DNA from: a virus
DNA: 64,000 nucleotides
Reading direction: 5' to 3' (one strand)
IMG/VR virus record: IMGVR_UViG_3300047476_001831
Span: 1 to 64,000 of that record
Shown here in pieces: positions 1 to 64,000 of this stretch. The notes under the pieces are model-generated. The model was not told the origin of the DNA and searched no databases. It saw only the letters and a program-made list of their open reading frames with translations. The number at the start of each line of letters is the position of its first letter. Within the stretch, counting starts at the first letter, position 1. Both the position numbers and the translations under genes were made by a program.

Positions 1-769
1 CTTGTAAGCGATGCTCAAGCCCCAAATACCCACCATTTACTCTTTTTGTTACTTTTCCAACAACATCATCACTTGAACCTTCATCACAAATTGACCAAAG
101 ATTATTACTATTGAAAAAATAACCTGCGGAAGCTAAAGGATAGGTTGTAGCAACTAAATCAGGATTAGATAATAAATCAACACCTAAGAAGTCACCTAAC
201 CTTTTGTAGTTTTCCTTACCGGTAGTTTGTAAAAAACCCCTCCCACGGAATTTGAATCCCTCTTTAGTAGTTTCATCACCATTACCCATTCTACTTCCAT
301 AAACACGAGAAGCAATTTTTTCAGGTTGGTTAGCATAAGACTCGGCTAATGTACCAGGGAAGTATTTTGGAAATACTCTCATCAAACCATCTTTAGAATA
401 GTTGAGATTTTCAGTAACTGCTTTGAAGTTACCTGATTCGTGAGCACATTGTGCTAAGAAATGAGCCAAACGAAGATTCGTGATGATACCAAACTTGTCA
501 GCAATCAATGAAATTTCATTAATAACTGAATCAGGGACATTTCCTTTAAGTCTTTCAGTTTTTAATGTTTCTTTTTGCACTGTTGGTAAAGAAACACCCA
601 TTTTTTCAAGTGTTGCAGGACCCGCAATACCATCGGCAGTCAAACCATTTTTTGTTTGCCATTCTTTCACTGCTTTTTCAGTACCAGGACCGAAGGAACC
701 ATCTGCAGTGATACCCAATTTTTCTTGTAGGAGTTTAACCAAAGCTCCTTGTGAACCGATTTTTAGCAT
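1..769 (-). CDS. Endolysin: N-terminal peptidoglycan-binding domain + GH19 (chitinase/lysozyme-like) domain; 3' end runs off the window
   Basis: Manual translation from ATG at 769: MLKIGSQGALVKLLQEKLGITADGSFGPGTEKAVKEWQ..GLTADGIAGPAT, then RLAHFLAQCAHESGNF, FRGRGFLQTTGKENY, VTKRVNGG; missing from the ORF track because it is truncated. Confidence 0.9.
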   Translation of the reverse strand, partial: MLKIGSQGALVKLLQEKLGITADGSFGPGTEKAVKEWQTKNGLTADGIAGPATLEKMGVSLPTVQKETLKTERLKGNVPDSVINEISLIADKFGIITNLRLAHFLAQCAHESGNFKAVTENLNYSKDGLMRVFPKYFPGTLAESYANQPEKIASRVYGSRMGNGDETTKEGFKFRGRGFLQTTGKENYKRLGDFLGVDLLSNPDLVATTYPLASAGYFFNSNNLWSICDEGSSDDVVGKVTKRVNGGYLGLEHRLQ

Positions 770-843
770 AGTTTTATAGTTTTTTTTATAAATACCAATT
801 ATATAGTTTGGATTAGTATTTATATAAATAAAAATTTTAAAAA

Positions 844-2064
844 ATGTCAAAAAAAATAAGATTCTCTATTTACTTTTCATATTCACTAATATTGATGTTT
901 GTTGTTACCAACATTTTATCGATTTTTTTACCGAATTGTTACTTTATTTTTTTTAGTATTTTAGAGGTTAGCTTTCTTTTATTATTTATCCCTCCTTTTG
1001 TATTACTAAACAATGAATATGGTAAAAAACTTAAAGACGATTTAAATAATTTTGAAAATTTTGTTAATAATTCAGTCTTGGTGTCAAAGGCTGATAGAAA
1101 TGGGAATATAACATTTGTGAATAAGAAATTCGAAGACGTATCTGGTTGGAAATTAGAGGAGGTTAAAGGTAAAAATCATAATATTGTTAATTCAGGGCAA
1201 CATCCCAAGGAATTTTGGGTTAATATGTATAAGACAGTTGTTAAAGATAAGGAAATATGGAATGAGGTCGTGACCAACAAAAACAAAAATGGGGATTTAT
1301 ACTGGGTTGATTCATATATAAAGGCTGATTTTGATGATGATGGTAAGTTGATAGGTTACAATTCATTGAGATATAATGTAACAGAAATCGTAAAACAAAA
1401 TATTGAGATTGAAACTAAAAACACTTATTTGGAACACGCTGCCAAGATTTTAAGACACGATATGCACTCAGGGATTAATACATATATACCAAGGGGTATT
1501 AGTTCGTTAGAACGAAGATTATCACCTGAACAAATGGAAGAATTGAAAATAACAGCTCCATTTAAAATGATAAAAGAGGGGTTAATTCACACCCAAAAGG
1601 TTTATAAGGGTGTATATGAGTTTACTAACTTAGTTAAAAAGGGTGCTTGTTTGAATGTCACAAATTGTGACCTAAAAGAAATATTGGATAACTATTTGTC
1701 TTCAACTTCTTATAAAAGTCAAGTTGTTATACATCAATTAGTTAAAATAGAGGTTAATGAATCCTTATTTTGTACTGCGATTGACAATCTGATTAGAAAT
1801 GGATTAAAGTATAACGATTCCAACACCAAGGTTGTGACTATTGAAATGGAGAGTGAATTGTTGGTTATACAAGACAATGGTAGAGGAATGACACAAGAGG
1901 AATTTTTACATTTATCTAAACCATATACAAGAAAGTCCGGACAAAAAGAGAGTGGAACCGGATTAGGATTGAATATCTGCGTTGCAATATTGAAAGAACA
2001 CGGATTTGAGGTTAGTTGTGAAAAAAATGAAATTGGAACAAAAATGAAAATTAAATTGAAATGA
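844..2064 (+). CDS. Membrane PAS/PAC sensor histidine kinase
   Basis: Two N-terminal TM segments, PAS (DRNGNITFVNKKF..SGW..EV.GKNH, GDLYWV), H-box RHDMHS, N-box NLIRNGLKY, DNGRGM, GTGLGL. Confidence 0.9.
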   Translation: MSKKIRFSIYFSYSLILMFVVTNILSIFLPNCYFIFFSILEVSFLLLFIPPFVLLNNEYGKKLKDDLNNFENFVNNSVLVSKADRNGNITFVNKKFEDVSGWKLEEVKGKNHNIVNSGQHPKEFWVNMYKTVVKDKEIWNEVVTNKNKNGDLYWVDSYIKADFDDDGKLIGYNSLRYNVTEIVKQNIEIETKNTYLEHAAKILRHDMHSGINTYIPRGISSLERRLSPEQMEELKITAPFKMIKEGLIHTQKVYKGVYEFTNLVKKGACLNVTNCDLKEILDNYLSSTSYKSQVVIHQLVKIEVNESLFCTAIDNLIRNGLKYNDSNTKVVTIEMESELLVIQDNGRGMTQEEFLHLSKPYTRKSGQKESGTGLGLNICVAILKEHGFEVSCEKNEIGTKMKIKLK

Positions 2065-3449
2065 GATTTATAGTTTTTATTTTATTTTTAATGTTATCAA
2101 CATTCGTTTTTTCCCAAAATATCAAACCACAAAAGGTTGATAGTTGGTGGGATCAAGGTGTCCCCACCATGCCCGATAACCCATACATTATGGGATTGAT
2201 TTATCAATTAGGTGATACATTAGATAAGTGGGATTTTGTAACAACTCAATCCAAAGCAAAAATGTGTAGAGAAATAGGACTAGCATTTTATGATAGAGGA
2301 ATGTATGACGCAGCTGATTGGTATTTGGTTAGATCTAAAAACTATAGAGAGGAAGTTAAAATTGAGAAAGACCAATCAAAAATTTTAGAAAAAGAAGTAA
2401 AATCTTTAGAAAAGGACAAGATTTTCTTGGAAAAATTACCAGTTTCTTTTGAAAGTATGTCAAGGTCAGACTTAAAGAAACTTGTGTCTCAGGTTGATGA
2501 ACAAATCAAGAAATTATTAAGGGAAAGAGATTCTTTGATTAAAGAGAAGGCGCCCCAAATTGTTATAGATTCTAAAAATCAAACTATAAAGTCCTTGAAA
2601 AAAGAGAGAGATTTCATCAAAATGAATATCAAGAATTACAATTTATTAGATGAAATCAAGAAAATTAAAAATTATGTATTTTGGTTAATAATTGGGATTA
2701 TAACTCTTATTTTGGCGATTGTCGCTTTATTACAAAGGAACACAATAAAATATAAAGACAAAAAAATAGTCAGTCAACTTAAAGAAATTGGTAAAAAGAA
2801 CACCTATTTGGAACACGCAGCAAGAATCATTCGTCACGATATGCACTCTGGTATCAACACATATATTCCCAAAGGGATTTCTACTTTAGAAAAAAGATTG
2901 TCATCTGATGATATCAAAAATCTTAAAATTGAACTTCCGATAAAAATGATTAAAGAGGGGTTAAACCATACACAGAGAGTTTACAAAAGTGTTTATGAAT
3001 TTACGAATTTAGTTAAACAAAATGTTGTATTAGAAAAGGTAAAAGTGGATGTTAAAGAATCGTTGTATAGATATTTATTAAGTACTTCTTACAAGTCACT
3101 AGTTATGATTGATAATTTGGGTGAACTGGAAGTGAACGAAACGTTATTTTGTAACGCAATCGATAATTTAATTAGAAATGGTCTTAAATATAATGATAAC
3201 GAGGATAAATTTGTTAGGATTTATAAAGAGGACAATAAGTTAATAATACAAGACAATGGTAGAGGTATGACACAGAAACAATTTAATGAGATTTCTACAG
3301 CATATCTCAAAAACAAGAATAAGGACATTGATAAGGGTGTCTCAGGATTAGGATTAAACATTTGTATTACAATATTAGAGGAACACGGATTTAAACTAAG
3401 TTGTGAAAAAAATGAAATTGGTACAAAAATGATAATAAACTTAAAATAA
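2061..3449 (+). CDS. Membrane sensor histidine kinase (signal peptide, periplasmic coiled coil, TM, HisKA/HATPase)
   Basis: RHDMHSGINTYIP H-box, NLIRNGLKY, DNGRGM, GLGL; TM at about aa 205-225. Confidence 0.88.
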   Translation: MRFIVFILFLMLSTFVFSQNIKPQKVDSWWDQGVPTMPDNPYIMGLIYQLGDTLDKWDFVTTQSKAKMCREIGLAFYDRGMYDAADWYLVRSKNYREEVKIEKDQSKILEKEVKSLEKDKIFLEKLPVSFESMSRSDLKKLVSQVDEQIKKLLRERDSLIKEKAPQIVIDSKNQTIKSLKKERDFIKMNIKNYNLLDEIKKIKNYVFWLIIGIITLILAIVALLQRNTIKYKDKKIVSQLKEIGKKNTYLEHAARIIRHDMHSGINTYIPKGISTLEKRLSSDDIKNLKIELPIKMIKEGLNHTQRVYKSVYEFTNLVKQNVVLEKVKVDVKESLYRYLLSTSYKSLVMIDNLGELEVNETLFCNAIDNLIRNGLKYNDNEDKFVRIYKEDNKLIIQDNGRGMTQKQFNEISTAYLKNKNKDIDKGVSGLGLNICITILEEHGFKLSCEKNEIGTKMIINLK

Positions 3450-3465
3450 AAAAAATTGATAAAAA

Positions 3466-3897
3466 ATGATTGAATCGTTGATGTTAGTAGATGATGAGGA
3501 TTTATTCCATTTGGTGTTTGAGGACGCTTGTTCTTTATTGGATATAAGTTTATCGTTAAAATCTTTAAAAAGTTCAGATGAAGCCGCAAAGTTGTTTGAA
3601 AAGTGGCATAGAGAAGGTGGAGGTAAACCTGAATGTGTTTTTGTTGATTTAAATATTATTGGTTCTTCGTTTGATGGGATTGAATTAATAAGAAAAATTA
3701 ATTTCGAGTTTGGAAATCATGTTGTAATTGGAATTATATCATCATCTAATGAACCTGAAGAACAATCTAAGGCAATCCAAGCCGGCGCACAATTTTGGAT
3801 TATTAAATCTGATGATATTGAACCTAGATTAGAACAATTTAAAATAGATTATCAAGGTTACAAAAATAGAACTAACCCATTTAAGGTTTATAGATAA
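3466..3897 (+). CDS. Single-domain response regulator (REC)
   Basis: LVDDED, FVDLN (phosphoacceptor Asp), DGIELIRKI, ISSS, IIK. Confidence 0.9.
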   Translation: MIESLMLVDDEDLFHLVFEDACSLLDISLSLKSLKSSDEAAKLFEKWHREGGGKPECVFVDLNIIGSSFDGIELIRKINFEFGNHVVIGIISSSNEPEEQSKAIQAGAQFWIIKSDDIEPRLEQFKIDYQGYKNRTNPFKVYR

Positions 3898-4574
3898 TGA
3901 AATTTAATAAGGAAACTAAAGAAGAGTTAATTGATTTACTCGAAAAGAAAAACATCGGTTTGGAAGGTAATATTTTGAAAGTAATTGATACTTCAGATGA
4001 CCCCAATTTTGCTAAATATGTCGAAAATTGTAAAGAAAAGGATAAAGAAAACAGAAAAAAAAGATTAGAAATCACAAAACAGGTTCAAGAAAAAAACAAA
4101 GAGTTAATTGAAGTCAATGATGAAAATGAAAGGATAATGAGAGAACTTCAATCAACTTTAAAAGAGGTTGAAGACGCTAAAATTACCTTTGAGGTACAAA
4201 ATAGAGAGTTGGTTGCATGGAAACAAGATAATGAAAGAATTAGTTTAGAGTTACAACAAGAGATGGCAAAGTCCGAATTAGCTAGAATTGAGGCTGAAGA
4301 GGCTAAAACAGCTGCAATTAATGATTTGGATGTATTACAAAAAAGAAAACAAACTGAATTAATTGGTAATATCGTTAAAATTGCTTTAGGTGTTATTGTT
4401 TCAATTGGTGTAATCACAACCTTTATGTATGTATTTGCAATTTTTATGAATAAAGACACCCAAATGATTGGTTCTACTTGGTCTAATATGTTAGGTATTC
4501 TTTTAACAAACGCATTCAGTATTATTGGTACTATTATGGGGGTAAAATACTCAGGTAAAGAAGATAAAGAATAA
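3897..4574 (+). CDS. Coiled-coil protein with two C-terminal TM helices
   Basis: Overlaps the REC stop codon; E/K-rich coiled coil, hydrophobic C-terminus. Confidence 0.7.
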   Translation: MKFNKETKEELIDLLEKKNIGLEGNILKVIDTSDDPNFAKYVENCKEKDKENRKKRLEITKQVQEKNKELIEVNDENERIMRELQSTLKEVEDAKITFEVQNRELVAWKQDNERISLELQQEMAKSELARIEAEEAKTAAINDLDVLQKRKQTELIGNIVKIALGVIVSIGVITTFMYVFAIFMNKDTQMIGSTWSNMLGILLTNAFSIIGTIMGVKYSGKEDKE

Positions 4575-4603
4575 AAAAAAGGGGTCTATTTTGACCCCTT
4601 CTT
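4574..4603. terminator. Bidirectional intrinsic terminator
   Basis: AAGGGGTC-tatttt-GACCCCTT hairpin between convergent genes. Confidence 0.65.
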
Positions 4604-4771
4604 TAATTTACTAAACTTAGTTTCCCCTTTATATACATTTTCCACTTCATAAGCATTTCTACCTAATTTTTTATCATATCTCCATATTTGGATAATATCT
4701 CCGTGGTCAATAACAACTTCTGTTTTTGTAATTTCTGTAGTTTGAGGTTCCGTATTTAGTTTTTTTGCCAT
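4586..4771 (-). CDS. Hypothetical protein
   Basis: 61 aa ORF directly downstream of the aaRS-like gene. Confidence 0.55.
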   Translation of the reverse strand: MAKKLNTEPQTTEITKTEVVIDHGDIIQIWRYDKKLGRNAYEVENVYKGETKFSKLKKGSK

Positions 4772-4773
4772 AG

Positions 4774-5607
4774 TTATGCTATTGATTCTGCTAATTTTTT
4801 TGCGTTATTAAGTTCATATGCTCTTGCCAATCTGGTCATACCACAACCCCAACCAAATCTTGGGAAGAAATCCAAAGATAAGAAATCTTCTAAATCTTTT
4901 TCTACTCTTTCCTTACCAAATAATTCAAAAAGTTTTCCAGCGTAGTTTCCACCTTCGATTGTGTAGAACATTTCTTTCATACTTTCCTTATCACAACTTC
5001 TTTCAGCTGAACCGATAGTTTCTTGACCGAATAGGATAACATCAACCTTTTGGAATTTGTCACCTTCACCTTTTTGCATATTCCAGAATGGGTTTGTTCT
5101 TAATGGGAAGTTTTGTAGAGAGATTGAGTCACCGATTTCATTCCACATTTTTGTTTCGTGTTCAGCTTCAAGGATATCAGTTCCGTATTTTTCACAAAGT
5201 TCGTTATAATCTACAATCTTTGGAGTATCAAAACCAAGGTATTCTAACATTTCAGCTTGAAGTTTAACCATATCTTCTTTTGTTCCTTTTGTTTCCACCT
5301 CAAACATAGGAAAAATTAAATCGTGTCTTCCAGGGATTGGGGTTGCTTCTTGTCTATATGATGTTGAGATACAATATACACCAGGATATTCAGGATTTTG
5401 TAATAATTCGTATTCTAACCACATTTGACCTGTTTGGGGTAATGGCCAAACCTCACCTGAGTATTCAAATTTTGTAATACTATGTGGATTTTCACATGCG
5501 GCAAGGATTGATAATCTTGATTGAACTGGAACTTCTAAGAAACCTTTAGCTTGGAAGAATGTTCTCATTTTTTGGACTAACTCATTGTAGATTTTTGTGT
5601 TTTTCAT
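4774..5607 (-). CDS. Stand-alone class IIb aaRS catalytic domain without anticodon-binding domain; probable archaeal-type asparagine synthetase A
   Basis: Motif 1 (RTFFQAKGFLEV), motif 2 (SYRQE..GRH..F.MFE.E), ETIGSAER, motif 3 (GWGCGMTRL); 277 aa. Confidence 0.75.
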   Translation of the reverse strand: MKNTKIYNELVQKMRTFFQAKGFLEVPVQSRLSILAACENPHSITKFEYSGEVWPLPQTGQMWLEYELLQNPEYPGVYCISTSYRQEATPIPGRHDLIFPMFEVETKGTKEDMVKLQAEMLEYLGFDTPKIVDYNELCEKYGTDILEAEHETKMWNEIGDSISLQNFPLRTNPFWNMQKGEGDKFQKVDVILFGQETIGSAERSCDKESMKEMFYTIEGGNYAGKLFELFGKERVEKDLEDFLSLDFFPRFGWGCGMTRLARAYELNNAKKLAESIA

Positions 5608-5651
5608 TTTTGTTTGTAAGTGTTTTTATTGGTTAATGTTTATTTGAATAT

Positions 5652-5725
5652 AAAAAAAATCCCCCTAATAATAGGAGGATTTAAGAGATTGATTTTGATA
5701 TGTTGTTGTGTAGATTGATGTCCAT
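5652..5725 (-). promoter_or_regulatory. Leader ORF MDINLHNNISKSIS (5725-5681) plus adjacent terminator: candidate attenuator
   Basis: 14-codon ORF with 3 Asn codons, then ATCCTCCT-attatt-AGGGGGAT-U tract upstream of the AsnA-like gene. Confidence 0.55.
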
Positions 5726-5817
5726 TTTTTTATACTTTTAGGAATAAATACGATTAATTTTTGTAAAAATCAATTTTTAAGAAAAAATATATAAAAAAAA
5801 ATTAAATTGTCATAAAA

Positions 5818-5834
5818 ACTGACAATTTGTCAGT
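5818..5834. promoter_or_regulatory. Palindromic operator TGACA-N3-TGTCA upstream of dnaK
   Basis: ACTGACAATTTGTCAGT; same core at 50607-50619. Confidence 0.55.
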
Positions 5835-5932
5835 ATAAATTGGGTTGGATTGATTTTTAATAATAAAAGTTTGGAATTGAAATTGACTCCATAAAAAATA
5901 AACTATATAATTCAATCAAAAAACACACAATT

Positions 5933-7798
5933 ATGAGTAAAATTATAGGAATTGACTTAGGTACGACAAATTCGTGCGTTGCCGTTATGGAAAACGGAGA
6001 ACCAATTGTAATAACAAACAATGAAGGTAAAAGAACAACGCCTTCAATCATTGGTTTTGTTGACAATGGTGAAAGAAAGATTGGTGACCCTGCCAAAAGA
6101 CAGTCAGTAACAAATCCTGACAAAACAATTTATTCAATCAAACGATTTATGGGTTCTAATTTTGATGAAACAAAGTCAGAGGTTAGTAGAGTACCATATA
6201 AAGTTGTTAAGGGTAAAAACAATACACCAAGAGTTGAGATTGATGGTAAACAATACTCACCACAAGAATTATCAGCAATGGTGTTACAAAAAATGAAACA
6301 AACGGCTGAAGACTATTTGGGTCAAGAAGTAACAGAAGCTGTAATCACAGTTCCAGCATACTTCAACGATGCTCAAAGACAAGCAACAAAAGAAGCTGGT
6401 GAGATTGCGGGACTAACAGTTAAAAGAATTATCAACGAACCAACAGCTGCAGCCCTTGCCTATGGTCTTGATAAGAAAAACAAAGACTCCAAAATTGTTG
6501 TTTTTGACTGTGGTGGTGGAACACATGACGTATCTATCCTTGAATTAGGTGGTGGAGTATTTGAAGTATTATCAACAGATGGTGATACACACTTAGGGGG
6601 GGATGACTTTGACAATGCAATTGTTGATTGGTTAACATCAGAGTTCAAAAATGAAAATGGTGGAGCTTGGAACGATGATTCTATGGCAATCCAAAGATTG
6701 AGAGAGGCTGCAGAGAAAGCAAAGATTGAATTATCTTCTTCTCAATCAACAGAAATCAATTTACCTTACTTTATGGTGATTGATAATCAACCAAAACACC
6801 TTGTAAAAACACTTACAAGAGCAAAATTTGAACAATTGATTGATAAGTTGGTTGAAAGAACAATTGCACCTTGTAAATCAGCACTTAAAAACGCTAATCT
6901 TACTATTGGAGAAATTGATGAGGTAATTTTAGTTGGAGGTTCTACTAGAATCCCAGCAATCCAAGAAGCAGTTAAGAAGTTTTTTGGTAAAGAACCATCA
7001 AAAGGTGTAAATCCTGATGAAGTTGTTGCTTTAGGTGCGGCAATTCAAGGTGGTGTATTAGCTGGTGATGTAAAAGACGTTCTTTTATTAGATGTAACCC
7101 CACTTTCATTGGGTATTGAAACTATGGGTGGAGTATTCACTAAATTAATTGAGGCAAACACCACAATTCCTACCAAAAAGTCACAGATTTTCTCTACAGC
7201 GGTAGATAATCAACCATCGGTAGAAATACATGTACTACAAGGTGAAAGACCAATGGCAAAGGATAATAGAAGTATTGGAAGATTCCATTTAGATGGTATC
7301 CCACCTTCAATGAGGGGTATTCCACAGATTGAAGTTACATTTGATATTGATTCAAATGGTATTATCAATGTTGCTGCTTTAGATAAAGGTACAAACAAGA
7401 AACAAACAATCAGAATTGAGTCTTCTTCTGGTTTATCACAAGATGAAATTGATAGAATGAAACGTGAAGCGGAAGAAAATGCTGAAACTGATAGATTAGC
7501 TAAAGAAAAAGCTGAGAAAATCAATGAAGCTGATAGTACAATCTTCAACATTGAGAAAACAATGAAGGATTTGGATGAGAAAATCAGTGATGAACATAAA
7601 GAAAACATCAAAAAAGAACTAGAATCACTAAAAGAAGCTAAAAATAGTGGTGATGTTGAAGTAATTAACAAAGCATTGGATAGTATTAATATGAAAATGC
7701 AAGAAATTACACAAGAACTTTACAGTAATGTAAATGAACAAACTGAACCAACAGATGGATTTAATGGTTCTGATGTTGAATTTGAAGAAGTTAAGTAA
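5933..7798 (+). CDS. dnaK: Molecular chaperone DnaK (Hsp70)
   Basis: [54 protein letters not shown]. Confidence 0.98.
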
Positions 7799-7816
7799 AA
7801 ATGAAAAACCCCTGAG

Positions 7817-8110
7817 TTACTCGGGGGTTTCTTCTTTTACATCTTCTGTTTTCTTTTCTTTTTGAATTTGGTGAATTATGTAACCTGAAATTGCAAACTC
7901 AACCCCAGCCCACATAATTAAATCAGTCATAGTTAATGTGGAATGTTTTTCTAATAAGAAAAATATCATTCCCCACTGAGCAACTAGAAAAGCAATACCA
8001 GATTCAATTCTTTTTTTGGAAAAAAATGATTCTTTTGAGGAATACATATTTGTAACTTCTCTAATTAACCATTTTATATTTTCCCACCCAAAAAATAATT
8101 TATTTTTCAT
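7817..8110 (-). CDS. Small two-TM membrane protein (holin-like)
   Basis: Probable start at MKNKLFFGW; FFSKKRIES followed by two hydrophobic helices. Confidence 0.5.
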   Translation of the reverse strand: MKNKLFFGWENIKWLIREVTNMYSSKESFFSKKRIESGIAFLVAQWGMIFFLLEKHSTLTMTDLIMWAGVEFAISGYIIHQIQKEKKTEDVKEETPE

Positions 8111-8139
8111 AAGGTTTTTATTATAAATAGGATATAAAT

Positions 8140-8169
8140 AAAAAAGAGGACGTAGCGATGTCCTCTTTT
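8140..8169. terminator. Intrinsic terminator
   Basis: AAAAGAGGAC-gtagcgat-GTCCTCTTTT. Confidence 0.7.
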
Positions 8170-8219
8170 CTTGTTGCCGTAACAGCAAACGGTCCTAATA
8201 GTCCTCTTAAGAGGTTAGA

Positions 8220-8747
8220 TTAGTTACCCTTAACGAGTTCCAAACATCTTTTAAGATATTCTTTAGCTCTTGGTGAGGGTGTGTATTCATCATCTTTTGT
8301 TTGAAGATTTAAAACTCTTTCAATATCTTTAACTAATTCAGTTCCATGTTCATTTTCTTTATACAATTCTATAATTTTATCCATAGCTTTGTTACAACCA
8401 TTACTTGTTTCATCATAGTAATTTTTGTTTCTGAATTTGTTAAGATGGTGCATCATATCATAAGCTAAATGAGCTCCACCATCTTTGATATCTCTGAATA
8501 ATCTAAGATTATTAAGTATTCCCAATGTATCTACCATTGAGTTAACTCCTAATTTTCGTTTACTTACACCAGGTGCATACTCACTATAATCATCAGCAGT
8601 ACCAACAATTTCTTCTAATGGTACAACATTTTCTGGAACACAACGAGGTTTGTCTTTAACCTCTTTCATTTCCATATTCTCTTCTTCCAAAATGGTTCTT
8701 CTAATTATTTTTCTTAGTTCAGATTCTTTGATTGTATAATGTTTCAT
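8220..8747 (-). CDS. Hypothetical protein (possible head-associated)
   Basis: N-terminal IKESELRKII motif. Confidence 0.65.
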   Translation of the reverse strand: MKHYTIKESELRKIIRRTILEEENMEMKEVKDKPRCVPENVVPLEEIVGTADDYSEYAPGVSKRKLGVNSMVDTLGILNNLRLFRDIKDGGAHLAYDMMHHLNKFRNKNYYDETSNGCNKAMDKIIELYKENEHGTELVKDIERVLNLQTKDDEYTPSPRAKEYLKRCLELVKGN

Positions 8748-8825
8748 AAAAATTTTTCTTTATAAATATATCATAAAGGAATAAACGAAACCACCCAAAT
8801 ACTAATATTAGGGGTTATTTTTCAT

Positions 8826-9029
8826 TTAATCCTTGTTTTCATTAGAATCATTTTTATTTGGTAATATGATTTCTAACCAAATATCAAATATTAGAAAATA
8901 AATCCACCAAGTTAGTACTGATATTGGATATGACTCAGGATATAAACTAGTCATGAATAAAAGAAAAGATATTTTAGCAAAGATATAGATTCTTATAATG
9001 ACATAAAAAAAACGATAGAATGATAGCAT
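8826..9029 (-). CDS. Small membrane protein
   Basis: Hydrophobic 67 aa ORF. Confidence 0.45.
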   Translation of the reverse strand: MLSFYRFFYVIIRIYIFAKISFLLFMTSLYPESYPISVLTWWIYFLIFDIWLEIILPNKNDSNENKD

Positions 9030-9097
9030 ATTTGTTGAAAAGTTTGTTTGTTGAATTATGATTATAAAATAAGAATATTTATTTAAAAAACAAAGTT

Positions 9098-9724
9098 ATG
9101 AAAAATAATTTAGATAATTTAATTAAAAAGGTATTAAGAGAATCATTCAATCAACCAATGAGACTAATTGAAACTTCGTTAATTTCGGAGGAGTTGAGTT
9201 ATCATTTAGAAAATAAAATTCCATTGAATGAGAACGTTTTTAGAATATATTCGGACAAATATTTTAAACTTATAAATGAAGTAAGAAATCTTTACAATGA
9301 AGGTAAAATAGAATTGAATAAAGAGGATACTTGGTTAGTTCAATCTGATTTAGGTAAAAAGGTTTTATTAGAGAATGGTGATGAGGTTTGGTTAGATGCT
9401 CCTATGTATGAAGAAGAGGTTGAAGAATTGTTATCAGAGGCGAAACATAGAGGTAAAAATGTAAAATTGAACTCACCTTTTAGAACACCAGGTGGTCCTA
9501 AGAAGTTTGCAGTATATGTAAAAACTCCAAAAGGGACAATTAAAAAGGTTACATTTGGAGACCCAAATCTAAAAGTTAGAAATAGAAATCCTAAAGCTGC
9601 AAAATCTTTCAGAGCTAGACATAAATGCGACCAAAAGAAAGACAGAACTACTGCAGGATATTGGAGTTGTAATGTTGGTCGTCATGCAAAAAAATTGGGA
9701 TTAAAATCTAGTAAAAGTTGGTAA
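9098..9724 (+). CDS. Conserved phage protein with basic C-terminal domain
   Basis: KKFAVYV..KVTFGD..KSFRARHKC..TAGYWSC domain, recognised from large phages. Confidence 0.7.
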   Translation: MKNNLDNLIKKVLRESFNQPMRLIETSLISEELSYHLENKIPLNENVFRIYSDKYFKLINEVRNLYNEGKIELNKEDTWLVQSDLGKKVLLENGDEVWLDAPMYEEEVEELLSEAKHRGKNVKLNSPFRTPGGPKKFAVYVKTPKGTIKKVTFGDPNLKVRNRNPKAAKSFRARHKCDQKKDRTTAGYWSCNVGRHAKKLGLKSSKSW

Positions 9725-9725
9725 T

Positions 9726-9995
9726 ATGCAAGATTTCCCTTTTCAACAAGAAATTATAAATAATATCAAAATCAGAACATTTTTAGAAAATGTTGATGAT
9801 GATGAATTGAAATGGCATAGGGATAGAGAGGATAGACTTGTTGAAGTTTTGGAGGGGAGTAATTGGTATTTACAAATGGATAATGAATTACCTACACCTT
9901 TAATTGTTGGTCAGAAATATTTTATCCCTAAAGGTGTTTATCACCGAGTAATTAAAGGTATAGGTAACTTAAAAGTTAGTATAGAAATACAATAG
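9726..9995 (+). CDS. Cupin-fold protein
   Basis: WHRDREDR and FIPKGVYHRV cupin motifs. Confidence 0.7.
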   Translation: MQDFPFQQEIINNIKIRTFLENVDDDELKWHRDREDRLVEVLEGSNWYLQMDNELPTPLIVGQKYFIPKGVYHRVIKGIGNLKVSIEIQ

Positions 9996-9996
9996 A

Positions 9997-11022
9997 TTAT
10001 TTGTCAAATCGTTTAAGTGCGTTCTGAGTAATAAAGACATATTCAGTTTCTTTAAACTCCTCCAATGTTTTAGAATTAGTATAAGACATTGCTGACTTGA
10101 GATAATCTTGTAGATTTTCAACCCACTTATTCAAAGTATATTCAACTTTGTTATATTTTGAAATCCCTTCTGATGTTATTAATTTATCTTTCCCCCACTT
10201 TTTCTGAACTTCTTTTGTACTCATACCTCTAAACTTTTTATACATTATTTTTCTTAGAGGTGGATGATTATTCCATATATAATTTGAGAATGATTCACTG
10301 ATTGGAAATACTTTTCCTAAATAAATTGGTGAACAGGATTCCAAACATTTGTTGAGTACCCCACCTAACATAACATAATCGGCGCCAATGGCTAAGGCCT
10401 TAATAATATCATCATAATTTCTAAATCCACCATCAGCAACGATGTTAGTTTTGTAACCTCTTTTCTTTTTGATTTGATAACATTCTGAGATTAGTGATGC
10501 CATTGGATAATGAACACCAGTATTTGCTGAAGTTAAACAACCTGAACCACCACCAATTCCAACACGAACATAATCAACACCCAATTCGGCAAACTTTTCG
10601 TAAGTTGATGGGTTAGCAATGTTACCAATCATTAATTTATGTGTAGTTTTTATGTTCTCAACAAAATATTTACACAAATCATAGAGCTTTGACATATGTC
10701 CATTTGCAATATCAATTAAAATCTTCTGATACTTTGGTAGTTTTTCAAATTTTTGATGGTTTGAAACCATAATCTCAAAATCATATAAAGATATAGAAGT
10801 GAAAACATTGTTATCGTAAGTGTATTCACCTCTAGGTAAACATACTTCTAAATTAGTGTCTAGAAATCTTTCATAATTTTCGTAGTTAACCACAGTATCC
10901 ATAGGGCTTACTATGATTGGAAGTGTCATTTCTTCGGTAAAAATATTAATCTCACTTCTTGAACTGATTGTTGAGAGTGTTTCAGGTACTAATGTAATGT
11001 CTTTGAAATCAAATTTGTGCAT
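9997..11022 (-). CDS. GMP reductase / IMP dehydrogenase family
   Basis: SPMDTV, DIANGH, VGIGGGSGCLT (catalytic Cys), ADGG, GADYVMLG, FRGMS. Confidence 0.88.
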   Translation of the reverse strand: MHKFDFKDITLVPETLSTISSRSEINIFTEEMTLPIIVSPMDTVVNYENYERFLDTNLEVCLPRGEYTYDNNVFTSISLYDFEIMVSNHQKFEKLPKYQKILIDIANGHMSKLYDLCKYFVENIKTTHKLMIGNIANPSTYEKFAELGVDYVRVGIGGGSGCLTSANTGVHYPMASLISECYQIKKKRGYKTNIVADGGFRNYDDIIKALAIGADYVMLGGVLNKCLESCSPIYLGKVFPISESFSNYIWNNHPPLRKIMYKKFRGMSTKEVQKKWGKDKLITSEGISKYNKVEYTLNKWVENLQDYLKSAMSYTNSKTLEEFKETEYVFITQNALKRFDK

Positions 11023-11070
11023 AATTTATCCTTTTTTAGTAAGGATAAATGAAATGGATTAAAAGTTCAA

Positions 11071-11703
11071 TTATTTTTCTTTAAATCTTCTTATCAATCT
11101 GATAAGTAAATTTTTGAATAGAATACCAGAAATAGTTATACCAGCATAAGAAATTATTCTTGTAGCAAAATCTTTCATATCCACACCTTCAAGTGAACCA
11201 CTGTGAACCATATTTATAATTGGGGAAATTAGTGGGATTATGAAAGCGAAACTTAACATATTTGATACTCTGTAGAAACTAAAATTTAAACTTTCCAAAA
11301 AATCAAATAGTGCATTCCTTAGTTCATCACTTTTTTTAAGAACTTTTTCAAAAATATTTGATAATCCTTCTTCACGAATTTTATCATATATTTTTTTCAA
11401 ATGTTTTTGATTATCTATGAAGTATGTCGCTGTGATACCAATTAATATTAATGAAAACTGTTCCTCTGTAAGTTGAGGAAATTTACCTTCCAAAAATTGT
11501 GTAATTGGCCCCATAAAACCAGTTACACTGGCAGAGAATGACAAAAAAATTTTAGCATCTATACCGAATTGAGTTTGAAGCTCATCAACAGTTTCTTTTA
11601 CAAAATTTTTACCCCTTTTTAAAATATTACCTAGTTCCTCACTGGCACTTTCTAATAATATTCTTCTTTTTTGACTTTCTGTGATTACTATTTTCATAAA
11701 CAA
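11071..11703 (-). CDS. Hypothetical protein
   Basis: KIVITESQ N-terminal motif. Confidence 0.65.
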   Translation of the reverse strand: MFMKIVITESQKRRILLESASEELGNILKRGKNFVKETVDELQTQFGIDAKIFLSFSASVTGFMGPITQFLEGKFPQLTEEQFSLILIGITATYFIDNQKHLKKIYDKIREEGLSNIFEKVLKKSDELRNALFDFLESLNFSFYRVSNMLSFAFIIPLISPIINMVHSGSLEGVDMKDFATRIISYAGITISGILFKNLLIRLIRRFKEK

Positions 11704-11741
11704 TAAATATTCTATAAATATTTATTAATAAAATAAAAAAT

Positions 11742-12035
11742 ATGATTAATCCAAAATTAAAAATAGGTGAAAGAGTTGTGTGTATATCAATGGATGATCC
11801 AGAACCGATAAGTTTTGGTGAAATGGGTGAAGTTGTTGGAGTAACTCAAAACTTCGGATTTAATAGTTACAATGTTAAATGGGATAATGGTAGAAGATTA
11901 GATTTGTTGGAGGATGCGGACAAATGGATGAAAGTGGAAGACTTTGAAGAACTGAAAAGAAAGAAACGGAAATTAGAAGAAGGTTACACATTAAAGAAGA
12001 GTGACTTGTTAGTGAAGTTAAATAAAACACTATAA
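11742..12035 (+). CDS. SH3-like (DUF4314-like) protein
   Basis: GERVVCISMDDP..G..G.V..VKWDNGRRL. Confidence 0.55.
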   Translation: MINPKLKIGERVVCISMDDPEPISFGEMGEVVGVTQNFGFNSYNVKWDNGRRLDLLEDADKWMKVEDFEELKRKKRKLEEGYTLKKSDLLVKLNKTL

Positions 12036-12055
12036 TATTTATATTAAAAACAATT

Positions 12056-12562
12056 ATGAACGCATATTTTTTTAAAATGAATCAAGCTGAGAAAAACGAT
12101 ATTCTCGACCAACATAAAAAGGTTTATGATGGATTTGTAACAACATATGGACAACAAATTAATCAACAACCTTTGTACGTTCAAGACTTTGCAAATGATA
12201 AAGAAGGTGTAACTGTAAGTAATAAAGGTGTTGTAAAACCTTATACTAATATGAGGATAAATGAAATGAGACATGATGGTATGAGTACTGGTCTTTTTTC
12301 AGATGAAGAGGATAAATACGAATTTATAACACCAAAAAAAGAATTTACTGGTTTAGACCAAATTGGTGATGGAGAAAATGATTTAGAATACGGTACAATG
12401 GATGATGAAGATTTAGATGATGTTGAATATTACATTGAATTTGATACGGATGAAGTAAATGATGATGAAATATTTGACGAGATTGATGAAGAACTTATTG
12501 AACCATTACAAGAACAACTTAACAAATCATTAGATATGTTTAAAAGATTTTCAAAATATTAA
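12056..12562 (+). CDS. Acidic hypothetical protein
   Basis: ORF track. Confidence 0.65.
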   Translation: MNAYFFKMNQAEKNDILDQHKKVYDGFVTTYGQQINQQPLYVQDFANDKEGVTVSNKGVVKPYTNMRINEMRHDGMSTGLFSDEEDKYEFITPKKEFTGLDQIGDGENDLEYGTMDDEDLDDVEYYIEFDTDEVNDDEIFDEIDEELIEPLQEQLNKSLDMFKRFSKY

Positions 12563-12566
12563 TAAT

Positions 12567-12875
12567 ATGGAAATTGTAGAAGTTGTAACATATCATTTAA
12601 ATAATTTGGAGGAGGTCTTAGAGATTTCTTTCAGAACCAATTCAGATACTGAAGATGTGATAAGAGAGACAAGTATTCCATATTCAGACATTGAGGATTT
12701 TGGTTATGAATTTCATAATTTCTCAACAGATTCTGAAATGTTAAACGAGGAAGATGATTTTTTTGATGATTTTGAAGACGATGATTTATTTGTTGATGAA
12801 TCTGAAGTTTTATCATTCTTAAATGAATATTATACCCTCTTTATGGATAAATTACCAAAACCAGAACTTTTTTAA
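12567..12875 (+). CDS. Acidic hypothetical protein
   Basis: ORF track. Confidence 0.65.
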   Translation: MEIVEVVTYHLNNLEEVLEISFRTNSDTEDVIRETSIPYSDIEDFGYEFHNFSTDSEMLNEEDDFFDDFEDDDLFVDESEVLSFLNEYYTLFMDKLPKPELF

Positions 12876-13123
12876 TGGATAGATATGAAGTTGATGAACT
12901 AATTTCATTAATGAAAAAATATACAAAATTAAATCGTAATGAAGAATTGGGGGAACAAGATGCCGCAGCAGCTGGAACATCAGCTGGTGGAGGTGGTACA
13001 AAATATCCCACAGTGACAAAATGGGAATCAGGTGTTACAAGAGGACCAGCAAATCAAATCGGTTTAACAAAGTGGAGAGATATCGTTAAAATAAACAGAG
13101 GTAAAGCAAATACTTTATTATAA
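12875..13123 (+). CDS. Conserved phage hypothetical protein
   Basis: KWESGVTRGPANQ motif, partially repeated (RGKANTL). Confidence 0.65.
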   Translation: MDRYEVDELISLMKKYTKLNRNEELGEQDAAAAGTSAGGGGTKYPTVTKWESGVTRGPANQIGLTKWRDIVKINRGKANTLL

Positions 13124-13145
13124 TTCTTCATATTTATACTATAAA

Positions 13146-14729
13146 ATGACTAAATTGAAAAACACTAAGTTAATAGGGGTGTCAGATGATTTTAATTATA
13201 TCTTTACAAATGAGGGTGTAGTTAAAGTATCAAGTTTATCTAATGACTTGAAAGGACAAAATGTAATACCTTATACATTTGAAAATTTAGATGTTGCAAT
13301 AGACATTCTTAAAGAAAATTACCTTTATAATTACAAAACAAACAAATTATCTCTTCAGGAATATCTAGGTAAATCAAGAAAGTTTCTATATACAATAGTA
13401 GAAACTCTCAAACCGAATAATAGTTTTTCAATAATAACAGAATGGGAAAGTAGATTTGGTAACAAATTAGTTCTAATAAATGAATCCGTTGATAAATTAG
13501 TTATTGAAGAAAGAGTTAATCAATCATTTGATTTTTTCAAAAAAGTTCTTTTAGAATTTGACCCAATAGGGATGGTTAAATCAGGGGCTCAAAATGCTTT
13601 ATCGTTTGCAGGTAAGACCCTCAAATCCGTTGGTGATTGGACTGTTGACCAAGCAAAACAAATCAAAGAAAAAGGTTTAGCAACTTACGCTAAGGAGGCT
13701 GGTATTTCTATTTGGAATGTTGTCAGTAATCAAATTGCATCCGCATGGAAATGTGTCAAAAGTGGTGTTGAGTGTACTATGGAAGGTATAAGAAAACTTT
13801 TATTTTCTGTAGGAGCTACTGTTGCACTTTCAGCGGTATCAACAATTCCTGTTGTAGGACAAGTAACCAATGGTGTTTTATATGGTACAATGTTAATATG
13901 GGATTTATATAAAATGATGAGTGGTAAATATGAATCAGGTCCATATCAATGGAGTATTTTTGATATAATTTTTGATATAATAGGTGCAATATTTCCTTAT
14001 GCAGCAAGAATTGGTAAAACAGCTTTTGCTGGAATAAAATCCTTTGCACAGTTTGGAAAAATGGCTGCAGCTAAAGGTGGGATTTGGGGTAGTCTATATA
14101 AAGCAATAATTAATGGAGTTGGAAAACTTCAAAATTTAATTGGTCAAGGAGCTAAGTTTTTAGGTGAAAAATTGGGTATTAAATCATTAGCACAATGGGG
14201 TTCAAAAGCATCTCAGAAAGTAAAAGAATTGGCAGATGAAATGGCAGCGGGGGCTAAAGGGAGTCAAGTAGCAACTCAAAGTGGTCAAGCGGCTAAATCT
14301 TTAACTAAAAGTTTGACTCAAACTGAGAAGCTTGAATTTGATAAATTAGTGAGTAATTGGAAAACACAACAAGCTAATTTGGGTAAATCAGCTGACTTAA
14401 GAACTATGACTAAAGAGACGAAAAATCAATTAGTTCAACAAGCTAAACAAAATGCTAATCCTTCATTGAAACAACAAGTTAAACAAATATGGACTAAAGG
14501 ACCTAAAACCCCAATGCCAACAAATGGTCAATTAATAAAAACAGCTCGTGGTTCATTTGTCTTTAGTTTAGGAGCATGCGCTGTTTTGGGAGTTCCTAAT
14601 GCTGAGGAATGTTTGGGTAGAATTAAAAATGACTTAATCAGTCAGGAAGAATATGCTGATGCTGAAATAGATTATCAAAATCAATTAGCTCAAGGTATTG
14701 AAGACATTGAAATACAAGGTGAATTATAA
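13146..14729 (+). CDS. Putative virion/internal protein
   Basis: 527 aa, Gly/Ala-rich amphipathic and hydrophobic segments. Confidence 0.6.
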   Translation: MTKLKNTKLIGVSDDFNYIFTNEGVVKVSSLSNDLKGQNVIPYTFENLDVAIDILKENYLYNYKTNKLSLQEYLGKSRKFLYTIVETLKPNNSFSIITEWESRFGNKLVLINESVDKLVIEERVNQSFDFFKKVLLEFDPIGMVKSGAQNALSFAGKTLKSVGDWTVDQAKQIKEKGLATYAKEAGISIWNVVSNQIASAWKCVKSGVECTMEGIRKLLFSVGATVALSAVSTIPVVGQVTNGVLYGTMLIWDLYKMMSGKYESGPYQWSIFDIIFDIIGAIFPYAARIGKTAFAGIKSFAQFGKMAAAKGGIWGSLYKAIINGVGKLQNLIGQGAKFLGEKLGIKSLAQWGSKASQKVKELADEMAAGAKGSQVATQSGQAAKSLTKSLTQTEKLEFDKLVSNWKTQQANLGKSADLRTMTKETKNQLVQQAKQNANPSLKQQVKQIWTKGPKTPMPTNGQLIKTARGSFVFSLGACAVLGVPNAEECLGRIKNDLISQEEYADAEIDYQNQLAQGIEDIEIQGEL

Positions 14730-14749
14730 AAATATATAAAAAATAAATT

Positions 14750-16132
14750 ATGAAAACTAATATAATAAACGAAGAAATAAAAAGAGCCAAATTATTGATG
14801 GGTTATAAACCCGATTTGACTCTAACTGAAAACGAATCAAAGATAGAAGTAAATGAAAAACTCGAACTAGATGAACAATCGGGTAAAGAGTTTGTAAAGT
14901 TATTTTTTGGTAAAGTTGATGATGTTGCAGCATCAAATGCAGGAAAGTTCACAAGTTACCTTCAGAAGGCAAAAGCAGCTGAATATACTGCAGCTAAAAA
15001 TTTATTAAGTAATGTTAGTAGTAAGGTGGGTGGTGTACTTTTGAAAAATGGTTCAACAATAAGTAAGGCTGATGATATTATTAATGCTATGAGAGCTGGT
15101 ACAATAAGTCCAAAGGGTATGAGTGATTTAGCAAAAGGTTTGATGAAGTCTGGGGGTTTGAAAGGTGATTTAAGAACTAAATTGATACAAAAAGCGGCAG
15201 ATTTAAGTATCAAAAATAATCAATTTGCCAATATGAGTGAAAAACAAATAGCAAAAGCTTTGAAGGCTAAGGGATATGCTAGTGATGTTGCCGATGATAT
15301 AGCAAATAGAATTTCTAAAGGAGGTTCAAAAAACCCTATCCCAATCAACCCAGATCCAGTTCCACTACCTCAACCTGAACCTTGGTGGAAAGAAAGATGG
15401 AGAAATTTCAAATATAAAGATGCTTTGAAAATCGCTGGTGGTATTGGAGCCGGTGCTTTATTATACTGGTGGATGTCGGGTGGAGATGACCAATCTGGAT
15501 TTCCTCCATGTTTAACAAAAGTAACAAAGGGTAAAGGTTTCACTGAAACTGACTTGAAGAAATTAGAACAGGTTGGTGGGGCATATTTACCAATGTCTAT
15601 GCCAAATATGGTAACTTCAGAGAAAGAACCTGCAAATGTTGCTGATGCAAAGTTCTTCAAAGATGGTACTTTTGAAGCTGATGGAACTAAAGGACAATGG
15701 CAACAAAAGGGAGGTAATATAGAGATTTCACATAATGGTGCGGTTTATTTCATTGTTTGTGGTGATTTAGTAATAAATAATACACCACCAACACCAGCAC
15801 CAAATCCTCAACCTGGTAGTGGTTGTTCACCAGCTTCAGATTTTCCATTTAGTTTTTATCAAATGAATTCTATGATTGGTAAAGTACAAAGTTGTGTAGG
15901 AACAAGACAAGATAATTGTATGGGTCCACAGACTGCTGCGAAAATTATGGCTTTCTTAGGGTTATCTGAAGCACCAAATCAATTAACTAAAGATATTTAT
16001 GATAAAGTTATGGCTAAGTGTGGAGGTAGTTCTACAACAACTAAAACTGAACCTATGAAAGAACCACAACAAATTAGTGGTGGTGTTACAACAAGTAACA
16101 AACCTGAAAGTAGTGATGACTTCGAATTCTAA
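14750..16132 (+). CDS. Putative virion/internal protein
   Basis: INEEIKRAKLLMGY N-terminus, Pro-rich linkers. Confidence 0.6.
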   Translation: MKTNIINEEIKRAKLLMGYKPDLTLTENESKIEVNEKLELDEQSGKEFVKLFFGKVDDVAASNAGKFTSYLQKAKAAEYTAAKNLLSNVSSKVGGVLLKNGSTISKADDIINAMRAGTISPKGMSDLAKGLMKSGGLKGDLRTKLIQKAADLSIKNNQFANMSEKQIAKALKAKGYASDVADDIANRISKGGSKNPIPINPDPVPLPQPEPWWKERWRNFKYKDALKIAGGIGAGALLYWWMSGGDDQSGFPPCLTKVTKGKGFTETDLKKLEQVGGAYLPMSMPNMVTSEKEPANVADAKFFKDGTFEADGTKGQWQQKGGNIEISHNGAVYFIVCGDLVINNTPPTPAPNPQPGSGCSPASDFPFSFYQMNSMIGKVQSCVGTRQDNCMGPQTAAKIMAFLGLSEAPNQLTKDIYDKVMAKCGGSSTTTKTEPMKEPQQISGGVTTSNKPESSDDFEF

Positions 16133-16144
16133 AACAAAAAAACT

Positions 16145-17977
16145 ATGAAATTTAGAAATATGATTAACGAACAAGAATCTTTACCAGGTCCTAACAAACT
16201 TGGAAGTGAAAATGTTAAAAACAAACTTTTGAAGTTAGCAATTGATAATAATTGTTATACTAATAAAGGATTTCCTGCTGCAGCCTTTATTGATTCTAAA
16301 ACTAATAAAGAGGTATTATATAAAAAGTCTGACAACCCCAAACTAGTTGAGGAAAAAAGAAATTACATATTTATTGTTCCTCAAGAGGATGGTGTTACAT
16401 TTACTGTAGAATATAGGGATAGACCTGATGACCAAGGTAAGGTAATTAAATCCAAATCTGGTATTAGATGTCAGGCAATCAAACAAACAACAGATCCAGC
16501 ATTAACACCTGACCAAGAACAAATTATTTCATTTTTGAAGGGTCAAGGATTTAAGGCTTATAGTGAAGTACCAGCAACTGAATGGAATAACTATTCTTTG
16601 GTTGACATATATAAAGATCCATCTGTTGTTGAAATTATGAAAGATAAACCTTATTTACAACAACAAATTGAATCCAATAAGGATAGAGTTTTTTGGATGT
16701 GGAAAGGAAAAGGTTTAGGTGCAAAAAAAGAAGATAAAACGACTAAAGGGACTGTCTTTGTTGATTTTTTGATTAAAAAAGGTTGGAAAAAACCTAGTGA
16801 AATAACACCTGACATAAGTACTAGTTATTTGGTGGTAGATTTGGGTGATTCCGAGACTTACAAAACTAACTCATTACTATCTCAATATAAAGACCAACTT
16901 AGTAATTTCCAAAAAGGTTATATTTTGTACGAACCTGTTGTAAACAAATCACCACAAGAAATAAGTAATCAATATCAACAAGAACTACAAAAGGCTAAAC
17001 AAGACTTTGATAAGAAAACTTGTAGAAATGTAATTGTTGGTTATTATAATGAATTCAAATCATCATCAGTCGAACAAGTTCCTGCACCAGGAACTAAAAA
17101 AATTGTTGAAAAATGTTTATATTATAATAAAGGGAAATATCCTGGTCTTAGGGATGTTATTGATACTTTGATTAGAGGTGATTATACAAAACCTAATTAC
17201 AAATTGAGTACTGATATTGATTTTTACTCAAAAAGTGTAAAAGAAAGTGAAGAAAAATTACTTAAACAAACAATAACTGAAAGTCTTAATAAACTAAAAA
17301 CAAAAAAAAAAGGTATTTTAACTGAATCTAAAACAGTTAAAAAAAGATTAGAATTTTTGGTTGAAAATAGAGATTTAAACAAACAAAGAGATTTAAATTT
17401 ATTTTTCAAAGACTTTTTAATTGAGAGTGCTTATTTAAATTCTGAGGGTTATAATTCTGAAGTTATTTCTGAACAATTCTTGGATTTATTAAAAGGATTT
17501 TTTACTGGTACTGGTGTTGAATCAGTTTTATCATCCTTCAAGGAATATGCAACAAAATGGTTGGTGGGTAAATTAAAAATAGACACATCAGGTTGGTTAG
17601 GTTCTATAATAATAACAGCAATGGGTAATCTTAAATTTGGTGATTTAGGAAAAATAACAAATTGTGACTTTTTAGTACCTTATTTGGCCAAAACTATTGG
17701 AGAAAGTGCTGTAAGAAAATTTATGGCAGAAAAAGGAATGGATAATCCTTTATCAACTGTCATCAGAAATGCTGTAGTTGAAGTTTTAGAAGATTCCGCA
17801 TTTGGTCAAGCTATTGAAAATGGTTTAATGAAAGTTATTTGTCCTTCATTAGGTCAATTAAAAAGTAAAATGGATGTAGCAACTAATAAAATTAAAGATA
17901 AAGCTTTAGATGATAGTGGTACAAAATCAACACCAGCATCATTAGCGCCAAATTTGGGTGTAGCATCAATGTTATAA
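16145..17977 (+). CDS. Putative virion/internal protein
   Basis: 610 aa ORF co-oriented with its neighbours, several I/L-x-E motifs. Confidence 0.6.
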   Translation: MKFRNMINEQESLPGPNKLGSENVKNKLLKLAIDNNCYTNKGFPAAAFIDSKTNKEVLYKKSDNPKLVEEKRNYIFIVPQEDGVTFTVEYRDRPDDQGKVIKSKSGIRCQAIKQTTDPALTPDQEQIISFLKGQGFKAYSEVPATEWNNYSLVDIYKDPSVVEIMKDKPYLQQQIESNKDRVFWMWKGKGLGAKKEDKTTKGTVFVDFLIKKGWKKPSEITPDISTSYLVVDLGDSETYKTNSLLSQYKDQLSNFQKGYILYEPVVNKSPQEISNQYQQELQKAKQDFDKKTCRNVIVGYYNEFKSSSVEQVPAPGTKKIVEKCLYYNKGKYPGLRDVIDTLIRGDYTKPNYKLSTDIDFYSKSVKESEEKLLKQTITESLNKLKTKKKGILTESKTVKKRLEFLVENRDLNKQRDLNLFFKDFLIESAYLNSEGYNSEVISEQFLDLLKGFFTGTGVESVLSSFKEYATKWLVGKLKIDTSGWLGSIIITAMGNLKFGDLGKITNCDFLVPYLAKTIGESAVRKFMAEKGMDNPLSTVIRNAVVEVLEDSAFGQAIENGLMKVICPSLGQLKSKMDVATNKIKDKALDDSGTKSTPASLAPNLGVASML

Positions 17978-18049
17978 CCAAAGACACCTGCAAGGTAGGA
18001 CTTGCATGGGATAAACTCAACTAAAGAAAGGGAGGTATCCAACATCTAC

Positions 18050-18076
18050 CAAAAGGACGTGTAAACGTCCTTTTGT
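18050..18076. terminator. Bidirectional terminator
   Basis: CAAAAGGACGT-gtaa-ACGTCCTTTTG. Confidence 0.75.
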
Positions 18077-18079
18077 GTT

Positions 18080-18571
18080 TTAGTAAAATGACTTTTTAAA
18101 TTCCTCCCAAATTTCACCAACTGAAGAATTAATTATTTCTGAAAATATAGTTGGTTCGTAAGGTTTAATGTTTAATTTTAGATTTGCTTCTTCTGGTGTT
18201 CTATCACCCTTCAATCTATTACAAGATGAACAACAAGTTACTAAATTAGTCCAAGTATTTTGACCCCCTCTAGATTTGGGTAAAATATGGTCAATAGTTA
18301 GATTTCTTTTACTACCACAATAAGTACACTCATGATTATCCCTTTTATATAATCTGTGTCTATTAATTTTTAACTTATGAACTCTATACTTCACAAAATT
18401 TAACAGTCTTATAATCAAGGGACGAATAAAATTACTCCTACCTGATGATATTGGTTTATCACTAGCTTTAATAACTTCAGCTTTCCCTTTATTTACTAAA
18501 GTGAAACCTTTATAAACACTTGTTATGTTTATTGGTGTGAAATCCGCGTTAAGAACTAATACCTTTTCCAT
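18080..18571 (-). CDS. HNH endonuclease (McrA/HNH_5-like)
   Basis: RDNHECTYCG..LTIDHILPKSRGG..W.NLVTCCSSCN..KG. Confidence 0.92.
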   Translation of the reverse strand: MEKVLVLNADFTPINITSVYKGFTLVNKGKAEVIKASDKPISSGRSNFIRPLIIRLLNFVKYRVHKLKINRHRLYKRDNHECTYCGSKRNLTIDHILPKSRGGQNTWTNLVTCCSSCNRLKGDRTPEEANLKLNIKPYEPTIFSEIINSSVGEIWEEFKKSFY

Positions 18572-18735
18572 AGATTTGATTAAAAATACTTATATAAATA
18601 TTAAACAATAAAACTGACAAAAAAAACTTTAGTGACCATTATTCAAGATTTTTTTAATTTGTCAATAAAAAATGAATGAATATTTTTTTTATTTCAGATT
18701 TTTCAATATCTTTGTTCTAACAAAAAAATACAACT

Positions 18736-19407
18736 ATGCTTGACTTCATAAAAATTACAATCGCGGCTTTCATCTTTTTCTCTGTTTTGGGTTATATGAA
18801 CGAAAACAATTTAACATTAGTTGAAATGTTTACAACTTTTCCTAATAGTGAAAAAATAGATTCAGTTAGTCTTAAAATTGATACGTATGAACAAATTGTT
18901 AGTGAATACCCAACTAATGAATCAACAATTTCTGAACCTACAGTTAACAATGAAACTGTAATTGTTAAAGCTTTGGGTAATGTTGATAATAGTGATTTGA
19001 CAGATGCCGTTAACATCATTAAAAATTTTTATGGTTATAATTGTGTTATTGGTAATGCCGAACCTATTACTGATGAACTTTATATACCTGGTACTACTGA
19101 AATCCTTAATGCTCAAACCTGTCTTGATAAGTTCAATACAAATAACAAAGTTGTATATATTGTTGACAAAAGACTTTGGGCTAGAGGTGAACATTTAAGA
19201 GGATACGCATCAGTCGGTGGTGGATTTGTAATTGTTCGTGGTGAAAAAAGTTTTTTACAAGAAACAATAATTCACGAAATTGGTCATACTCTTGGTTTAG
19301 GTCATTGTGATGATATGAGTTGTATTATGGCAGTTAATAATGACTTAGAGGATAGTGGTACTTTTTGTAACAAATGTAGAAATCAAATCAGTCATACTTT
19401 CCAATAA
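18736..19407 (+). CDS. Zinc metalloprotease (archaemetzincin/M54-like)
   Basis: HEIGHTLGLGHC..SCIM..FCNKC. Confidence 0.8.
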   Translation: MLDFIKITIAAFIFFSVLGYMNENNLTLVEMFTTFPNSEKIDSVSLKIDTYEQIVSEYPTNESTISEPTVNNETVIVKALGNVDNSDLTDAVNIIKNFYGYNCVIGNAEPITDELYIPGTTEILNAQTCLDKFNTNNKVVYIVDKRLWARGEHLRGYASVGGGFVIVRGEKSFLQETIIHEIGHTLGLGHCDDMSCIMAVNNDLEDSGTFCNKCRNQISHTFQ

Positions 19408-19415
19408 TTTAAACT

Positions 19416-19796
19416 ATGAAATCATCAACAGAAAAATTATTGAAATTTTACCAAGAAAATGGAATACTAGAGCTTAGTGAAGTAACAGGTCAATCCTTGG
19501 AAAAGTTAAATCAATTACTTAACCTTAATCTCAAAACATTTGAGGATATCAATTTTGAAAAACACGAGGAATTGGGTGGTGTAGTGGGTAGAATTACATT
19601 TGAAAATGGATATGGTGCATCAGTTGTTAGTCATATAATGTCATATGGTGGTAAACTAGGACTTTATGAGTTAGCCGTACTTGACAAAGAGGGTGAATTA
19701 ACTTATGATACACCTATAACAAATGATGTCGTAGGTCATTTAACTCCTAAAGAAGTAACAAATTATTTAATAAAAATCCAAGATTTAAAAAATTAA
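19416..19796 (+). CDS. Conserved phage hypothetical protein
   Basis: FENGYGASVV..SYGG..GLYELAVL motif. Confidence 0.7.
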   Translation: MKSSTEKLLKFYQENGILELSEVTGQSLEKLNQLLNLNLKTFEDINFEKHEELGGVVGRITFENGYGASVVSHIMSYGGKLGLYELAVLDKEGELTYDTPITNDVVGHLTPKEVTNYLIKIQDLKN

Positions 19797-19800
19797 AATT

Positions 19801-20073
19801 ATGCCAACAATTTATCAAGATGTTGAAGCTGAAGTCGATATTGATGTTGAAGATTTTATTGACGAATGCTCTGATAGAGAAATAGAAAAACTAATCAAAT
19901 ATTTGATTGCTGAAGGTAAATTACCCAAAACTTTAACGAAATATGGTCAGAGTCAAAATCTTTCAGTAAATGATGTTCTTTGGTATGAAACAATATCAAA
20001 AATACAGAGTAATAGATTAGCTATGACTGATGAGGAAATTGAAATAATTGAAAAAATTGCAAAAAGATTTTAA
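19801..20073 (+). CDS. Hypothetical protein
   Basis: ORF track. Confidence 0.6.
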   Translation: MPTIYQDVEAEVDIDVEDFIDECSDREIEKLIKYLIAEGKLPKTLTKYGQSQNLSVNDVLWYETISKIQSNRLAMTDEEIEIIEKIAKRF

Positions 20074-20075
20074 TC

Positions 20076-20252
20076 ATGTATATTATCATTAAAAAAATTG
20101 AACAACCCAACGGTGTGGTTCTTCCTGTAGTTATTTTGGATGCAAATAGTGAGGTGTGGGAATTCCCCACTTCTGAAGATGCTGAACACATCAGAGATAT
20201 ATTCGAGACGAACTCTGACTCAGGTCACAAATATGAAATAAAAAAGATTTAG
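20076..20252 (+). CDS. Small hypothetical protein
   Basis: 58 aa ORF MYIIIKKIEQPNGVVLPVV.., read manually. Confidence 0.5.
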   Translation: MYIIIKKIEQPNGVVLPVVILDANSEVWEFPTSEDAEHIRDIFETNSDSGHKYEIKKI

Positions 20253-20312
20253 AATTACTTGACAAGTTAGAATTAATCACTTAGGTTTTACAACACAATT
20301 AAAAGAAACGAT

Positions 20313-21710
20313 ATGAACTTCATTGATGCTTTACAATCAGAGGATACTTTAACGGAAAACGGAATGGTAACAAATTCTTCAACTTTGAACGAATGTGTAA
20401 ACCTATTCTTCACAATTGGTGCTATGAGAGGACAAGATAAGCAAAGACTTATTTCCACATTCTCAAAAGCATTCAATGAGAATCCGTTAACTGCATTGAA
20501 AATCTTATTTTGGGTTAGAGATGTAAGAGGTGGCGCAGGTGAAAGACAAATCTTCCGTGATATTCTAAAATATCTAGTGGAGAATCATCCGAATGTAGTA
20601 AAACAAAACATTCAAGCAATACCACATTTTGGTAGATGGGATGACCTTTCAGTTCTTTTTGGTACCGAGTTGGAAGCTGATGCTACCAATATGTTTGTAA
20701 GTGGTCTAATTGTAGAAAATGGACTATGTGCAAAGTGGATACCAAGAAAGGGTGTTATCTTCAATGCAATTAGAAAGGTATTGAAAACCACCCCTAAAAA
20801 CCTTCGTAATCTGTTGGTAGGAATTTCTAATACTGTTGAGCAAAAGATGTGTGCTAACCAATGGAATGAGATTGAGTATGAAAAGACTCCATCATTGGCT
20901 ATGGGTAGATACACAAAGGCTTTTGCAAAACACGACTTAGGTGGTTTTACTGAGTATTTAAATAAGTTAAAAAAAGGAGAAACCAAAGTCAATGCGGGTG
21001 CTGTATATCCTTACAATGTGGTTCAAACAATGAATCAAGGTAGTTGGGAATTAGCAAACGAGCAATGGAAATCTTTACCAAACTTTATGGAAGGTACAAC
21101 TGAAAGGATTTTACCTGTGGTTGATGTATCTGGGTCAATGGGTTCAGTAGTTTCTGGTAGTATAACTTGTCTAGATGTAGCAATTTCTTTGGGATTATAT
21201 ATCTCTGAAAGAAATGAAGGGGTGTTCAAAGATAGTTTCATTACTTTCTCTGAAAAACCTCAACTTCAAGTACTTTCAGGTTCATTGAGAGAACGTTACA
21301 ACCAAATGAGTCAAGCTGATTGGGGTATGAATACAAATCTTGAATTAGTATTTAATGTTGTCCTAAATCAAGCTTTGAAACACAAAGTTCTGCCTGAAGA
21401 TATGCCTTCTAAAATATTGATTATGTCTGATATGGAATTTGACCAAGCTACAAGACAATCTGAAAGTGCGATACAGATGATTAGAAGACAATATGAAGAA
21501 AGTGGTTATTCACTACCACAAATCATATTTTGGAACATCCAATCTAGGGGAGGAAACTTCCCAGTAAGACATAATGAATCGGGGACTGCATTAATCTCAG
21601 GACTTTCACCAAGTATTGTAAAGTCAGTATTGGGTGGAAAAGAGATGACACCAATATCTATTATGAATGAGACAATCAATTCAGAAAGATATTCAATCAT
21701 CGAGATGTAA
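20313..21710 (+). CDS. DUF2828-family TROVE/Ro60-like protein with C-terminal vWA domain
   Basis: TENG, RDVRGGAGER, GRWDDL, AKWIPR, vWA MIDAS DVSGSM, SDMEFD, FWN. Confidence 0.85.
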   Translation: MNFIDALQSEDTLTENGMVTNSSTLNECVNLFFTIGAMRGQDKQRLISTFSKAFNENPLTALKILFWVRDVRGGAGERQIFRDILKYLVENHPNVVKQNIQAIPHFGRWDDLSVLFGTELEADATNMFVSGLIVENGLCAKWIPRKGVIFNAIRKVLKTTPKNLRNLLVGISNTVEQKMCANQWNEIEYEKTPSLAMGRYTKAFAKHDLGGFTEYLNKLKKGETKVNAGAVYPYNVVQTMNQGSWELANEQWKSLPNFMEGTTERILPVVDVSGSMGSVVSGSITCLDVAISLGLYISERNEGVFKDSFITFSEKPQLQVLSGSLRERYNQMSQADWGMNTNLELVFNVVLNQALKHKVLPEDMPSKILIMSDMEFDQATRQSESAIQMIRRQYEESGYSLPQIIFWNIQSRGGNFPVRHNESGTALISGLSPSIVKSVLGGKEMTPISIMNETINSERYSIIEM

Positions 21711-22041
21711 AAGAAAAAGGAAAAATTGGTTCATAAAGAATGATTCCTGCAAACTAACAAACATTGAATCATTTATATAAGAACCGAGTTGGTTTACTCA
21801 TTTTCCCAATCGCAAGGGAATAAATAAAAAAATCAAAAAACTCATTCTGAGACCAATTTTTCCATTTTTCTTTACTTAATGAAACTTTTTAATTAATTTA
21901 GCGTTATATAGAACAAAGGATAGATTCAGCAAACTATAAATCAAAACTTGTAAATTTGAAAAAAACTATCCTGACAATTTAGGTAATAACGAATGGGTTC
22001 AGCAATTGACTTTTGAATGCAAACCAAAAAAACCATTCCGA
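21707..22041 (+). ncRNA. Three related structured RNA units (21737-21850, 21917-21974, 21991-22041)
   Basis: Each is stem + TTC(A/CT)GCAA + A-run + complementary stem; unit 1 sits inside a long stem (21707-21743 with 21842-21875). Confidence 0.55.
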
Positions 22042-22087
22042 ACCAAACTTTTTAATAATTTAGTAATACTTATATACAAATAAAACA

Positions 22088-22183
22088 ATGAGAAACTCAA
22101 TCAATCATATTAGTAAGTCAGTACAGCCGCAATTTAGCAATTGTTGGTCGACTAATCCGTATGGTTCAGATAGAGTGTCGTAA
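22088..22183 (+). CDS. Leader peptide 1 MRNSINHISKSVQPQFSNCWSTNPYGSDRVS (tRNA cluster 1 attenuator)
   Basis: 31-codon ORF; TGGTTCAG (22162-22169) is complementary to the terminator 5' arm. Confidence 0.75.
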   Translation: MRNSINHISKSVQPQFSNCWSTNPYGSDRVS

Positions 22184-22211
22184 TAGGTATAAAGTAATAA
22201 TTTTTATATGA

Positions 22212-22243
22212 GACCCTGAACCAAAAAAGTTTAGGGTTTTTTT
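22212..22243 (+). terminator. Attenuator terminator before tRNA cluster 1
   Basis: GACCCTGAAC-caaaaaa-GTTTAGGGTT followed by a U tract. Confidence 0.8.
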
Positions 22244-22245
22244 GT

Positions 22246-22257
22246 GTTCTTTGACAT
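22246..22257 (+). promoter_or_regulatory. boxA-like antitermination element
   Basis: GTTCTTTGACAT just before the first tRNA, resembling rrn boxA. Confidence 0.55.
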
Positions 22258-22273
22258 CGTGGGTAAAATATAC

Positions 22274-22346
22274 TCCCCCTTGGTATAATGGTTGATTACA
22301 TCAGATTTTGATTCTGAGGATGGTGGTTCGATTCCATCAGGGGGAA
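22274..22346 (+). tRNA. tRNA-Gln(TTG)
   Basis: Cloverleaf, TCAGA-ttTTGat-TCTGA. Confidence 0.9.
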
Positions 22347-22366
22347 CTTAAAAAAATTACAAAACA

Positions 22367-22398
22367 TTTGGAAATATCAAAAATTGATTGTAGTTTTG
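22367..22398 (+). promoter_or_regulatory. Bacteroidetes sigma-A-type promoter
   Basis: TTTG-N20-TAGTTTTG; similar at 22916, 25654, 30518. Confidence 0.65.
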
Positions 22399-22475
22399 TG
22401 GAAGAGTAAGGAAAGGTCGTAGGTAGCACTGTCCACAACCAGCCTTAAACGTGGTGGATACTTACTCTAATTTAT

Positions 22476-22551
22476 GGTGGGATTGCCAAGTTGGTCAAGG
22501 CGAATGGCTGAAGATCATTTAATGTAGGTTCGATTCCTACTCCCACCACCA
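22476..22551 (+). tRNA. tRNA-Phe(GAA)
   Basis: Cloverleaf, ctGAAga loop, encoded CCA. Confidence 0.9.
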
Positions 22552-22558
22552 AACAAAT

Positions 22559-22633
22559 GTGGTATGTACCCCAACTGGTAGAGGGGCATCATTGTGGATG
22601 ATGTATGTGTGGGTTCAAATCCCATCATACCAC
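22559..22633 (+). tRNA. tRNA-His(GTG)
   Basis: ttGTGga loop, encoded G-1:C73. Confidence 0.9.
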
Positions 22634-22643
22634 CAAACAAATT

Positions 22644-22726
22644 GGAAGAGGTCCGAATGGACGAGGACACTGTCTTGAAAACAGCTGGGCGTAATTGCTT
22701 TGGGGGTTCGATTCCCTTCTCTTCCG
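22644..22726 (+). tRNA. tRNA-Ser(TGA)
   Basis: ctTGAaa loop, long variable arm, G73. Confidence 0.9.
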
Positions 22727-22739
22727 CAACTTATAAAAT

Positions 22740-22811
22740 GTCTCTATGGTGAAAAGGCAATCACACTTGACTGTTAATCAAGTATTCCTGGTTCGAGTCC
22801 AGGTGGGGACG
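22740..22811 (+). tRNA. tRNA-Asn(GTT)
   Basis: CTTGA-ctGTTaa-TCAAG. Confidence 0.9.
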
Positions 22812-22820
22812 CAACTTTTT

Positions 22821-22893
22821 AGTCCCATAGTTCAACGGATTAGAACCTATCACTACGGATGATAAGATACCTGTTCGAATCGGGTTGGGACTA
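22821..22893 (+). tRNA. tRNA-Arg(ACG)
   Basis: TATCA-ctACGga-TGATA. Confidence 0.9.
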
Positions 22894-23131
22894 CAAAAAA
22901 AAACTTTACTTATTATTTGGAAATAAGAAAAACAAATTGTAGTTTTACATAACAATAAAAAATAATAAAAAAATGAGAAATTTAATGTTCATCTTGGTTT
23001 TCGGTTTTGTACTTAGTATTCTATTACCTCTTCCAAAATTAATAGGCACACCTATGACACTTGTTGTTTTAGGTTTGATTTTGGGAGTAGTGTCAATTTT
23101 AGAAAACACAAGAAAAAAAGTTTAATCAATT

Positions 23132-23216
23132 GGAGGGTAAAGTAATCAGGGTCATTACCACCGCCTGCTAAGCGAGTGATACCAATAGGTATGTGTTTCG
23201 AGTACACTGTCCTCCA
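23132..23216 (+). tRNA. tRNA-Ser(GCT)
   Basis: ctGCTaa loop, long variable arm. Confidence 0.8.
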
Positions 23217-23378
23217 CAAAAAATTAAAAAATGTTATTAATTATTGGTCTTTTATTTTTGATAATTGGAGTAATCTTATTAGTTTTGTCTTTCATCAAAA
23301 GAAACTCGGATTTGTTTGTAATAGGATTTATATTTCTAATCGTTCTTTTGTTGGGAATTATTTATGGTTTAATAATAT

Positions 23379-23453
23379 AGGGGTGTAGCTCAGTTGGTTA
23401 AGAGTACTAGTTTTGGGAACTAGTGGTCGCAGGTTCGAGCCCTGTCACCCCTA
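23379..23453 (+). tRNA. tRNA-Pro(TGG)
   Basis: CTAGT-ttTGGga-ACTAG. Confidence 0.92.
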
Positions 23454-23463
23454 CAATACATTT

Positions 23464-23538
23464 TGTCCTGTAACTCAGTTGGTTTAGAGTACTACGCTGA
23501 TACCGTAGGTGCCGTGGGTTCAAGTCCCACCAGGACAA
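23464..23538 (+). tRNA. tRNA-Ile(GAT)
   Basis: CTACG-ctGATac-CGTAG. Confidence 0.9.
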
Positions 23539-23562
23539 CTATTTTTTTAATACTTAAAAATT

Positions 23563-23967
23563 ATGAATCAAGAATTTGTACCCTTTGAAGAATCCTTGGA
23601 ATTAAAAGAAATGGGATTTGATGAATTATGTTTTGGATATTACTCGAATGGTCAAATAACGAATGTTGACTTGAATTGGGTAAGTACTTCAATCAATCCC
23701 CCCACTTTAATTGATGGTGGATTCTATAGTATGAAAAATAGTGACACCACTAATGAACTTAATTGCACTGCACCAATCTATTCACAAGTATTCCATTGGT
23801 TTATGGAAACCCATAAAATAGATTCCAGTGTGATGGAAATGAAGTTTGTGATTGAGTCTGATGAAGATTTACCGAAATGGTTTTATGGGTTCAATAATTA
23901 TGACGAAACAAAATTAGGATGTTTAAGACAATTAATTAGAAAGGTTAAAAAAAATGGAAAGGGTTAA
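23563..23967 (+). CDS. Phage hypothetical protein
   Basis: EFVPFE.SLELKE.GFDE.C..APIYSQVF.WF. Confidence 0.7.
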   Translation: MNQEFVPFEESLELKEMGFDELCFGYYSNGQITNVDLNWVSTSINPPTLIDGGFYSMKNSDTTNELNCTAPIYSQVFHWFMETHKIDSSVMEMKFVIESDEDLPKWFYGFNNYDETKLGCLRQLIRKVKKNGKG

Positions 23968-24211
23968 AATTGGTGAATACAAAATTGGGGATAATTTGAT
24001 TATCGAATTTGGTGAAAACAATCCCAACAATAAGGAAGTTCAGGTTAGAGCGATAGTTGATATGGAGGTTGTAATTTTATTGGATAAGAATCAAAATTAT
24101 TTAATGGAAACAGTAAAATATATGAATCTTTTATGTAGATTTGGGAACGTTATTCGTGAAAAGAATGATGTGAGATTTCAAACCGAATTAATTCACGACC
24201 CAAGAATCTAA
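23954..24211 (+). CDS. Hypothetical protein
   Basis: ORF track. Confidence 0.55.
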   Translation: MERVKIGEYKIGDNLIIEFGENNPNNKEVQVRAIVDMEVVILLDKNQNYLMETVKYMNLLCRFGNVIREKNDVRFQTELIHDPRI

Positions 24212-24214
24212 ATT

Positions 24215-24511
24215 ATGCTAAAAAGAATTATCAAAAGGAGTACTTGTAAGTTTTACGAATCAATTAGAAACCGATTTAATATGGAGTGTGTGTTGAGAGA
24301 AGGTGATTATGTTTATGATATTGAGGATGGGAGTGAATGGTTGTTATTGGAAAATCCCAATAAAGGTGGTTCGGCAAAAAGTATTTGTACATTTGCGCCT
24401 GAAGGTTGTGTGTATAAAATAGGAACACCATTCAAAAGATGTTATTTTGATGAGTTTGGTAAATTGAGAAAATACCTCAAAAGAGGTATGAACCCAGAAA
24501 GAAATTTTTAA
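24215..24511 (+). CDS. Hypothetical protein
   Basis: ORF track. Confidence 0.55.
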   Translation: MLKRIIKRSTCKFYESIRNRFNMECVLREGDYVYDIEDGSEWLLLENPNKGGSAKSICTFAPEGCVYKIGTPFKRCYFDEFGKLRKYLKRGMNPERNF

Positions 24512-24516
24512 TTAAT

Positions 24517-24591
24517 GACCCTGTGGCTTAGCTGGTTTAAAGCACAATACTTTTAATATTGGGATCGGGAGTTCGAATCTCCCCAGGGTCA
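24517..24591 (+). tRNA. tRNA-Lys(TTT)
   Basis: CAATA-ctTTTaa-TATTG. Confidence 0.92.
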
Positions 24592-24816
24592 CTTAGGTAT
24601 AGTTTGGATTATTAATCCCATTGAACTTGCGGTTACTTTATATGTGAATAATGAAGGGGTAAAATTAATACCCATTTGTTTGAAATCGAAAACTTCGAAT
24701 TCTTGTTCCTCATAAACTCCAACAATCGAACTTGTTTCGTTATTGATGTATAAGGAATCAAAGGTTTTTAAGTTTATTACTAAACCTATTTCAACTGGGG
24801 GGATAAGTATTGTCAT
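24589..24816 (-). CDS. Hypothetical protein, antisense to the tRNA cluster
   Basis: 75 aa ORF preceded by TATTTAT on the minus strand. Confidence 0.5.
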   Translation of the reverse strand: MTILIPPVEIGLVINLKTFDSLYINNETSSIVGVYEEQEFEVFDFKQMGINFTPSLFTYKVTASSMGLIIQTIPK

Positions 24817-24860
24817 TTAATGGTTTTGTTAAATAAATATTGAATTTAAATTAAATTTTT

Positions 24861-25544
24861 ATGTCAACAACTTGGAATGAAATTTGGAAAAATAGGAAGG
24901 TAGAATTTGATTCGTTGGATTATTCTAATTTATTGAAACTGAATGGTTATGATGGTCCTCAAAGTAATCTAACTCCACAAAATTTAAATCTAGCTCATAA
25001 GATTTATGCGGAAAAAATGAATTTAAAACCTAATCAGAGTATTTTTGAGGTTGGTTGTGGGGCAGGTTCTTTCCTGTACAATTGGTATAATAGTGGACAT
25101 AAAGTTGGTGGATGTGACATATCTAAAAACTTATTGGAATGTACAAAAAAAATCTTACCAAGAGGTGAATGGTATTTAGCTTCAGATAGTGAATTTGAAA
25201 AAGAGCCTAAATGGGATCACTTGGTATCTTTTGGTGTGTGTATGTATTTAACACCAAGAGAGGTTTTGAATTTAATCGATAGAATGATAAATAAAGCGAA
25301 TTTTAGTGTATCATTATTCGAAATCTCTGATTTAGACAAGATGATAGATTGTGAAAAAGAAAGAAGAAGAATGATTCCTAATTATGAGGTTAAATACAAA
25401 GACTTAAACCATTTTTATCATAGTAAAAATGATATTTCTGAACATTTAAATAAGTTAGGTTTAAATTATACCATTTATGATCAATACATACCTGGTTATG
25501 AAAATTCTAAATGGAGATTTAATGTAACTATTAATTTGGTTTGA
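24861..25544 (+). CDS. Class I SAM-dependent methyltransferase
   Basis: IFEVGCGAG motif I, GCDIS motif II. Confidence 0.85.
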   Translation: MSTTWNEIWKNRKVEFDSLDYSNLLKLNGYDGPQSNLTPQNLNLAHKIYAEKMNLKPNQSIFEVGCGAGSFLYNWYNSGHKVGGCDISKNLLECTKKILPRGEWYLASDSEFEKEPKWDHLVSFGVCMYLTPREVLNLIDRMINKANFSVSLFEISDLDKMIDCEKERRRMIPNYEVKYKDLNHFYHSKNDISEHLNKLGLNYTIYDQYIPGYENSKWRFNVTINLV

Positions 25545-25558
25545 TTAATATAAATTCT

Positions 25559-25633
25559 ACTTCCTTAGCTCAGTTGGTTTAGAGTAACATCCTTACAAGG
25601 TGAAGGTCATTGGTTCGAATCCAATAGGAAGTA
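25559..25633 (+). tRNA. tRNA-Val(TAC)
   Basis: ctTACaa loop, cloverleaf. Confidence 0.88.
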
Positions 25634-25694
25634 CAAAAAAACTTTACAAAGTGTTTGGAAATATGAAAAACAAGTTGTAAGTTTGTAAGACACT

Positions 25695-25770
25695 AGTTTT
25701 GTAGCTTAATGTGTGAAAGCGTTCAATGGGTAACTGTTGAAAGATTTAGGTTAGAATCCTGTCAGGACTA
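25695..25770 (+). tRNA. Degenerate tRNA-like element with non-canonical anticodon arm
   Basis: Acceptor AGTTTTG/CAGGACT, D and T arms present, 8-nt loop GGGTAACT. Confidence 0.45.
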
Positions 25771-25972
25771 CAAAAAAAATGTACCTCGATGCCTCTCATA
25801 AGAACGGCACACTAGCAGAGGTCTTGTTGCTTGTAAACGAATAGCCCAAGGTATAAGTTAGGAAGCTTAACTCAACCTATCCCCCACTGACGAGTGGGGT
25901 GAAGTTGGGGGATTAAAAAGAAATATTATATATCTGCAATATATAAAATTCATTAACTTAAAAACAATCAAT

Positions 25973-26938
25973 ATGAAAAAATTAACTTTATTTATTTTAA
26001 TCAATTTTTTTTTAAACAATTTTAATTGTTACTCTCAAATAAAAACTTTAGAAGTCAGTAAACAAAAAGAAATTTTAGATACAATAACATATGACAGCTC
26101 AAAAAATTTTTTAGGCGAGAATGTTTATATGTATAAAAATCAAGAATTATATGTAATGCCACAACACCCTAGTTTAAGGAAATATGGGTATAGTTATTTT
26201 TACACTGACTATAAAAAGGAGGTAAAATACAAGTGTTGTGATGGTATTGGTTCAAAATATAGTGATTTAGTTGGTCAATATTTTCTTGTCGTAGATATAA
26301 TAAAAATAGAAAAATCTGTTGATGATATTGTAGATACCGATAAGTTTTACCTCAAATTAAGGAATAAAAAAACATCTGAAATACTATACTTCAAATATAA
26401 CACCAAATATGAATCTGATTTTCCTTTTTTAGTTGTTGGATATTATGAAAAACAAAATGAAATTAATGTTGGTAAAGAAATTATTCTAAAAAATGGAAAA
26501 TGGTTAGAAATATGGTATGGTAAAGGAGAACCAATAATAGATTTAAAGACCGGTAGTATTTTGAATATTCAACAAGGTAGTAAATGGAAATGTGTAAATG
26601 TTATGGTTGAGGAGAAATGTTTTACTTTTGCTATGATTTTAGAAAATAATTTAGGACACACAATATTTTTACCATTATCATCATATAATAAACCAAGTTT
26701 CAAGATACAATGGGGAATATATAATCCGATAGAGGTAAAAAATTATATTGAAAGATTTGGTGTTGAGAATTGGGAAATAATTTTGAATAGTGAAATAAAA
26801 ATTGGATTTACTGAAGAAATGGTTAAACTTGCTTGGGGGTTACCTAAAAAAATAAACAGAACGTCTGGTTTGGATCAATGGGTTTATGAAAATCAATATC
26901 TTTACTTTAACAATGGTAAATTAGAAGCGTATAATTAA
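25973..26938 (+). CDS. Secreted/periplasmic hypothetical protein (host-like)
   Basis: Signal peptide; C-terminal IGFTEEMV..AWG.P..IN..QWVY..YLYF.NGKL domain. Confidence 0.7.
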   Translation: MKKLTLFILINFFLNNFNCYSQIKTLEVSKQKEILDTITYDSSKNFLGENVYMYKNQELYVMPQHPSLRKYGYSYFYTDYKKEVKYKCCDGIGSKYSDLVGQYFLVVDIIKIEKSVDDIVDTDKFYLKLRNKKTSEILYFKYNTKYESDFPFLVVGYYEKQNEINVGKEIILKNGKWLEIWYGKGEPIIDLKTGSILNIQQGSKWKCVNVMVEEKCFTFAMILENNLGHTIFLPLSSYNKPSFKIQWGIYNPIEVKNYIERFGVENWEIILNSEIKIGFTEEMVKLAWGLPKKINRTSGLDQWVYENQYLYFNNGKLEAYN

Positions 26939-26948
26939 TTATAAAATT

Positions 26949-27033
26949 GGTCGGGTGGCCGAGTTGGTTAAGGCAATAGTCTGCAAAACTATCGAAAAAC
27001 ATTTCATCGTGGGTTCAAGTCCCACCCCGACCT
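26949..27033 (+). tRNA. tRNA-Cys(GCA) with extended variable region
   Basis: ATAGT-ctGCAaa-ACTAT, U73, 16-nt variable region. Confidence 0.85.
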
Positions 27034-27085
27034 CAAAAAATAGTTCAGTTAGTTATTTTTACTCATTTTGTTGATATTTATATAT

Positions 27086-27817
27086 ATGAAATGGAATGAT
27101 AACGATATTGAAAAATTGATTGATTTAGTTAATCAAGGATTAAAACCGAATAGGATTGCTGAGATTTTTGGGGTTTCGTATAAAACGATAACTAACAAAA
27201 TGTTTAGGATGGGTTTACAAGTAATTTATACGACAAATAAAACTTGTAAAAATTGTGGTAATAGTTTTGAATCTTATTTGAGTAAAAACAAATTGTTTTG
27301 TAATTCATCTTGTTCAACGACATTCAATAATAAAAATCGTAAACATACTGAAGAAACTAAAAATAAAATTGCAAAAACCCTAAAGAATAAGCCAACTAAA
27401 CCTAAAGTTAAAAAAATCAAAACTTGTAGGATTTGTAATAACGAGGTTGTTGAAAAATATAAGATTGTTTGTGAAGATTGTAGATTGGAGTATTATCAAT
27501 ATTATAGACCTTCTTGTACTTTTCAGTTTGATGTAAAAGATTATCCACAAGAATTTGATTTGAGTTTAATTGAACAACATGGATGGTATTCTCCAACAAA
27601 TAAAAAAAATAATTTAGGGGGTGTCACAAAAGACCATAAATATTCAGTGATGGAGGGTTTTAGAAATAAGATAGACCCAAGTATTTTATCACATCCTGTA
27701 AATTGTAAATTACTTTTATTTTCAGAGAATTCATCCAAAAATGATAAATCATCATTAACCTTAAATGAACTACTTGAAAATATTGAAATTTGGAATAAAA
27801 AATACGGAAATAGTTAA
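27086..27817 (+). CDS. Putative free-standing homing endonuclease (HTH, Zn fingers, NUMOD3-like, HNH-like C-terminus)
   Basis: CKNC..FCNSSC, HTEETKNKI, DHKYS..HPVNC..N..KN; inserted between tRNAs. Confidence 0.6.
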   Translation: MKWNDNDIEKLIDLVNQGLKPNRIAEIFGVSYKTITNKMFRMGLQVIYTTNKTCKNCGNSFESYLSKNKLFCNSSCSTTFNNKNRKHTEETKNKIAKTLKNKPTKPKVKKIKTCRICNNEVVEKYKIVCEDCRLEYYQYYRPSCTFQFDVKDYPQEFDLSLIEQHGWYSPTNKKNNLGGVTKDHKYSVMEGFRNKIDPSILSHPVNCKLLLFSENSSKNDKSSLTLNELLENIEIWNKKYGNS

Positions 27818-27845
27818 AAGTTATTATTATCTTTACATAACATAT

Positions 27846-27920
27846 GGGGATGTAGCTCAATTGGTTTAGAGTGGTGGTCTCCAAAACCACAGGTTATAGG
27901 TTCGAGTCCTATCGTCCTCG
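27846..27920 (+). tRNA. tRNA-Trp(CCA)
   Basis: GTGGT-ctCCAaa-ACCAC. Confidence 0.92.
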
Positions 27921-27934
27921 CAAAACTTAAAAAA

Positions 27935-28135
27935 ATGAAAGAAATTAAATACAGATTTTTGTTAACTTTTTATTCGGCTTTTATTTTTTTTCTAATTATG
28001 ATTCCACAGATTCTAATTAGTAAACACATTTTTAATTTGAAATTTAATGAATATCTAATGTGGGGTGTTTTATATATCTCATATGATTTCACAACAAAAT
28101 TTATTTTACCCAAGAAAAAGAAAAAAGATATTTAA
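27935..28135 (+). CDS. Small membrane protein
   Basis: Hydrophobic ORF. Confidence 0.5.
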   Translation: MKEIKYRFLLTFYSAFIFFLIMIPQILISKHIFNLKFNEYLMWGVLYISYDFTTKFILPKKKKKDI

Positions 28136-28136
28136 T

Positions 28137-28457
28137 ATGGTAAGGGATTACATAATCGAGACATTATTGAAAATAAAAGAACACGATGAAAAGGTACATA
28201 AACTCTATACTCTCGGAGTTGATATTATTGACTTTGACAACTCCTTTTCGCAACTTGAAAAAAGTATTCCGACCTTACTCCGAAAAGAAAAAGACAAACA
28301 ATTCGGATACATTCAGGACTTAGTTGGTTGGTGGTTATACGAAGATGTTGATAAAATAATTTATGTTGATGATATAGAGATTAATGTTGACAAAGTCGTG
28401 GAATTTGTTGACTATTTATTAAGAGAGTATGGAACAAATGACATACCCACAAATTAG
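28137..28457 (+). CDS. Hypothetical protein
   Basis: Probable start MVRDYII; WWLYE motif. Confidence 0.6.
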   Translation: MVRDYIIETLLKIKEHDEKVHKLYTLGVDIIDFDNSFSQLEKSIPTLLRKEKDKQFGYIQDLVGWWLYEDVDKIIYVDDIEINVDKVVEFVDYLLREYGTNDIPTN

Positions 28458-28459
28458 AT

Positions 28460-29101
28460 ATGGCTTATATTGAAAGTAATTTTTTCCCACTTAAAGTTTA
28501 TGTTCGTAATGAATATATGTATCAGAACCAAAAAGGTTTTGGGGAGTTTACTGAGGCTGTAATCACATCAATTAGATGTTTACCTGGACAAGCAACATTA
28601 TTTCAAGTATTGTTAAATAATGGTGTTATGAGAGATAAATTACCCTCTCATGCCTTGTTAACAAAACCTGAATTACCAAATCCTGATTTTCCATTTCATT
28701 ACCTACAAATATGGAACTCTTTTTCTTACAATTTCTCACTTATACAATTGAATTATTTACCTAATGCACCAGTCAGTGTTTTTATGAAAAACAAAAAATG
28801 GATGGATGGTAATTATTTTGCAACAATAAATTGGGGATCAAGTGATATGAACACCAATCTAAGTTTAGCTGAGGATGGTATGGAACACAAGTGTCACCAT
28901 ATTATATTACTAAAAAATGGACAAATTGCATTACAACCGAATAATAGAATTAAATGGTTTGAAGCAAGTTTTGTAACCAAAGATTTTCCTAAAAAACCTG
29001 ATTATTTGGTTAATGACCAAATATGGAATTGTGAAACAACAGAAAAGTGGGCAACTGAAGATTCGGATTATATGTTCTACGATAACGATTTAAAAAATTA
29101 A
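28460..29101 (+). CDS. Conserved phage hypothetical protein
   Basis: VRNEY, LQIWNSFS, EHKCHH..GQIALQPNNRI.W. Confidence 0.75.
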   Translation: MAYIESNFFPLKVYVRNEYMYQNQKGFGEFTEAVITSIRCLPGQATLFQVLLNNGVMRDKLPSHALLTKPELPNPDFPFHYLQIWNSFSYNFSLIQLNYLPNAPVSVFMKNKKWMDGNYFATINWGSSDMNTNLSLAEDGMEHKCHHIILLKNGQIALQPNNRIKWFEASFVTKDFPKKPDYLVNDQIWNCETTEKWATEDSDYMFYDNDLKN

Positions 29102-29103
29102 TT

Positions 29104-29487
29104 ATGTTCAAATATAAAGTAGAAGTAAAAAATTCAAAGAATCCTAAAATGGGATTAGGTTTGTTTGCAAATGAAATTATAAAAAGTGACACAATTGTTT
29201 GGGAGTTTATTGAGGGTTTGGATATAAGAATAGACCAAGATACCTTAAACAAATTAAATGATACTCAAAGGGAGTTTTTCAAGAAATATGGGTGGAAGGA
29301 AGATGATGGAAATTATTATTCCTCTTGTGATTTAACGAATTTTATAAATCATAGTTTTACCCCCAATCTGATTTGTGTTGGAGAGATAATAAAAACAAAT
29401 AAAGATATTGAAATTGGTGAAGAATTATTTATCAATTATGAAGAATTCGATGTTGAGTTCGACACTTACAAAAATGAACTTATTTAA
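29104..29487 (+). CDS. SET-domain protein (lysine methyltransferase-like)
   Basis: GLGLFA, FINHSF.PN, DIEIGEELFINY. Confidence 0.85.
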   Translation: MFKYKVEVKNSKNPKMGLGLFANEIIKSDTIVWEFIEGLDIRIDQDTLNKLNDTQREFFKKYGWKEDDGNYYSSCDLTNFINHSFTPNLICVGEIIKTNKDIEIGEELFINYEEFDVEFDTYKNELI

Positions 29488-29496
29488 TTTTTAAAG

Positions 29497-29997
29497 ATGA
29501 AAGAAATGGTAATTGTAAACTTCTACAAAAAATATGAAGCAAATTGGGATGAACTCCAAATGATAGCCTTGGACACAATTGCCAAAATGGAAGAAAGTTT
29601 GGAAGATGTTGAAATTGGTGAACTTTCAGTTTATCAACAATATGAAGATTATAGGACAGCTTGTATGCAAGGATTAAAAACATTTATCCTTCAAGTATTA
29701 AATGATTGGGAGAATATGAACATTTTAGTGTTGAATGGGGAGTTTTATAAGAAATTCGAGTTCTTAGAAATGGAAGGGATTCTAAACGATTGGGAATACT
29801 CAAGTTTATATAGAAATTCAAAAGAACTATTCACCTTCTTTAATAAAGAAAAGTTTCAACTAACACCAGAACAATTTGATTTTATTCATGCTCTTTATTC
29901 AAAAAATGATGATGTAATTTGTAACTTATTGTCATTTGAATATGAGGTAAGGGAAATAAGTGAAGAAGATGACAATACTGACGATTTAATTGATTAA
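29497..29997 (+). CDS. Hypothetical protein
   Basis: ORF track. Confidence 0.6.
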   Translation: MKEMVIVNFYKKYEANWDELQMIALDTIAKMEESLEDVEIGELSVYQQYEDYRTACMQGLKTFILQVLNDWENMNILVLNGEFYKKFEFLEMEGILNDWEYSSLYRNSKELFTFFNKEKFQLTPEQFDFIHALYSKNDDVICNLLSFEYEVREISEEDDNTDDLID

Positions 29998-29999
29998 TT

Positions 30000-30311
30000 A
30001 TGAAAAACAATATTTTTACAAAAGAAATAAAAGTCGCTGATGCTAATACATCAGTTAGTGAATTACTAAGAGAAACACTAATTAATTTCAGTTGGGGTTT
30101 CTTTGGTAACTCAATTGTTGTGTTTATGGCCAAAGAAATTGATATCGCAGTATTGGTTAATTTCTTCTTATATTATATCCTAATTTCAATGATTGTTAAT
30201 CGTGCTAAATATGAAACTAACTTGGGGAAATTCTTTGTTTTACCCGGTTCAGCAGCTCTTGGAGCATTCACAGGATATAAAGTAGCACAAATTATTTCAA
30301 CTTTTTTGTAA
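30000..30311 (+). CDS. Membrane protein
   Basis: Three hydrophobic segments. Confidence 0.6.
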   Translation: MKNNIFTKEIKVADANTSVSELLRETLINFSWGFFGNSIVVFMAKEIDIAVLVNFFLYYILISMIVNRAKYETNLGKFFVLPGSAALGAFTGYKVAQIISTFL

Positions 30312-30373
30312 CATACTTGACACTTTTTCGTTTTATCATTATATTTAATAAAAAAATAGTAAAAACTTCACAA

Positions 30374-30445
30374 ATGAAATACAATCTCTATATGGACTTA
30401 ACGATAGCAACTGAGGGTAGAAACCCTCGGATGGAGATGATATGA
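30374..30445 (+). CDS. Leader peptide 2 MKYNLYMDLTIATEGRNPRMEMI (tRNA cluster 2 attenuator)
   Basis: 23-codon ORF; internal hairpin GAGGGT/ACCCTC; GATGGA (30430-30435) is complementary to the terminator 5' arm TCCATC. Confidence 0.75.
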   Translation: MKYNLYMDLTIATEGRNPRMEMI

Positions 30446-30472
30446 TAATAGGTTTTAATTGTTAATAATGTC

Positions 30473-30508
30473 AATCCATCTTCCTAAAAAAAAGATGGAT
30501 TTTTTTTT
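30473..30508 (+). terminator. Attenuator terminator before tRNA cluster 2
   Basis: AATCCATCTT-loop-AAGATGGATT followed by a U tract. Confidence 0.8.
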
Positions 30509-30552
30509 GTCACAAAGTTTGGAAATTAGAAATGGTTTTGTAACTTTGTAGT

Positions 30553-31032
30553 ATGAGAAAACAAACACCATACATATCATCTTCAGTCGCCATAAAAGGG
30601 ATTAATGATTCAGTACTTGCGAAGTCAGAGAACAACGATTGTGTAGTAAGAGCTTTTGCTTCAGCATACAATGTATCTTATGATTTTGCACACAAAAAAG
30701 TCGCTGAATTATTTGGAAGAAAAAATAGACAAGGGACATTTTGTTTCAGTATTGTAATGAGACAAATGGAACTTCAAGATGTAAGGATAAATAAGAAAAA
30801 AGTTCAAACAATAAGAAAAGATGTGAATCTATCTTATTGGGTAAAAGTAAAAGGTGTGAACAAATTAAGAAATATGACAACTGCAAAGTTTTTAGAGGAT
30901 TTTCCCACTGGAACTTACATTGTCACAGTCAAAGGACATGCTTTTACAATAAAGGATGGAGTGGTAATTGGAAATCCAGAAGATGCAACTCAAAGAAAAA
31001 AAAATATCTTTGGTGCTTGGAAAATAGGATAA
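30553..31032 (+). CDS. Conserved phage protein (NDCVVRA family)
   Basis: ENNDCVVRAFA..GTYIV.V.GHA..IKDG. Confidence 0.75.
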   Translation: MRKQTPYISSSVAIKGINDSVLAKSENNDCVVRAFASAYNVSYDFAHKKVAELFGRKNRQGTFCFSIVMRQMELQDVRINKKKVQTIRKDVNLSYWVKVKGVNKLRNMTTAKFLEDFPTGTYIVTVKGHAFTIKDGVVIGNPEDATQRKKNIFGAWKIG

Positions 31033-31074
31033 GATTACTTAACTTTGTAAAGTTAATTGAAATTGAGGAATAAA

Positions 31075-31148
31075 GGGCTATTGGTGTAGAGGTCGAACAT
31101 GCCACCCTGTCACGGTGGAGATCAGGGGTTCAAATCCCCTATAGCTCG
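31075..31148 (+). tRNA. tRNA-Asp(GTC)
   Basis: CCACC-ctGTCac-GGTGG. Confidence 0.92.
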
Positions 31149-31307
31149 CAAAAAAAATTAATATTATGACAAAGTTTATTATTGCTTGTATTGGTATAAT
31201 TATTTTGGGTTTTATTGGGAACTACATCATTAAAAAATATCCAAATTCTTGGGTTGCAAAATGGTGGGATGATATGACTGATAATGCCCATTGGTGGTAA
31301 AATATAT

Positions 31308-31380
31308 GTTCCATTCGACAAGGGGTCTAAGTCACCTCCCTTTCACGGAGGAGTCATGGGTTCGAATCCCATATGGAATA
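31308..31380 (+). tRNA. tRNA-Glu(TTC)
   Basis: CCTCC-ctTTCac-GGAGG. Confidence 0.92.
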
Positions 31381-31430
31381 CAAATCTCAGAAGTAATTAA
31401 TCTGGGGCTGAGAGGTTCGAAACTCTCGAA

Positions 31431-31559
31431 TGGCTATGGTGTAAGGGCACACGGTCCCCCTGGGCGACAATATTGCGAAAGGGTATCCTTAATAGGAGAG
31501 AGTATTGTGAAACGATAGAAGTAAGGGACTGGGGAAGGGTTCGAATCCTTTTTAGTCAA
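31431..31559 (+). ncRNA. tRNA-like element with a large structured insert replacing the anticodon loop
   Basis: TGGCTA/TAGTCA acceptor, D arm, CGGTCCC/GGGACTG stem enclosing about 66 nt, GGTTCGAATCC T arm. Confidence 0.5.
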
Positions 31560-31568
31560 CAAACATAA

Positions 31569-31640
31569 TGCAAGGAAGTGTAGAGGTTGCACATTGGGCT
31601 CATAACCCAAAGGTAGTGGGTTCGATTCCCACCCTTGCGT
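31569..31640 (+). tRNA. tRNA-Met(CAT), initiator-like
   Basis: TTGGG-ctCATaa-CCCAA (three G-C pairs), weak U1-G72 pair. Confidence 0.85.
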
Positions 31641-31649
31641 CAAACACAA

Positions 31650-31724
31650 TGCAAGATGGACTGGAAGTGGTTCCAGCTCGGTCTCATAAGCCGTACCATG
31701 TGGGTTCGACTCCCACTCTTGCAT
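31650..31724 (+). tRNA. tRNA-Met(CAT)
   Basis: ctCATaa loop, cloverleaf. Confidence 0.8.
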
Positions 31725-31737
31725 CTAAATTATTAAT

Positions 31738-31822
31738 GGGAAAGCGCCGAAGTAGGAGAGTCGGGGATGACTGTAAATCATTTGCTTTAGCTGAGGGGGT
31801 TCGAATCCCTCTTTTCCCACCA
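31738..31822 (+). tRNA. tRNA-Tyr(GTA)
   Basis: ctGTAaa loop, long variable arm, encoded CCA. Confidence 0.88.
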
Positions 31823-31868
31823 CAATGCAGTAACAGCTCAATGAAGTTTGAAACATAAACAATAAAAA

Positions 31869-31941
31869 GCATCAATAGCTCAATTGGTAGAGTCCTTGTC
31901 TTCCAAACAAGATGTTACGAGTTCGAATCTCGTTTGATGCT
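31869..31941 (+). tRNA. tRNA-Gly(TCC)
   Basis: CTTGT-ctTCCaa-ACAAG, U73. Confidence 0.92.
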
Positions 31942-31961
31942 CAAAATATAAATAAACCGCT

Positions 31962-32171
31962 ATGAATCAGTTACAATTTAATAATCTTAAAGTGGGTGAT
32001 AAAATACATATAAAATCTCGTGATGGTTTATACACCTTCTTGAAAAAAGATTTTAGATATGGAGAAATACACATTACTTGTAACAGATGGCAATATGAAG
32101 AAAATCCAATAAGGATAACAACTTTTGATGACTTCAAATGTTTAGCTGGTGGTTTATGGAGGATAAGATAA
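31962..32171 (+). CDS. Hypothetical protein
   Basis: ORF between tRNAs. Confidence 0.55.
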   Translation: MNQLQFNNLKVGDKIHIKSRDGLYTFLKKDFRYGEIHITCNRWQYEENPIRITTFDDFKCLAGGLWRIR

Positions 32172-32178
32172 ATTAAAT

Positions 32179-32256
32179 GGGGACGCATGTACCAAGGCAG
32201 GGCGACAGACATTTGCAATGTCCGTGAGGTGAGTTCGATTCTCACCGTTTCCACCA
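32179..32256 (+). tRNA. tRNA-Ala(TGC)
   Basis: ttTGCaa loop, G3:U70, encoded CCA. Confidence 0.85.
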
Positions 32257-32268
32257 AAAAAAAGTTAT

Positions 32269-32871
32269 ATGAAAAAAGTATTTTTATTTTTGATGTGTTT
32301 TGTATTACTCACATCGTTTTCAACCCCACCTTTGAGGGTTTTATTCATTGGAGATAGTTTAACTTGTTATACTGGTGGTTGGCAAGACCAAGTGTGTAGA
32401 TATTTTGGATATCAAAGTGTCAATAGGTCAGTTGGTGGTAAAAGAACTGAATGGATGAGGTTGACATTAAATGAACATTTGAAGAGGGATTCATCTTTCA
32501 CTTATTGTTTTATCTATGGGGGTTGTAATGATGCTTATTCTTATGTGAATCTTCAAGGCGCTGTAAACAATATACAGATGATGGTGGATAGTTGTAATAG
32601 GAGGGGAATTAAGCCTATTGTAATCGTTGGTTATGACCCAGCTAAAGTATCAATCAAAACTGTTTATGATGCTGCAACCACAAAGAGATGTAGAGAAAGA
32701 TATGTGGAGTTTCAAAAGTTAATGGTTCATCCTGAAACTGGACTTAAAAATTGTAAAATCATTCCAAAGGATACAACAGTAACATTTCAGGATGCCGGTG
32801 ATGGAATCCATCTTGGTGGAAATGGACAAAGGAAATTTGCTAATTGGGTAATAAATCACTTAAATCAATAA
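32269..32871 (+). CDS. Secreted SGNH/GDSL hydrolase
   Basis: Signal peptide, FIGDSLT, GGCND, DGIH. Confidence 0.88.
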   Translation: MKKVFLFLMCFVLLTSFSTPPLRVLFIGDSLTCYTGGWQDQVCRYFGYQSVNRSVGGKRTEWMRLTLNEHLKRDSSFTYCFIYGGCNDAYSYVNLQGAVNNIQMMVDSCNRRGIKPIVIVGYDPAKVSIKTVYDAATTKRCRERYVEFQKLMVHPETGLKNCKIIPKDTTVTFQDAGDGIHLGGNGQRKFANWVINHLNQ

Positions 32872-32873
32872 TA

Positions 32874-33146
32874 ATGAAATATATAATTCCAACAGTTTTT
32901 ATTACAATTATGTGGATTTTTTTAATTACTGGAATCCTTAATACTATCCCAACACCTAAAATAGAAAATGGGGATATTCTTAAAAATTGTGTAATTGATA
33001 CGATGTATGTTACAGAATCCCCATCTACAATTGAATATGGAAAACGATATAATTACAAGACAAGTTGTGATGAAGTTATTTTAACCAAGAGAAAGGATGT
33101 ATATTCAATTGGTGATACAATAACTTATGTATATAAAAAAAGATAA
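32874..33146 (+). CDS. Membrane-anchored hypothetical protein
   Basis: N-terminal TM; start taken at MKYII. Confidence 0.5.
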   Translation: MKYIIPTVFITIMWIFLITGILNTIPTPKIENGDILKNCVIDTMYVTESPSTIEYGKRYNYKTSCDEVILTKRKDVYSIGDTITYVYKKR

Positions 33147-33154
33147 TACACTTT

Positions 33155-33228
33155 GCCGACATAGCTCAGCTGGCCAGAGCACGTGATTTGTAATCTCGGG
33201 GTCGTGGGTTCAAATCCCTCTGTCGGCT
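33155..33228 (+). tRNA. tRNA-Thr(TGT)
   Basis: ttTGTaa loop, GCCGACA/TGTCGGC acceptor. Confidence 0.88.
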
Positions 33229-33311
33229 CAAATATTTTTCAAAATTATTCCACTATTGTTGTGTGAATTAAAAACTCTTCTTATATTTGTGAACACTAAA
33301 ACGGAAACACA

Positions 33312-33542
33312 ATGGCAAAAGAGAAAAAAACAATTCAAGTTGAGTTTATTAAAAACTTTGCAAATCTACAATTAGCAAATCCAAATAACTCAATTCAAGC
33401 GAAACTTGGAGTAATTGCGATGTTAGAAAAGGTTTTAAGTGAAGCAAATGCTTACAAAGGTTATATGTATTTGTCTTTAGGTCCTAACAATACACCACCT
33501 GAATTTGGTAGTGAGGGATGGGCATCAAGAAAGTATTTCTAA
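33312..33542 (+). CDS. Hypothetical protein
   Basis: ORF after a TATATTTG promoter-like site. Confidence 0.6.
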   Translation: MAKEKKTIQVEFIKNFANLQLANPNNSIQAKLGVIAMLEKVLSEANAYKGYMYLSLGPNNTPPEFGSEGWASRKYF

Positions 33543-33660
33543 TGGTTGTGACACCTAGTAATTCACAAGTAGTGGTTGACACTTTGAATGTTACCTGACT
33601 TTAAGGTTTTGAAGAGTAAAACCAGAAATCTTCTAAAAAACTTCTAAAAAATTTACAACT

Positions 33661-33921
33661 ATGGCACTGATTTATTTAGTTATTGATAGACTTGATAAGA
33701 TTCCAATTTTAACAGCATCCACGCGTGAAAAGGCGAAAGAACTCTTGGATGAGTTTATGGGATTACCTCCATACTTTGAAGATAAGGATGTGGAATATTT
33801 GGGTTATTTTCCTTACAATTGTAAATGGCCTGACATATATGAGGGTGACTTTAAGTATAGAGATGGGGAAGATATACAAGTGTTCAGTTTGTATTGTATG
33901 ACATTAGATGAATTGAATTGA
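33661..33921 (+). CDS. Hypothetical protein
   Basis: ORF track. Confidence 0.55.
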   Translation: MALIYLVIDRLDKIPILTASTREKAKELLDEFMGLPPYFEDKDVEYLGYFPYNCKWPDIYEGDFKYRDGEDIQVFSLYCMTLDELN

Positions 33922-33927
33922 TAATAT

Positions 33928-34042
33928 AGTCCTGTGGCGGAATTGGTAGACGCTAAGTAAGATGGTGTACATTTGTCCCATAAGAAAGACCGATGCAACA
34001 GAAATGTGAAGGGTCGTATAGGTTCAAATCCTATCTTGACTA
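33928..34042 (+). ncRNA. Degenerate tRNA-like element with expanded centre
   Basis: Leu-type D arm GGCGGAATTGGTAGACGC and T arm ATAGGTTCAAATCCTAT; no canonical anticodon arm. Confidence 0.45.
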
Positions 34043-34045
34043 CAA

Positions 34046-34255
34046 TGAGTAAGAGATACTCAGTGGTCTTTTATCCAAGACCCATTTAACAATGGATAGG
34101 TTCAATTTGGACAACCTCAATGCCAAATCGTGGGAATAAAGGCAGGTAGCAGAGCCTCCCAGTAGCTTGACTAATTTTAAGAGGGATGACCCACAGGTTT
34201 ATTGAAAGCAAGAAAACCGATATATCTACTCACTTGGAATCTCAGAGTGGGGAAA
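34046..34255 (+). ncRNA. Unidentified structured RNA (about 200 nt)
   Basis: ORF-free, GC-richer than flanks; TGAGTA..GATA pairs with TATC-TACTCA. Confidence 0.4.
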
Positions 34256-34258
34256 TTT

Positions 34259-34330
34259 GCACCCATAGTTAAAAGGATATAACCTATCTCTTCTAAAGAT
34301 ATATTCCTAGTTCGAGTCTAGGTGGGTGTA
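34259..34330 (+). tRNA. tRNA-Arg(TCT)
   Basis: TATCT-ctTCTaa-AGATA. Confidence 0.9.
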
Positions 34331-34354
34331 CTAACTATAAAAAAAACATAAACA

Positions 34355-34774
34355 ATGAAAAACTTTTTATTTTCTATACTCTTTATTTTACCATTAGTTT
34401 CATTTGGTCAATTAGGAAAAACACAAAAAGAAATCAAAGAAACTTTAGGTAATGAATATGCAGTAGATTTTGTGGATAGATTTACAAACTACATTTATGA
34501 TTTCAATTTCCTATATGAAGACAAATGGATGACTGAAAGATATATTTTCACATTTGAAAGGGTAAATGGTGATATGTATTGCACAAATTGGCAAATAGTT
34601 CGTCCAATTGAAACATACAATCAAACATATTGGGAGTTAGAAGATTATTTCAAACTAAACGATACCATTTATATTGGTGAAATTGATAAAACCAAAATGA
34701 ATATAAACTTGTTTAGAGGAGAGGGTTATTATTGTATAAATGTCACATATAAACCAGAATATAAATTAAATTAA
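34355..34774 (+). CDS. Secreted hypothetical protein
   Basis: Signal peptide MKNFLFSILFILPLVSFGQ. Confidence 0.65.
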   Translation: MKNFLFSILFILPLVSFGQLGKTQKEIKETLGNEYAVDFVDRFTNYIYDFNFLYEDKWMTERYIFTFERVNGDMYCTNWQIVRPIETYNQTYWELEDYFKLNDTIYIGEIDKTKMNINLFRGEGYYCINVTYKPEYKLN

Positions 34775-34783
34775 ATTAAAATT

Positions 34784-34957
34784 ATGAAGTTCAAAGTAGG
34801 AGACAAAGTTTTCAAACCAAAAGGTTACAAATTCCCAGGTATTGTTGTTGCGGTATTCCAAACCACATCAGGTGACACGAGAGTTGTTGCAGAGTTAATT
34901 GATAACGGAATGTTACACATTTTTAGTGAGAGTCAATTGGAACTTGATAATAACTAA
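34784..34957 (+). CDS. Small SH3-fold protein, DfrB/R67 DHFR-like
   Basis: MKFKVGDKVFKPKGYKFPGIVVAVFQT..RVVAE..GMLHIFSESQLE; below the ORF-track length cutoff. Confidence 0.55.
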   Translation: MKFKVGDKVFKPKGYKFPGIVVAVFQTTSGDTRVVAELIDNGMLHIFSESQLELDNN

Positions 34958-34976
34958 ATTAAAAACTAATATTGAG

Positions 34977-35216
34977 ATGAAAAAAACCCCAATTCAAAAT
35001 GTTATTGACAAAGTTGAGAAACTCGTAAGAGAAAGTGAAGTTGGTACAGAGGAAAGAAGAAAACTGAATCTTGTAGTTTCTTATCTGTGGGACGAACTTG
35101 ACAATGAGAGGAAAAATATGACTGAAGTGTTTGATTCTTGTAAAAAAGAACATAGGGAGGTAACAGGAAAAATGTGGGTTAATAAACATTTTATGGATTA
35201 CGAAAAATTTTTATGA
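34977..35216 (+). CDS. Hypothetical protein
   Basis: Probable start MKKTPIQ. Confidence 0.55.
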   Translation: MKKTPIQNVIDKVEKLVRESEVGTEERRKLNLVVSYLWDELDNERKNMTEVFDSCKKEHREVTGKMWVNKHFMDYEKFL

Positions 35217-35383
35217 TGGAAAACGAAAATCAGGGTAAAACACCAAAACAAATCAAATTATCCTACCAAATCTTTGCAGGTTCAATGTTGGGTTTAATTA
35301 TATTAGGTTTGGTTTATCTCATTAAGTTGGGATTTGGATTGTAAATGAAGGTTGGGTGGTGTAATGGTAGCCACGCAAGACTT

Positions 35384-36350
35384 AAAGAAAACTCGTAAAA
35401 TTCTAAAAAAAATGTGTTTGTTAGTTCGGTTTAGGTACATTTGTTGATATTTATATATAAAGAAGTTTATATGAAAACAAAATACAACAAAGAGGTATTA
35501 ACCGAGGCAATTAGAAAAAGTTTTTCGATTGCCGAAACTTGTAGAAATCTGTCAATTAGACCTAGTGGTGGTAATTACAAAACATTAAATTCTTTAATAA
35601 AAGAATACGATATTGACATTACTCACTTTACAGGACAAGGTTGGAATGTTGGATTGAAATTTAGACCAATGAAAACTTACTTATTAGAAGATATCTTGGT
35701 TGAAGATTCACAATATAGAAGTTCTTACAAACTAAAAAACAAATTGTTTGAAAATGGGATTAAACAAGAAAAATGTGAGGTTTGTTCAAATTCGGTATGG
35801 AACAATAAAAAAATTCCTCTTGAACTCCACCATATAAATGGAGTGAATACTGATAACAGAATAGAAAACTTACAGATTTTATGTTGTAATTGTCACGCAC
35901 AAACTGAAAATTTTAGAAAAGGGAAGAGTGCTCTCGCTGAAAAGAGGGAAGTAGAATACCGTAAATTCAAGGAAGCCTCAGCTAGTAATGTTGGTGGTAA
36001 TCTTGAGCCAAGTCTCAGGAATGAGAAAGGTGCAGAGACTAGACACGGTACATCTAAGTCTAAAAAACCAAAAAGACTTTGTAGTCTTTGTGATAAAGTT
36101 TTGAAGAATAATCAGACAACATATTGTTCAACAGAATGTTATTATCAAGGAACAAAAGGTAAAAGACCCCCAGTATTTGAACTTATTAAAAAATTTGAAG
36201 ACCTAAAAACATTTGTTAGTGTTGGAAAATTTTATAATGTTAGTGATAATGCAGTTAGGAAATGGTGTTCTTATTATGGTATTTTAGATATGGTGAAGGT
36301 ATAGTCCAGACTACAAACAAGAAATTGGTGGTGAAAACCATAGTAGTAAG
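35384..36350 (+). mobile_element. Group I intron (trnL-UAA type), 967 nt
   Basis: P AAATTCAAGGAAGCC, Q GGTAATCTTGAGCCAAG, R AGGTGCAGAGACTAGAC, S GAAGGTATAGTCC, P3 TACCGT/ACGGTA, terminal G at 36350. Confidence 0.9.
35471..36304 (+). CDS. Intron-encoded HNH homing endonuclease
   Basis: CEVC..LELHHINGVNTDNRIENLQILCCNCH; C-terminal Zn finger and HTH. Confidence 0.88.
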   Translation: MKTKYNKEVLTEAIRKSFSIAETCRNLSIRPSGGNYKTLNSLIKEYDIDITHFTGQGWNVGLKFRPMKTYLLEDILVEDSQYRSSYKLKNKLFENGIKQEKCEVCSNSVWNNKKIPLELHHINGVNTDNRIENLQILCCNCHAQTENFRKGKSALAEKREVEYRKFKEASASNVGGNLEPSLRNEKGAETRHGTSKSKKPKRLCSLCDKVLKNNQTTYCSTECYYQGTKGKRPPVFELIKKFEDLKTFVSVGKFYNVSDNAVRKWCSYYGILDMVKV

Positions 36351-36405
36351 AAAATCTTGTGGTCAGTAAGACCGTGCGGGTTCGAGTCCCGCCCCGACTA
36401 CTAAA

Positions 36406-36479
36406 GATTCTATAGCTCAATTGGTTAGAGCTTTCCGCTCATAACGGAGGGGTTCGAGGTTCAAGTCCTCGTGGAATCA
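36406..36479 (+). tRNA. tRNA-Ile2/Met(CAT), probably Ile2 (lysidine type)
   Basis: CCG-ctCATaa-CGG anticodon arm typical of Ile2; A73. Confidence 0.8.
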
Positions 36480-36484
36480 CAATT

Positions 36485-36570
36485 GCCTAAGTGGCGGAAT
36501 TGGTAAACGCAATTGTCTTAGAAACAATCGTCACATAAATGACTTGTGGGTTCGACTCCCACCTTGGGTA
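36485..36570 (+). tRNA. tRNA-Leu(TAG)
   Basis: ATTGT-ctTAGaa-ACAAT, long variable arm. Confidence 0.92.
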
Positions 36571-36603
36571 CAATATTTTTTCACGTCTAATTCAATTAAT
36601 TAA

Positions 36604-36882
36604 ATGAAAGACATTATAAAAACTTTTTTATTCCTCAATTTAATATTCTATACTTTGGGGATGTATCACTTCAATACAATAAACATCTTTAAGTTTGATG
36701 AAATTGATAGTATATTAAATCAACATACCGATTCTAACAATTCAATTAATTTTTTATTAGGTTGTGAATTGGTGTTATTTTTTATTTCATTTCTATTAAA
36801 AAAGATTACTACAATGTTATATATCTTATTAGGATTTTTGTTAGTAATGTATTTCTTGGGGTTTCTAAATCCTGAACAATAA
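36604..36882 (+). CDS. Membrane protein
   Basis: Three hydrophobic segments. Confidence 0.5.
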   Translation: MKDIIKTFLFLNLIFYTLGMYHFNTINIFKFDEIDSILNQHTDSNNSINFLLGCELVLFFISFLLKKITTMLYILLGFLLVMYFLGFLNPEQ

Positions 36883-37122
36883 GATATTTATTGTTATGAA
36901 AAGAATTTTTATTTTCATTTTAATCACATTTCTAATCTCTTCTTGTAATGTCTTTTACAGAGAGAATTGTGCGTCTTATTCCCAATCTAGTATTAGACAC
37001 AAAACCAAAAGTCCCAACTTAAAATATAAAGGAAAAGGAAACTCATTACCAAGATATATGAGAAATAGGGACTAATCTTATTTGATTTTTTCATCCTTTA
37101 TTTATATGTTTCTGTAAAAATT

Positions 37123-37431
37123 ATGGAACTGAAAATACTAAAAAAAGATACCAATGTTACTTACTATTTTCCCCACGGAAATAACGAACCATATTGTGTT
37201 ACCTTCTTAAAATCAGGATGGAAAGGACAATATCACGTAATATCTGAATGGGGTGATTCTGGTGACTTTACACACAGATTGATGAGTCCGATTCAAATAA
37301 TAGATTTGTATCATATTGATGCTAACGATTTACCTATAAATGACCAAGTATATTGTGTAACTAAACAAGAGATTTTGAATCATCCAAATGATTATGATTT
37401 AGGTGAATTTGTTAGGAGAAAAATTTCTTAA
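37123..37431 (+). CDS. Hypothetical protein
   Basis: C-terminal PNDYDLG..VR motif. Confidence 0.6.
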   Translation: MELKILKKDTNVTYYFPHGNNEPYCVTFLKSGWKGQYHVISEWGDSGDFTHRLMSPIQIIDLYHIDANDLPINDQVYCVTKQEILNHPNDYDLGEFVRRKIS

Positions 37432-37471
37432 TCCGAATAGTTTGTTTATCTTTGTATGAAACAAAATAGTT

Positions 37472-37645
37472 ATGAAAAAGGAGAACAAAATAAAAACAAC
37501 AATTGATGCCATAGGGAATGGTGCTCGTTTGGTTTATTTAGAGAAAAATCCACATGGATATTCTTCTGTAACAAAGATTCATAAAAGTAATAAACAATAT
37601 TCACGTAAAAACAAAAGATATGAAATACAAAATCTATTTGGATGA
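37472..37645 (+). CDS. Small basic protein (ArfA-like C-terminal motif)
   Basis: 57 aa ..KIHKSNKQYSRKNK.., after a TATCTTTG promoter. Confidence 0.45.
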   Translation: MKKENKIKTTIDAIGNGARLVYLEKNPHGYSSVTKIHKSNKQYSRKNKRYEIQNLFG

Positions 37646-38048
37646 TGAAAGAACTCCAAACGACAAAGATTGGGTAATCGTTAGAAACTATGGTCAATTT
37701 ATCAAAAAAATATCCGATATTGGATTGGAGAATATTGATATGATTTCATTTGATCACGATTTAGGTGACACTGCCGTTGAGGAATATTATAGAAATGTTA
37801 TTAAAAAAGGTATATTAGATTATGACAATATCGAAGAAAGAACTGGTTATGATGCGGCTAAATGGTTGGTCGGATATTACATGGACAATTACACCAACTC
37901 AACTCATTTTCCTCAAGTATTTGTCCACTCAGCCAATCCTGTGGGAGCTGCTAATATTGTTAATTATATTAATGGTTTCCTAAGACATATGGACAAAAAA
38001 GAAACCGCAAAATTGAAAGTTCACCCGTTCACCATTCAAGATAAATAA
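37620..38048 (+). CDS. Cyclic-phosphate-processing receiver-like domain protein
   Basis: YLDDER, ISFDHDLG, TGYD..KWL, VHSANPVG. Confidence 0.8.
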   Translation: MKYKIYLDDERTPNDKDWVIVRNYGQFIKKISDIGLENIDMISFDHDLGDTAVEEYYRNVIKKGILDYDNIEERTGYDAAKWLVGYYMDNYTNSTHFPQVFVHSANPVGAANIVNYINGFLRHMDKKETAKLKVHPFTIQDK

Positions 38049-38540
38049 ATGAATATCTTTTTTTTGGATTATGATGTTGTCAAATGTGCCAAATACCATT
38101 GTGACAAACACGTTGTTAAAATGATTTTGGAATCAGCACAATTACTTTGTTCTGCACACCACGTTACAAACTCCAAATTAGAAATTCCTTACAAACTTTC
38201 ACACAGAAACCACCCCTGTTCAATATGGGTTAGAGAATCGTTATCAAACTATTTCTATCTATGTGAATTGGGGTTGGAATTGTGTAAAGAATACACTTAT
38301 CGTTATGGTAAAAGACATAAGTCCCAAGATGTTATTGAGTGGTGTGTAATAAATCCTATTAATGTAATTGATAAAGATTTTACTGAGCCACCCAAGGCTA
38401 TGCCTGATGAATATAAGGTTAAATCTGTAATTGAAAGTTATAGGAATTATTATATTGGTGCAAAAAAATCTTTTGTTTCTTGGAAAAATCGTGATATTCC
38501 CTATTGGTTTTGTGAAGAAAATCACTTAGAATTAGTATAA
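38049..38540 (+). CDS. Pyrimidine-dimer DNA glycosylase/DenV-like family protein
   Basis: MNIFFLD..HCDKHVVKMILESAQLL, NHPC.IW, EYT.RYGKRH. Confidence 0.7.
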   Translation: MNIFFLDYDVVKCAKYHCDKHVVKMILESAQLLCSAHHVTNSKLEIPYKLSHRNHPCSIWVRESLSNYFYLCELGLELCKEYTYRYGKRHKSQDVIEWCVINPINVIDKDFTEPPKAMPDEYKVKSVIESYRNYYIGAKKSFVSWKNRDIPYWFCEENHLELV

Positions 38541-38546
38541 AAAATT

Positions 38547-38807
38547 ATGACAGAGGAAAAATTCAATGAGTTGAAAACTCTAAAAGAAGAAATAAATAAA
38601 TTGGAGCGTAAGTTATCTACGATTAATAATTTGTTGGAATCCGTTAATTTGAATATGGAAATCAAAGGAACTTCCACTTGTCATTTCAAGATTAACAGAT
38701 TTATTAATATTGATGGGGATGATTTTATTAAAACTATTTTAGATTCCGAGAGAAAAACAACTGAATTTAATTTATCACAACTAAAACAAGAATTTGAAGC
38801 CAAATAA
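38547..38807 (+). CDS. Hypothetical protein
   Basis: ORF track. Confidence 0.55.
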   Translation: MTEEKFNELKTLKEEINKLERKLSTINNLLESVNLNMEIKGTSTCHFKINRFINIDGDDFIKTILDSERKTTEFNLSQLKQEFEAK

Positions 38808-38868
38808 TTATGGATACATATAATAAAATTATGACAGCAATTTTGATGACCTTATTTTTCATTTTAAT

Positions 38869-39495
38869 ATGGAGAGTAAGAAAAAAAAGAAGAGCATGAT
38901 TCTTAAAAAACATATTGGGGTAATAGTTTTTAGTGTTGGGGTTATTTCATTATTTTGTACTTTTTGGTTTATTGGGTTAATCAAAAATCCATTTAAAAAA
39001 AATGAACTTAGAATTGAAAACACAAACATATTAGTTGACGATATAAAAGTAATATCTCAACTTTTTACTTCGTCATACTATACTGAAATAGTTGTAGATT
39101 CAATTAAAAAAACACCTGGAATATTCTCGGATTATAATTATCATTTGGTTATTGTAGCACGAGGAACATCTTATATTGGTACAGACCTCTCACAACTAGA
39201 CACATCAAATATTGTAATTAGTAAAGAAGATGATAAAATAAATTGTACTCTAATACTACCCTCAGCAAAAATATTTAACACGGTTGTTAATCCATCAGGA
39301 TTTAGTATTTTTATGGATAGTAAAGGATTTACACCTAACGAAGTTCAATCAACTAAGAACAAGGCCTTAATTGAAATTGAGAAGGATGTGGTAAAGAATG
39401 GGATGTTAGAAAAAGCGAATGAAAGAACAAAAAAATTATTTACTGACTTATTAGTTGGGATGGGATTTTCTAAAGTTACGATTATTATCAAATGA
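38869..39495 (+). CDS. DUF4230-like membrane-anchored protein
   Basis: TM, G..YIGTDLS, LPSAKI, A.E....L...GF..V. Confidence 0.65.
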   Translation: MESKKKKKSMILKKHIGVIVFSVGVISLFCTFWFIGLIKNPFKKNELRIENTNILVDDIKVISQLFTSSYYTEIVVDSIKKTPGIFSDYNYHLVIVARGTSYIGTDLSQLDTSNIVISKEDDKINCTLILPSAKIFNTVVNPSGFSIFMDSKGFTPNEVQSTKNKALIEIEKDVVKNGMLEKANERTKKLFTDLLVGMGFSKVTIIIK

Positions 39496-40076
39496 GAAAA
39501 ATATTAATATTAATAGTGTTCTTTTTTATTTCTTGTGTTAAAGAAAAAGAATTACCCAATGAAGACCAAATCCTTAATAAGGTTAGTGAAATGTCTACAT
39601 TAGGTACGGTTGAATATAACTTAACTAAGATTATTCAAGTTGATGACAAACAATGGTATTCTATCGGACCTAGGAAGATATTGTTGGAGTGTAAAGCGTA
39701 TGTAAAAGCTGGAATTGATTTTAGAGAAATTAAAATTGTTGAAATTAATGATAGTTTAAAAAGTATTAAGGTTGAGATACCTGATGCAAAAATACTGATA
39801 GTTAATATCCCACCAAATGACATAAGAGTAATAAATACTCACGTTGGTTTGTTAAGGGCAAACTTTACCCACGAAGAATTGGATGAAATCCAAAAACAAG
39901 CCGAAGAAGATATCAATAACAAAATACAGGATTTGAATATTTTGTTTGATGCAAAAAAGAATGGGAAATTATTTTTACAAAACTTTTTAAGAAATTTAGG
40001 TTTCCAACGAATTACAATTATTGATAATAATTATATAATACCCACTATATCCAACTATGACACACAAACTAACTAA
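39492..40076 (+). CDS. DUF4230-like lipoprotein
   Basis: Lipobox FISC, VKAGIDF, IPDAKI. Confidence 0.7.
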   Translation: MRKILILIVFFFISCVKEKELPNEDQILNKVSEMSTLGTVEYNLTKIIQVDDKQWYSIGPRKILLECKAYVKAGIDFREIKIVEINDSLKSIKVEIPDAKILIVNIPPNDIRVINTHVGLLRANFTHEELDEIQKQAEEDINNKIQDLNILFDAKKNGKLFLQNFLRNLGFQRITIIDNNYIIPTISNYDTQTN

Positions 40077-40323
40077 ATTTCAAACCCAAACTTGGGAAAA
40101 AATACAACCAATAATAAAAAAACATCCATACGAAGTAACTTTTAATTTTGATGATGATTTTGTAATTACACAACAAATAAAAGATAAGAATTACACCATT
40201 ACTTTATTTCCAAAAGATGAAGTTTCATTCACAATATATAGACCTGATGGTGGTAGTAATTTGTATTTTTATAGTGATGTGTCTAAGTTTTTGTATGACT
40301 TAAAATCTTTGGTTGATTTATAA
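40057..40323 (+). CDS. Hypothetical protein
   Basis: ORF track. Confidence 0.55.
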   Translation: MTHKLTKFQTQTWEKIQPIIKKHPYEVTFNFDDDFVITQQIKDKNYTITLFPKDEVSFTIYRPDGGSNLYFYSDVSKFLYDLKSLVDL

Positions 40324-40414
40324 TCTCCAAAAATATTTTTTAAAAAATCCCCATTTTAATTTTGATATTAGGATGGGGTTTTTTATCTTTGTAAGACAAT
40401 AAAACGAAATAGAA

Positions 40415-40900
40415 ATGGGAACAAATTACTACAGAATACCAAGTGTTGAAGAAATGGAAAAAAGAAAAGAAGAATTGATTGACAATATCAACTCCTTGGA
40501 TATTTCACCATTGTCAATTGAAAGAAAATTTACAACAATCCAAAAAGAAAATGATTGGGATACTTATTCAATTTGGGATTTGTTCACCGAAAATACAAGT
40601 ATTCATTTAGGTAAGCGTAGTAGTGGATGGAAATTTTTATGGAACTTTCATCAAAACAAATTCTACTCCAACAAAGAAGAACTATTTAATTTTATAAGAA
40701 GTGGTAGAGTTGTAGATGAATATGGTGATGAAATGGAAGTTGAGGAGTTTATCACAATGGCATTAGAGTGGGGACAACCTAATGGTTTAGATAGTGAAAC
40801 ATATCGTAAAGAACATCCTCGTCAATACCACTACGATTTTGAAGAAAAAGAAAAATATATTGATGGGCTTAGAGTTTCACCTCATACAGATTTTTGTTAA
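40415..40900 (+). CDS. Conserved phage protein (MGTNYY..HLGKRSSGW..DEYG family)
   Basis: Motifs recognised from phage proteins. Confidence 0.75.
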   Translation: MGTNYYRIPSVEEMEKRKEELIDNINSLDISPLSIERKFTTIQKENDWDTYSIWDLFTENTSIHLGKRSSGWKFLWNFHQNKFYSNKEELFNFIRSGRVVDEYGDEMEVEEFITMALEWGQPNGLDSETYRKEHPRQYHYDFEEKEKYIDGLRVSPHTDFC

Positions 40901-40921
40901 CAATTTAAAATATTAAGAACT

Positions 40922-41215
40922 ATGGCAAAGAGATTATCATATGAAGAAAAGAAAGAAAAATTATTGGTTGATATAATCAATAAAATGTTTGAAATTGCAG
41001 GACATGATGTTACCTTTGAGGATATCAAAGACCGAAAAGATGATTGGTATAATCAATGGACTATGACTGAAGACCAATACAATGAATGGAGAAAATGGGG
41101 TGCTAAACAAATCAAAAAGTTGATGAAGTTAACTGATGTTTATGCTGACAGACAAATGGCAATGATTGGATTGAATTATGGATTGAAATTTGAAAAACCT
41201 ATAGAAATATCTTAA
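40922..41215 (+). CDS. Hypothetical protein
   Basis: ORF track. Confidence 0.65.
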   Translation: MAKRLSYEEKKEKLLVDIINKMFEIAGHDVTFEDIKDRKDDWYNQWTMTEDQYNEWRKWGAKQIKKLMKLTDVYADRQMAMIGLNYGLKFEKPIEIS

Positions 41216-41629
41216 ATGGAAAAAGACATAATCACCTATCAAAGTGTTTTCTTGGATGATGTAAACATTACAGTCCTATTTAAAGAAAATGAAAATTACG
41301 ATATTGTTAAAAATCTTTTTGACAAATATGGATTTGGTTTTTATTATCCGAAATCAAAAACAATTATAATTGATGGTGAGATATTTCTTGATACTGAACT
41401 AACATTTGATGATTTGAGATTTGTTGAGGCACACGAGATAGGTCATCTGTTGTTAAATCACAAAGGTGGAATTAGATATGATGAAGACGAAATTGATGCT
41501 GATTTAGTTGCATATATGTTACTCAAAAAACAAGGATTAACCACCGATAGATTGGTGGATACATTTGAAGAAAGACACGGAGTTGAGTTTTCAACAGAAT
41601 TACTCAAAAGAGTAAAAAACAAGTTTTAA
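41216..41629 (+). CDS. HExxH metallopeptidase (ImmA/IrrE/M48-like)
   Basis: AHEIGHLLL..EIDADL.A. Confidence 0.7.
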   Translation: MEKDIITYQSVFLDDVNITVLFKENENYDIVKNLFDKYGFGFYYPKSKTIIIDGEIFLDTELTFDDLRFVEAHEIGHLLLNHKGGIRYDEDEIDADLVAYMLLKKQGLTTDRLVDTFEERHGVEFSTELLKRVKNKF

Positions 41630-41712
41630 CAACAAAGTCCAACTTAGGTTGGACTTTTTTAATTTAATTGGTATTTATTTGTTATAAATAAATTATCAAA
41701 AATTTGTATTGA

Positions 41713-42318
41713 ATGTCCTCAGATATTATTGTAGCATTTATTTCAGGGGTGATGGGACCTGTGACATTATTATATGCAAAACACTTATTAGATAAAAGAA
41801 AGAAAAAACCTGATATGTTACAAGATGCACTCAAAGTTGGGGAACTTGTAATGTCAAAAATAGAACATATAAGAGACGAATTGAATTGTGATAGAGTTTG
41901 GGTTACTCAGTTCCATAATGGAGGTAACTTCTATCCAACAGGGAAATCTATGGCTAAATTCAGTATGATATATGAAGTTGTTGGGCCTAATACAAATTCT
42001 AAACAAAACAACTTTAAAAATTTGCCAGTAAATCTTTTCACAAAATCAATTAATGAATTATTTGAAAATGATATAATTGAAATTCCTGATTTCAAAGATG
42101 AAACAATTGCAACATTTGGATTAAAATATATTGCTGAAGAAACGAATTGTAAGTCACAATATATTTTCGCAATTAAAACTTTGGATAATAAGTTTATTGG
42201 AACTCTCGGAATTGATTATACAAAAAGAAAAACAAAATTGGATATGGAAACAATAAACCACATTGCAGTTCATGCTGGAACATTAGGTGGTGTACTAATG
42301 AATCATTTAAAACAATAG
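41713..42318 (+). CDS. N-terminal TM + GAF-domain protein (T4 holin T-like architecture)
   Basis: TM, then CDRVWVTQFHNGG, FIGTLGIDY. Confidence 0.65.
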   Translation: MSSDIIVAFISGVMGPVTLLYAKHLLDKRKKKPDMLQDALKVGELVMSKIEHIRDELNCDRVWVTQFHNGGNFYPTGKSMAKFSMIYEVVGPNTNSKQNNFKNLPVNLFTKSINELFENDIIEIPDFKDETIATFGLKYIAEETNCKSQYIFAIKTLDNKFIGTLGIDYTKRKTKLDMETINHIAVHAGTLGGVLMNHLKQ

Positions 42319-42319
42319 T

Positions 42320-43075
42320 ATGTCTAATGTAAAAAATAATATTAAAAGTATTTCAAACATTAATCTCACAAATTTGAATGAATTTAGAGATAATGTAGAT
42401 GAAAATTTTGGGAAAGCCCTTGAACTTTTGATTACTAATTGGGTAAGTAATGGTAAATTCACAATAAGTATTGCAACAATTCCAAACGATAACAGTAAAG
42501 TTAAATTTTCTACATTTTTGTCAGGAACAACAACTGACGTTAAATATGATTTTCTTAAACATATTAATGAAAATATAAATACAAATGACCAAATAAAAAA
42601 ACTAGGACAATTTTCAGTTGACACTTCAAACAATGAATTAGGTTTTAAATCATCAACAACTCCAGCTGTAGATTGGAAAAATTATCCTTGTGTTACAAGT
42701 TCAACAGATAAAAAAGAAGTAAAATTAGTTGATGGTAGTGTTACTTATGAAATAAGTGGATTCACATATTACGCTAATGGTACAAAAAAAGATAAAACCG
42801 GGAATGTATCAAATTATGTTTGTTCTGAAGATAAAAAAACAATTATGTCAGCTTCAACAACAACATTAACTGTAGGAGGTGGTTCACCAAGTAGTGGAGG
42901 TTCAACTGGATTAGCAACAGGTAGGTCAGCTATTGCCGCTGAATTAGAAAAACAAGGTGCCGGGGGAAGTCTTGCAACAACTGTTAAAAATTTAAAAACT
43001 ACTACCACCGAATCAACATCAAATAAAACTTTACTTGAAGAAGTAAAAAGAATGAAAAAATTAATGTCATTATGA
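42320..43075 (+). CDS. Putative virion protein
   Basis: S/T/G-rich, C-terminal LLEEVKRMKKLM. Confidence 0.55.
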   Translation: MSNVKNNIKSISNINLTNLNEFRDNVDENFGKALELLITNWVSNGKFTISIATIPNDNSKVKFSTFLSGTTTDVKYDFLKHINENINTNDQIKKLGQFSVDTSNNELGFKSSTTPAVDWKNYPCVTSSTDKKEVKLVDGSVTYEISGFTYYANGTKKDKTGNVSNYVCSEDKKTIMSASTTTLTVGGGSPSSGGSTGLATGRSAIAAELEKQGAGGSLATTVKNLKTTTTESTSNKTLLEEVKRMKKLMSL

Positions 43076-43716
43076 GTTTTGTAAAACCAATTAAATATGG
43101 AACACTTACTAGTGATTCATCTAAAACATTTGTTTACACACCAGAACAAAATGATCAAATTGTAGCACCATTTGATGGTGTTATTACTGATACCAATTTA
43201 AACAAATGTGGTGGTTTTATACAATTATCTCATTTGATTGGTGGAAAACTTATCTATTCTGAAATATGTGGTGTAAATAAAAATATTTTGGTAGGTAGTG
43301 GTATGGAGGTAAAAAAGGGTGAAGTTATTGGACAATGTGGTGGAAAAGATGTTACGTTTGAAGTAAAGGATTCAAATAAAGATAAGATAACTATAGCACA
43401 ATTCTTTTCTACTAAATCAGAGGTTGAAAAGAATAAGAAAGAAGATGAAACTAAAAAGTCTGATGACTCTAAGAAAAAAGAAGAAAAGAAAAAACAAGAA
43501 AAGAATCAAGAGGATAATTTAAATGAACCCAAGGATAAAAAAGGTTGGGATTGGAAAAATCCAAGAAATCCTAAAGAGCTTCCTAATTTGTTTACAAGTT
43601 TAATGTTAACCCCTTTTGCAATGATAGAAAAAGGACTTACATCAAAGAAAAAAGAAAACAAAGAAGAAGATGAAAAATTAAACGAAGAACTAAAAAGAAT
43701 TAAAAAATTATTATAA
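43072..43716 (+). CDS. M23/LytM-like domain protein, probably catalytically degenerate
   Basis: IVAPFDGVI, CGG.I.L.H, V..G.EVKKGEVIG; no HxH motif. Confidence 0.6.
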   Translation: MSFVKPIKYGTLTSDSSKTFVYTPEQNDQIVAPFDGVITDTNLNKCGGFIQLSHLIGGKLIYSEICGVNKNILVGSGMEVKKGEVIGQCGGKDVTFEVKDSNKDKITIAQFFSTKSEVEKNKKEDETKKSDDSKKKEEKKKQEKNQEDNLNEPKDKKGWDWKNPRNPKELPNLFTSLMLTPFAMIEKGLTSKKKENKEEDEKLNEELKRIKKLL

Positions 43717-43771
43717 TAAAAAATCCCCATCCAAAAGGTGGGGATTCTTATTTTTTGGTTAGAAATTAAAA

Positions 43772-43936
43772 CTATTTCTCAACCTTAGCAGAATCAACAG
43801 AAGGGGTTGTTACTGTAGTAGTTTCAACTGCTGTAGAATCTGTTGCAGGAGTTGTTTCTTCAGTAGATGCAGTAGAACCACAAGAAGCTAAAATAGTGCT
43901 TAGAACTACGATTGTTCCAAAAAGTACGTTTTTCAT
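43772..43936 (-). CDS. Small Thr/Ser-rich lipoprotein
   Basis: MKNVLFGTIVVLSTILASCGSTASTEETTPATDSTAV..; lipobox LASC. Confidence 0.7.
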   Translation of the reverse strand: MKNVLFGTIVVLSTILASCGSTASTEETTPATDSTAVETTTVTTPSVDSAKVEK

Positions 43937-44047
43937 TTTTTAAAAATTTTTTTTAAGATTTAATTTTGTATTTGTTATTGAACACTTAATAAATACACAA
44001 TTATGGATAAGAAGTCAAATCTATTTGATTTTTTTTTGTTAAAATTT

Positions 44048-44428
44048 ATACTTATGAAAAAAATATATAATATGAATTGGAAACACACCTTAATTATCGT
44101 GGTGTCTATTCTTTTTATTGGTATGGGACTTGGATATCTAATCAGTTATAATGCTGTGGAAACAAGATCCATCAATCAACAAATTATAGATACTGAAAGA
44201 AAAGTAATTGATTCCTTATTTAAGGAATTAACCATTATGAAAGCTGAGAGAGAGAAAATGGAATCTCAACTAGATGAACTCACTGCTGGTATTAGAATCA
44301 GTGAAACGAATTTGTCAACAAAAATAAACCAACTAAAAATTCAAAACAATGTTAAGATTGACGCTATTACTAGTAGTACTAATGACCAGCTTCTCGATGG
44401 GTTACGCGCAAGATTCTATAAAAAATAA
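44048..44428 (+). CDS. TM + coiled-coil protein (i-spanin-like); start uncertain
   Basis: Single TM then coiled coil; overlaps the next gene. Confidence 0.45.
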   Translation: MLMKKIYNMNWKHTLIIVVSILFIGMGLGYLISYNAVETRSINQQIIDTERKVIDSLFKELTIMKAEREKMESQLDELTAGIRISETNLSTKINQLKIQNNVKIDAITSSTNDQLLDGLRARFYKK

Positions 44429-44843
44429 TTCAGATACAATCAAACCTCAAATTGATTTAATGATAATTAATGGTGATACCTTATTCACTATCAACAGAAA
44501 GTTAGCTGAAACTATTGCAATAGAACATGATTCTTTGGAGTTAACAGCGGAACGATTAAATGATTGTACAGATGCTTTGATAAGTTGTATTGATGTGAAA
44601 AACCAATATAAAGTAGCATTAGAAAAATCAGAGGGAATTACTGATATGTTGAAGAAGGAATTGGATAAAAAGGATAGGATTATACAAGGTTATCAAACAA
44701 TAGATGTATCACAACAAAAAATTATTGGGGAACTACATAATGAGTTTAAGAAAGCAAGAAATAGAAATAAGTGGTTGACAGGCATTACAATTGGAGGGAC
44801 TACTTTAGGGTTTACTTCAATAATCCTTTTACTTCTAAAATGA
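44349..44843 (+). CDS. Signal peptide + coiled coil + C-terminal TM (spanin-like)
   Basis: Starts inside the previous ORF in another frame. Confidence 0.5.
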   Translation: MLRLTLLLVVLMTSFSMGYAQDSIKNNSDTIKPQIDLMIINGDTLFTINRKLAETIAIEHDSLELTAERLNDCTDALISCIDVKNQYKVALEKSEGITDMLKKELDKKDRIIQGYQTIDVSQQKIIGELHNEFKKARNRNKWLTGITIGGTTLGFTSIILLLLK

Positions 44844-44895
44844 TTTATTTAGATTTAATATGTCTTCGGACATTAAATTTAAATAATTTATTATT

Positions 44896-45276
44896 ATGGA
44901 AATTACTTATTTTGCTTTAGGTATGCTCTCGATGGTGGCTCTAGTATTTGTTGGAGTTATTGTTTGGGGTGTGTTTAAGGTTATGAAAATTGAAAACCAA
45001 ATTGTTGGTATAAAAGAAAGTCATAGATTTGATGTTGATAACATTCAACGTCAATTCGATAATGTCTATAGGTCTATTGGTGAACTTAGAGATGATTCGT
45101 ACAGAGGAATTCACGAGTTTAATAAAGATGTTCACAAAAAAATTGAAGATATTGAAGGGCATCATAACATTAAGTTCGATGAAATTTCAAGAATGGTTAA
45201 TGATATGTATAATGATGCTTGTAGATATACAGATAGAAGATTTGATAAAGCAAAACCACAAAAAGAAGTTCTATAA
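44896..45276 (+). CDS. Membrane-anchored coiled-coil protein
   Basis: N-terminal TM, C-terminal YTDRRFDK. Confidence 0.6.
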   Translation: MEITYFALGMLSMVALVFVGVIVWGVFKVMKIENQIVGIKESHRFDVDNIQRQFDNVYRSIGELRDDSYRGIHEFNKDVHKKIEDIEGHHNIKFDEISRMVNDMYNDACRYTDRRFDKAKPQKEVL

Positions 45277-45312
45277 ATTAAAAACCCCTCTTTATCGGAG
45301 GGGTTATTTTTT

Positions 45313-45693
45313 TGGTGGAGGCATAGGGAGTCGAACCCTTTCCTGTCCATCTTAACTATTAAGGACTACATGCTTAGGACAACATTATTCACAATGTTCC
45401 GAGTTAGTTAATTTTTGATACCCCAAAATCAACAAAATCAGTCAATTCATTTTTAGGGATGAGAATTGATTAGACAACCCTATAGTACTTCTGTTCCTGA
45501 GTGAATGTACCCCGACTCGAAAGTAATGACCTATTGACTAGGCTACTACTGCTTCTTCAGCACGGATTAAACCTACTGCAGAAAGTTTGTTGATAACGTT
45601 GCCGTTTATCGTTTCAAACCAGTTTAACAGACTTAGTTTAGGTCTGGCATGCCCCAAATAACTAACTATGTCAGTCGATACCAAATTGCCCCC
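45313..45693 (-). ncRNA. ssrA: tmRNA
   Basis: 5' GGGGGCA..GGTATCGAC, 3' GGGTTCGACTCCCTATGCCTCCACCA, G3:U70; tag frame GNVINKLSAVGLIRAEEAVVA*. Confidence 0.92.
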
Positions 45694-45779
45694 ATATTTT
45701 CAAATAACAATACTCAAATATAAATATAGTTATTGATTAAACCAATAAATTAAGGTATTTATTAATAAAAATATTTTTT

Positions 45780-47180
45780 ATGACACCAAAGGAATTAGCT
45801 GATGAACAATCAAAGGTGATATTTGAGAATGACGATGTTATGTTCATTGAAATATATGGTTATCAGGCAATGGAATATTATGGTTCTGAATACTTGAATC
45901 GTACATATAAACCGAATAAATTAAGAGGTGGGGATTTGTATTTAGTTATTGATAAAAATGGAGATAACAATTATCAAATATTTGAACCGAAACATGGTAA
46001 TGTTGAGATTGAGGATTTTGATGGTAGAATGAAAGAATTTGTTGATGTGATTAAAAAATATCCTGATTTAGAAAAAATACTTATTGATTTGGTAACAATT
46101 AATACACCCTATGGGATGTTGTTAGCGATAAAAAATGGTATTGATGTTGATAGATGGAGATTAAGAGATATTGATGATTGTTTTTCTAAAGTAGTTTTGA
46201 ACCAAAAAAATCCAGGAAAAAGTATGATTGAGCTGAGTTTTGATGAGAGTGAATTTTTCGATTTTTTTGAGTTTACTAATGGGGATTGGGACAAGAAAAT
46301 ACTATCTAGTTTATTTGGTGGTAGGTATGGTGGATACTATGGATATGACATTTATGATAGTGATACGATTTATTACGATTGGAAAGAAGGATACATTTTG
46401 AGAAATATTAATGATGAAAATGAACAATTACTTACAAAAATAGTAACAATCGCATCACCAGCTCTATTGAAATTCAAAGATAATCAAGACAAATATTATG
46501 AAAGTGTTTCCAAATTTTTAGATGACAACTTTAACGGTGAGGCGGAGAATATGAAAGATGAATATAAGGATTTGTTAAATAATGGAGCTGATGAAAAAAT
46601 TAAGAAATTTGCAATAAGTGATATTGGTGATCCATTTAGAGACTATGGTGTGATAGTAAAGGGTGAAAAATATTTTAGTAATTATGTTACAACCGTAAAT
46701 GTCCTATTAACACTATATAAAATGATGGGTGTTGACAAATCCGCAACTTTGAAAGAATTATTTGAAAAATTAGGTAAAAGTTTGAATTTGAATATTGGAA
46801 ACTATAACGAGATTGGAAGAGAAGCTTACGAAATTGATGAGGAAAGATGGAATGATGTGGTTAAATCTAACTTGGAGGAAATTCTAGAATACATAGAAGA
46901 AAATCCTGAACAATTTGAAGGAACAAAAAAATATGGTGAAGTTCTTCAAGCAATAGATAAGATGGGATATGAAATCGGTAGTGATTATCCTTTACCTTAT
47001 GATAGAAAAAAAATATTTAGAATTGATGATATAAACAAAGAAAACTTAAGAATTATTTTAAGTTACAATGGTGATAAAGGATTCGAAAGGAGAACTTATT
47101 CTTTAGAGGAATTCAATAATTTTTTACAATCACCAGAATTATTTGAAAGTTTAGTAAAAAAATTAAAAAAAATGTTGTAA
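45780..47180 (+). CDS. Hypothetical protein
   Basis: 466 aa ORF. Confidence 0.7.
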   Translation: MTPKELADEQSKVIFENDDVMFIEIYGYQAMEYYGSEYLNRTYKPNKLRGGDLYLVIDKNGDNNYQIFEPKHGNVEIEDFDGRMKEFVDVIKKYPDLEKILIDLVTINTPYGMLLAIKNGIDVDRWRLRDIDDCFSKVVLNQKNPGKSMIELSFDESEFFDFFEFTNGDWDKKILSSLFGGRYGGYYGYDIYDSDTIYYDWKEGYILRNINDENEQLLTKIVTIASPALLKFKDNQDKYYESVSKFLDDNFNGEAENMKDEYKDLLNNGADEKIKKFAISDIGDPFRDYGVIVKGEKYFSNYVTTVNVLLTLYKMMGVDKSATLKELFEKLGKSLNLNIGNYNEIGREAYEIDEERWNDVVKSNLEEILEYIEENPEQFEGTKKYGEVLQAIDKMGYEIGSDYPLPYDRKKIFRIDDINKENLRIILSYNGDKGFERRTYSLEEFNNFLQSPELFESLVKKLKKML

Positions 47181-47189
47181 GATTGTGTT

Positions 47190-48008
47190 ATGAAACACGA
47201 TTACAATTTACTAAAAAAGGTTTTGTCCGTACCTACCAAGACATACAAAGAGGACTTAATGATTCAATTCCTTTGTGAATGGTTAACAGAAAACAACATC
47301 CCATATAATGTTGATAAAATGGGTAATGTTTATGCGACCAAACAAACAGATGAAATTGAATACTTTCCTTGTGTTGTTGCTCACACAGATACAGTCCACG
47401 AATTAGACACAATCAACATCCGAGAAATGATGTTACCCAACGACCAAAATGAATTAAAGATGGCGTTGAAAGCATTTAATGATGAAGGATTACCCACAGG
47501 AATTGGGGGTGATGATAAATGTGGTGTCTATGTATGTTTGGAACTATTAAAAAGTTTACCAAATATTAAAGCAGCTTTCTTTGTCTCAGAGGAAACTGGT
47601 TGTCACGGTTCAAGAAAGGCTGATAAAGATTTTTTCTCAAACGTTGGTTATGTACTACAATTTGACGCCCCAGGTAATTGGATGGTAAGTGAATATTGTA
47701 TGGGTGTTAAACTTTTTGATAAAGAATCTGACTTTTTCAATAAATGTGACAAGGTATTAACTGAAGGTTTCAATAATAGAAACAAATATCAGTCACATCC
47801 ATACACAGATGTTTATGCACTTAAACAACAATTTGATTTTTCATGTATTAATTTTGCGGTTGGATATTATAACTATCATACTCCTCACGAGTATGTTATT
47901 GTTGATGATGTATTCAATACTTTGGATATTGCAAATAAAATGATTGGTGAATTGGGATGTGAAAAATATGAAAAGAAGTTAGAATCAAGAGGAAATTCAA
48001 TCCTTTAA
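47190..48008 (+). CDS. M28/M20-family zinc peptidase
   Basis: AHTDTVH, GIGGDDKCG, SEETGCHGS, GYYNYHT. Confidence 0.88.
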   Translation: MKHDYNLLKKVLSVPTKTYKEDLMIQFLCEWLTENNIPYNVDKMGNVYATKQTDEIEYFPCVVAHTDTVHELDTINIREMMLPNDQNELKMALKAFNDEGLPTGIGGDDKCGVYVCLELLKSLPNIKAAFFVSEETGCHGSRKADKDFFSNVGYVLQFDAPGNWMVSEYCMGVKLFDKESDFFNKCDKVLTEGFNNRNKYQSHPYTDVYALKQQFDFSCINFAVGYYNYHTPHEYVIVDDVFNTLDIANKMIGELGCEKYEKKLESRGNSIL

Positions 48009-48035
48009 AGATATTTATAATTTAAAAAGATTAAA

Positions 48036-48509
48036 ATGAAAAAAATTATTTATTTGACTGAAAGTGATTTATATAGGATTAGTGAAAAAATCATAAAGGA
48101 GGGCGAGATTGAAGAGGGGATTTTTGATGGAATAAGTAACATCTACCAAGGACTAAAAGGTGTATGGAGAGGTGAGGGGTTTGAATTTTTCAAACATTTA
48201 AGTTCACTCAAAAATTTAGCTAAAGAACTTAAAAAGTTAGATAAACCAAATGTAAAAATAATGACAAAGCTTACTGAATTAAAAAGTAAGATATCAAGTT
48301 CAAAAATGCCTGATGATAAAAAAGGACAACTAATATATGAAATTGATGAAGCTCTTAAAAATTTTAATGAATATTCAACACACATTGATAATTTAGAAAA
48401 GGTTGCATCTGAAAGATTACAGGGTACATCAAATTTTACAGGTAATCCAAAAAGTGGATTAACATCACAACCAACATCAACACAACAAACTGGTCTTACA
48501 CCACCATAA
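48036..48509 (+). CDS. Putative head-associated protein
   Basis: MKKIIYLTESDL..I. Confidence 0.6.
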   Translation: MKKIIYLTESDLYRISEKIIKEGEIEEGIFDGISNIYQGLKGVWRGEGFEFFKHLSSLKNLAKELKKLDKPNVKIMTKLTELKSKISSSKMPDDKKGQLIYEIDEALKNFNEYSTHIDNLEKVASERLQGTSNFTGNPKSGLTSQPTSTQQTGLTPP

Positions 48510-48519
48510 AAAAAAGGGA

Positions 48520-50550
48520 CTATTCAGTCCCTTTTTTCTTTTTAACCTTTTTAACTTCTTTTGGTTTGAAAATAACATTTTCTTCTTCTACTGTAAGTGT
48601 ATATTCATCATTCTCAACTACATTTCCATTTAATACTTCCTCCGATATAAAATCTTCAATTTTATCTTGTATTGCACGTTTGATTGGTCTAGCTCCATAA
48701 GTTTCATCAAAACCTACTTTGGATATTAGTTCCAATACTTTTTCATCACAATTGATGTTATAATTTAAACCTTTCAATCTACTGATTAATTTATCAATTT
48801 CTAGTTTAACTATTTGTTTAACTTCATCTTCTTTCAATGTGTTGAAAACAATAATTTCGTCAATACGATTTAAAAACTCAGGGGCAAAAAACTTTTTGAG
48901 TTCTTTTTTCAGAGTGTCTCTTTTTTGTTCCTCTTCAATATATGTGTTCGTCATTGTTTTAAATCCAACACCAGTCCCAAAGTCTTGTAATTTTTTAACA
49001 CCCAAATTTGATGTCATAATAATGACACAATTTTTAAAGTTAATTTTTCTACCCAATCCATCAGTAAGATGTCCATCATCTAAAACTTGGAGTAAGGTTG
49101 AAAATACATCTTTATTAGCCTTTTCAATTTCATCAAAAAGAATTACAGAATATGGTTTATTTTTAACTTGTTCTGTTAATTGTCCCCCTTCATCATAACC
49201 AACATAACCAGGAGGTGAACCAATCAATCTTGATATTGTGTGTTTTTCTTGGAACTCTGACATATCTACACGAATAAGATTATCTTCACTTCCAAAGATT
49301 TCTTTTGCTAATTGTTTTGCAAGATAAGTTTTACCCACACCTGTTGACCCTAAGAAAATAAATGAACCAATTGGTTTAGATGGGTCTTTAATACCTAATC
49401 TGTTTCTTCTTATGGCTTTAGCTATTTTAGAAACAGCTTCAGACTGACCAATTACTTTTGAAGATAGATTTTCATCTAATGAAGATAATTTATTGGTTTC
49501 ATCTGAACTCATTTTTGATACAGGTATTTTAGTCATATTAGATACTACTTCATATACTAATTCAGAACTAACCTCTTTTTTCTTATGTAATAAATCAAAT
49601 TCAAATTTCTTTTTTTCATCTTCCAATCTATCTAAGATTTTTGTTTCCTTGTCTCTTAAATCTGCAGCTAATTCGTAGTTTTGAGTTTTAACAACCTCAA
49701 TCTTTTCTTGTTTGATTCGTTGTGCTTGAAGTTTTAAATCTTCAATAACTTGGGGCATTTTGATTTCAACTTGACTTCTTGCCCCAACTTCATCAATAAT
49801 ATCAAATGCTTTATCTGGGAACTCTCTGTCTGTGATATATCTTTCCGCTAAATCAACACATAATTTTAAAACCTCATCGGTATAACTTACTTTGTGGTAA
49901 TTTTCATATTTTTCTTTAACATTGATAAGGATTTGTAATGTTTCATCTTTTGATGATGGGTCAACAATTACTTTTTGGAAACGTCTTTCTAATGCCCCAT
50001 CTTTTTCAAAGTTCTTTCTATATTCATCTAGTGTTGTTGCACCAATACATTGGATTTCACCCCTTGCCAAAGCTGGTTTGAATATGTTTGATGCGTCTAA
50101 AGAACCTGAAGAATTACCAGCACCTACTATTTGATGGATTTCATCTATAAATAATATAATATTTGGGGCTGATTGTAACTCTTCAATAATTACTTTCATT
50201 CTTTCTTCAAATTGGCCACGATACTTAGTTCCAGCAACAATTGAAGTCATATCCAAAGACATAATTCTCTTATCCATTAGATTTCTTGGACATTCACCAT
50301 TCAATATTTTTAGTGCTAATCCTTCAACAATTGCAGTTTTACCACAACCTGGTTCACCAATTATAATTGGGTTGTTTTTCTTTCTTCTTGATAAGATTTG
50401 TGCAATCCTTGTGATTTCTCTATCACGACCTACAACCGGGTCAAGTTTTCCTTCTTCAGCAAGTTTTACCAAATCTTTTGCAAAGTTATTTAGTACTGGT
50501 GTATCACCCTTACCTTTACTTGAGTAATCTCCATCTTTAGAATCTATCAT
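48520..50550 (-). CDS. clpC: ClpC/ClpA-type AAA+ unfoldase lacking the N-terminal domain
   Basis: GKLDPVVGR, GEPGCGKT, FIDEIH, UVR (NYELAADLRD), GSTGVGKT, DMSEF, GVGF ClpP-loop, YGARP. Confidence 0.9.
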   Translation of the reverse strand: MIDSKDGDYSSKGKGDTPVLNNFAKDLVKLAEEGKLDPVVGRDREITRIAQILSRRKKNNPIIIGEPGCGKTAIVEGLALKILNGECPRNLMDKRIMSLDMTSIVAGTKYRGQFEERMKVIIEELQSAPNIILFIDEIHQIVGAGNSSGSLDASNIFKPALARGEIQCIGATTLDEYRKNFEKDGALERRFQKVIVDPSSKDETLQILINVKEKYENYHKVSYTDEVLKLCVDLAERYITDREFPDKAFDIIDEVGARSQVEIKMPQVIEDLKLQAQRIKQEKIEVVKTQNYELAADLRDKETKILDRLEDEKKKFEFDLLHKKKEVSSELVYEVVSNMTKIPVSKMSSDETNKLSSLDENLSSKVIGQSEAVSKIAKAIRRNRLGIKDPSKPIGSFIFLGSTGVGKTYLAKQLAKEIFGSEDNLIRVDMSEFQEKHTISRLIGSPPGYVGYDEGGQLTEQVKNKPYSVILFDEIEKANKDVFSTLLQVLDDGHLTDGLGRKINFKNCVIIMTSNLGVKKLQDFGTGVGFKTMTNTYIEEEQKRDTLKKELKKFFAPEFLNRIDEIIVFNTLKEDEVKQIVKLEIDKLISRLKGLNYNINCDEKVLELISKVGFDETYGARPIKRAIQDKIEDFISEEVLNGNVVENDEYTLTVEEENVIFKPKEVKKVKKKKGTE

Positions 50551-50606
50551 AATTTGTTTTTACTTAATAATAATATTTTATTCAATATTTTCAACTGGTT
50601 ATACTA

Positions 50607-50619
50607 TGACAAAATGTCA
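50607..50619. promoter_or_regulatory. TGACA-N3-TGTCA operator in the divergent clpC/UVR promoter region
   Basis: TGACAAAATGTCA. Confidence 0.55.
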
Positions 50620-50720
50620 GTGTAATTTTTAATAAAACTGACAATCTTGATTATTTTATATAAATGGTATATTATTCGTGTTATAGAAATTAAAATAAAC
50701 TTTAAAACAAAAATATTAAT

Positions 50721-51164
50721 ATGTCAAACAGAGATTTTTTAAAAAAATTTGATGAAATTTTACAAGAGATTTTTGGCGAGGTTAAGGGTAACCCATCAAC
50801 ACCATTTCAAAGTTTTTCTGACAACCTAAATTATGATAATTTAAATTCAGATTTCAGTAAGTTTAGAAATTCTGTAAGAAAAACAAAAGATGGAATTGTT
50901 ACAACAATTTATTATGTAATTGGTGATGATAATAAATGGACTTCAGCTAATGATAACAATCTTAAAAATTTACAAAAAGAATTAGATGAGTGTATTAAAA
51001 ATGAGGATTTTGAAAAAGCTGTCGTGTTACGTGACAAAATAAAGAATTTTAAAAATAACTCAACCAAAATTGAAAATTTGAAAAAAGAGATGGATATTGC
51101 AATTAAAGAACAAAACTTTGAAAAAGCAATTGAAATCAGAGATGAATTAAAAAAAATAAATTAA
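50721..51164 (+). CDS. Tandem UVR (UvrB/C) domain protein
   Basis: EDFEKAVVLRDKI and QNFEKAIEIRDEL. Confidence 0.85.
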   Translation: MSNRDFLKKFDEILQEIFGEVKGNPSTPFQSFSDNLNYDNLNSDFSKFRNSVRKTKDGIVTTIYYVIGDDNKWTSANDNNLKNLQKELDECIKNEDFEKAVVLRDKIKNFKNNSTKIENLKKEMDIAIKEQNFEKAIEIRDELKKIN

Positions 51165-51207
51165 CCCTAACCCCCATTGAACTTGGGGGTTTTAAATTTA
51201 AAATATT

Positions 51208-51450
51208 ATGGCAATAATAAGAGAACAAATTAATGGTACTAAAATCATCAATGAAATTCAGTCTAGTAATATTAGAAAAACTGAGTTTGATACTGAAACA
51301 AAAGAGTTAGTTGTGGAATTTAACAACGGACTAAGATATTCTTATGAAAATGTACCCCATCAAGTTTATACACAATTCAGAATGTCAGAATCTCAAGGTA
51401 AGTATTTTAATTCCAAAATTGCAAAGACTTATAAATACAAAAAGTTATGA
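51208..51450 (+). CDS. KTSC domain protein
   Basis: SSNI....D....L.VEF.NG..Y.Y.NVP..S.GKYFN..I. Confidence 0.88.
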   Translation: MAIIREQINGTKIINEIQSSNIRKTEFDTETKELVVEFNNGLRYSYENVPHQVYTQFRMSESQGKYFNSKIAKTYKYKKL

Positions 51451-51484
51451 TAATTATTGTGGAAACACAATATATTTATTATAG

Positions 51485-52231
51485 ATGGAAAATCTTAATT
51501 CTGTAATATCAAGTTTTAACTTACAAAAGACATTACAACCTAAAATTTGGGTTGACAATGGTAAAAAAATGAATCCAAAGGTTAGAAAAAATCTTTTGGA
51601 AATAGCATATCAATTCATAGACTCATTTGGATTGGATGTCGTGGTTGATGACATCATAGTAGTTGGTTCTATCGCTAACTACAATTGGTCAAAATTTTCT
51701 GATATTGATTTACATATATTGATAGACTATAATCAATTCCCTAAAAAACTAAAACCTCTCTACATTGAATATTTTGATCTTAAAAAGATAGTCTTTAATC
51801 AAAAAAGGGATATTAAAATGTTTGGGTATGATGTTGAAGTATATGCTGAAGACAGTGATATGAAAGGGGTTAGTGGTGGAATTTATTCAATTTTGAATGA
51901 CGAATGGTTATCAAAACCAAAAAAGGAAAGTATGGATAAACCAAATTTTACGTCAATCAAACAAAAGTCAAAACAATGGATGAGAATTATTGATGGTGTG
52001 ATTGAAAATATTGAAAACGAATCCCCCAATGAGATTAAAAACATTATTAAAAAATACAAAGAGAAACTAAAAAAATATAGGTTATGTGGACTTGAGAAAG
52101 GTGGGGAAATGTCAACTGAAAATTTAGTATTTAAAGTCTTAAGAAGAAATGGTTATATTGAAAAATTATACAATATACCAACTAAACTCATAGATAAAAA
52201 ACTTTCTTTGGATGAAAAGCTAAAGAATTAA
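51485..52231 (+). CDS. Pol-beta superfamily nucleotidyltransferase
   Basis: GSIANYNWSKFSDIDLH, DVEVY, ENLVFK.LRRNG. Confidence 0.8.
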   Translation: MENLNSVISSFNLQKTLQPKIWVDNGKKMNPKVRKNLLEIAYQFIDSFGLDVVVDDIIVVGSIANYNWSKFSDIDLHILIDYNQFPKKLKPLYIEYFDLKKIVFNQKRDIKMFGYDVEVYAEDSDMKGVSGGIYSILNDEWLSKPKKESMDKPNFTSIKQKSKQWMRIIDGVIENIENESPNEIKNIIKKYKEKLKKYRLCGLEKGGEMSTENLVFKVLRRNGYIEKLYNIPTKLIDKKLSLDEKLKN

Positions 52232-52270
52232 ATAATTCTGTATATTTATATTTAAAAAACAAAAAAAATT

Positions 52271-53455
52271 ATGGGAAATTTAAAACCTATTGGTAGTGAA
52301 AAATTACAAGGATTAGATAAAATTAGAAGAATTATCGAAATATCTAATTACAATCTTAATACTCCGAAATCAATCAACGAGGATTCATCAAACGAATATA
52401 AAAAAACATTAGCTGATGGTAATACATATCACATTGTTAAAGAAAAAAGTGGATATGTTATTAAAAAAGGATTAAATGAATCTGTTGCAGAATATATTGA
52501 ACCAATTAAAAACAGAAAATTTTATCCATCGTATTCTCAAGCTCTTAAAAGATTAAATATTATAACTAAAGAAGTTAACATAGTTGAGGGGCAAGTTAAA
52601 AATCTTTCATTATTTAATGAAAGTGAGGATATGGAATATTACTTAGATTTAGAAGAACAAGAAACAACTCCAGCACCAGCTCAAGCTCCAGTACCTGCAG
52701 GTCCACCAGCTCCAGCTGAACCTACAATACCTGAACCAGAAATACCTACAGAAGAACCTATGCCAGAACCTGAAATGCCTCCAATGGATGAAGAAGGTGA
52801 GGACGATGAAGAAATGATTACTATGAAATCAGTTCAAAAGGCAACTGGAAAATTGGCTCAAAAGATTAGAGCTTTTTTAGGTAATGAAGAAAATGAAATG
52901 ACTTCAGAGGATACTAAATATGTTATTAATTCTATTCTTTCAGCATTAGATTTATCATCTTTGGATGACGAAGATTTAGATGAAATTATGTCTAAATTTG
53001 AAGGCGAAGAAGGTGGAGAAGAGGAAATGGGTAGTGAAGAAGGATTATCACCTGAAATTGGTGGTGAAATGGGAGGAGAAATGTCACCAGAGGAAATGAG
53101 TCCTGAACCTCCAGTAGCACCTGAAGGTGGTGAAATGGCAGAATATCGTTTACATGGTGCAAGAAAAAATAGACATATGCAGAAAATGGAAGAAATGTTT
53201 GAAGACATTTTTTCTGAATCAAAAATTGATAAAGTTTTAAGTAAATATTTTGTTGAACAAACACCTAAAAAACAAGATAGAACAATAACGAAAATACAGA
53301 ATTTAGCTGAATCTTTTAAACAAGAAGTAAAATCAGTTAAACTTTATGAAAAATACAATAATTCCAAATTTTTAGGTAAAAACAAATACGGTCAATTGGT
53401 ATTTGAAATGAACGACAAAAGAATTAGAGTTAATCCTAATGGGGAAATTTTATGA
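52271..53455 (+). CDS. Putative head/core protein, Pro/Glu-rich
   Basis: Low-complexity P/E linkers; located before the head module. Confidence 0.65.
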   Translation: MGNLKPIGSEKLQGLDKIRRIIEISNYNLNTPKSINEDSSNEYKKTLADGNTYHIVKEKSGYVIKKGLNESVAEYIEPIKNRKFYPSYSQALKRLNIITKEVNIVEGQVKNLSLFNESEDMEYYLDLEEQETTPAPAQAPVPAGPPAPAEPTIPEPEIPTEEPMPEPEMPPMDEEGEDDEEMITMKSVQKATGKLAQKIRAFLGNEENEMTSEDTKYVINSILSALDLSSLDDEDLDEIMSKFEGEEGGEEEMGSEEGLSPEIGGEMGGEMSPEEMSPEPPVAPEGGEMAEYRLHGARKNRHMQKMEEMFEDIFSESKIDKVLSKYFVEQTPKKQDRTITKIQNLAESFKQEVKSVKLYEKYNNSKFLGKNKYGQLVFEMNDKRIRVNPNGEIL

Positions 53456-53859
53456 ATTTTTTGATATACGTTAATAAGTTAGGCCAAAATTATAAAGGAG
53501 AAAATTTATATGAATTCATTTTCTCAGAAAACTTGGAAAGTATTTGGGGTGAATCATGGGATAGTAAACCAGCAAATGGTTATCCATCTCCACCTGATTT
53601 AGAACTTGTATCAAAAGTTGGATTGTTAAAAAACGTTTTAGATTTTGAAGTCTTACAAAATTCAGATATATTTTCAATGATTGATGGTATGGATGATGTA
53701 ATTGCCTTAGCATGGGAAAATGAATCTGAAAATGTTAATTTTGACAAACAAAAAAGATTGGTTTTCAGATTTGGGGATAAAATTGAAGATGTAAAAAATA
53801 AACTATACGAAAGAGACATCGTATTAGAATTTGAAAGAAAAGTACAATATGAATCTTAA
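53452..53859 (+). CDS. Conserved hypothetical protein
   Basis: ORF track. Confidence 0.7.
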   Translation: MNFLIYVNKLGQNYKGENLYEFIFSENLESIWGESWDSKPANGYPSPPDLELVSKVGLLKNVLDFEVLQNSDIFSMIDGMDDVIALAWENESENVNFDKQKRLVFRFGDKIEDVKNKLYERDIVLEFERKVQYES

Positions 53860-54580
53860 TAAAAAAATCGGTTTCTTATTAGATAATGGTTTAAGTCCCA
53901 ATTTTATATCTTCAATGAATGAGGGTCAGGTTAATACAATTTTTAATCGTTTGGTTGAGAATAAAAAAGAGACAAAGGAGGCTGTTCAAACAACTCAAAA
54001 ATCTGGATATGAAACAAAAATAACACCAGGTACTAAAGCTAATATCCAAATTGATGGTACTATAATTTCATCATCACCTGATAAAGGTATTACAATTCAG
54101 TCAACAAAAGCACCAGTAGGAACCGGTGAACAAACTGAAGGTGAGATGACAGAAAAATTTGAATCAAAAGCACAACAAGGTTTATTTTGGGCACGTTGTA
54201 ACAAATGTAAGGATGAAAATTGTAAGTGGTGTAAAATGGCGAAAGAATTTTCAAAGAGTACATCCAAGAAACAATATGAAAAAATGCCAGAAAAAAAACA
54301 TCCAGAAAAGACTGTAAAATATAAGAAAAAGAAAAAAACAAACGAGGAGTTTACAATGGCAAATTATTTTGATAAAGTTGCTAGTGTATATGCGAATAAT
54401 GCTATGGGTAAAACTGTTGACTCATTGACTAAGGAACAATTTGTAAAAAAACATATAAATAAAATTGTAGAAAACAATTTAAGACCAACTATGAAAAAAA
54501 GAGATTTATTAAAATTAATTGAATCTGAAATCAAACATAAAAAAGGTTTGAACGAAGATTTTTATATGGATGAAATTTGA
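53849..54580 (+). CDS. Hypothetical protein (possibly frameshift-fused to the next ORF)
   Basis: FESKAQQ..WARC motif. Confidence 0.65.
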   Translation: MNLNKKIGFLLDNGLSPNFISSMNEGQVNTIFNRLVENKKETKEAVQTTQKSGYETKITPGTKANIQIDGTIISSSPDKGITIQSTKAPVGTGEQTEGEMTEKFESKAQQGLFWARCNKCKDENCKWCKMAKEFSKSTSKKQYEKMPEKKHPEKTVKYKKKKKTNEEFTMANYFDKVASVYANNAMGKTVDSLTKEQFVKKHINKIVENNLRPTMKKRDLLKLIESEIKHKKGLNEDFYMDEI

Positions 54581-54839
54581 CTTTATGTCGGATGTTGAGA
54601 CAGCCCCAATCATCAAACCTAAAATCAAACCTAAAAGAGAAACTGAACCAGAATGGGAACCGGATGAAGAAGAACCTGTAATTCCTGATCCAAATGCAGA
54701 CCCAGAACCTCAAGCGGATACTGACTTAGAACTTCAAGCAAAAGAAGACGATTTTAGTGAATACAAAGATGATTTTGATTTTATTATGTCAAGAATGAAT
54801 GAAAGTTTATACAAACCAATCAAAGTTAATAGATTCTAA
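54570..54839 (+). CDS. Pro/acidic hypothetical protein
   Basis: TAPIIKPKIKP, PDPNADPEPQA. Confidence 0.55.
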   Translation: MKFDFMSDVETAPIIKPKIKPKRETEPEWEPDEEEPVIPDPNADPEPQADTDLELQAKEDDFSEYKDDFDFIMSRMNESLYKPIKVNRF

Positions 54840-54841
54840 TA

Positions 54842-55999
54842 ATGAAAAGATTACTATATGAAGCACCTGTTGATGATTTTATGAGTCAAGAGGCCAAAGA
54901 AAAGATTCTTGGTGCTCAAAATAGAAAATATCAAAAGGCAAAAGAAGAAAGTGGGGATATATGGTTAGGTGAATTAATGGTTTATTTACCAAAAATAGAA
55001 AGTCAACATTATGGTAAATTGTTAAAACTCGCTAAAGCTTTATTTTTTTCAAGATTTCCAAAAATCAAAGAAAGAATTGATAATGGTTCAGTTACTCTTA
55101 ATGTAAATTTTTCAACTGGAGTGAATCCAAGAAAAACACAACAAACAATTACACCTCAGTTTATAGAAAAAGCAAAAGAGGTCGACCCATTGTTTGATGA
55201 AAGAGTTAAGGCCAGAAATTTTATTAATGCAACGACTCAAGGTAGTGCTTGGGCTGAGGGATTTAATTTGTATAAAGATGTTGAATCACAATTAAATCAA
55301 TTAGATCCTGAATTGACAAAACAATATAAAAAGTTTGAGAATTCAGCAACAGTATATTATAATGACAATTTAAATAATTTGGAACAAATGGCAAAAAGAG
55401 CAACAAATAGAGTAGCTTATGCTGATGTTGTTCCAGACCAAAGAAATCCTGGTAGTTGGATTATTAATGTTGAAGCCCCAAATTTTCCTTTATTGATGCA
55501 CGAGTTGTATAAAGCTGGGAGATACTTTAATTCTCTACTTTATTTACCAAAAGACAAAGACGTTAATAATACTCTTACAAAAATTACTGATATTCATAAA
55601 CACGAAATTCGTAATATGATTACTGGTAGAGAAATCAGTTCTAAATTGAGATTCTTATGGGGTGAATTAATTGATGATTACGAAACTTGGATGGATAGTG
55701 CAATACAAACTCAATTTAACAAATTAGCAAACGACAATCCAAAACTATTTAATGAAATTATGTATGATGGTGTTTTAAGTGGAAAACCAGCCGCAATGGA
55801 TAAGTTTGAAAAATTTTCACAAATGATAGTAAATACGATAAAGAAAAATCCTCCCAAAATGGAGAAACCAAATTATGATGAACTAATTAAATCTGAAAGA
55901 GGAATGGAATATGATGATGAAGATGATGAGGAATATGAAGATGAAGAAGACGATTTAAGTTGGTTAGACGATGTTGATTATGATGAAGATAAAGATTAA
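54842..55999 (+). CDS. Hypothetical protein
   Basis: FPLLMHELYK motif, acidic tail. Confidence 0.7.
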   Translation: MKRLLYEAPVDDFMSQEAKEKILGAQNRKYQKAKEESGDIWLGELMVYLPKIESQHYGKLLKLAKALFFSRFPKIKERIDNGSVTLNVNFSTGVNPRKTQQTITPQFIEKAKEVDPLFDERVKARNFINATTQGSAWAEGFNLYKDVESQLNQLDPELTKQYKKFENSATVYYNDNLNNLEQMAKRATNRVAYADVVPDQRNPGSWIINVEAPNFPLLMHELYKAGRYFNSLLYLPKDKDVNNTLTKITDIHKHEIRNMITGREISSKLRFLWGELIDDYETWMDSAIQTQFNKLANDNPKLFNEIMYDGVLSGKPAAMDKFEKFSQMIVNTIKKNPPKMEKPNYDELIKSERGMEYDDEDDEEYEDEEDDLSWLDDVDYDEDKD

Positions 56000-56067
56000 A
56001 TAAAATTATGACAAAACCCCCATTTAGAAATAAGTGGGGGTTTTTATATTTATATAAAATACAATTT

Positions 56068-57837
56068 ATGAGTTTAACAAAAGAACAAGTGATGATAGAG
56101 TATGTAAGATGTATGAAAGATACACCTTACGCACTAAGAACATATTTGGAAACATACGACAACACCGTGTCAAAATATGTTCCTTTAGAGTTATTCCCAG
56201 ACCAAGTTTCATTATTAAATGATTATGAACAATACAATGAGAATATCGCATTAAAATACAGACAGGCTGGTGTATCAACAGTAACTGCAGCTTGGATTTC
56301 AAAAAAAATAGCTTTTGCCAAAAAGACAAAACCAGAAAAGATTTTGATTATTGCCAACAAATTGGACACCTCTTTAGAAATGGCCAATAAAATTAGAATG
56401 TTCATTAGTCAATGGCCTAGTTGGGTTGGAATTGACTTTGCGACTGAAAAGAACTCTCAAAAACATTATAAAACAAATAATGGTTGTGAAGTTAAGGCTG
56501 TTGCAACATCTAAGGATGCTTTACGTGGTTTTACCCCAACAATTCTTGTATTTGACGAAGCTGCGTTCATTGATGCTGATTCTGATTTTTGGGCTGCTTG
56601 TATGGCTTCATTATCAACTGGGGGTAAAGTTATTGTTGTTTCAACTCCAAATGGTTACGACCCAATTTATTATGAAATATATAACCAAGCAAGTAGAGGT
56701 ATGAATGATTTCAAAATCTCTGAAATGTATTGGTTTAGAGACCCAAGATACACCAAGGATTTATATTTGGTTAAAACTCAAGATGTTATTCATTATCTTT
56801 TAAATAAGGAAGAATACTCCAAAGAAAGTATTAATAGTTGGGAATCTATTCCATTTGAGGAAAGAAATTACGATGAACTCAAAATGATGATGGATTCTGG
56901 TTACAAACCTTGTTCGTCTTGGTTTGAGGGTATGGTCAAAAAATTGAAGTACGACAAACGTAAAGTTTCTCAAGAGTTGGAGTGTAACTTTTTAGGTTCT
57001 GGTGACAATGTATTTGATTCTTTGTTAATGCAAAAGATTAAAGAAAATTACATAAGAGAACCCCAAAATAAGATGATTGGTAATTCTTTATGGTTATGGA
57101 AAGAACCTGTGATGGGACATAAATACGTGATGGGTGTTGATGTTAGTAGAGGTGACAGTGAAGACTTTAGTTCATTTCAAATTATTGATTTTGATGAAAG
57201 AGAACAAGTTGCAGAATATGTGGGAAAATTACCACCAGATACGATGGCCGAATTATGTTATAAATGGGGTAATATGTATAATTGTTTTATTGTAATAGAC
57301 ATTACAGGTGGTATGGGTGTTTCAACATCAAGGAAACTACAAGAAATGGGTTACAAAAATTTGTATGTTGATGGTGTTGATTTAGCTAATAAATGGAAAT
57401 ATGACCCCAAGGCATTAGATAAAATACCCGGATTAAATTTTAACAACAAACGTGTTCAAATTATTGCATCATTTGAAGAAGCAATGAGACATGAGTTTAA
57501 GATTTATAGTATGAGATTGTTCAATGAAATGAATACTTTTGTATATATAAATGGAAGACCTGACCATCAAAAGGGTCAACATGACGACTTAATTATGTCA
57601 ATTGCGATGGCCACTTATGTTGCCGAATCGTCATTTACTAGTTTAGAGAGGGTTACAGAACAAACAAAAGCAATGTTGGATTCTTGGTCAGTAAGTAACA
57701 ATGAAAATGTTACTAAACAAATAGAATTTAATCCGGTAATGCCATATTATCAAGATAACAATTTCAATAGACATAATCAACAACAAATCAGTAAAGAGGA
57801 TTATATGAAATATTCTTGGTTATTTGGTGGGAGATAA
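56068..57837 (+). CDS. Terminase large subunit (T4 gp17-like)
   Basis: LKYRQAGVST Walker A, FDEAAF Walker B, STPNG, QELEC.F, GVDVSRG..D.S nuclease, HDDL. Confidence 0.93.
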   Translation: MSLTKEQVMIEYVRCMKDTPYALRTYLETYDNTVSKYVPLELFPDQVSLLNDYEQYNENIALKYRQAGVSTVTAAWISKKIAFAKKTKPEKILIIANKLDTSLEMANKIRMFISQWPSWVGIDFATEKNSQKHYKTNNGCEVKAVATSKDALRGFTPTILVFDEAAFIDADSDFWAACMASLSTGGKVIVVSTPNGYDPIYYEIYNQASRGMNDFKISEMYWFRDPRYTKDLYLVKTQDVIHYLLNKEEYSKESINSWESIPFEERNYDELKMMMDSGYKPCSSWFEGMVKKLKYDKRKVSQELECNFLGSGDNVFDSLLMQKIKENYIREPQNKMIGNSLWLWKEPVMGHKYVMGVDVSRGDSEDFSSFQIIDFDEREQVAEYVGKLPPDTMAELCYKWGNMYNCFIVIDITGGMGVSTSRKLQEMGYKNLYVDGVDLANKWKYDPKALDKIPGLNFNNKRVQIIASFEEAMRHEFKIYSMRLFNEMNTFVYINGRPDHQKGQHDDLIMSIAMATYVAESSFTSLERVTEQTKAMLDSWSVSNNENVTKQIEFNPVMPYYQDNNFNRHNQQQISKEDYMKYSWLFGGR

Positions 57838-57857
57838 TATTTATAAATAAAAAAAAT

Positions 57858-58004
57858 ATGGGTTTAGTTGATAGAAAAAAACAAGGTAACAAAATATTAG
57901 CGGGGTCTAAATTGAATGTTCCTGGACAAGGTATTGCCTCAGTTAAAATTCAATCTCAAGATAAACCTAGTATTAAAAGTAACAAACAAAACACGAACAA
58001 TTAA
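57858..58004 (+). CDS. Small basic hypothetical protein
   Basis: Start at MGLVDRKK after TATTTAT. Confidence 0.5.
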   Translation: MGLVDRKKQGNKILAGSKLNVPGQGIASVKIQSQDKPSIKSNKQNTNN

Positions 58005-58041
58005 CTCTTTAGTTATTGTTACCTAAGATTAAATTAAATTT

Positions 58042-59817
58042 ATGGAACAAAATCAAAACAACTTAACGGTTTGGCAAAGGTTATCTCATGCGTTTGGTCC
58101 CAACGCACTATTGAATCAGGATTATCCGACTTATAAGTTTGATAAAAAAGAACTTTTAAGAACAACTTCCAAACAAGAATATGAAAAGGAACTACTTCAG
58201 GCTCAACAAACATATTATTTAGCAAATCAATGGACAAAAATTGAAAGTAATTTATATACACAAGCGGTATATTATGAACCAACAAGATTAGCATCGTTTT
58301 ATGATTATGAATCTATGGAATATACACCTGAAATATCTGCAGCATTAGACATTTATGGAGAAGAATCAACAACAGTTGATGAGGATGGGTTTATGTTACA
58401 GATTTATTCAGAATCTAAACGTATTAAAGGTATTTTAGCCGACTTATTTAATAATATTTTGGATATCAACACCAACTTACCTATGTGGACAAGAAACACA
58501 TGTAAGTATGGTGATAACTTTGTTTATCTCAAATTAGACCCTGAAAAGGGTGTTGTTGGTTGTATGCAATTACCAAACATTGAAATTGAACGTTTAGAAA
58601 GAGGTATGCCAGCACAAGCAAGTAGACAAAACGTTGAAGAACCTGCTGAAAACAAAGGTTTGAGATTTAAGTGGAAGGCTAAAGATATGGAGTTCAATTC
58701 ATGGGAAATTGCTCACTTCCGTTTATTAGGTGATGACAGAAAACTTCCTTACGGTACATCTATGTTAGAAAAGGCAAGACGTATTTGGAAACAATTATTG
58801 TTATCTGAGGATGCTATGTTAATATATAGAACTTCACGTGCACCTGAAAGAAGGGTATTCAAAGTATTTGTTGGTAATATGGATGATAAAGATGTTGAAC
58901 CATATGTACAACGTGTTGCAAATAAATTTAAACGTAGTCAAGTTGTAGATTCTCAAACAGGTAATGTTGATATGAGATTCAATCAAATGGCAGTTGACCA
59001 AGATTATTTTATTCCTGTTAGAGATGCCGCACAAACAATGCCAATTGAGACTTTGCCTGGTGGACAAAATTTAGGTGAAATTGCTGATATTGAATATATT
59101 CAAAAGAAATTATTAACCGCTTTACGTGTACCAAAAGCTTTCTTAGGTTTTGAAGAACCTGTTGGTGATGGTAAAAACTTATCATTGATAGACATCCGTT
59201 TTGCTAGAACAATCAATAGAATACAAAAATCTATGATTGCAGAATTAAATAAAATTGCTATCATACATTTATTCCTTTTGGGGTTTGAAGATGAATTAAA
59301 CAACTTTACTTTAGGATTAACCAATCCTTCAAGTCAAGCTGATTTATTGAAGATTGATATTTGGAAAGAAAAAATCGCATTATACAAAGAATGTGTTACG
59401 CCAATTGGTGGAACAGCTCCAACTTCTATTACTTGGGCTAAAAAACACATTTTAGGTTTTTCTGAAGATGAGATTAAAAATGACTTACAACAACAAAGAA
59501 TTGAAAAGGCAGTTGATGCCGAACTTACAAATACTGCAACAATCATAACTAAAACAGGTGTATTTGATATGGTTGATAAATTATACACTCAAAAAAGTGG
59601 TACTACTGCGGGTGGTGCTGCACCACCTCCACCAGCTGGGGCACCTACAACACCGGAAATTCCAGGAGGAATACCTGAAAGTACTAAAAAAGACAATTTG
59701 AAAATACTATTAGAAAGTAAAAGTATTTTAGACGAAGATGGTTACATAGATTTATCTAAAGGTAAAAATTACTTAGGAGAAATGGAAGCTGAATTGAATA
59801 AACTTATTAATGACTAA
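58042..59817 (+). CDS. Portal protein (T4 gp20-like)
   Basis: PEISAALDI, LLSEDAMLIYRTSRAPERRVF, DYFIP, IETLPGG, DIEY..KKL..ALRVP. Confidence 0.93.
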   Translation: MEQNQNNLTVWQRLSHAFGPNALLNQDYPTYKFDKKELLRTTSKQEYEKELLQAQQTYYLANQWTKIESNLYTQAVYYEPTRLASFYDYESMEYTPEISAALDIYGEESTTVDEDGFMLQIYSESKRIKGILADLFNNILDINTNLPMWTRNTCKYGDNFVYLKLDPEKGVVGCMQLPNIEIERLERGMPAQASRQNVEEPAENKGLRFKWKAKDMEFNSWEIAHFRLLGDDRKLPYGTSMLEKARRIWKQLLLSEDAMLIYRTSRAPERRVFKVFVGNMDDKDVEPYVQRVANKFKRSQVVDSQTGNVDMRFNQMAVDQDYFIPVRDAAQTMPIETLPGGQNLGEIADIEYIQKKLLTALRVPKAFLGFEEPVGDGKNLSLIDIRFARTINRIQKSMIAELNKIAIIHLFLLGFEDELNNFTLGLTNPSSQADLLKIDIWKEKIALYKECVTPIGGTAPTSITWAKKHILGFSEDEIKNDLQQQRIEKAVDAELTNTATIITKTGVFDMVDKLYTQKSGTTAGGAAPPPPAGAPTTPEIPGGIPESTKKDNLKILLESKSILDEDGYIDLSKGKNYLGEMEAELNKLIND

Positions 59818-59838
59818 TATTTATAATTAAAAACAATT

Positions 59839-60555
59839 ATGAAATTTGGAGTATTAAAATCAAAAATAGATTATGTTCTTTCAGAATCATTTAAGAATGA
59901 AGAACATTTTAAAGAAGAAGTTAAATTATTCAAAAAGAATATATTAGAAAACAAAACACTAAGTAAACTTTTTTACTTATATGACGAATTAAATTCTAAA
60001 AAGGGAGTTGATAAAAATATTGTCAACGATTACATAAATGAATCTGTAACAGTTTATGAAAACTTAATTAATAAACTTAAAAGAAAGGATTTAATAAATG
60101 TAAATCAATGGTTATTGGGGGTTAAAGTTGACAATAGTTATGAACATATTGACAATTTGTTTTCAACTGATATTCTCAAACTTGAAAACAAAATACAGAG
60201 TAAAAAAATTATTGCAGAATCACTAACCCAAAAATTAAAGGAAAACAAAGAACTTATCAATATCCCTATAAGTTCTATGATTAAATTAGCCAATAAGACT
60301 ATCAAAAATTTTGTTGAGGGGTTAAATGAAAGTGACAAACAAGAGTTAATTAAATTATTGTCTGAGGATGATAATACACTAGAAAGTAGATATAATGTTA
60401 TAAAAGAAGAAGTAATCGGTAAATTAACCAATCACAAAATGAATTCTGATTCTGAAACTTCTTATAAGATTGAAGAAACAATTACAAAAATCAAACAAGA
60501 TAAGTTTGACAAATTATCTTTCTACAAACTAAATAACTTGAATAATAATCTTTAA
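59839..60555 (+). CDS. Head-module hypothetical protein
   Basis: Position between portal and protease. Confidence 0.7.
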   Translation: MKFGVLKSKIDYVLSESFKNEEHFKEEVKLFKKNILENKTLSKLFYLYDELNSKKGVDKNIVNDYINESVTVYENLINKLKRKDLINVNQWLLGVKVDNSYEHIDNLFSTDILKLENKIQSKKIIAESLTQKLKENKELINIPISSMIKLANKTIKNFVEGLNESDKQELIKLLSEDDNTLESRYNVIKEEVIGKLTNHKMNSDSETSYKIEETITKIKQDKFDKLSFYKLNNLNNNL

Positions 60556-60746
60556 TTGTTTTCTTTTCTTCTGAAATTTTCAGAATAGATTGCTTTTTTA
60601 ATCTCCGTTCTTTTTTTCACGGATTTTTTTGTGAAATCTTTTCTATTCTTTAGTTCAGTCATCAACTTGGTTTTGATTACTTTACTTTTGAATATCTTTA
60701 ATGCTTTTTCAAGTGGGGTTTTACTGTCTACGTTTACGATTAACAT
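60552..60746 (-). CDS. rpsU: Ribosomal protein bS21
   Basis: LEKALKIFKSK..K...EL..RK.F.K.SV.KR....KA. Confidence 0.85.
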   Translation of the reverse strand: MLIVNVDSKTPLEKALKIFKSKVIKTKLMTELKNRKDFTKKSVKKRTEIKKAIYSENFRRKENN

Positions 60747-60832
60747 ACTTTTAGTTTATGATGATTATTTTTGACTATTAATATATAATTATTTATTTTT
60801 TTTCACAAGAATAAACTTAAAAAATATTATGA

Positions 60833-61285
60833 ATGAAAAAAGGTAAAACCTGTAAAATACAGGGATTCAAAACAACGAAAGTAGTGTATGGTACAACTGA
60901 CTCTTTTGATTTAAAATCAATCTATCTAAATTTACAGACTTGGGTTGAACCAAAAGAAGAACTTGAAAAGTGGGATAGAGTTGTATTAAACTTTTCAAGA
61001 CAAATCAAACACACAATATACAATCATATAAATACAAAATTGTTTGAAAAAAACTTTATTTCTGATTTAGATTTACGTTCTAGTGGACTTTTAATCAACA
61101 AAAAATCTTTCTTAAATCTAGAGGTAAATTTCTTCTTAAAAGAAAAAGAATTAGATTTTAAATCAACCATTCTCAAAAATGAATTAAAGGATTTAACAAA
61201 AAAAATTATTCAAGAAAACTTTAATAACAACCCTTATTTCTCCTTCACTCTCACAAAAAAGTGTAAAAACGAAGTTGGTGAATAA
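60833..61285 (+). CDS. Conserved hypothetical protein
   Basis: ORF track. Confidence 0.7.
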   Translation: MKKGKTCKIQGFKTTKVVYGTTDSFDLKSIYLNLQTWVEPKEELEKWDRVVLNFSRQIKHTIYNHINTKLFEKNFISDLDLRSSGLLINKKSFLNLEVNFFLKEKELDFKSTILKNELKDLTKKIIQENFNNNPYFSFTLTKKCKNEVGE

Positions 61286-61327
61286 TAAATATAAAACTTT
61301 TAATATTTATTAATAAAAAATCACAAC

Positions 61328-62047
61328 ATGAATTTAAGACTTATTAAACCTGGAGAAATAGGTAAAGGTATTTTAATTGAAAATGATGGCTGGGTTTCAC
61401 CAACAAGTGAAAAGAATTCCTATATAATGGAACAAAAAACTTTGTTGGACTATTCTAAACCTTTTGAGTTTTATGCTGTACTACAAAAATATAACACACC
61501 AAATAGAAATGGTAGAATATATCCTGAAAGGATATTAAAGAGAGAAGCTGAAAATTATAAAAAAATGATTGCCAAGGGTACATCATTATCTGAGTTAAAT
61601 CACCCAGAATCATCTTTAATTGATTTGGATAGAGTTTCACACATTATTACAGACGTATGGTGGGAAGGACCTATTTTGATGGGTAAACTAAAATTATTAA
61701 CTTCACCAGGTTTTCACGAAAGAGGTATTGTATCAACAAAAGGAGATATGGCCGCTAACTATCTAAGACAAGGTGTTACATTAGGTATATCATCTCGTGG
61801 TGTAGGTTCACTTAAAAAGGTTGGGGAACAAAATGAAGTTCAAGACGATTTTGAACTTATATGTTTTGACTTAGTATCTTCTCCATCAACACCGGGTGCT
61901 TATTTATTTTTGAACAAAGAGGATAGAGATATGTATGCTGAAAACTTAGAAGAAGATAAAAGAGTTGCTATGGAAAGAAATGTTGGAGATTTTGGAAACA
62001 AATCTCTTGACTTAATGAAAAGATTAAACGATTATTTGGGATATTAA
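61328..62047 (+). CDS. Prohead core protease (T4 gp21-like)
   Basis: NRNGRIYP, ELNHP, VSH.I, LGISSRGVGS, DLVSSPSTPGA. Confidence 0.93.
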   Translation: MNLRLIKPGEIGKGILIENDGWVSPTSEKNSYIMEQKTLLDYSKPFEFYAVLQKYNTPNRNGRIYPERILKREAENYKKMIAKGTSLSELNHPESSLIDLDRVSHIITDVWWEGPILMGKLKLLTSPGFHERGIVSTKGDMAANYLRQGVTLGISSRGVGSLKKVGEQNEVQDDFELICFDLVSSPSTPGAYLFLNKEDRDMYAENLEEDKRVAMERNVGDFGNKSLDLMKRLNDYLGY

Positions 62048-62070
62048 GTTAAACCAAAAAAATTAAAGAA

Positions 62071-62286
62071 ATGGAAAACGGACAAAAATATTTCGTTGCA
62101 AAAATTAGTGAAGATTTAGTAGACGAAGAATCTGGAAAAGTAAAAAAGATTAAACTTGAAAAATTGGTGATGGGTTACAATCCAACCGATGTTGAAGCAA
62201 AAGTCACCAAAATCTATGAACATTACACAATGGATTGGAGAATTACAGCAATTGTGGAAAGTAAAATAGATGAAGTAATTGAGTAA
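62071..62286 (+). CDS. Small conserved protein (DUF4494-like)
   Basis: GKVKKI.E..LV....T..EA, I..I.ESKI.EV. Confidence 0.6.
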   Translation: MENGQKYFVAKISEDLVDEESGKVKKIKLEKLVMGYNPTDVEAKVTKIYEHYTMDWRITAIVESKIDEVIE

Positions 62287-62452
62287 AATTTAATAGAAAC
62301 TTAAAAAAGGGTAGTCAAATATTTGGCTACCCTTGTTTTTTTTTTATATCAAACGATATTTATTGTTATCGTAAAATGAATTTTTTGTGTGTACATAAAA
62401 CACTACAAAAGATTTTTTTAATAAACTAATATATTTATATATAAAAACAAAA

Positions 62453-63967
62453 ATGACAGAAAAAAAATCATTAGTTGAAGAAGCAATACTACAGATGAAA
62501 AATCTAGAAGAAGCTGTTGCTGAAAACGCAAAAGGAATACTTGCCTCTACTATGAGACAAGAAATCAAAGACTTGGTAAAAGAATCTCTCAAAGAAGAAG
62601 AAGACGATGAAGAGATTGAAAGTGATGACGAAATGGAAGATTCAGAAGACATAGCTGACATCGAGTTCTCTGATGAAGATGAAGACATGGACGAAATGGA
62701 CATGGATGATGAAATGGAGGATGAAGATGAAATGGATATGGAAGATGAAGATGAAATGGATATGTCTGAACTTGATATGGAGGGTGACACAATAGACCTC
62801 ACAAATCAACCTACATCACAAGTGCTTAAAGTTTTCAAACTTTTGAGTCCTGAAGATGAAATTATTGTTACTAAGGACGATTCTGGAAACATCAATCTTA
62901 AAGACAATGCAACCGATAAGGAATATATGATTGTTTCTGAAGGTGAATTTGGAATGGATGAAGAGATGTACGAAATGGAAGACGAAATGTACGAAATGGA
63001 TGACATGGGAAAAGAAATGTACGAAATGGAAGACGAAATGTACGAAATGAATCACATGGATGAAGAAATGTACGAAATGGAGGACGAACTAAACATCGAA
63101 GATGAATTAGAAGATGTTTTCAGTGAAGAAGATACTGAAACAATTTATGAGGTTGAATTAGATGACGAATCTGAATTTGATTTAGATGAAATGGATTCTG
63201 AAGAAGAGGAATTTATGATGGAATCTAAAAAAATGAAAAAAGGATTCAAACCTAAAGGAATGAACTTAGGCGATGCAAAATCTTATAAAATTTCACCAAA
63301 ACCAAATATGGAAGGTGGTTTCAAAGTTGTAAAAACTAAAGCTGACAAAACTATGGGAACTGGAAGTGCATCTTCTTTCAAATATGGTAAAGTTGATGAT
63401 GGTGATTTCAAAATCAAACCTAAAGCTAGAAAAGAAACTAAAGAAGGTATGATGAAAATGCCTAAGAAAATGGAAACAAAAGAGGCTTCTCGTACTTATG
63501 CAATGGGTTCTAAAAGTGGTCGTGGTTTAAGAAAAGGTATTACACCTAATAGAAATCTTACATTTGAATCTACAGATTCTCAAGAATTGAATCTACTTAG
63601 AGAAAAAAATGAAGAGTACAGAAAAGCATTAAATATTTTTAGAAATAAACTTAATGAAGTTGCAATCTTTAATTCAAACTTGGCGTACGCAACAAGATTG
63701 TTTACAGAACACTCAACTTCTAAACAAGAAAAAATTAATATTCTAAAAAGATTTGATGGTGTTGAAACTCTTAAAGAATCTAAAAATCTTTATAAAGTTA
63801 TAAAAGACGAATTATCAAGTAATATTTCACAACCAATTACTGAATCTGTTGAAAGAACAATTGAAAAAACACCTTCAACTGGTTCTGCAATTAACTTGAT
63901 TGAATCAAAAACTTACGAAAATCCTCAATTCATGAGAATGAAGGATTTAATGTCAAAATTAAAATAA
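62453..63967 (+). CDS. Prohead core/scaffolding protein
   Basis: Very acidic; C-terminal LNEVAIFNSNLAYA..LF coiled coil; follows the protease. Confidence 0.75.
   Translation: MTEKKSLVEEAILQMKNLEEAVAENAKGILASTMRQEIKDLVKESLKEEEDDEEIESDDEMEDSEDIADIEFSDEDEDMDEMDMDDEMEDEDEMDMEDEDEMDMSELDMEGDTIDLTNQPTSQVLKVFKLLSPEDEIIVTKDDSGNINLKDNATDKEYMIVSEGEFGMDEEMYEMEDEMYEMDDMGKEMYEMEDEMYEMNHMDEEMYEMEDELNIEDELEDVFSEEDTETIYEVELDDESEFDLDEMDSEEEEFMMESKKMKKGFKPKGMNLGDAKSYKISPKPNMEGGFKVVKTKADKTMGTGSASSFKYGKVDDGDFKIKPKARKETKEGMMKMPKKMETKEASRTYAMGSKSGRGLRKGITPNRNLTFESTDSQELNLLREKNEEYRKALNIFRNKLNEVAIFNSNLAYATRLFTEHSTSKQEKINILKRFDGVETLKESKNLYKVIKDELSSNISQPITESVERTIEKTPSTGSAINLIESKTYENPQFMRMKDLMSKLK
62958..63087 (+). 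repeat. Coding tandem repeat (EMYEMED; 21-bp unit GAAATGTACGAAATGGAAGAC)
   Basis: Five EMYEM copies. Confidence 0.8.
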
Positions 63968-64000
63968 TAAATCAATAAACTCGCTAAAAAACAAAAACAA

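Follow-up and report, generated by a model that had tools for sequence, protein, structure and literature searches.

A short open reading frame (ORF) followed by an intrinsic terminator precedes a block of tRNA genes on the + strand of the viral DNA analysed here (64,000 nucleotides in all, the window). We interpret this unit as probably being a ribosome-mediated leader-peptide transcription attenuator, in which the regulatory codons form a checklist of the downstream tRNA species. The anatomy, the conservation, the selection acting on the ORF and the agreement of its codons with the tRNAs were determined directly, and translation, stalling, readthrough and the physiological trigger are inferred. 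A second unit of similar design (30374–30508) precedes tRNA block 2 and uses the complementary codon set.

Anatomy of leader unit 1

The leader ORF is located at 22088–22183 (+) and has 31 codons from ATG to TAA, as given in the preliminary description. The features listed there were all present, and small corrections of the coordinates were necessary. Codons 3–21 form the sensor block, and 19/19 of them fall in codon boxes of the block-1 tRNAs. The codon details reported earlier were also reproduced: both Ser boxes are used, Ile appears solely as ATC/ATT, and CGN is absent. In the whole ORF, 24 of the 30 codons are read by block-1 tRNAs. Most tRNA species are named by one or two codons and not by runs, whereas the regulatory codons of classical attenuators are present in runs. 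From the kinetics of attenuators, one or two codons per species should give low sensitivity to mild shortage. The rare-codon content of the leaders is not above that of out-of-frame sequence.

Related lake phages of five sequence types (A to E) all retain the unit, and the ATG is invariant in 8 distinct relatives. The start context is A-rich without a Shine–Dalgarno (SD) sequence, and the same holds for 58 of 60 phage genes (SD in 2/60). Conservation of the leader had been proposed as a check, and the leader is indeed kept under purifying selection: substitutions within types are 8 synonymous and 2 non-synonymous (p = 2.5e-4). The open frame persists in all types despite indels. The synonymous excess, the invariant ATG and the persistent frame point to translation of leader 1, although translation itself is inferred from these comparisons of sequences. 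The peptide core (H-I, S-V-Q-P-Q, C-W-S) holds its order across types. The C-terminal third of the peptide varies and even shifts frame, while the RNA motif inside it stays conserved. Upstream of the ORF, a promoter-like stretch (AACTTTTT ... CTTATATAC, 22046–22077, +) is conserved in types A and B, and its promoter function is inferred. In types C and D and in L041, this place is occupied by the phage promoter motif ATATTTAT[AT], which is found 12–30 nt 5' of most gene starts in the phage.

The predicted fold of unit 1 is strong (−39 kcal/mol). In the minimum free energy fold of the untranslated RNA, region 1 (22100–22110, +) pairs with region 2 (22159–22171, +). Types B, D and E show this pairing in their folds as well, and in type C it is shorter. 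An internal hairpin within the ORF (22127–22147, +, codons 14–20) is 100% paired in 8 sequences, and two of its pairs are changed on both sides in type D in a compensatory manner. It may be a pause hairpin; the pausing role is inferred. The core of region 2, TGGTTCAG (22162–22169), is the 5' half of the antiterminator. The perfect complementarity claimed between the late ORF and the terminator 5' arm is exact over 8 bp, with CTGAACCA at 22216–22223. TGGTTCAG begins 11 nt past codon 21, in accordance with the spacing proposed between sensor and antiterminator, and lies 12–19 nt 5' of the stop codon. Across types, 92% of cells are paired in the antiterminator, compared with ≤58% when the pairing is slid; the duplex energies are −12 to −17 kcal/mol (P 0.002–0.12 against shuffles). 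The ATGGTT in region 2 is invariant though the reading frame of type D differs. Both alternative pairings, terminator and antiterminator, have been retained in spite of sequence divergence and a frame change.

Between the stop codon and the terminator, an A/T-rich hairpin containing GTAATAAT is predicted (22187–22209, +). Types B and C, as well as unit 2, likewise have a GT(T)AATAAT motif in this interval. Terminator 1 (22210–22243, +), comprising regions 3 and 4, had been placed at 22212–22243; its presence was confirmed and its start was corrected to 22210. The stem is formed by 22210–22221 with 22229–22240, the 7-T run is located at 22237–22243, and the stem is 100% paired in 8 sequences. 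Only two intrinsic terminators were detected on the + strand from 22 to 37 kb, and each follows a leader ORF. The folding of the two states had been suggested earlier as a check. Regions 1–4 and the internal hairpin were observed, and the terminator was kept in nearly every equilibrium fold computed with a ribosome mask. As the terminator wins the equilibrium folds, the switch must be kinetic. The trp antiterminator is likewise not the equilibrium fold.

A boxA-like box, GTTCTTTGACATCGTGG (22245–22261, +), is conserved in all types. The site described earlier, TGTTCTTTGACAT at 22245–22257, occurs only once in the window, and 10 of its 13 letters match the E. coli boxA; a function as a boxA site is putative. 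In rRNA operons, the boxA consensus is located at the head of the stable-RNA operon and is bound by NusB–NusE. In type D, the box stays beside the tRNA and not beside the terminator. The identical 17-mer is located 3' of the terminator in five other leader–tRNA loci, and heads two Bacteroidota host tRNA operons. None of the Bacteroidota hits of the box was located ahead of a 16S gene, and only 1 of 120 genome hits precedes one.

The tRNA blocks and leader unit 2

The tRNA genes were called using ARAGORN at a relaxed threshold and Rfam. All members of the block-1 list reported earlier were found (Gln, Phe, His, Ser(tga), Asn, Arg(acg), Ser(gct), Pro, Ile(gat), Lys, Val, Cys and Trp), and an odd tRNA-like gene at 25695–25771 was detected besides these 13. 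The tRNA-Gln(ttg) gene (22274–22347, +) is the sole gene strictly between terminator 1 and the next promoter-like motif. Only 30 nt separate the T-run from tRNA-Gln, with no scored promoter; a weak −10-like TAAAAT at 22264–22269 could give tRNA-Gln a start of its own. The rest of block 1, including the odd gene located between Val and Cys, extends over 22476–27921 (+) with ORFs interspersed.

A Bacteroidota-type promoter-like motif, TTTGGAAAT...TAGTTTTG, is located at 22367–22398 (+) as a possible bypass or basal promoter (12 matches against 4.5 expected). A similar motif is present 3' of tRNA-Gln in all four types. Among the internal promoters proposed earlier, those at 22367 and 25654 have the TTTG-N18–21-TAnnTTTG motif, whereas 22916 is a near match only. 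As a promoter-like motif is present 3' of both terminators, most tRNAs can be made without readthrough. The conservation of these motifs means that the attenuator strictly gates tRNA-Gln only, and otherwise adds to the basal supply.

Leader ORF 2 (30374–30445, +) has 23 codons, and is conserved in three relatives (L003, L005 and L006). Its codons 3–16 name all 11 block-2 tRNA species, and 17 of its 22 codons are read by block-2 tRNAs. A promoter-like TTGACA-N17-TATATT precedes it (30317–30345, +) and is invariant in relatives; the −10 part overlaps TATATTTAA (30340–30348), which resembles the phage motif. The 5' arm of terminator 2 (30473–30508, +) can pair with GGATGGA near the end of leader 2. 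Directly 3' of this terminator, 10 nt past the T-run, a Bacteroidota-type promoter-like motif (30518–30548, +) is conserved in all four types. Block 2 (31075–36571, +) contains Asp, Glu, two Met, Tyr, Gly, Ala, Thr, Arg(tct), split Leu(taa), Ile2(cat) and Leu(tag).

Codon-to-tRNA match in relatives and in an independent leader family

The match was computed over the whole ORFs, and no window was picked. In the two leaders, 41 of 52 codons belong to the block that follows (p = 6.7e-5 when the decoding families are partitioned at random, 1.2e-4 with gene windows as the null and 2.4e-5 with random sequence). The correct leader lists 23 of the 24 tRNA species (P = 3e-6 and 3e-5), and the two leaders together cover all 24 decoding families. 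A comparison of leader codons with tRNA content against shuffled pairings had been proposed; the contents match in each of the four relatives whose tRNA sets are known, and with each relative's own partition the p values range from 1e-5 to 1.4e-3.

The tRNA-Ile2 gene is located in block 2 solely in this lineage. In leader 2, ATA codons are confined to this type; in leader 1, they are confined to types B, D and E. The CAT tRNA at 36406 is the orthologue (88–89%) of the block-1 CAT tRNA of types B and D. The ATA codons and tRNA-Ile2 have moved jointly. Type D retains the codon trio Phe, Ser(AGY), Asn in permuted order, and has both a CGT codon and tRNA-Arg(acg). Leader 1 of types A, B and C contains no codon for Arg(acg). 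The sensor block of type D includes Thr and Leu(CTG) codons. The type B phages have lost their tRNAs for Asn, Arg(acg), Ser(gct), Val and Gly, yet their leaders retain 18 such codons.

Five independent loci were picked solely by the box plus a T-run. They carry a different leader, in which the core consists solely of K, T, Y, Q, G and P codons, and the tRNAs behind it are Pro, Gln, Tyr, Thr, Gly and Lys. In one locus, 17/17 core codons cover 6/6 tRNAs. The random-set P values are 4e-5, 8e-6 and 9e-5, with 6/6, 8/8 and 5/5 species listed. Thus, the codon rule is obeyed by an unrelated leader family found via the box alone. A comparable ORF in the Vibrio KVP40 family retains a V-Y-L-A-N-P core.

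Proposed mechanism, alternatives and known systems

The following mechanism is proposed. Transcription from a phage-type promoter would give an mRNA whose short 5' end is A-rich, and a ribosome would translate the 31-codon leader. When all codons are read fast, the ribosome at the ORF end would cover region 2, the terminator would form, and transcription would end ahead of tRNA-Gln. When any of the twelve tRNA species on the list is in short supply or lacks its amino acid, the ribosome would stall in codons 2 to about 20 and region 2 would be left free. Region 2 would then pair with the terminator 5' arm once it is made, and RNA polymerase would read into tRNA-Gln and the block. This readthrough would supplement the basal transcription that starts at promoter-like motifs within the block, and the second unit may act likewise on the complementary block. 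If true, the unit provides negative-feedback control of supply, or a response to tRNA loss. The preliminary description had proposed a multiplexed sensor of this kind, and all of the computational checks proposed there that were performed came out in its favour; the raising of readthrough by stalling and the nuclease or starvation trigger remain inferences. The public RNA runs contained only contigs of relatives, which reveal neither transcript ends nor transcript levels.

The same anatomy and selection are expected if the attenuator is coupled to translation but responds to overall translation speed or to some other signal (nascent peptide, protein or small ligand), with the codon–tRNA match as a by-product. 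The use of single codons for each species speaks against fine sensing, and the fixed order of the peptide core across types, as well as the core kept in the KVP40 family, is compatible with such a signal. However, it is not explained why two leaders split the codon table as the tRNA genes do, why ATA and tRNA-Ile2 moved jointly, or why an unrelated leader is limited to the six amino acids of its six tRNAs. Moreover, the C-terminal part of the peptide varies freely and even changes frame. We consider this possibility unlikely.

The unit could also be an ordinary small-protein gene, in which the hairpin ends an upstream late-promoter unit, the following promoters drive the tRNAs, and the match arises from coincidence and shared descent. 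Purifying selection is as for a protein gene, a promoter-like motif is located 3' of each terminator in all relatives, and terminator 2 also closes a long run of + strand ORFs after tRNA-Trp. This explanation is rather improbable, since tRNA-Gln follows terminator 1 so closely without a scored promoter, the conserved alternative pairing is left unexplained, and the codon match (P about 1e-4 or less under three nulls) recurs in the independent leader family. The conserved RNA motif lies within the unconserved C-terminal third of the peptide. Finally, the unit could be a structured RNA that is not translated, such as a small RNA or protein-binding leader, with an incidental open frame; this is very improbable. 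The strong predicted structure, the codon usage resembling out-of-frame sequence and the absence of an SD sequence are consistent with it, but genes of this phage generally lack an SD sequence. The synonymous excess, the invariant ATG and the frame maintained despite indels are against it, and no Rfam family was matched.

The proposed checklist attenuator agrees with the trpL/hisL/ilvL type in three sequence features: a terminator lies between leader ORF and regulated genes, an antiterminator that excludes it can be masked by a ribosome at the ORF end, and the regulatory codons are cognate to the products of the regulated genes, but without single-codon runs. None of the Rfam leader families (His, Trp, Thr, Leu and others) matched at the gathering score in 19000–39000, where only tRNAs were hit. 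The enterobacterial ilvGMEDA leader senses Leu/Val/Ile and thrL senses Thr/Ile. They share with the phage units a short translated leader (translation being inferred here), four pairing regions, an antiterminator and a terminator that exclude each other, a stop codon at a position where the finishing ribosome masks region 2, and the sensing of more than one amino acid. In contrast, they control biosynthetic enzymes and use runs for two or three amino acids, whereas the phage units precede tRNA genes, list eleven to thirteen decoding families mostly once or twice, and have a putative basal promoter 3' of the terminator and a probable Bacteroidota host.

No paper describing leader-peptide control of this kind for tRNA genes was found, and we read the units as a variant of leader-peptide attenuation. 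There is about an even chance that this is a general, so far unpublished control in large phages, with a checklist leader for each tRNA block. In this phage, the two leaders spell all the decoding families split exactly as the tRNA genes, and if any one species were lost, for example to a host anticodon nuclease, only the block that supplies its replacement would be switched on. A role of anticodon nucleases is inference only. In the abstracts of three papers, phage tRNAs are regarded as counter-defence against tRNA-cleaving systems, which would give a reason for a phage needing replacement tRNAs on demand; leader-peptide control of phage tRNA genes is not described in those abstracts (PMC10264068, PMC11555353, PMC11464382).

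The T-box riboswitch was rejected as a candidate: RF00230 had no match at the gathering threshold in 19000–39000, and the element is an ORF under coding selection. In the T-box, tRNA status likewise selects terminator or antiterminator ahead of translation-related genes, but uncharged tRNA is bound directly via a specifier codon and the T-box sequence, without an ORF; the defining elements are a stem I with the specifier loop and the T-box sequence. The pheST operon of E. coli is controlled by the pheM leader attenuator. A translation-apparatus gene is there under the control of ribosome stalling at cognate codons, as proposed here; however, it involves one amino acid and a synthetase instead of tRNAs, and has no sequence relation to the phage unit. 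The erm/cat leaders and toiL of topAI are leader ORFs that sense general translation stress. They respond to ribosome-acting drugs and have no codon-to-gene correspondence, but resemble the proposed phage unit in that a ribosome stalled on a short upstream ORF switches downstream expression.

Structure and conservation of the first leader unit

The preliminary description had claimed a leader ORF, a terminator and a segment complementary to its 5' arm ahead of a tRNA cluster, and all three were found. The leader ORF of 31 codons (leader 1) is present at 22088–22183. Terminator 1 is composed of a stem (22210–22221 with 22229–22240) and a T-run (22237–22243), and TGGTTCAG at 22162–22169, located 11 nt 3' of codon 21, is the exact complement of 22216–22223. 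Only two intrinsic terminators are present on the + strand between 22 and 37 kb, namely terminator 1 and 30473–30508. The two Ser tRNAs reported for the downstream cluster (block 1, 13 tRNAs) were missed by ARAGORN at the default threshold and found at a relaxed threshold, and one of them was also recovered by an Rfam search of the whole record. Rfam at the gathering threshold gave tRNAs only and no curated leader family, and searches of phage databases using the leader region and the 22 kb around leader 1 as queries gave no match.

Unit 1 (leader 1, terminator 1 and a box) is located ahead of tRNA-Gln in 7 IMG/VR and 11 metagenome contigs, which show five sequence types (A–E; the window phage is type A). 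Leader 1 is conserved: the ATG, the peptide core, the terminator and the hexamer ATGGTT are retained across the types, and the last third of the peptide varies both in sequence and in length. The reading frame of ATGGTT differs in type D. Therefore, this stretch is conserved as RNA. Ten polymorphic sites were detected within types A and B, eight synonymous and two non-synonymous (23% synonymous expected, p=2.5e-4). This excess indicates that the frame is read, or at least that codon identity is under selection. According to the alignment of eight distinct unit-1 sequences, terminator 1 is 100% paired, the internal hairpin 22127–22147 is 100% paired with two pairs altered on both sides, and the antiterminator is 92% paired versus 18–58% in slid controls. 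In free-RNA folds, region 2 (22159–22171) pairs with codons 5–8 (region 1), giving the classical four-region layout, in which regions 3 and 4 form the terminator.

The window comes from an 82-kb IMG/VR virus record (estimated completeness 27%, 30% G+C). Upstream of unit 1, a DUF2828/DUF7788 protein gene is located at 20313–21710, and the copy in Vibrio phage KVP40 is among its relatives (48% identity). Thus, the window phage is a large T4-like phage. Shine–Dalgarno sequences are present in only 2 of 60 phage genes, and the starts are A-rich. The motif ATATTTAT[AT] is found 12–30 nt 5' of many ATG starts, with 19 + strand sites in the window (12035, 13130, 27074, 48011 and 62431, for example), and probably serves the phage as its own promoter, of late type. 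A further family of motifs, TTTGGAAAT...TAnnTTTG, shows 12 matches against 4.5 expected and fits the Bacteroidota promoter consensus. According to this motif family and the missing Shine–Dalgarno sequences, the Bacteroidota host assumed in the preliminary description is likely. Four near-identical promoter-like motifs of the form TTTGGAAAT-N14-TTGTAnnTTT[G/A] (22367–22398, 22916–22947, 25654–25685 and 30518–30548) are located inside the tRNA blocks and are kept in relatives. The stretch 21834–22045, located 3' of the DUF2828 (TROVE-like) gene and 5' of leader 1, contains three repeats related to one another (AAAAAAC..ATTC.GA..), together with another copy of the promoter-like AACTTTTTAAT..TTAG stretch.

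Agreement between leader codons and tRNA blocks

A second unit (30374–30508) precedes tRNA block 2 (31075–36571). Leader 2 is a 23-codon ORF located 3' of TTGACA-N17-TATATT. Unit 2 has a terminator, region-1/region-2 pairing and an inner hairpin, its GGATGGA is able to pair with the 5' arm of terminator 2, and it shows 93% conservation in three relatives. Codons 3–16 cover all 11 species of block 2, Tyr, Leu(CTN), Met, Asp, Leu(TTR), Thr, Ile(ATA), Ala, Glu, Gly and Arg(AGR), with Asn as the one outsider. The tRNA-Leu(taa) of this block (35350–36401) is split 3' of the anticodon by an insert of ~970 nt carrying an HNH endonuclease ORF (35441–36304), and the tRNA-Leu(taa) of relatives is unsplit. 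In both units, GT(T)AATAAT is located 3' of the stop codon and 5' of the terminator (22195–22203 and 30461–30469), and those of type A have TAATAGGT at the stop codon in common. This suggests paralogous units or a common pause or binding site.

Whole ORFs were scored, so that no window was chosen post hoc. A tRNA of the leader's own block reads 41 of the 52 codons after the ATG in both leaders, and the best possible partition gives 43. The count of 41 is reached by 6.7e-5 of random 13/11 partitions of the 24 decoding families, by 1.2e-4 of random 30+22 codon windows from phage genes, and by 2.4e-5 of random sequences with the composition of the window. For 23 of 24 tRNA species, the right leader contains a codon (gene-window null, mean 14.0, P=3e-6; random-sequence null, mean 15.1, P=3e-5). 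The relatives' leaders also significantly match their own tRNA sets, at 1e-5 (type B), 1.4e-3 (type C) and 3e-5 (type D), with species coverage of 10/10+9/9, 12/14+8/8 and 13/13+9/9, respectively. These types share ancestry with the window phage, and their statistics are not independent. The leaders are much poorer in preferred codons than genes (p=1e-5). Rare codons were dropped as evidence, as they show no excess over open out-of-frame windows (P=0.29).

The preliminary description had proposed testing whether leader codons follow tRNA content in related phages, and the relatives support this with one exception. The CAT tRNA at 36406 shows 88–89% identity to the CAT tRNA that is flanked by Pro and Ile(gat) in block 1 of types B and D. 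As the tRNA at 36406 resembles tRNA-Ile more closely than the Met tRNAs, it is tRNA-Ile2. The ATA codon tracks this tRNA: the Ile codons of leader 1 are only ATC/ATT in the window lineage and include ATA in types B, D and E, and the block-2 position of tRNA-Ile2 and the two ATA codons of leader 2 are found only in the window lineage. These ATA codons sit in a burst of four substitutions in nine bases, in which Thr and Ala are kept. Tracking also holds in type D, where tRNA-Arg(acg) and a CGT codon are both present; Phe, Ser(AGY) and Asn are retained in its leader 1 in permuted order. Type B argues against tracking: five tRNAs are absent (tRNA-Asn, Arg(acg), Ser(gct), Val and Gly in locus L044, G001:79000–96000), but their codons are retained.

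Several minor features were observed among the tRNA genes. At locus position 12570 (reversed stretch), L044 carries a tRNA to which ARAGORN assigns anticodon TTA and which might read ochre codons. Directly 3' of a promoter-like motif, Rfam finds a tRNA-like gene (25695–25771, 43.5 bits), whose anticodon loop has 8 bases according to ARAGORN; a function in frameshift reading or as a decoy is conceivable. Between tRNA genes lie two small ORFs, both very hydrophobic (22973–23125, 50 aa; 23231–23380, 49 aa). The ~70 nt between a promoter-like motif and tRNA-Phe (22400–22472) have self-complementary ends, AGAGTAAG ... CTTACTCT, and are possibly a small structured RNA.

Proposed mechanism and its limits

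Attenuation by unit 1 is an inferred mechanism without experimental data. In untranslated RNA, region 1 would pair with region 2 and region 3 with region 4, and transcription would terminate. With codon 21 in its A site, a ribosome should extend only to ~22160, just short of region 2, and a stall at codons 2 to ~20 would therefore leave region 2 free to capture the 5' arm of the terminator. A ribosome at the stop codon would cover region 2. From codon 22 onward, the codons of leader 1 are mixed.

When a ribosome mask of 30 nt was shifted along the ORF in equilibrium folds, the terminator persisted except at codon 9 of unit 2. Thus, thermodynamics alone does not show a switch, and the choice must be kinetic, as it is in the trp attenuator. 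The caveat that internal promoters may bypass control still applies, as a conserved promoter-like motif is located 3' of each terminator. Readthrough would thus add to a basal supply, and only tRNA-Gln would be strictly gated. One reading, by inference, is that host-type promoters act early in infection, and the phage-type promoter and the attenuator later. RNA runs gave only Logan contigs of 85–95% relatives, without information on transcription, ends or readthrough; one contig spans the leader, the terminator and tRNA-Gln, and its source library is possibly DNA.

Unit 1 would work like the multivalent enterobacterial attenuators, whereas the units of the window phage differ from these in their targets and in the checklist of one codon per species. 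In the literature, subscription journals excluded, no report was found of phage tRNA genes being controlled by leader peptides. The reason for tRNA genes in phages has been debated for decades, and we know of no account of how phages time the production of their tRNAs. According to recent reports, phage tRNAs can substitute for host tRNAs cleaved by defence nucleases (PMC10264068, PMC11555353, PMC11464382). If the proposal is true, a leader naming the downstream tRNAs is a direct, testable sensor of tRNA supply and a compact natural part to sense the loss of a single tRNA. Classical attenuation covers two or three amino acids and acts on enzymes; it would be widened to a dozen decoding families and to the tRNAs themselves. 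An annotation rule would also follow, because the leader codon set predicts the extent of the tRNA operon.

Related arrangements in other genomes

Neither a terminator nor a leader precedes the tRNAs of the more distant relatives G006 (19-tRNA array) and G005. Therefore, the checklist-leader design is not universal. In KVP40 (L047:1595–1760, AY283928.2, reverse strand), a 37-codon ORF (1595–1708) is followed by a hairpin (1735–1757), a terminator and the main tRNA array. This ORF is unannotated in KVP40, annotated in phages F86 and PG216, and conserved in 50 Vibrio phage records. The family contains 18–20 different amino acids in 37–38 codons (P about 0.02, weak), and the phage PVA8 version contains all 20. 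The ORF begins similarly to leader 1 (M-x-x-S-x-x-H). In the family, no antiterminator duplex outperformed shuffled sequences, and the changes are four synonymous and eight non-synonymous. The signal is weak, and a relationship to the checklist leaders is possible as a lead only; if related, the ORF and terminator would allow bench tests in a cultured phage.

To test the codon match independently, viral contigs were also scanned for the 17-base box that follows terminator 1. Matches to the loose pattern were mostly due to chance, and only those with a T-run just upstream were retained, without inspection of ORFs. Five loci passed (L170, L070, L091, L177 and L133), and each shows the order ATATTTAA motif, short ORF, terminator, box and tRNAs. 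Their leaders are unrelated to leader 1. Codons 2–18 of L170 specify no amino acids other than K, T, Y, Q, G and P; downstream are tRNAs for Pro, Gln, Tyr, Thr, Gly and Lys. In L091, where tRNAs for Arg(tct) and Phe are present, the leader additionally contains codons for Arg(AGA) and Phe. Random family sets match the box-selected leaders equally well in 4e-5, 8e-6 and 9e-5 of cases. Identification of the box as the boxA of host rRNA operons is not supported, as only 1 of 120 exact genome matches precedes a 16S gene, in an alphaproteobacterium. Two Bacteroidota genome contigs (L185 and L256) carry the exact 17-mer GTTCTTTGACATCGTGG at the start of a host tRNA operon or within one (Thr-Tyr; Gly-Leu-Lys), and it is possible that the box is a host-type signal of operons for stable RNAs.

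Follow-up and report, generated by a model that had tools for sequence, protein, structure and literature searches.

Why should a 23-codon open reading frame (ORF), framed by a promoter and a terminator, stand at the head of a cluster of phage tRNA genes? The phage is an uncultured, AT-rich virus of about 300 kb from a lake, whose host signals look Bacteroidota-like. The window analysed here is a stretch of 64,000 nt (positions 1 to 64,000 of IMG/VR record IMGVR_UViG_3300047476_001831). We suggest that the region 30317-30508 is a ribosome-read attenuator, which adds read-through into tRNA cluster 2 when the codons of that cluster are read slowly. In the absence of expression data we give this reading a probability of about 0.6. 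The leader module and the promoter that follows it consist of these features:

30317-30345, + strand: leader promoter TTGACA-N17-TATATT (11/12 consensus), also readable as a Bacteroidota-style TTG ... TATATTTA
30374-30445, + strand: leader ORF, 23 codons plus TGA (MKYNLYMDLTIATEGRNPRMEMI), with frame, length, start and stop conserved
30384-30438, + strand: helix 1:2 (30384-30391 with 30431-30438), enclosing a hairpin, found in the minimum-free-energy and centroid folds
30429-30481, + strand: candidate antiterminator, 30429-30435:30475-30481 plus 30438-30443:30468-30473, duplex of -16.8 kcal/mol
30473-30508, + strand: intrinsic terminator, 10-bp stem, 9-nt loop and seven more T, the stem invariant in 15 sequences
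30518-30548, + strand: host-type promoter TTTG-N19-TAACTTTG, supported by motif enrichment and conservation, 5 nt upstream of the next ATG

The leader sequence quoted in a preliminary description of this DNA is correct letter for letter. Its ATG lies at 30374 and its TGA at 30443-30445, followed by in-frame TAA TAG, and it is the sole ATG-started ORF in the gap 30312-30552. An A-run or A-rich stretch at about -9 to -14 resembles the real gene starts of the same genome, which carry Shine-Dalgarno sites at only 1 of 74 starts and so mark a genome without Shine-Dalgarno use. Per-column identity across the module is about 91% (15 sequences), compared to 68-84% for the adjacent protein. TTGAC and TTATATTTAAT of the leader promoter are conserved in all relatives. 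The conserved block begins just upstream of that promoter even where the upstream gene is a different one, and where the flanking genes differ the edges of the module coincide with the leader promoter and the terminator.

Downstream of the module lie an optional cargo gene and the tRNAs of cluster 2:

30553-31032, + strand: 159-aa ORF (phrog_3754), function unknown, optional cargo gene separating the leader module from the first tRNA
31075-34331, + strand: first part of tRNA cluster 2, ORFs interspersed (ARAGORN and Rfam, as for its members below)
31075-31149, + strand: tRNA-Asp
31308-31381, + strand: tRNA-Glu
31569-31641, + strand: tRNA-Met
31650-31725, + strand: tRNA-Met, second copy
31738-31822, + strand: tRNA-Tyr
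31869-31942, + strand: tRNA-Gly(TCC)
32181-32256, + strand: tRNA-Ala(TGC)
33155-33229, + strand: tRNA-Thr(TGT)
34259-34331, + strand: tRNA-Arg(TCT)
35350-36401, + strand: split tRNA-Leu(TAA), 5' half about 35350-35386, 3' half about 36351-36401 (BLAST)
36406-36480, + strand: tRNA(CAT) of the Ile2 type, an ATA decoder (orthology to a CAT tRNA of relatives)
36485-36571, + strand: tRNA-Leu(TAG), the final tRNA of cluster 2 (ARAGORN and Rfam)

All twelve tRNAs listed in the preliminary description are real, eleven of them by ARAGORN and Rfam and the split tRNA-Leu(TAA) by BLAST. The latter was missed by ARAGORN and Rfam because the gene is split. Its halves align to Leu(TAA) genes that are uninterrupted in L001 and L008, and the insert holds an HNH endonuclease ORF (35441-36304, HNH family matches), with no Rfam match to a group I intron at the insert. 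The third CAT tRNA has an Ile-like D arm, and its orthologue in L007, L008, L046 (87-90% identity) and G004 (83%) is the CAT tRNA that neighbours Ile(GAT) in cluster 1. In three relatives (L017, L020, L032) the 159-aa ORF is missing and tRNA-Asp follows about 75 nt after the terminator. Despite such differences in neighbouring genes, the leader module of the relatives always heads cluster 2, just upstream of tRNA-Asp.

The main evidence for the attenuator is the match between the codons of this leader (leader 2) and the tRNAs of cluster 2 (set 2). That codons 3-16 include 13 cluster-2 codons and that every cluster-2 tRNA type is represented had both been claimed, and both are correct, the latter at 11 of 11 types. 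Over codons 2-23, 17 of 22 codons belong to set 2 (binomial p = 0.008), a level that 1.7% of windows from real genes and 0.7% of small ORFs attain in this genome. Coverage of all 11 types within 22 codons has an exact p of 8.7e-4 and is matched by a fraction of 6e-4 of real-gene windows; it is already complete within codons 2-16 (p = 1e-5, the window being chosen post hoc). The signal is frame-specific, as the other two frames give 8/11 and 8/13 codons of set 1/set 2. Because the genetic code is divided into two complementary halves between the clusters, a partition test is possible. Leader 1, which was said to follow the same logic with the complementary set, does indeed form a mirror image, with 24 of 30 codons in set 1 and 12 of 13 tRNA types present. 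With both leaders fixed, random 13/11 partitions of the 24 tRNA types give p = 8.5e-5 for the 41 of 52 in-set codons and p = 4e-4 for type coverage. The match of each leader to its own cluster far exceeds chance, in the reading frame only. Leader 1 also has peptide-level conservation with synonymous changes.

The match is not perfect. Five of the 22 codons are off-set (Lys, Asn twice, Pro and Arg-CGG), Asn4 being invariant, and a single tRNA type has just one or two codons, whereas classical attenuators use runs of one repeated codon. The caveat on wobble also stands, in that CTC, ACT and GGT require four-way reading by the U34 tRNAs.

These numbers bear on a rival explanation of the locus, ordinary operon punctuation. 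The terminator would then close the upstream unit, which comprises cluster 1 and the genes as far as 30311, the promoter after it would open the following unit, and the ORF and its codons would be due to chance. Gene end, terminator, promoter and next genes are indeed the commonest phage order, and only two terminators occur on the + strand from 18 to 40 kb, one after leader 1 and one after leader 2. However, tests that hold the peptides fixed or hold the tRNA sets fixed rule out chance at about 1e-4, a strong and conserved promoter intervenes between upstream gene and terminator, and the approximately 130 nt between them are the best-conserved DNA of the region. We regard punctuation as very improbable.

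Variation among relatives indicates that the codon match has been kept up. The comparison covered about 27 related contigs, which yielded 12 distinct leader-2 variants. Every variant preserves the frame, the length, the ATG and a stop; frames +1 and +2 acquire stops and frame 0 acquires none, and the stop itself has changed from TGA to TAA twice, independently. Codons 11-13 are variable, with more than ten forms across the 12 variants, every one of them in set 2. In codons 5-16 there are at least 7 amino-acid changes, none of which leaves set 2, against a neutral expectation of 0.41, while outside these codons 3 changes stay in the set and 6 cross it (Fisher p = 0.011). The relocation of tRNA-Ile2 serves as a natural experiment on the match. 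Only in this phage does Ile2 lie in cluster 2, and here ATA occurs twice in leader 2 and is absent from leader 1; in L007, L008, L046 and G004 Ile2 lies in cluster 1, leader 1 has one or two ATA codons and leader 2 none. As far as these sequences can tell, the change of cluster is mirrored by the ATA codons switching leader. The frame-kept ORF, the in-set substitutions and the ATA shift agree with the attenuator reading. The parts of the module, their conservation, the frame-specific match and its evolutionary upkeep are direct observations.

Some details fit less well. Codon 3 is His or Arg in most relatives, both of set 1. Accessory cluster-2 tRNAs of the relatives (Gln, Val, Ser(CGA), Leu(CAA)) are unmatched in leader 2, and the L010 lineage retains the GCT (Ala) codon with no detectable Ala tRNA. 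Moreover, the relatives are all close, so the comparative tests depend on few events.

The RNA folds contain the elements that a switch would need. Helix 1:2 appears in both the minimum-free-energy and centroid folds (z = -2.9), is paired in 98-99% of alignment cells and varies only by one-sided, mostly pairing-preserving changes such as G-C to G-U. The possible pause hairpin proposed at 30411-30430 exists as 30411-30418:30423-30430, inside helix 1:2. The proposed antiterminator GATGGA does pair with the 5' arm of the terminator, in a duplex longer than claimed (the two segments given above). Its 5' strand spans codons 19-23 and the stop codon, and 96.5% of alignment cells are paired; in leader 1 the antiterminator is likewise conserved (83% of cells paired, 21-61% in slid controls). 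The terminator is present as described, its 10-bp stem (30473-30482:30492-30501, -10.2 kcal/mol) being followed by the seven further T. With the RNA masked as far as 30412, the antiterminator becomes the minimum-energy fold. In equilibrium folding with the A-site at codon 10, the terminator probability falls to 0.05 in this phage and 0.15 in L038; at almost every ribosome position it is at least 0.7, and at least 0.9 in most relatives, where the terminator beats the antiterminator. The two alternative folds both fit 96-99% of alignment cells. No two-sided compensatory base-pair change was found at any pair of either fold in the alignment of relatives, and at the centre of the antiterminator the G is replaced by T in L015 and by A in L035, neither change being compensated. 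The attenuator interpretation of the preliminary description is supported: all computational checks are favourable to it, but there are no expression data and no covariation, and the terminator is favoured at equilibrium.

A helix (P1) that shares a strand with the antiterminator and is followed by a terminator is also the typical layout of an OFF riboswitch. We considered whether the module regulates in cis as an RNA alone, without translation, either like a riboswitch or as the binding site of a protein or tRNA, with helix 1:2, its internal loop and its hairpin as the sensor, its 3' strand as the antiterminator and the ORF as incidental. Conservation at the nucleotide level, with variation concentrated in the internal loop and the spacer, would fit. 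However, that loop variation obeys the frame in its stops and in the set-2 membership of every variant, the stop codon survives two independent changes, the start context resembles that of real genes and the codon statistics are frame-specific. The module also has no Rfam match at E <= 1, leader families and T-box included. We consider such an RNA quite unlikely.

The caveat that a host-type promoter lies just past the terminator is a real one. This promoter starts 10 nt past the terminator and is conserved in relatives, and L017, L020 and L032 retain its motif amid different surrounding sequence. The TTTG-N19 host-type motif occurs 15 times in the genome, compared to 4.7 +/- 1.8 in shuffles, with near-copies of this promoter at 22367-22398 and 25654-25685. 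In cluster 1 a near-copy directly follows the first tRNA. Either cluster is therefore transcribable without read-through, and the leader cannot be the only gate for the cluster-2 tRNAs. The tRNAs might even be transcribed from this promoter only, with the module as a self-contained small gene for a short mRNA or sRNA, whose peptide or RNA acts in trans, and its adjacency to the cluster as conserved gene order. The module is a complete promoter-to-terminator unit and one conserved block with sharp boundaries, its terminator is predicted to form in nearly all conditions, and its nucleotide conservation is above the needs of peptide selection alone. There is also precedent in trans-acting RNAs and peptides derived from attenuators, such as rnTrpL and peTrpL (PMC6614838, PMC7968998). 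We think such a gene possible, though unlikely, because it leaves unexplained the codon match of both leaders to their clusters (p = 8.5e-5), the ATA codons that track tRNA-Ile2 between clusters and the complementarity of the terminator 5' arm to the end of the ORF, and gives no reason for the variable codons to stay in set 2 while the amino acid freely varies.

Among known systems, the multivalent enterobacterial attenuators ilvL/ivbL (Ile, Leu, Val) and thrL (Thr, Ile) share with leader 2 a short ORF in the leader (translated in those systems), an intrinsic terminator before the regulated genes, an alternative pairing that overlaps the ORF, several codon kinds and, as proposed for leader 2, ribosome speed as the signal. 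They differ in that they regulate biosynthetic enzymes and use runs of 4-8 of the same codon, while leader 2 precedes tRNA genes, has eleven codon types once or twice each, and belongs to a phage with Bacteroidota-type signals and a separate promoter past the terminator. The same 1:2, 2:3, 3:4 logic is found in trpL, hisL, pheL, leuL and the Bacteroidetes Trp leader motif (Rfam Bacteroid-trp). Leaders of the latter type function without Shine-Dalgarno sites, and in E. coli trp the choice is kinetic, the terminator there too exceeding the antiterminator in stability. Compared to trpL-type leaders, leader 2 has no tandem regulatory codons, and its stop codon is part of region 2 instead of falling between regions 1 and 2. 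No similarity in sequence or model to single-amino-acid leaders or Bacteroid-trp was found in Rfam.

The leader peptide pheM attenuates pheST, an aminoacyl-tRNA synthetase operon. There, as proposed for leader 2, a translation component, not an amino-acid pathway, is tuned by the reading speed of matching codons, and of the known systems this is the closest precedent for feedback on decoding capacity. It concerns one amino acid, a protein gene and a cell, whereas leader 2 concerns a set of tRNA genes and a virus. T-box riboswitches also couple tRNA status to terminator read-through before translation-related genes, but they do so without a ribosome, by direct binding of uncharged tRNA to a specifier codon and the T-box sequence, whereas leader 2 is an ORF. 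We found no paper on leader-peptide control of phage tRNA blocks. Vibrio phage KVP40 and its relatives have a conserved 37-38-codon ORF upstream of their tRNA cluster, with peptide-level conservation and 18-19 of the 20 amino acids in use, and a conserved strong terminator after it, 75-130 nt before the first tRNA. The small ORF and terminator ahead of a tRNA cluster are shared with leader 2; the sequence is unrelated, the phages are Straboviridae and the host uses Shine-Dalgarno sites. Because the single KVP40 cluster spans nearly all amino acids, a partition test is impossible there. The annotation of KVP40 lacks the small ORF and places a CDS on the opposite strand.

We propose that the attenuator works as follows. 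The strong leader promoter would yield an RNA of about 155 nt bearing the 23-codon ORF. Without a ribosome, or with one that reaches the stop, helix 1:2 or the ribosome would occupy 30429-30443, so that the terminator at 30473-30508 would form and the transcript would end. When a cluster-2 tRNA is short, the ribosome may stall at roughly codons 2-15, freeing 30429-30443 to pair with 30468-30481. With the 5' arm of the terminator sequestered, the polymerase would continue into the tRNA genes and supplement the output of the 30518-30548 promoter. That the ORF is translated, that ribosomes stall on it, that the RNA switches and that the polymerase reads through into the tRNAs is inferred only. 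Since codons 2-16 hold one codon per cluster-2 tRNA type, a shortage of any type might be detected, and the extra tRNA would restore termination, giving a negative feedback. If this is true, the phage would make more cluster-2 tRNAs whenever ribosomes slow on the matching codons.

The gap between the end of the upstream gene (30311) and the next ORF (30553) contains every part of an element that heads tRNA cluster 2 of this phage, and we consider it to be an attenuator of that cluster read by the ribosome, with a probability of roughly 0.6. This reading rests on sequence, as no RNA data were available and function has not been shown. The one sequencing run aligned to the leader consists of contigs, is probably DNA, and matches the leader with sequence of relatives only. 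A leader ORF, a hairpin, a terminator and a later host-type promoter had been proposed in the preliminary description, and all of them are present as follows.

30317-30345, predicted strong promoter
30374-30445, same strand as the regulated genes, leader 2 ORF, the sole ATG ORF in the gap
30384-30391 with 30431-30438, helix around the hairpin at 30411-30430
30473-30508, + strand, intrinsic terminator with a 10-bp stem and a T-run, the stem invariant in 15 sequences
30518-30548, host-type promoter, TTTG-N19-TAACTTTG

The leader 2 ORF begins about 21 nt past the predicted transcription start, in an A-rich context like that at the starts of the 74 long ORFs of the genome, where Shine-Dalgarno sites are not in use. 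Its codons 19 to stop (30429-30443) can alternatively pair with 30468-30481, including the 5' arm of the terminator. This candidate antiterminator comprises 13 bp in two parts and has a predicted stability of -16.8 kcal/mol, compared to -10.2 kcal/mol for the terminator hairpin. Another hairpin in the spacer (30439-30472) was seen in the first fold and rejected since it was not conserved. Only two good intrinsic terminators were found on the + strand in the 22 kb between 18000 and 40000; each lies 3' of a leader ORF, at the start and not at the end of a tRNA block.

The source contig is 82 kb long with a G+C content of 30.7%, and the window is its first 64 kb. Because a related contig of 128 kb was estimated by CheckV to be 43% complete, the genome size is probably near 300 kb. 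A Shine-Dalgarno-like site was found at only one of the 74 long ORFs, and A-runs precede the starts. The motif TTTG-N17-21-TAnnTTTG occurs 15 times in the genome, compared to 4.7 times in shuffled sequences, a threefold enrichment. From this motif and the start context we infer a host of the Bacteroidota type. The tRNA genes are arranged as two complementary blocks, and half of the codons in the phage genes fall to the codon set of each. Three real tRNA genes, Ser(TGA), Ser(GCT) and the split Leu(TAA), were absent from the default scan.

Cluster 1: tRNAs for Gln, Phe, His, Ser, Asn, Arg(CGN), Pro, Ile(ATY), Lys, Val, Cys and Trp
Cluster 2: tRNAs for Asp, Glu, Met, Ile(ATA), Tyr, Gly, Ala, Thr, Arg(AGR) and both Leu boxes
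22644-22725, tRNA-Ser(TGA), missed by the ARAGORN default scan
near 23132-23217, tRNA-Ser(GCT), missed by the ARAGORN default scan
about 35350-35386 and 36351-36401, halves of the split tRNA-Leu(TAA) around an HNH ORF
25695-25770, tRNA-like sequence (Rfam tRNA, 43.5 bits) without a clear anticodon

The anticodon loop of tRNA-Leu(TAA) is split by an insert of about 960 nt carrying an HNH endonuclease ORF (35441-36304), and two related loci (L001 and L008) have the gene without the insert. Rfam gave no group I intron match at the split gene (35350-36401); a group I intron match of 62 bits was found between tRNA-Asp and tRNA-Glu of another relative (L017:6164-6355). The lineage of the related locus L010 has three odd tRNA-like genes (L010:8251-8321, L010:9488-9594 and L010:775-861), of which one is Gly(TCC)-like and has an aberrant T arm, the second is 107 nt long with an insert 3' of its anticodon, and the third, 87 nt long and Ile(TAT)-like, occupies the site of Ile2(CAT) in relatives.

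We first took the element for a separate small RNA whose codon match to the cluster was due to chance. After the start codon, 17 of the 22 codons of leader 2 belong to the cluster 2 set (binomial p 0.008), and at least 17 were reached by 1.7% of the 22-codon windows in real genes and by 0.7% of the small ORFs of the genome. Read in its two other frames, this DNA has codons that divide between set 1 and set 2 as 8/11 and 8/13, and therefore base composition explains little of the match. Each of the 11 tRNA types in cluster 2 has a codon in leader 2 (exact p = 8.7e-4), a coverage that was equalled by 6e-4 of real windows. Within codons 2-16, a window chosen post hoc, 13 of 15 codons are in the set and all 11 types are found (p = 1e-5). 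The ORF of leader 1 (22088-22183), which precedes cluster 1, mirrors this situation, with 24 of 30 codons in set 1 and codons for 12 of 13 types. When the 24 tRNA types were split at random into groups of 13 and 11 with both peptides fixed, at least 41 of 52 in-set codons were obtained in 8.5e-5 of trials, and 23 of 24 types were covered in 4e-4. We abandoned the small RNA reading after these frame, coverage and partition tests. The codon match is beyond chance, and the claim in the preliminary description that the codons of leader 2 mirror the tRNA set of cluster 2 was upheld. There are no tandem repeats of a regulatory codon; each type is represented one to four times, with Met four times (start excluded), Tyr, Thr, Glu and Ile(ATA) twice, and the other six once. 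A common 'TAATAGGT' end of the two leaders was also considered and was rejected, as it is not kept in relatives.

A relocated tRNA gene bears on the same match. The third CAT tRNA of the window phage (36406-36480) is the orthologue of an Ile-like CAT tRNA that adjoins Ile(GAT) within cluster 1 in four related loci or contigs (L007, L008, L046 and G004). In these four, ATA occurs once or twice in leader 1 and not at all in leader 2. In the window phage, with Ile2 in cluster 2, there is no ATA in leader 1 and there are two in leader 2. The L035 and L038 lineages also have ATA in leader 2. Judged by gene position and codon content, this swap can be regarded as a natural experiment that agrees with the leader-cluster match. 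The L010 lineage is an exception, in that an odd Ile(TAT)-like tRNA lies in cluster 1 and yet leader 1 has no ATA; a GCT codon is also kept there though no Ala tRNA is detectable. We rejected the idea that the leaders track accessory tRNAs, as the Gln, Val, Ser(CGA) and Leu(CAA) tRNAs in cluster 2 of relatives have no matching leader codons.

The module was present in 15 IMG/VR contigs and 11 metagenome contigs. No other DNA in the region is as well conserved, and the mean column identity of the module is 91%, compared to 68-84% for the next protein. In three relatives with a different upstream gene (L002-L004), conservation begins at the promoter, and in three that lack the downstream gene (L017, L020 and L032) it ends at the T-run. 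Directly 3' of the module, the latter have a promoter of the same motif and different sequence, followed by tRNA-Asp. Because its boundaries hold where the flanking genes differ, the module is inferred to be part of the head of cluster 2 and not of either adjoining gene. The comparative set is one close family of relatives. A degenerate peptide pattern matched only the same 15 contigs in IMG/VR, and a metagenome scan added seven further variants and two chance matches. Near and distant DNA searches of the phage database gave tRNA-to-tRNA matches only, and distant loci linked to DUF2828 (L066, L071, L072 and L074) were without a usable leader.

Among the 12 distinct variants of the leader 2 ORF, the ATG, the length and the stop position are all kept, and TGA has changed to TAA twice. 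In frames +1 and +2, stops arise and the codon sets are mixed. Codons 11-13 are hypervariable and every form is in set 2 (ATA/ACT/GCT at codon 11, GCA/GCT/ACA/GGA/GGG/GGT/AGA/TTA at codon 12, and ACT/GCT at codon 13); codons 5, 8, 10 and 15 show synonymous changes. Within codons 5-16 there were at least seven amino-acid changes, all staying in set 2, against a neutral expectation of 0.41. Outside this stretch, three changes remained in the set and six crossed it (Fisher p = 0.011 versus codons 5-16). At the variable codons, therefore, the amino acid can change freely and the decoding tRNA set cannot. We conclude that the relatives preserve leader 2 as an open reading frame, its translation being itself inferred. 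As far as sequence analysis goes, the frame, codon, partition and evolutionary tests thus support the attenuator reading of the preliminary description.

Leader 1 (22088-22243) consists of an ORF of 31 codons and a terminator 3' of it. Its homologues (L047-L050, L044/L046, L022 and L016) are far more diverged than those of leader 2. Their ORFs have 28-35 codons and the core HI..S-V/I-Q/L-PQ...CWS, and synonymous changes point to conservation at the peptide level. A conserved ATGGTT segment pairs with the 5' arm of the terminator, and this antiterminator was paired in 83% of alignment cells, compared to 21-61% for slid controls. Just upstream of leader 1 there is a DUF2828 (TROVE-like) gene (20313-21710).

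The evidence for a switch in leader 2 is weak. The candidate antiterminator is compatible with 96.5% of alignment cells, and both folds fit 96-99%. No two-sided (compensatory) changes were found at any pair of either fold among the aligned relatives, because the sequences are too alike. Two relatives (L015 and L035) have a mismatch at the antiterminator centre. A ribosome stalled within codons 2-16 would leave the sequence from 30429 onward free to pair. In equilibrium folding with a 28-nt ribosome mask, the antiterminator won at a single ribosome position, with the A-site at codon 10, and this was seen in the window phage and the relative L038 alone. We rejected the equilibrium switch model, since switching was unsupported in most relatives. 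In the E. coli trp operon, too, the terminator exceeds the antiterminator in stability, and which of the two forms is decided kinetically; therefore, the equilibrium result neither refutes nor supports a switch in our element.

The caveat that a host-type promoter lies just past the terminator was borne out. The motif at 30518-30548 is conserved in relatives even amid different surrounding sequence, and near-copies of this promoter lie inside cluster 1 (22367-22398 and 25654-25685). The regulated tRNA genes thus do not depend solely on read-through, because a promoter follows the terminator, and the leaders can only add to a basal supply. The three near-identical promoter-like motifs (TTTGGAAAT...TTGTAnnTTTG) stand in or head the tRNA blocks, and one copy is directly 3' of tRNA-Gln.

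In its mode of working, the element resembles a multivalent leader-peptide attenuator. Unlike classical ribosome-mediated leader-peptide attenuators, it has no runs of regulatory codons and no sole dependence on read-through. A cmscan of 20000-38000 (E <= 1) gave no match to any Rfam family within 30300-30550, the Trp, His, Thr, Leu and Phe leaders, Bacteroid-trp and T-box included, and no match at the gathering threshold was found in four relatives (L007, L008, L010 and L017). Our literature search returned no description of tRNA gene control by a leader peptide. The crAss-like phage cr126_1 was tried as an independent example and was unconvincing, with merely an 8-codon ORF before one terminator. 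In the Vibrio phage KVP40 and its relatives, a conserved ORF of 37-38 codons, unrelated to leader 2, and a strong conserved terminator are located 75-130 nt ahead of the first tRNA gene in a large tRNA cluster, and the ORF has codons for 18-19 of the 20 amino acids.

L076:355-521 (NC_005083.2), KVP40 ORF (MTHSNTHS...) and terminator; L077-L080, the same locus in relatives

This locus was found through a DUF2828 gene search for distant relatives. In KVP40 the ORF is unannotated, and the opposite strand has an annotated CDS. The DUF2828 homologues of the KVP40-type vibriophages (L069 and L070) are 48% identical and lie no more than a few kb from the tRNA cluster, on its other side compared to the window phage.

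The reasons for which phages carry tRNAs, and the way in which tRNA expression is set, are debated, and the proposals include codon compensation and escape from host defences that target tRNAs (PMC10264068). We tentatively suggest, as a joint reading that is rather improbable as a whole and is not excluded by the evidence, that leaders 1 and 2 may together form a sensor of the decoding pool across the whole code, each covering half of it with one codon per tRNA species. If any single tRNA were lost, for example to anticodon nucleases of the host or because the phage induces decay of host tRNAs, the block with its replacement would be turned on, and the system would act both as an inducible counter-defence and as a tRNA homeostat. 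Under the same reading, ribosome-read leaders at phage tRNA clusters would form a widespread and so far undescribed class, of which these leaders would be one instance and which would extend to cultured phages such as KVP40. The attenuator reading itself can be tested directly. The two leaders of one phage predict opposite responses, and a similar-looking module is present in the cultured KVP40. If the attenuator reading is true, a single codon per tRNA species would suffice as a sensor, and the identity of leader codons and cluster tRNAs would provide a sequence-only rule for metagenomes. Attenuation would then have a new use, as feedback on decoding capacity instead of amino-acid supply, in which the ribosome reports the scarce tRNAs and the response is the transcription of exactly those tRNA genes.
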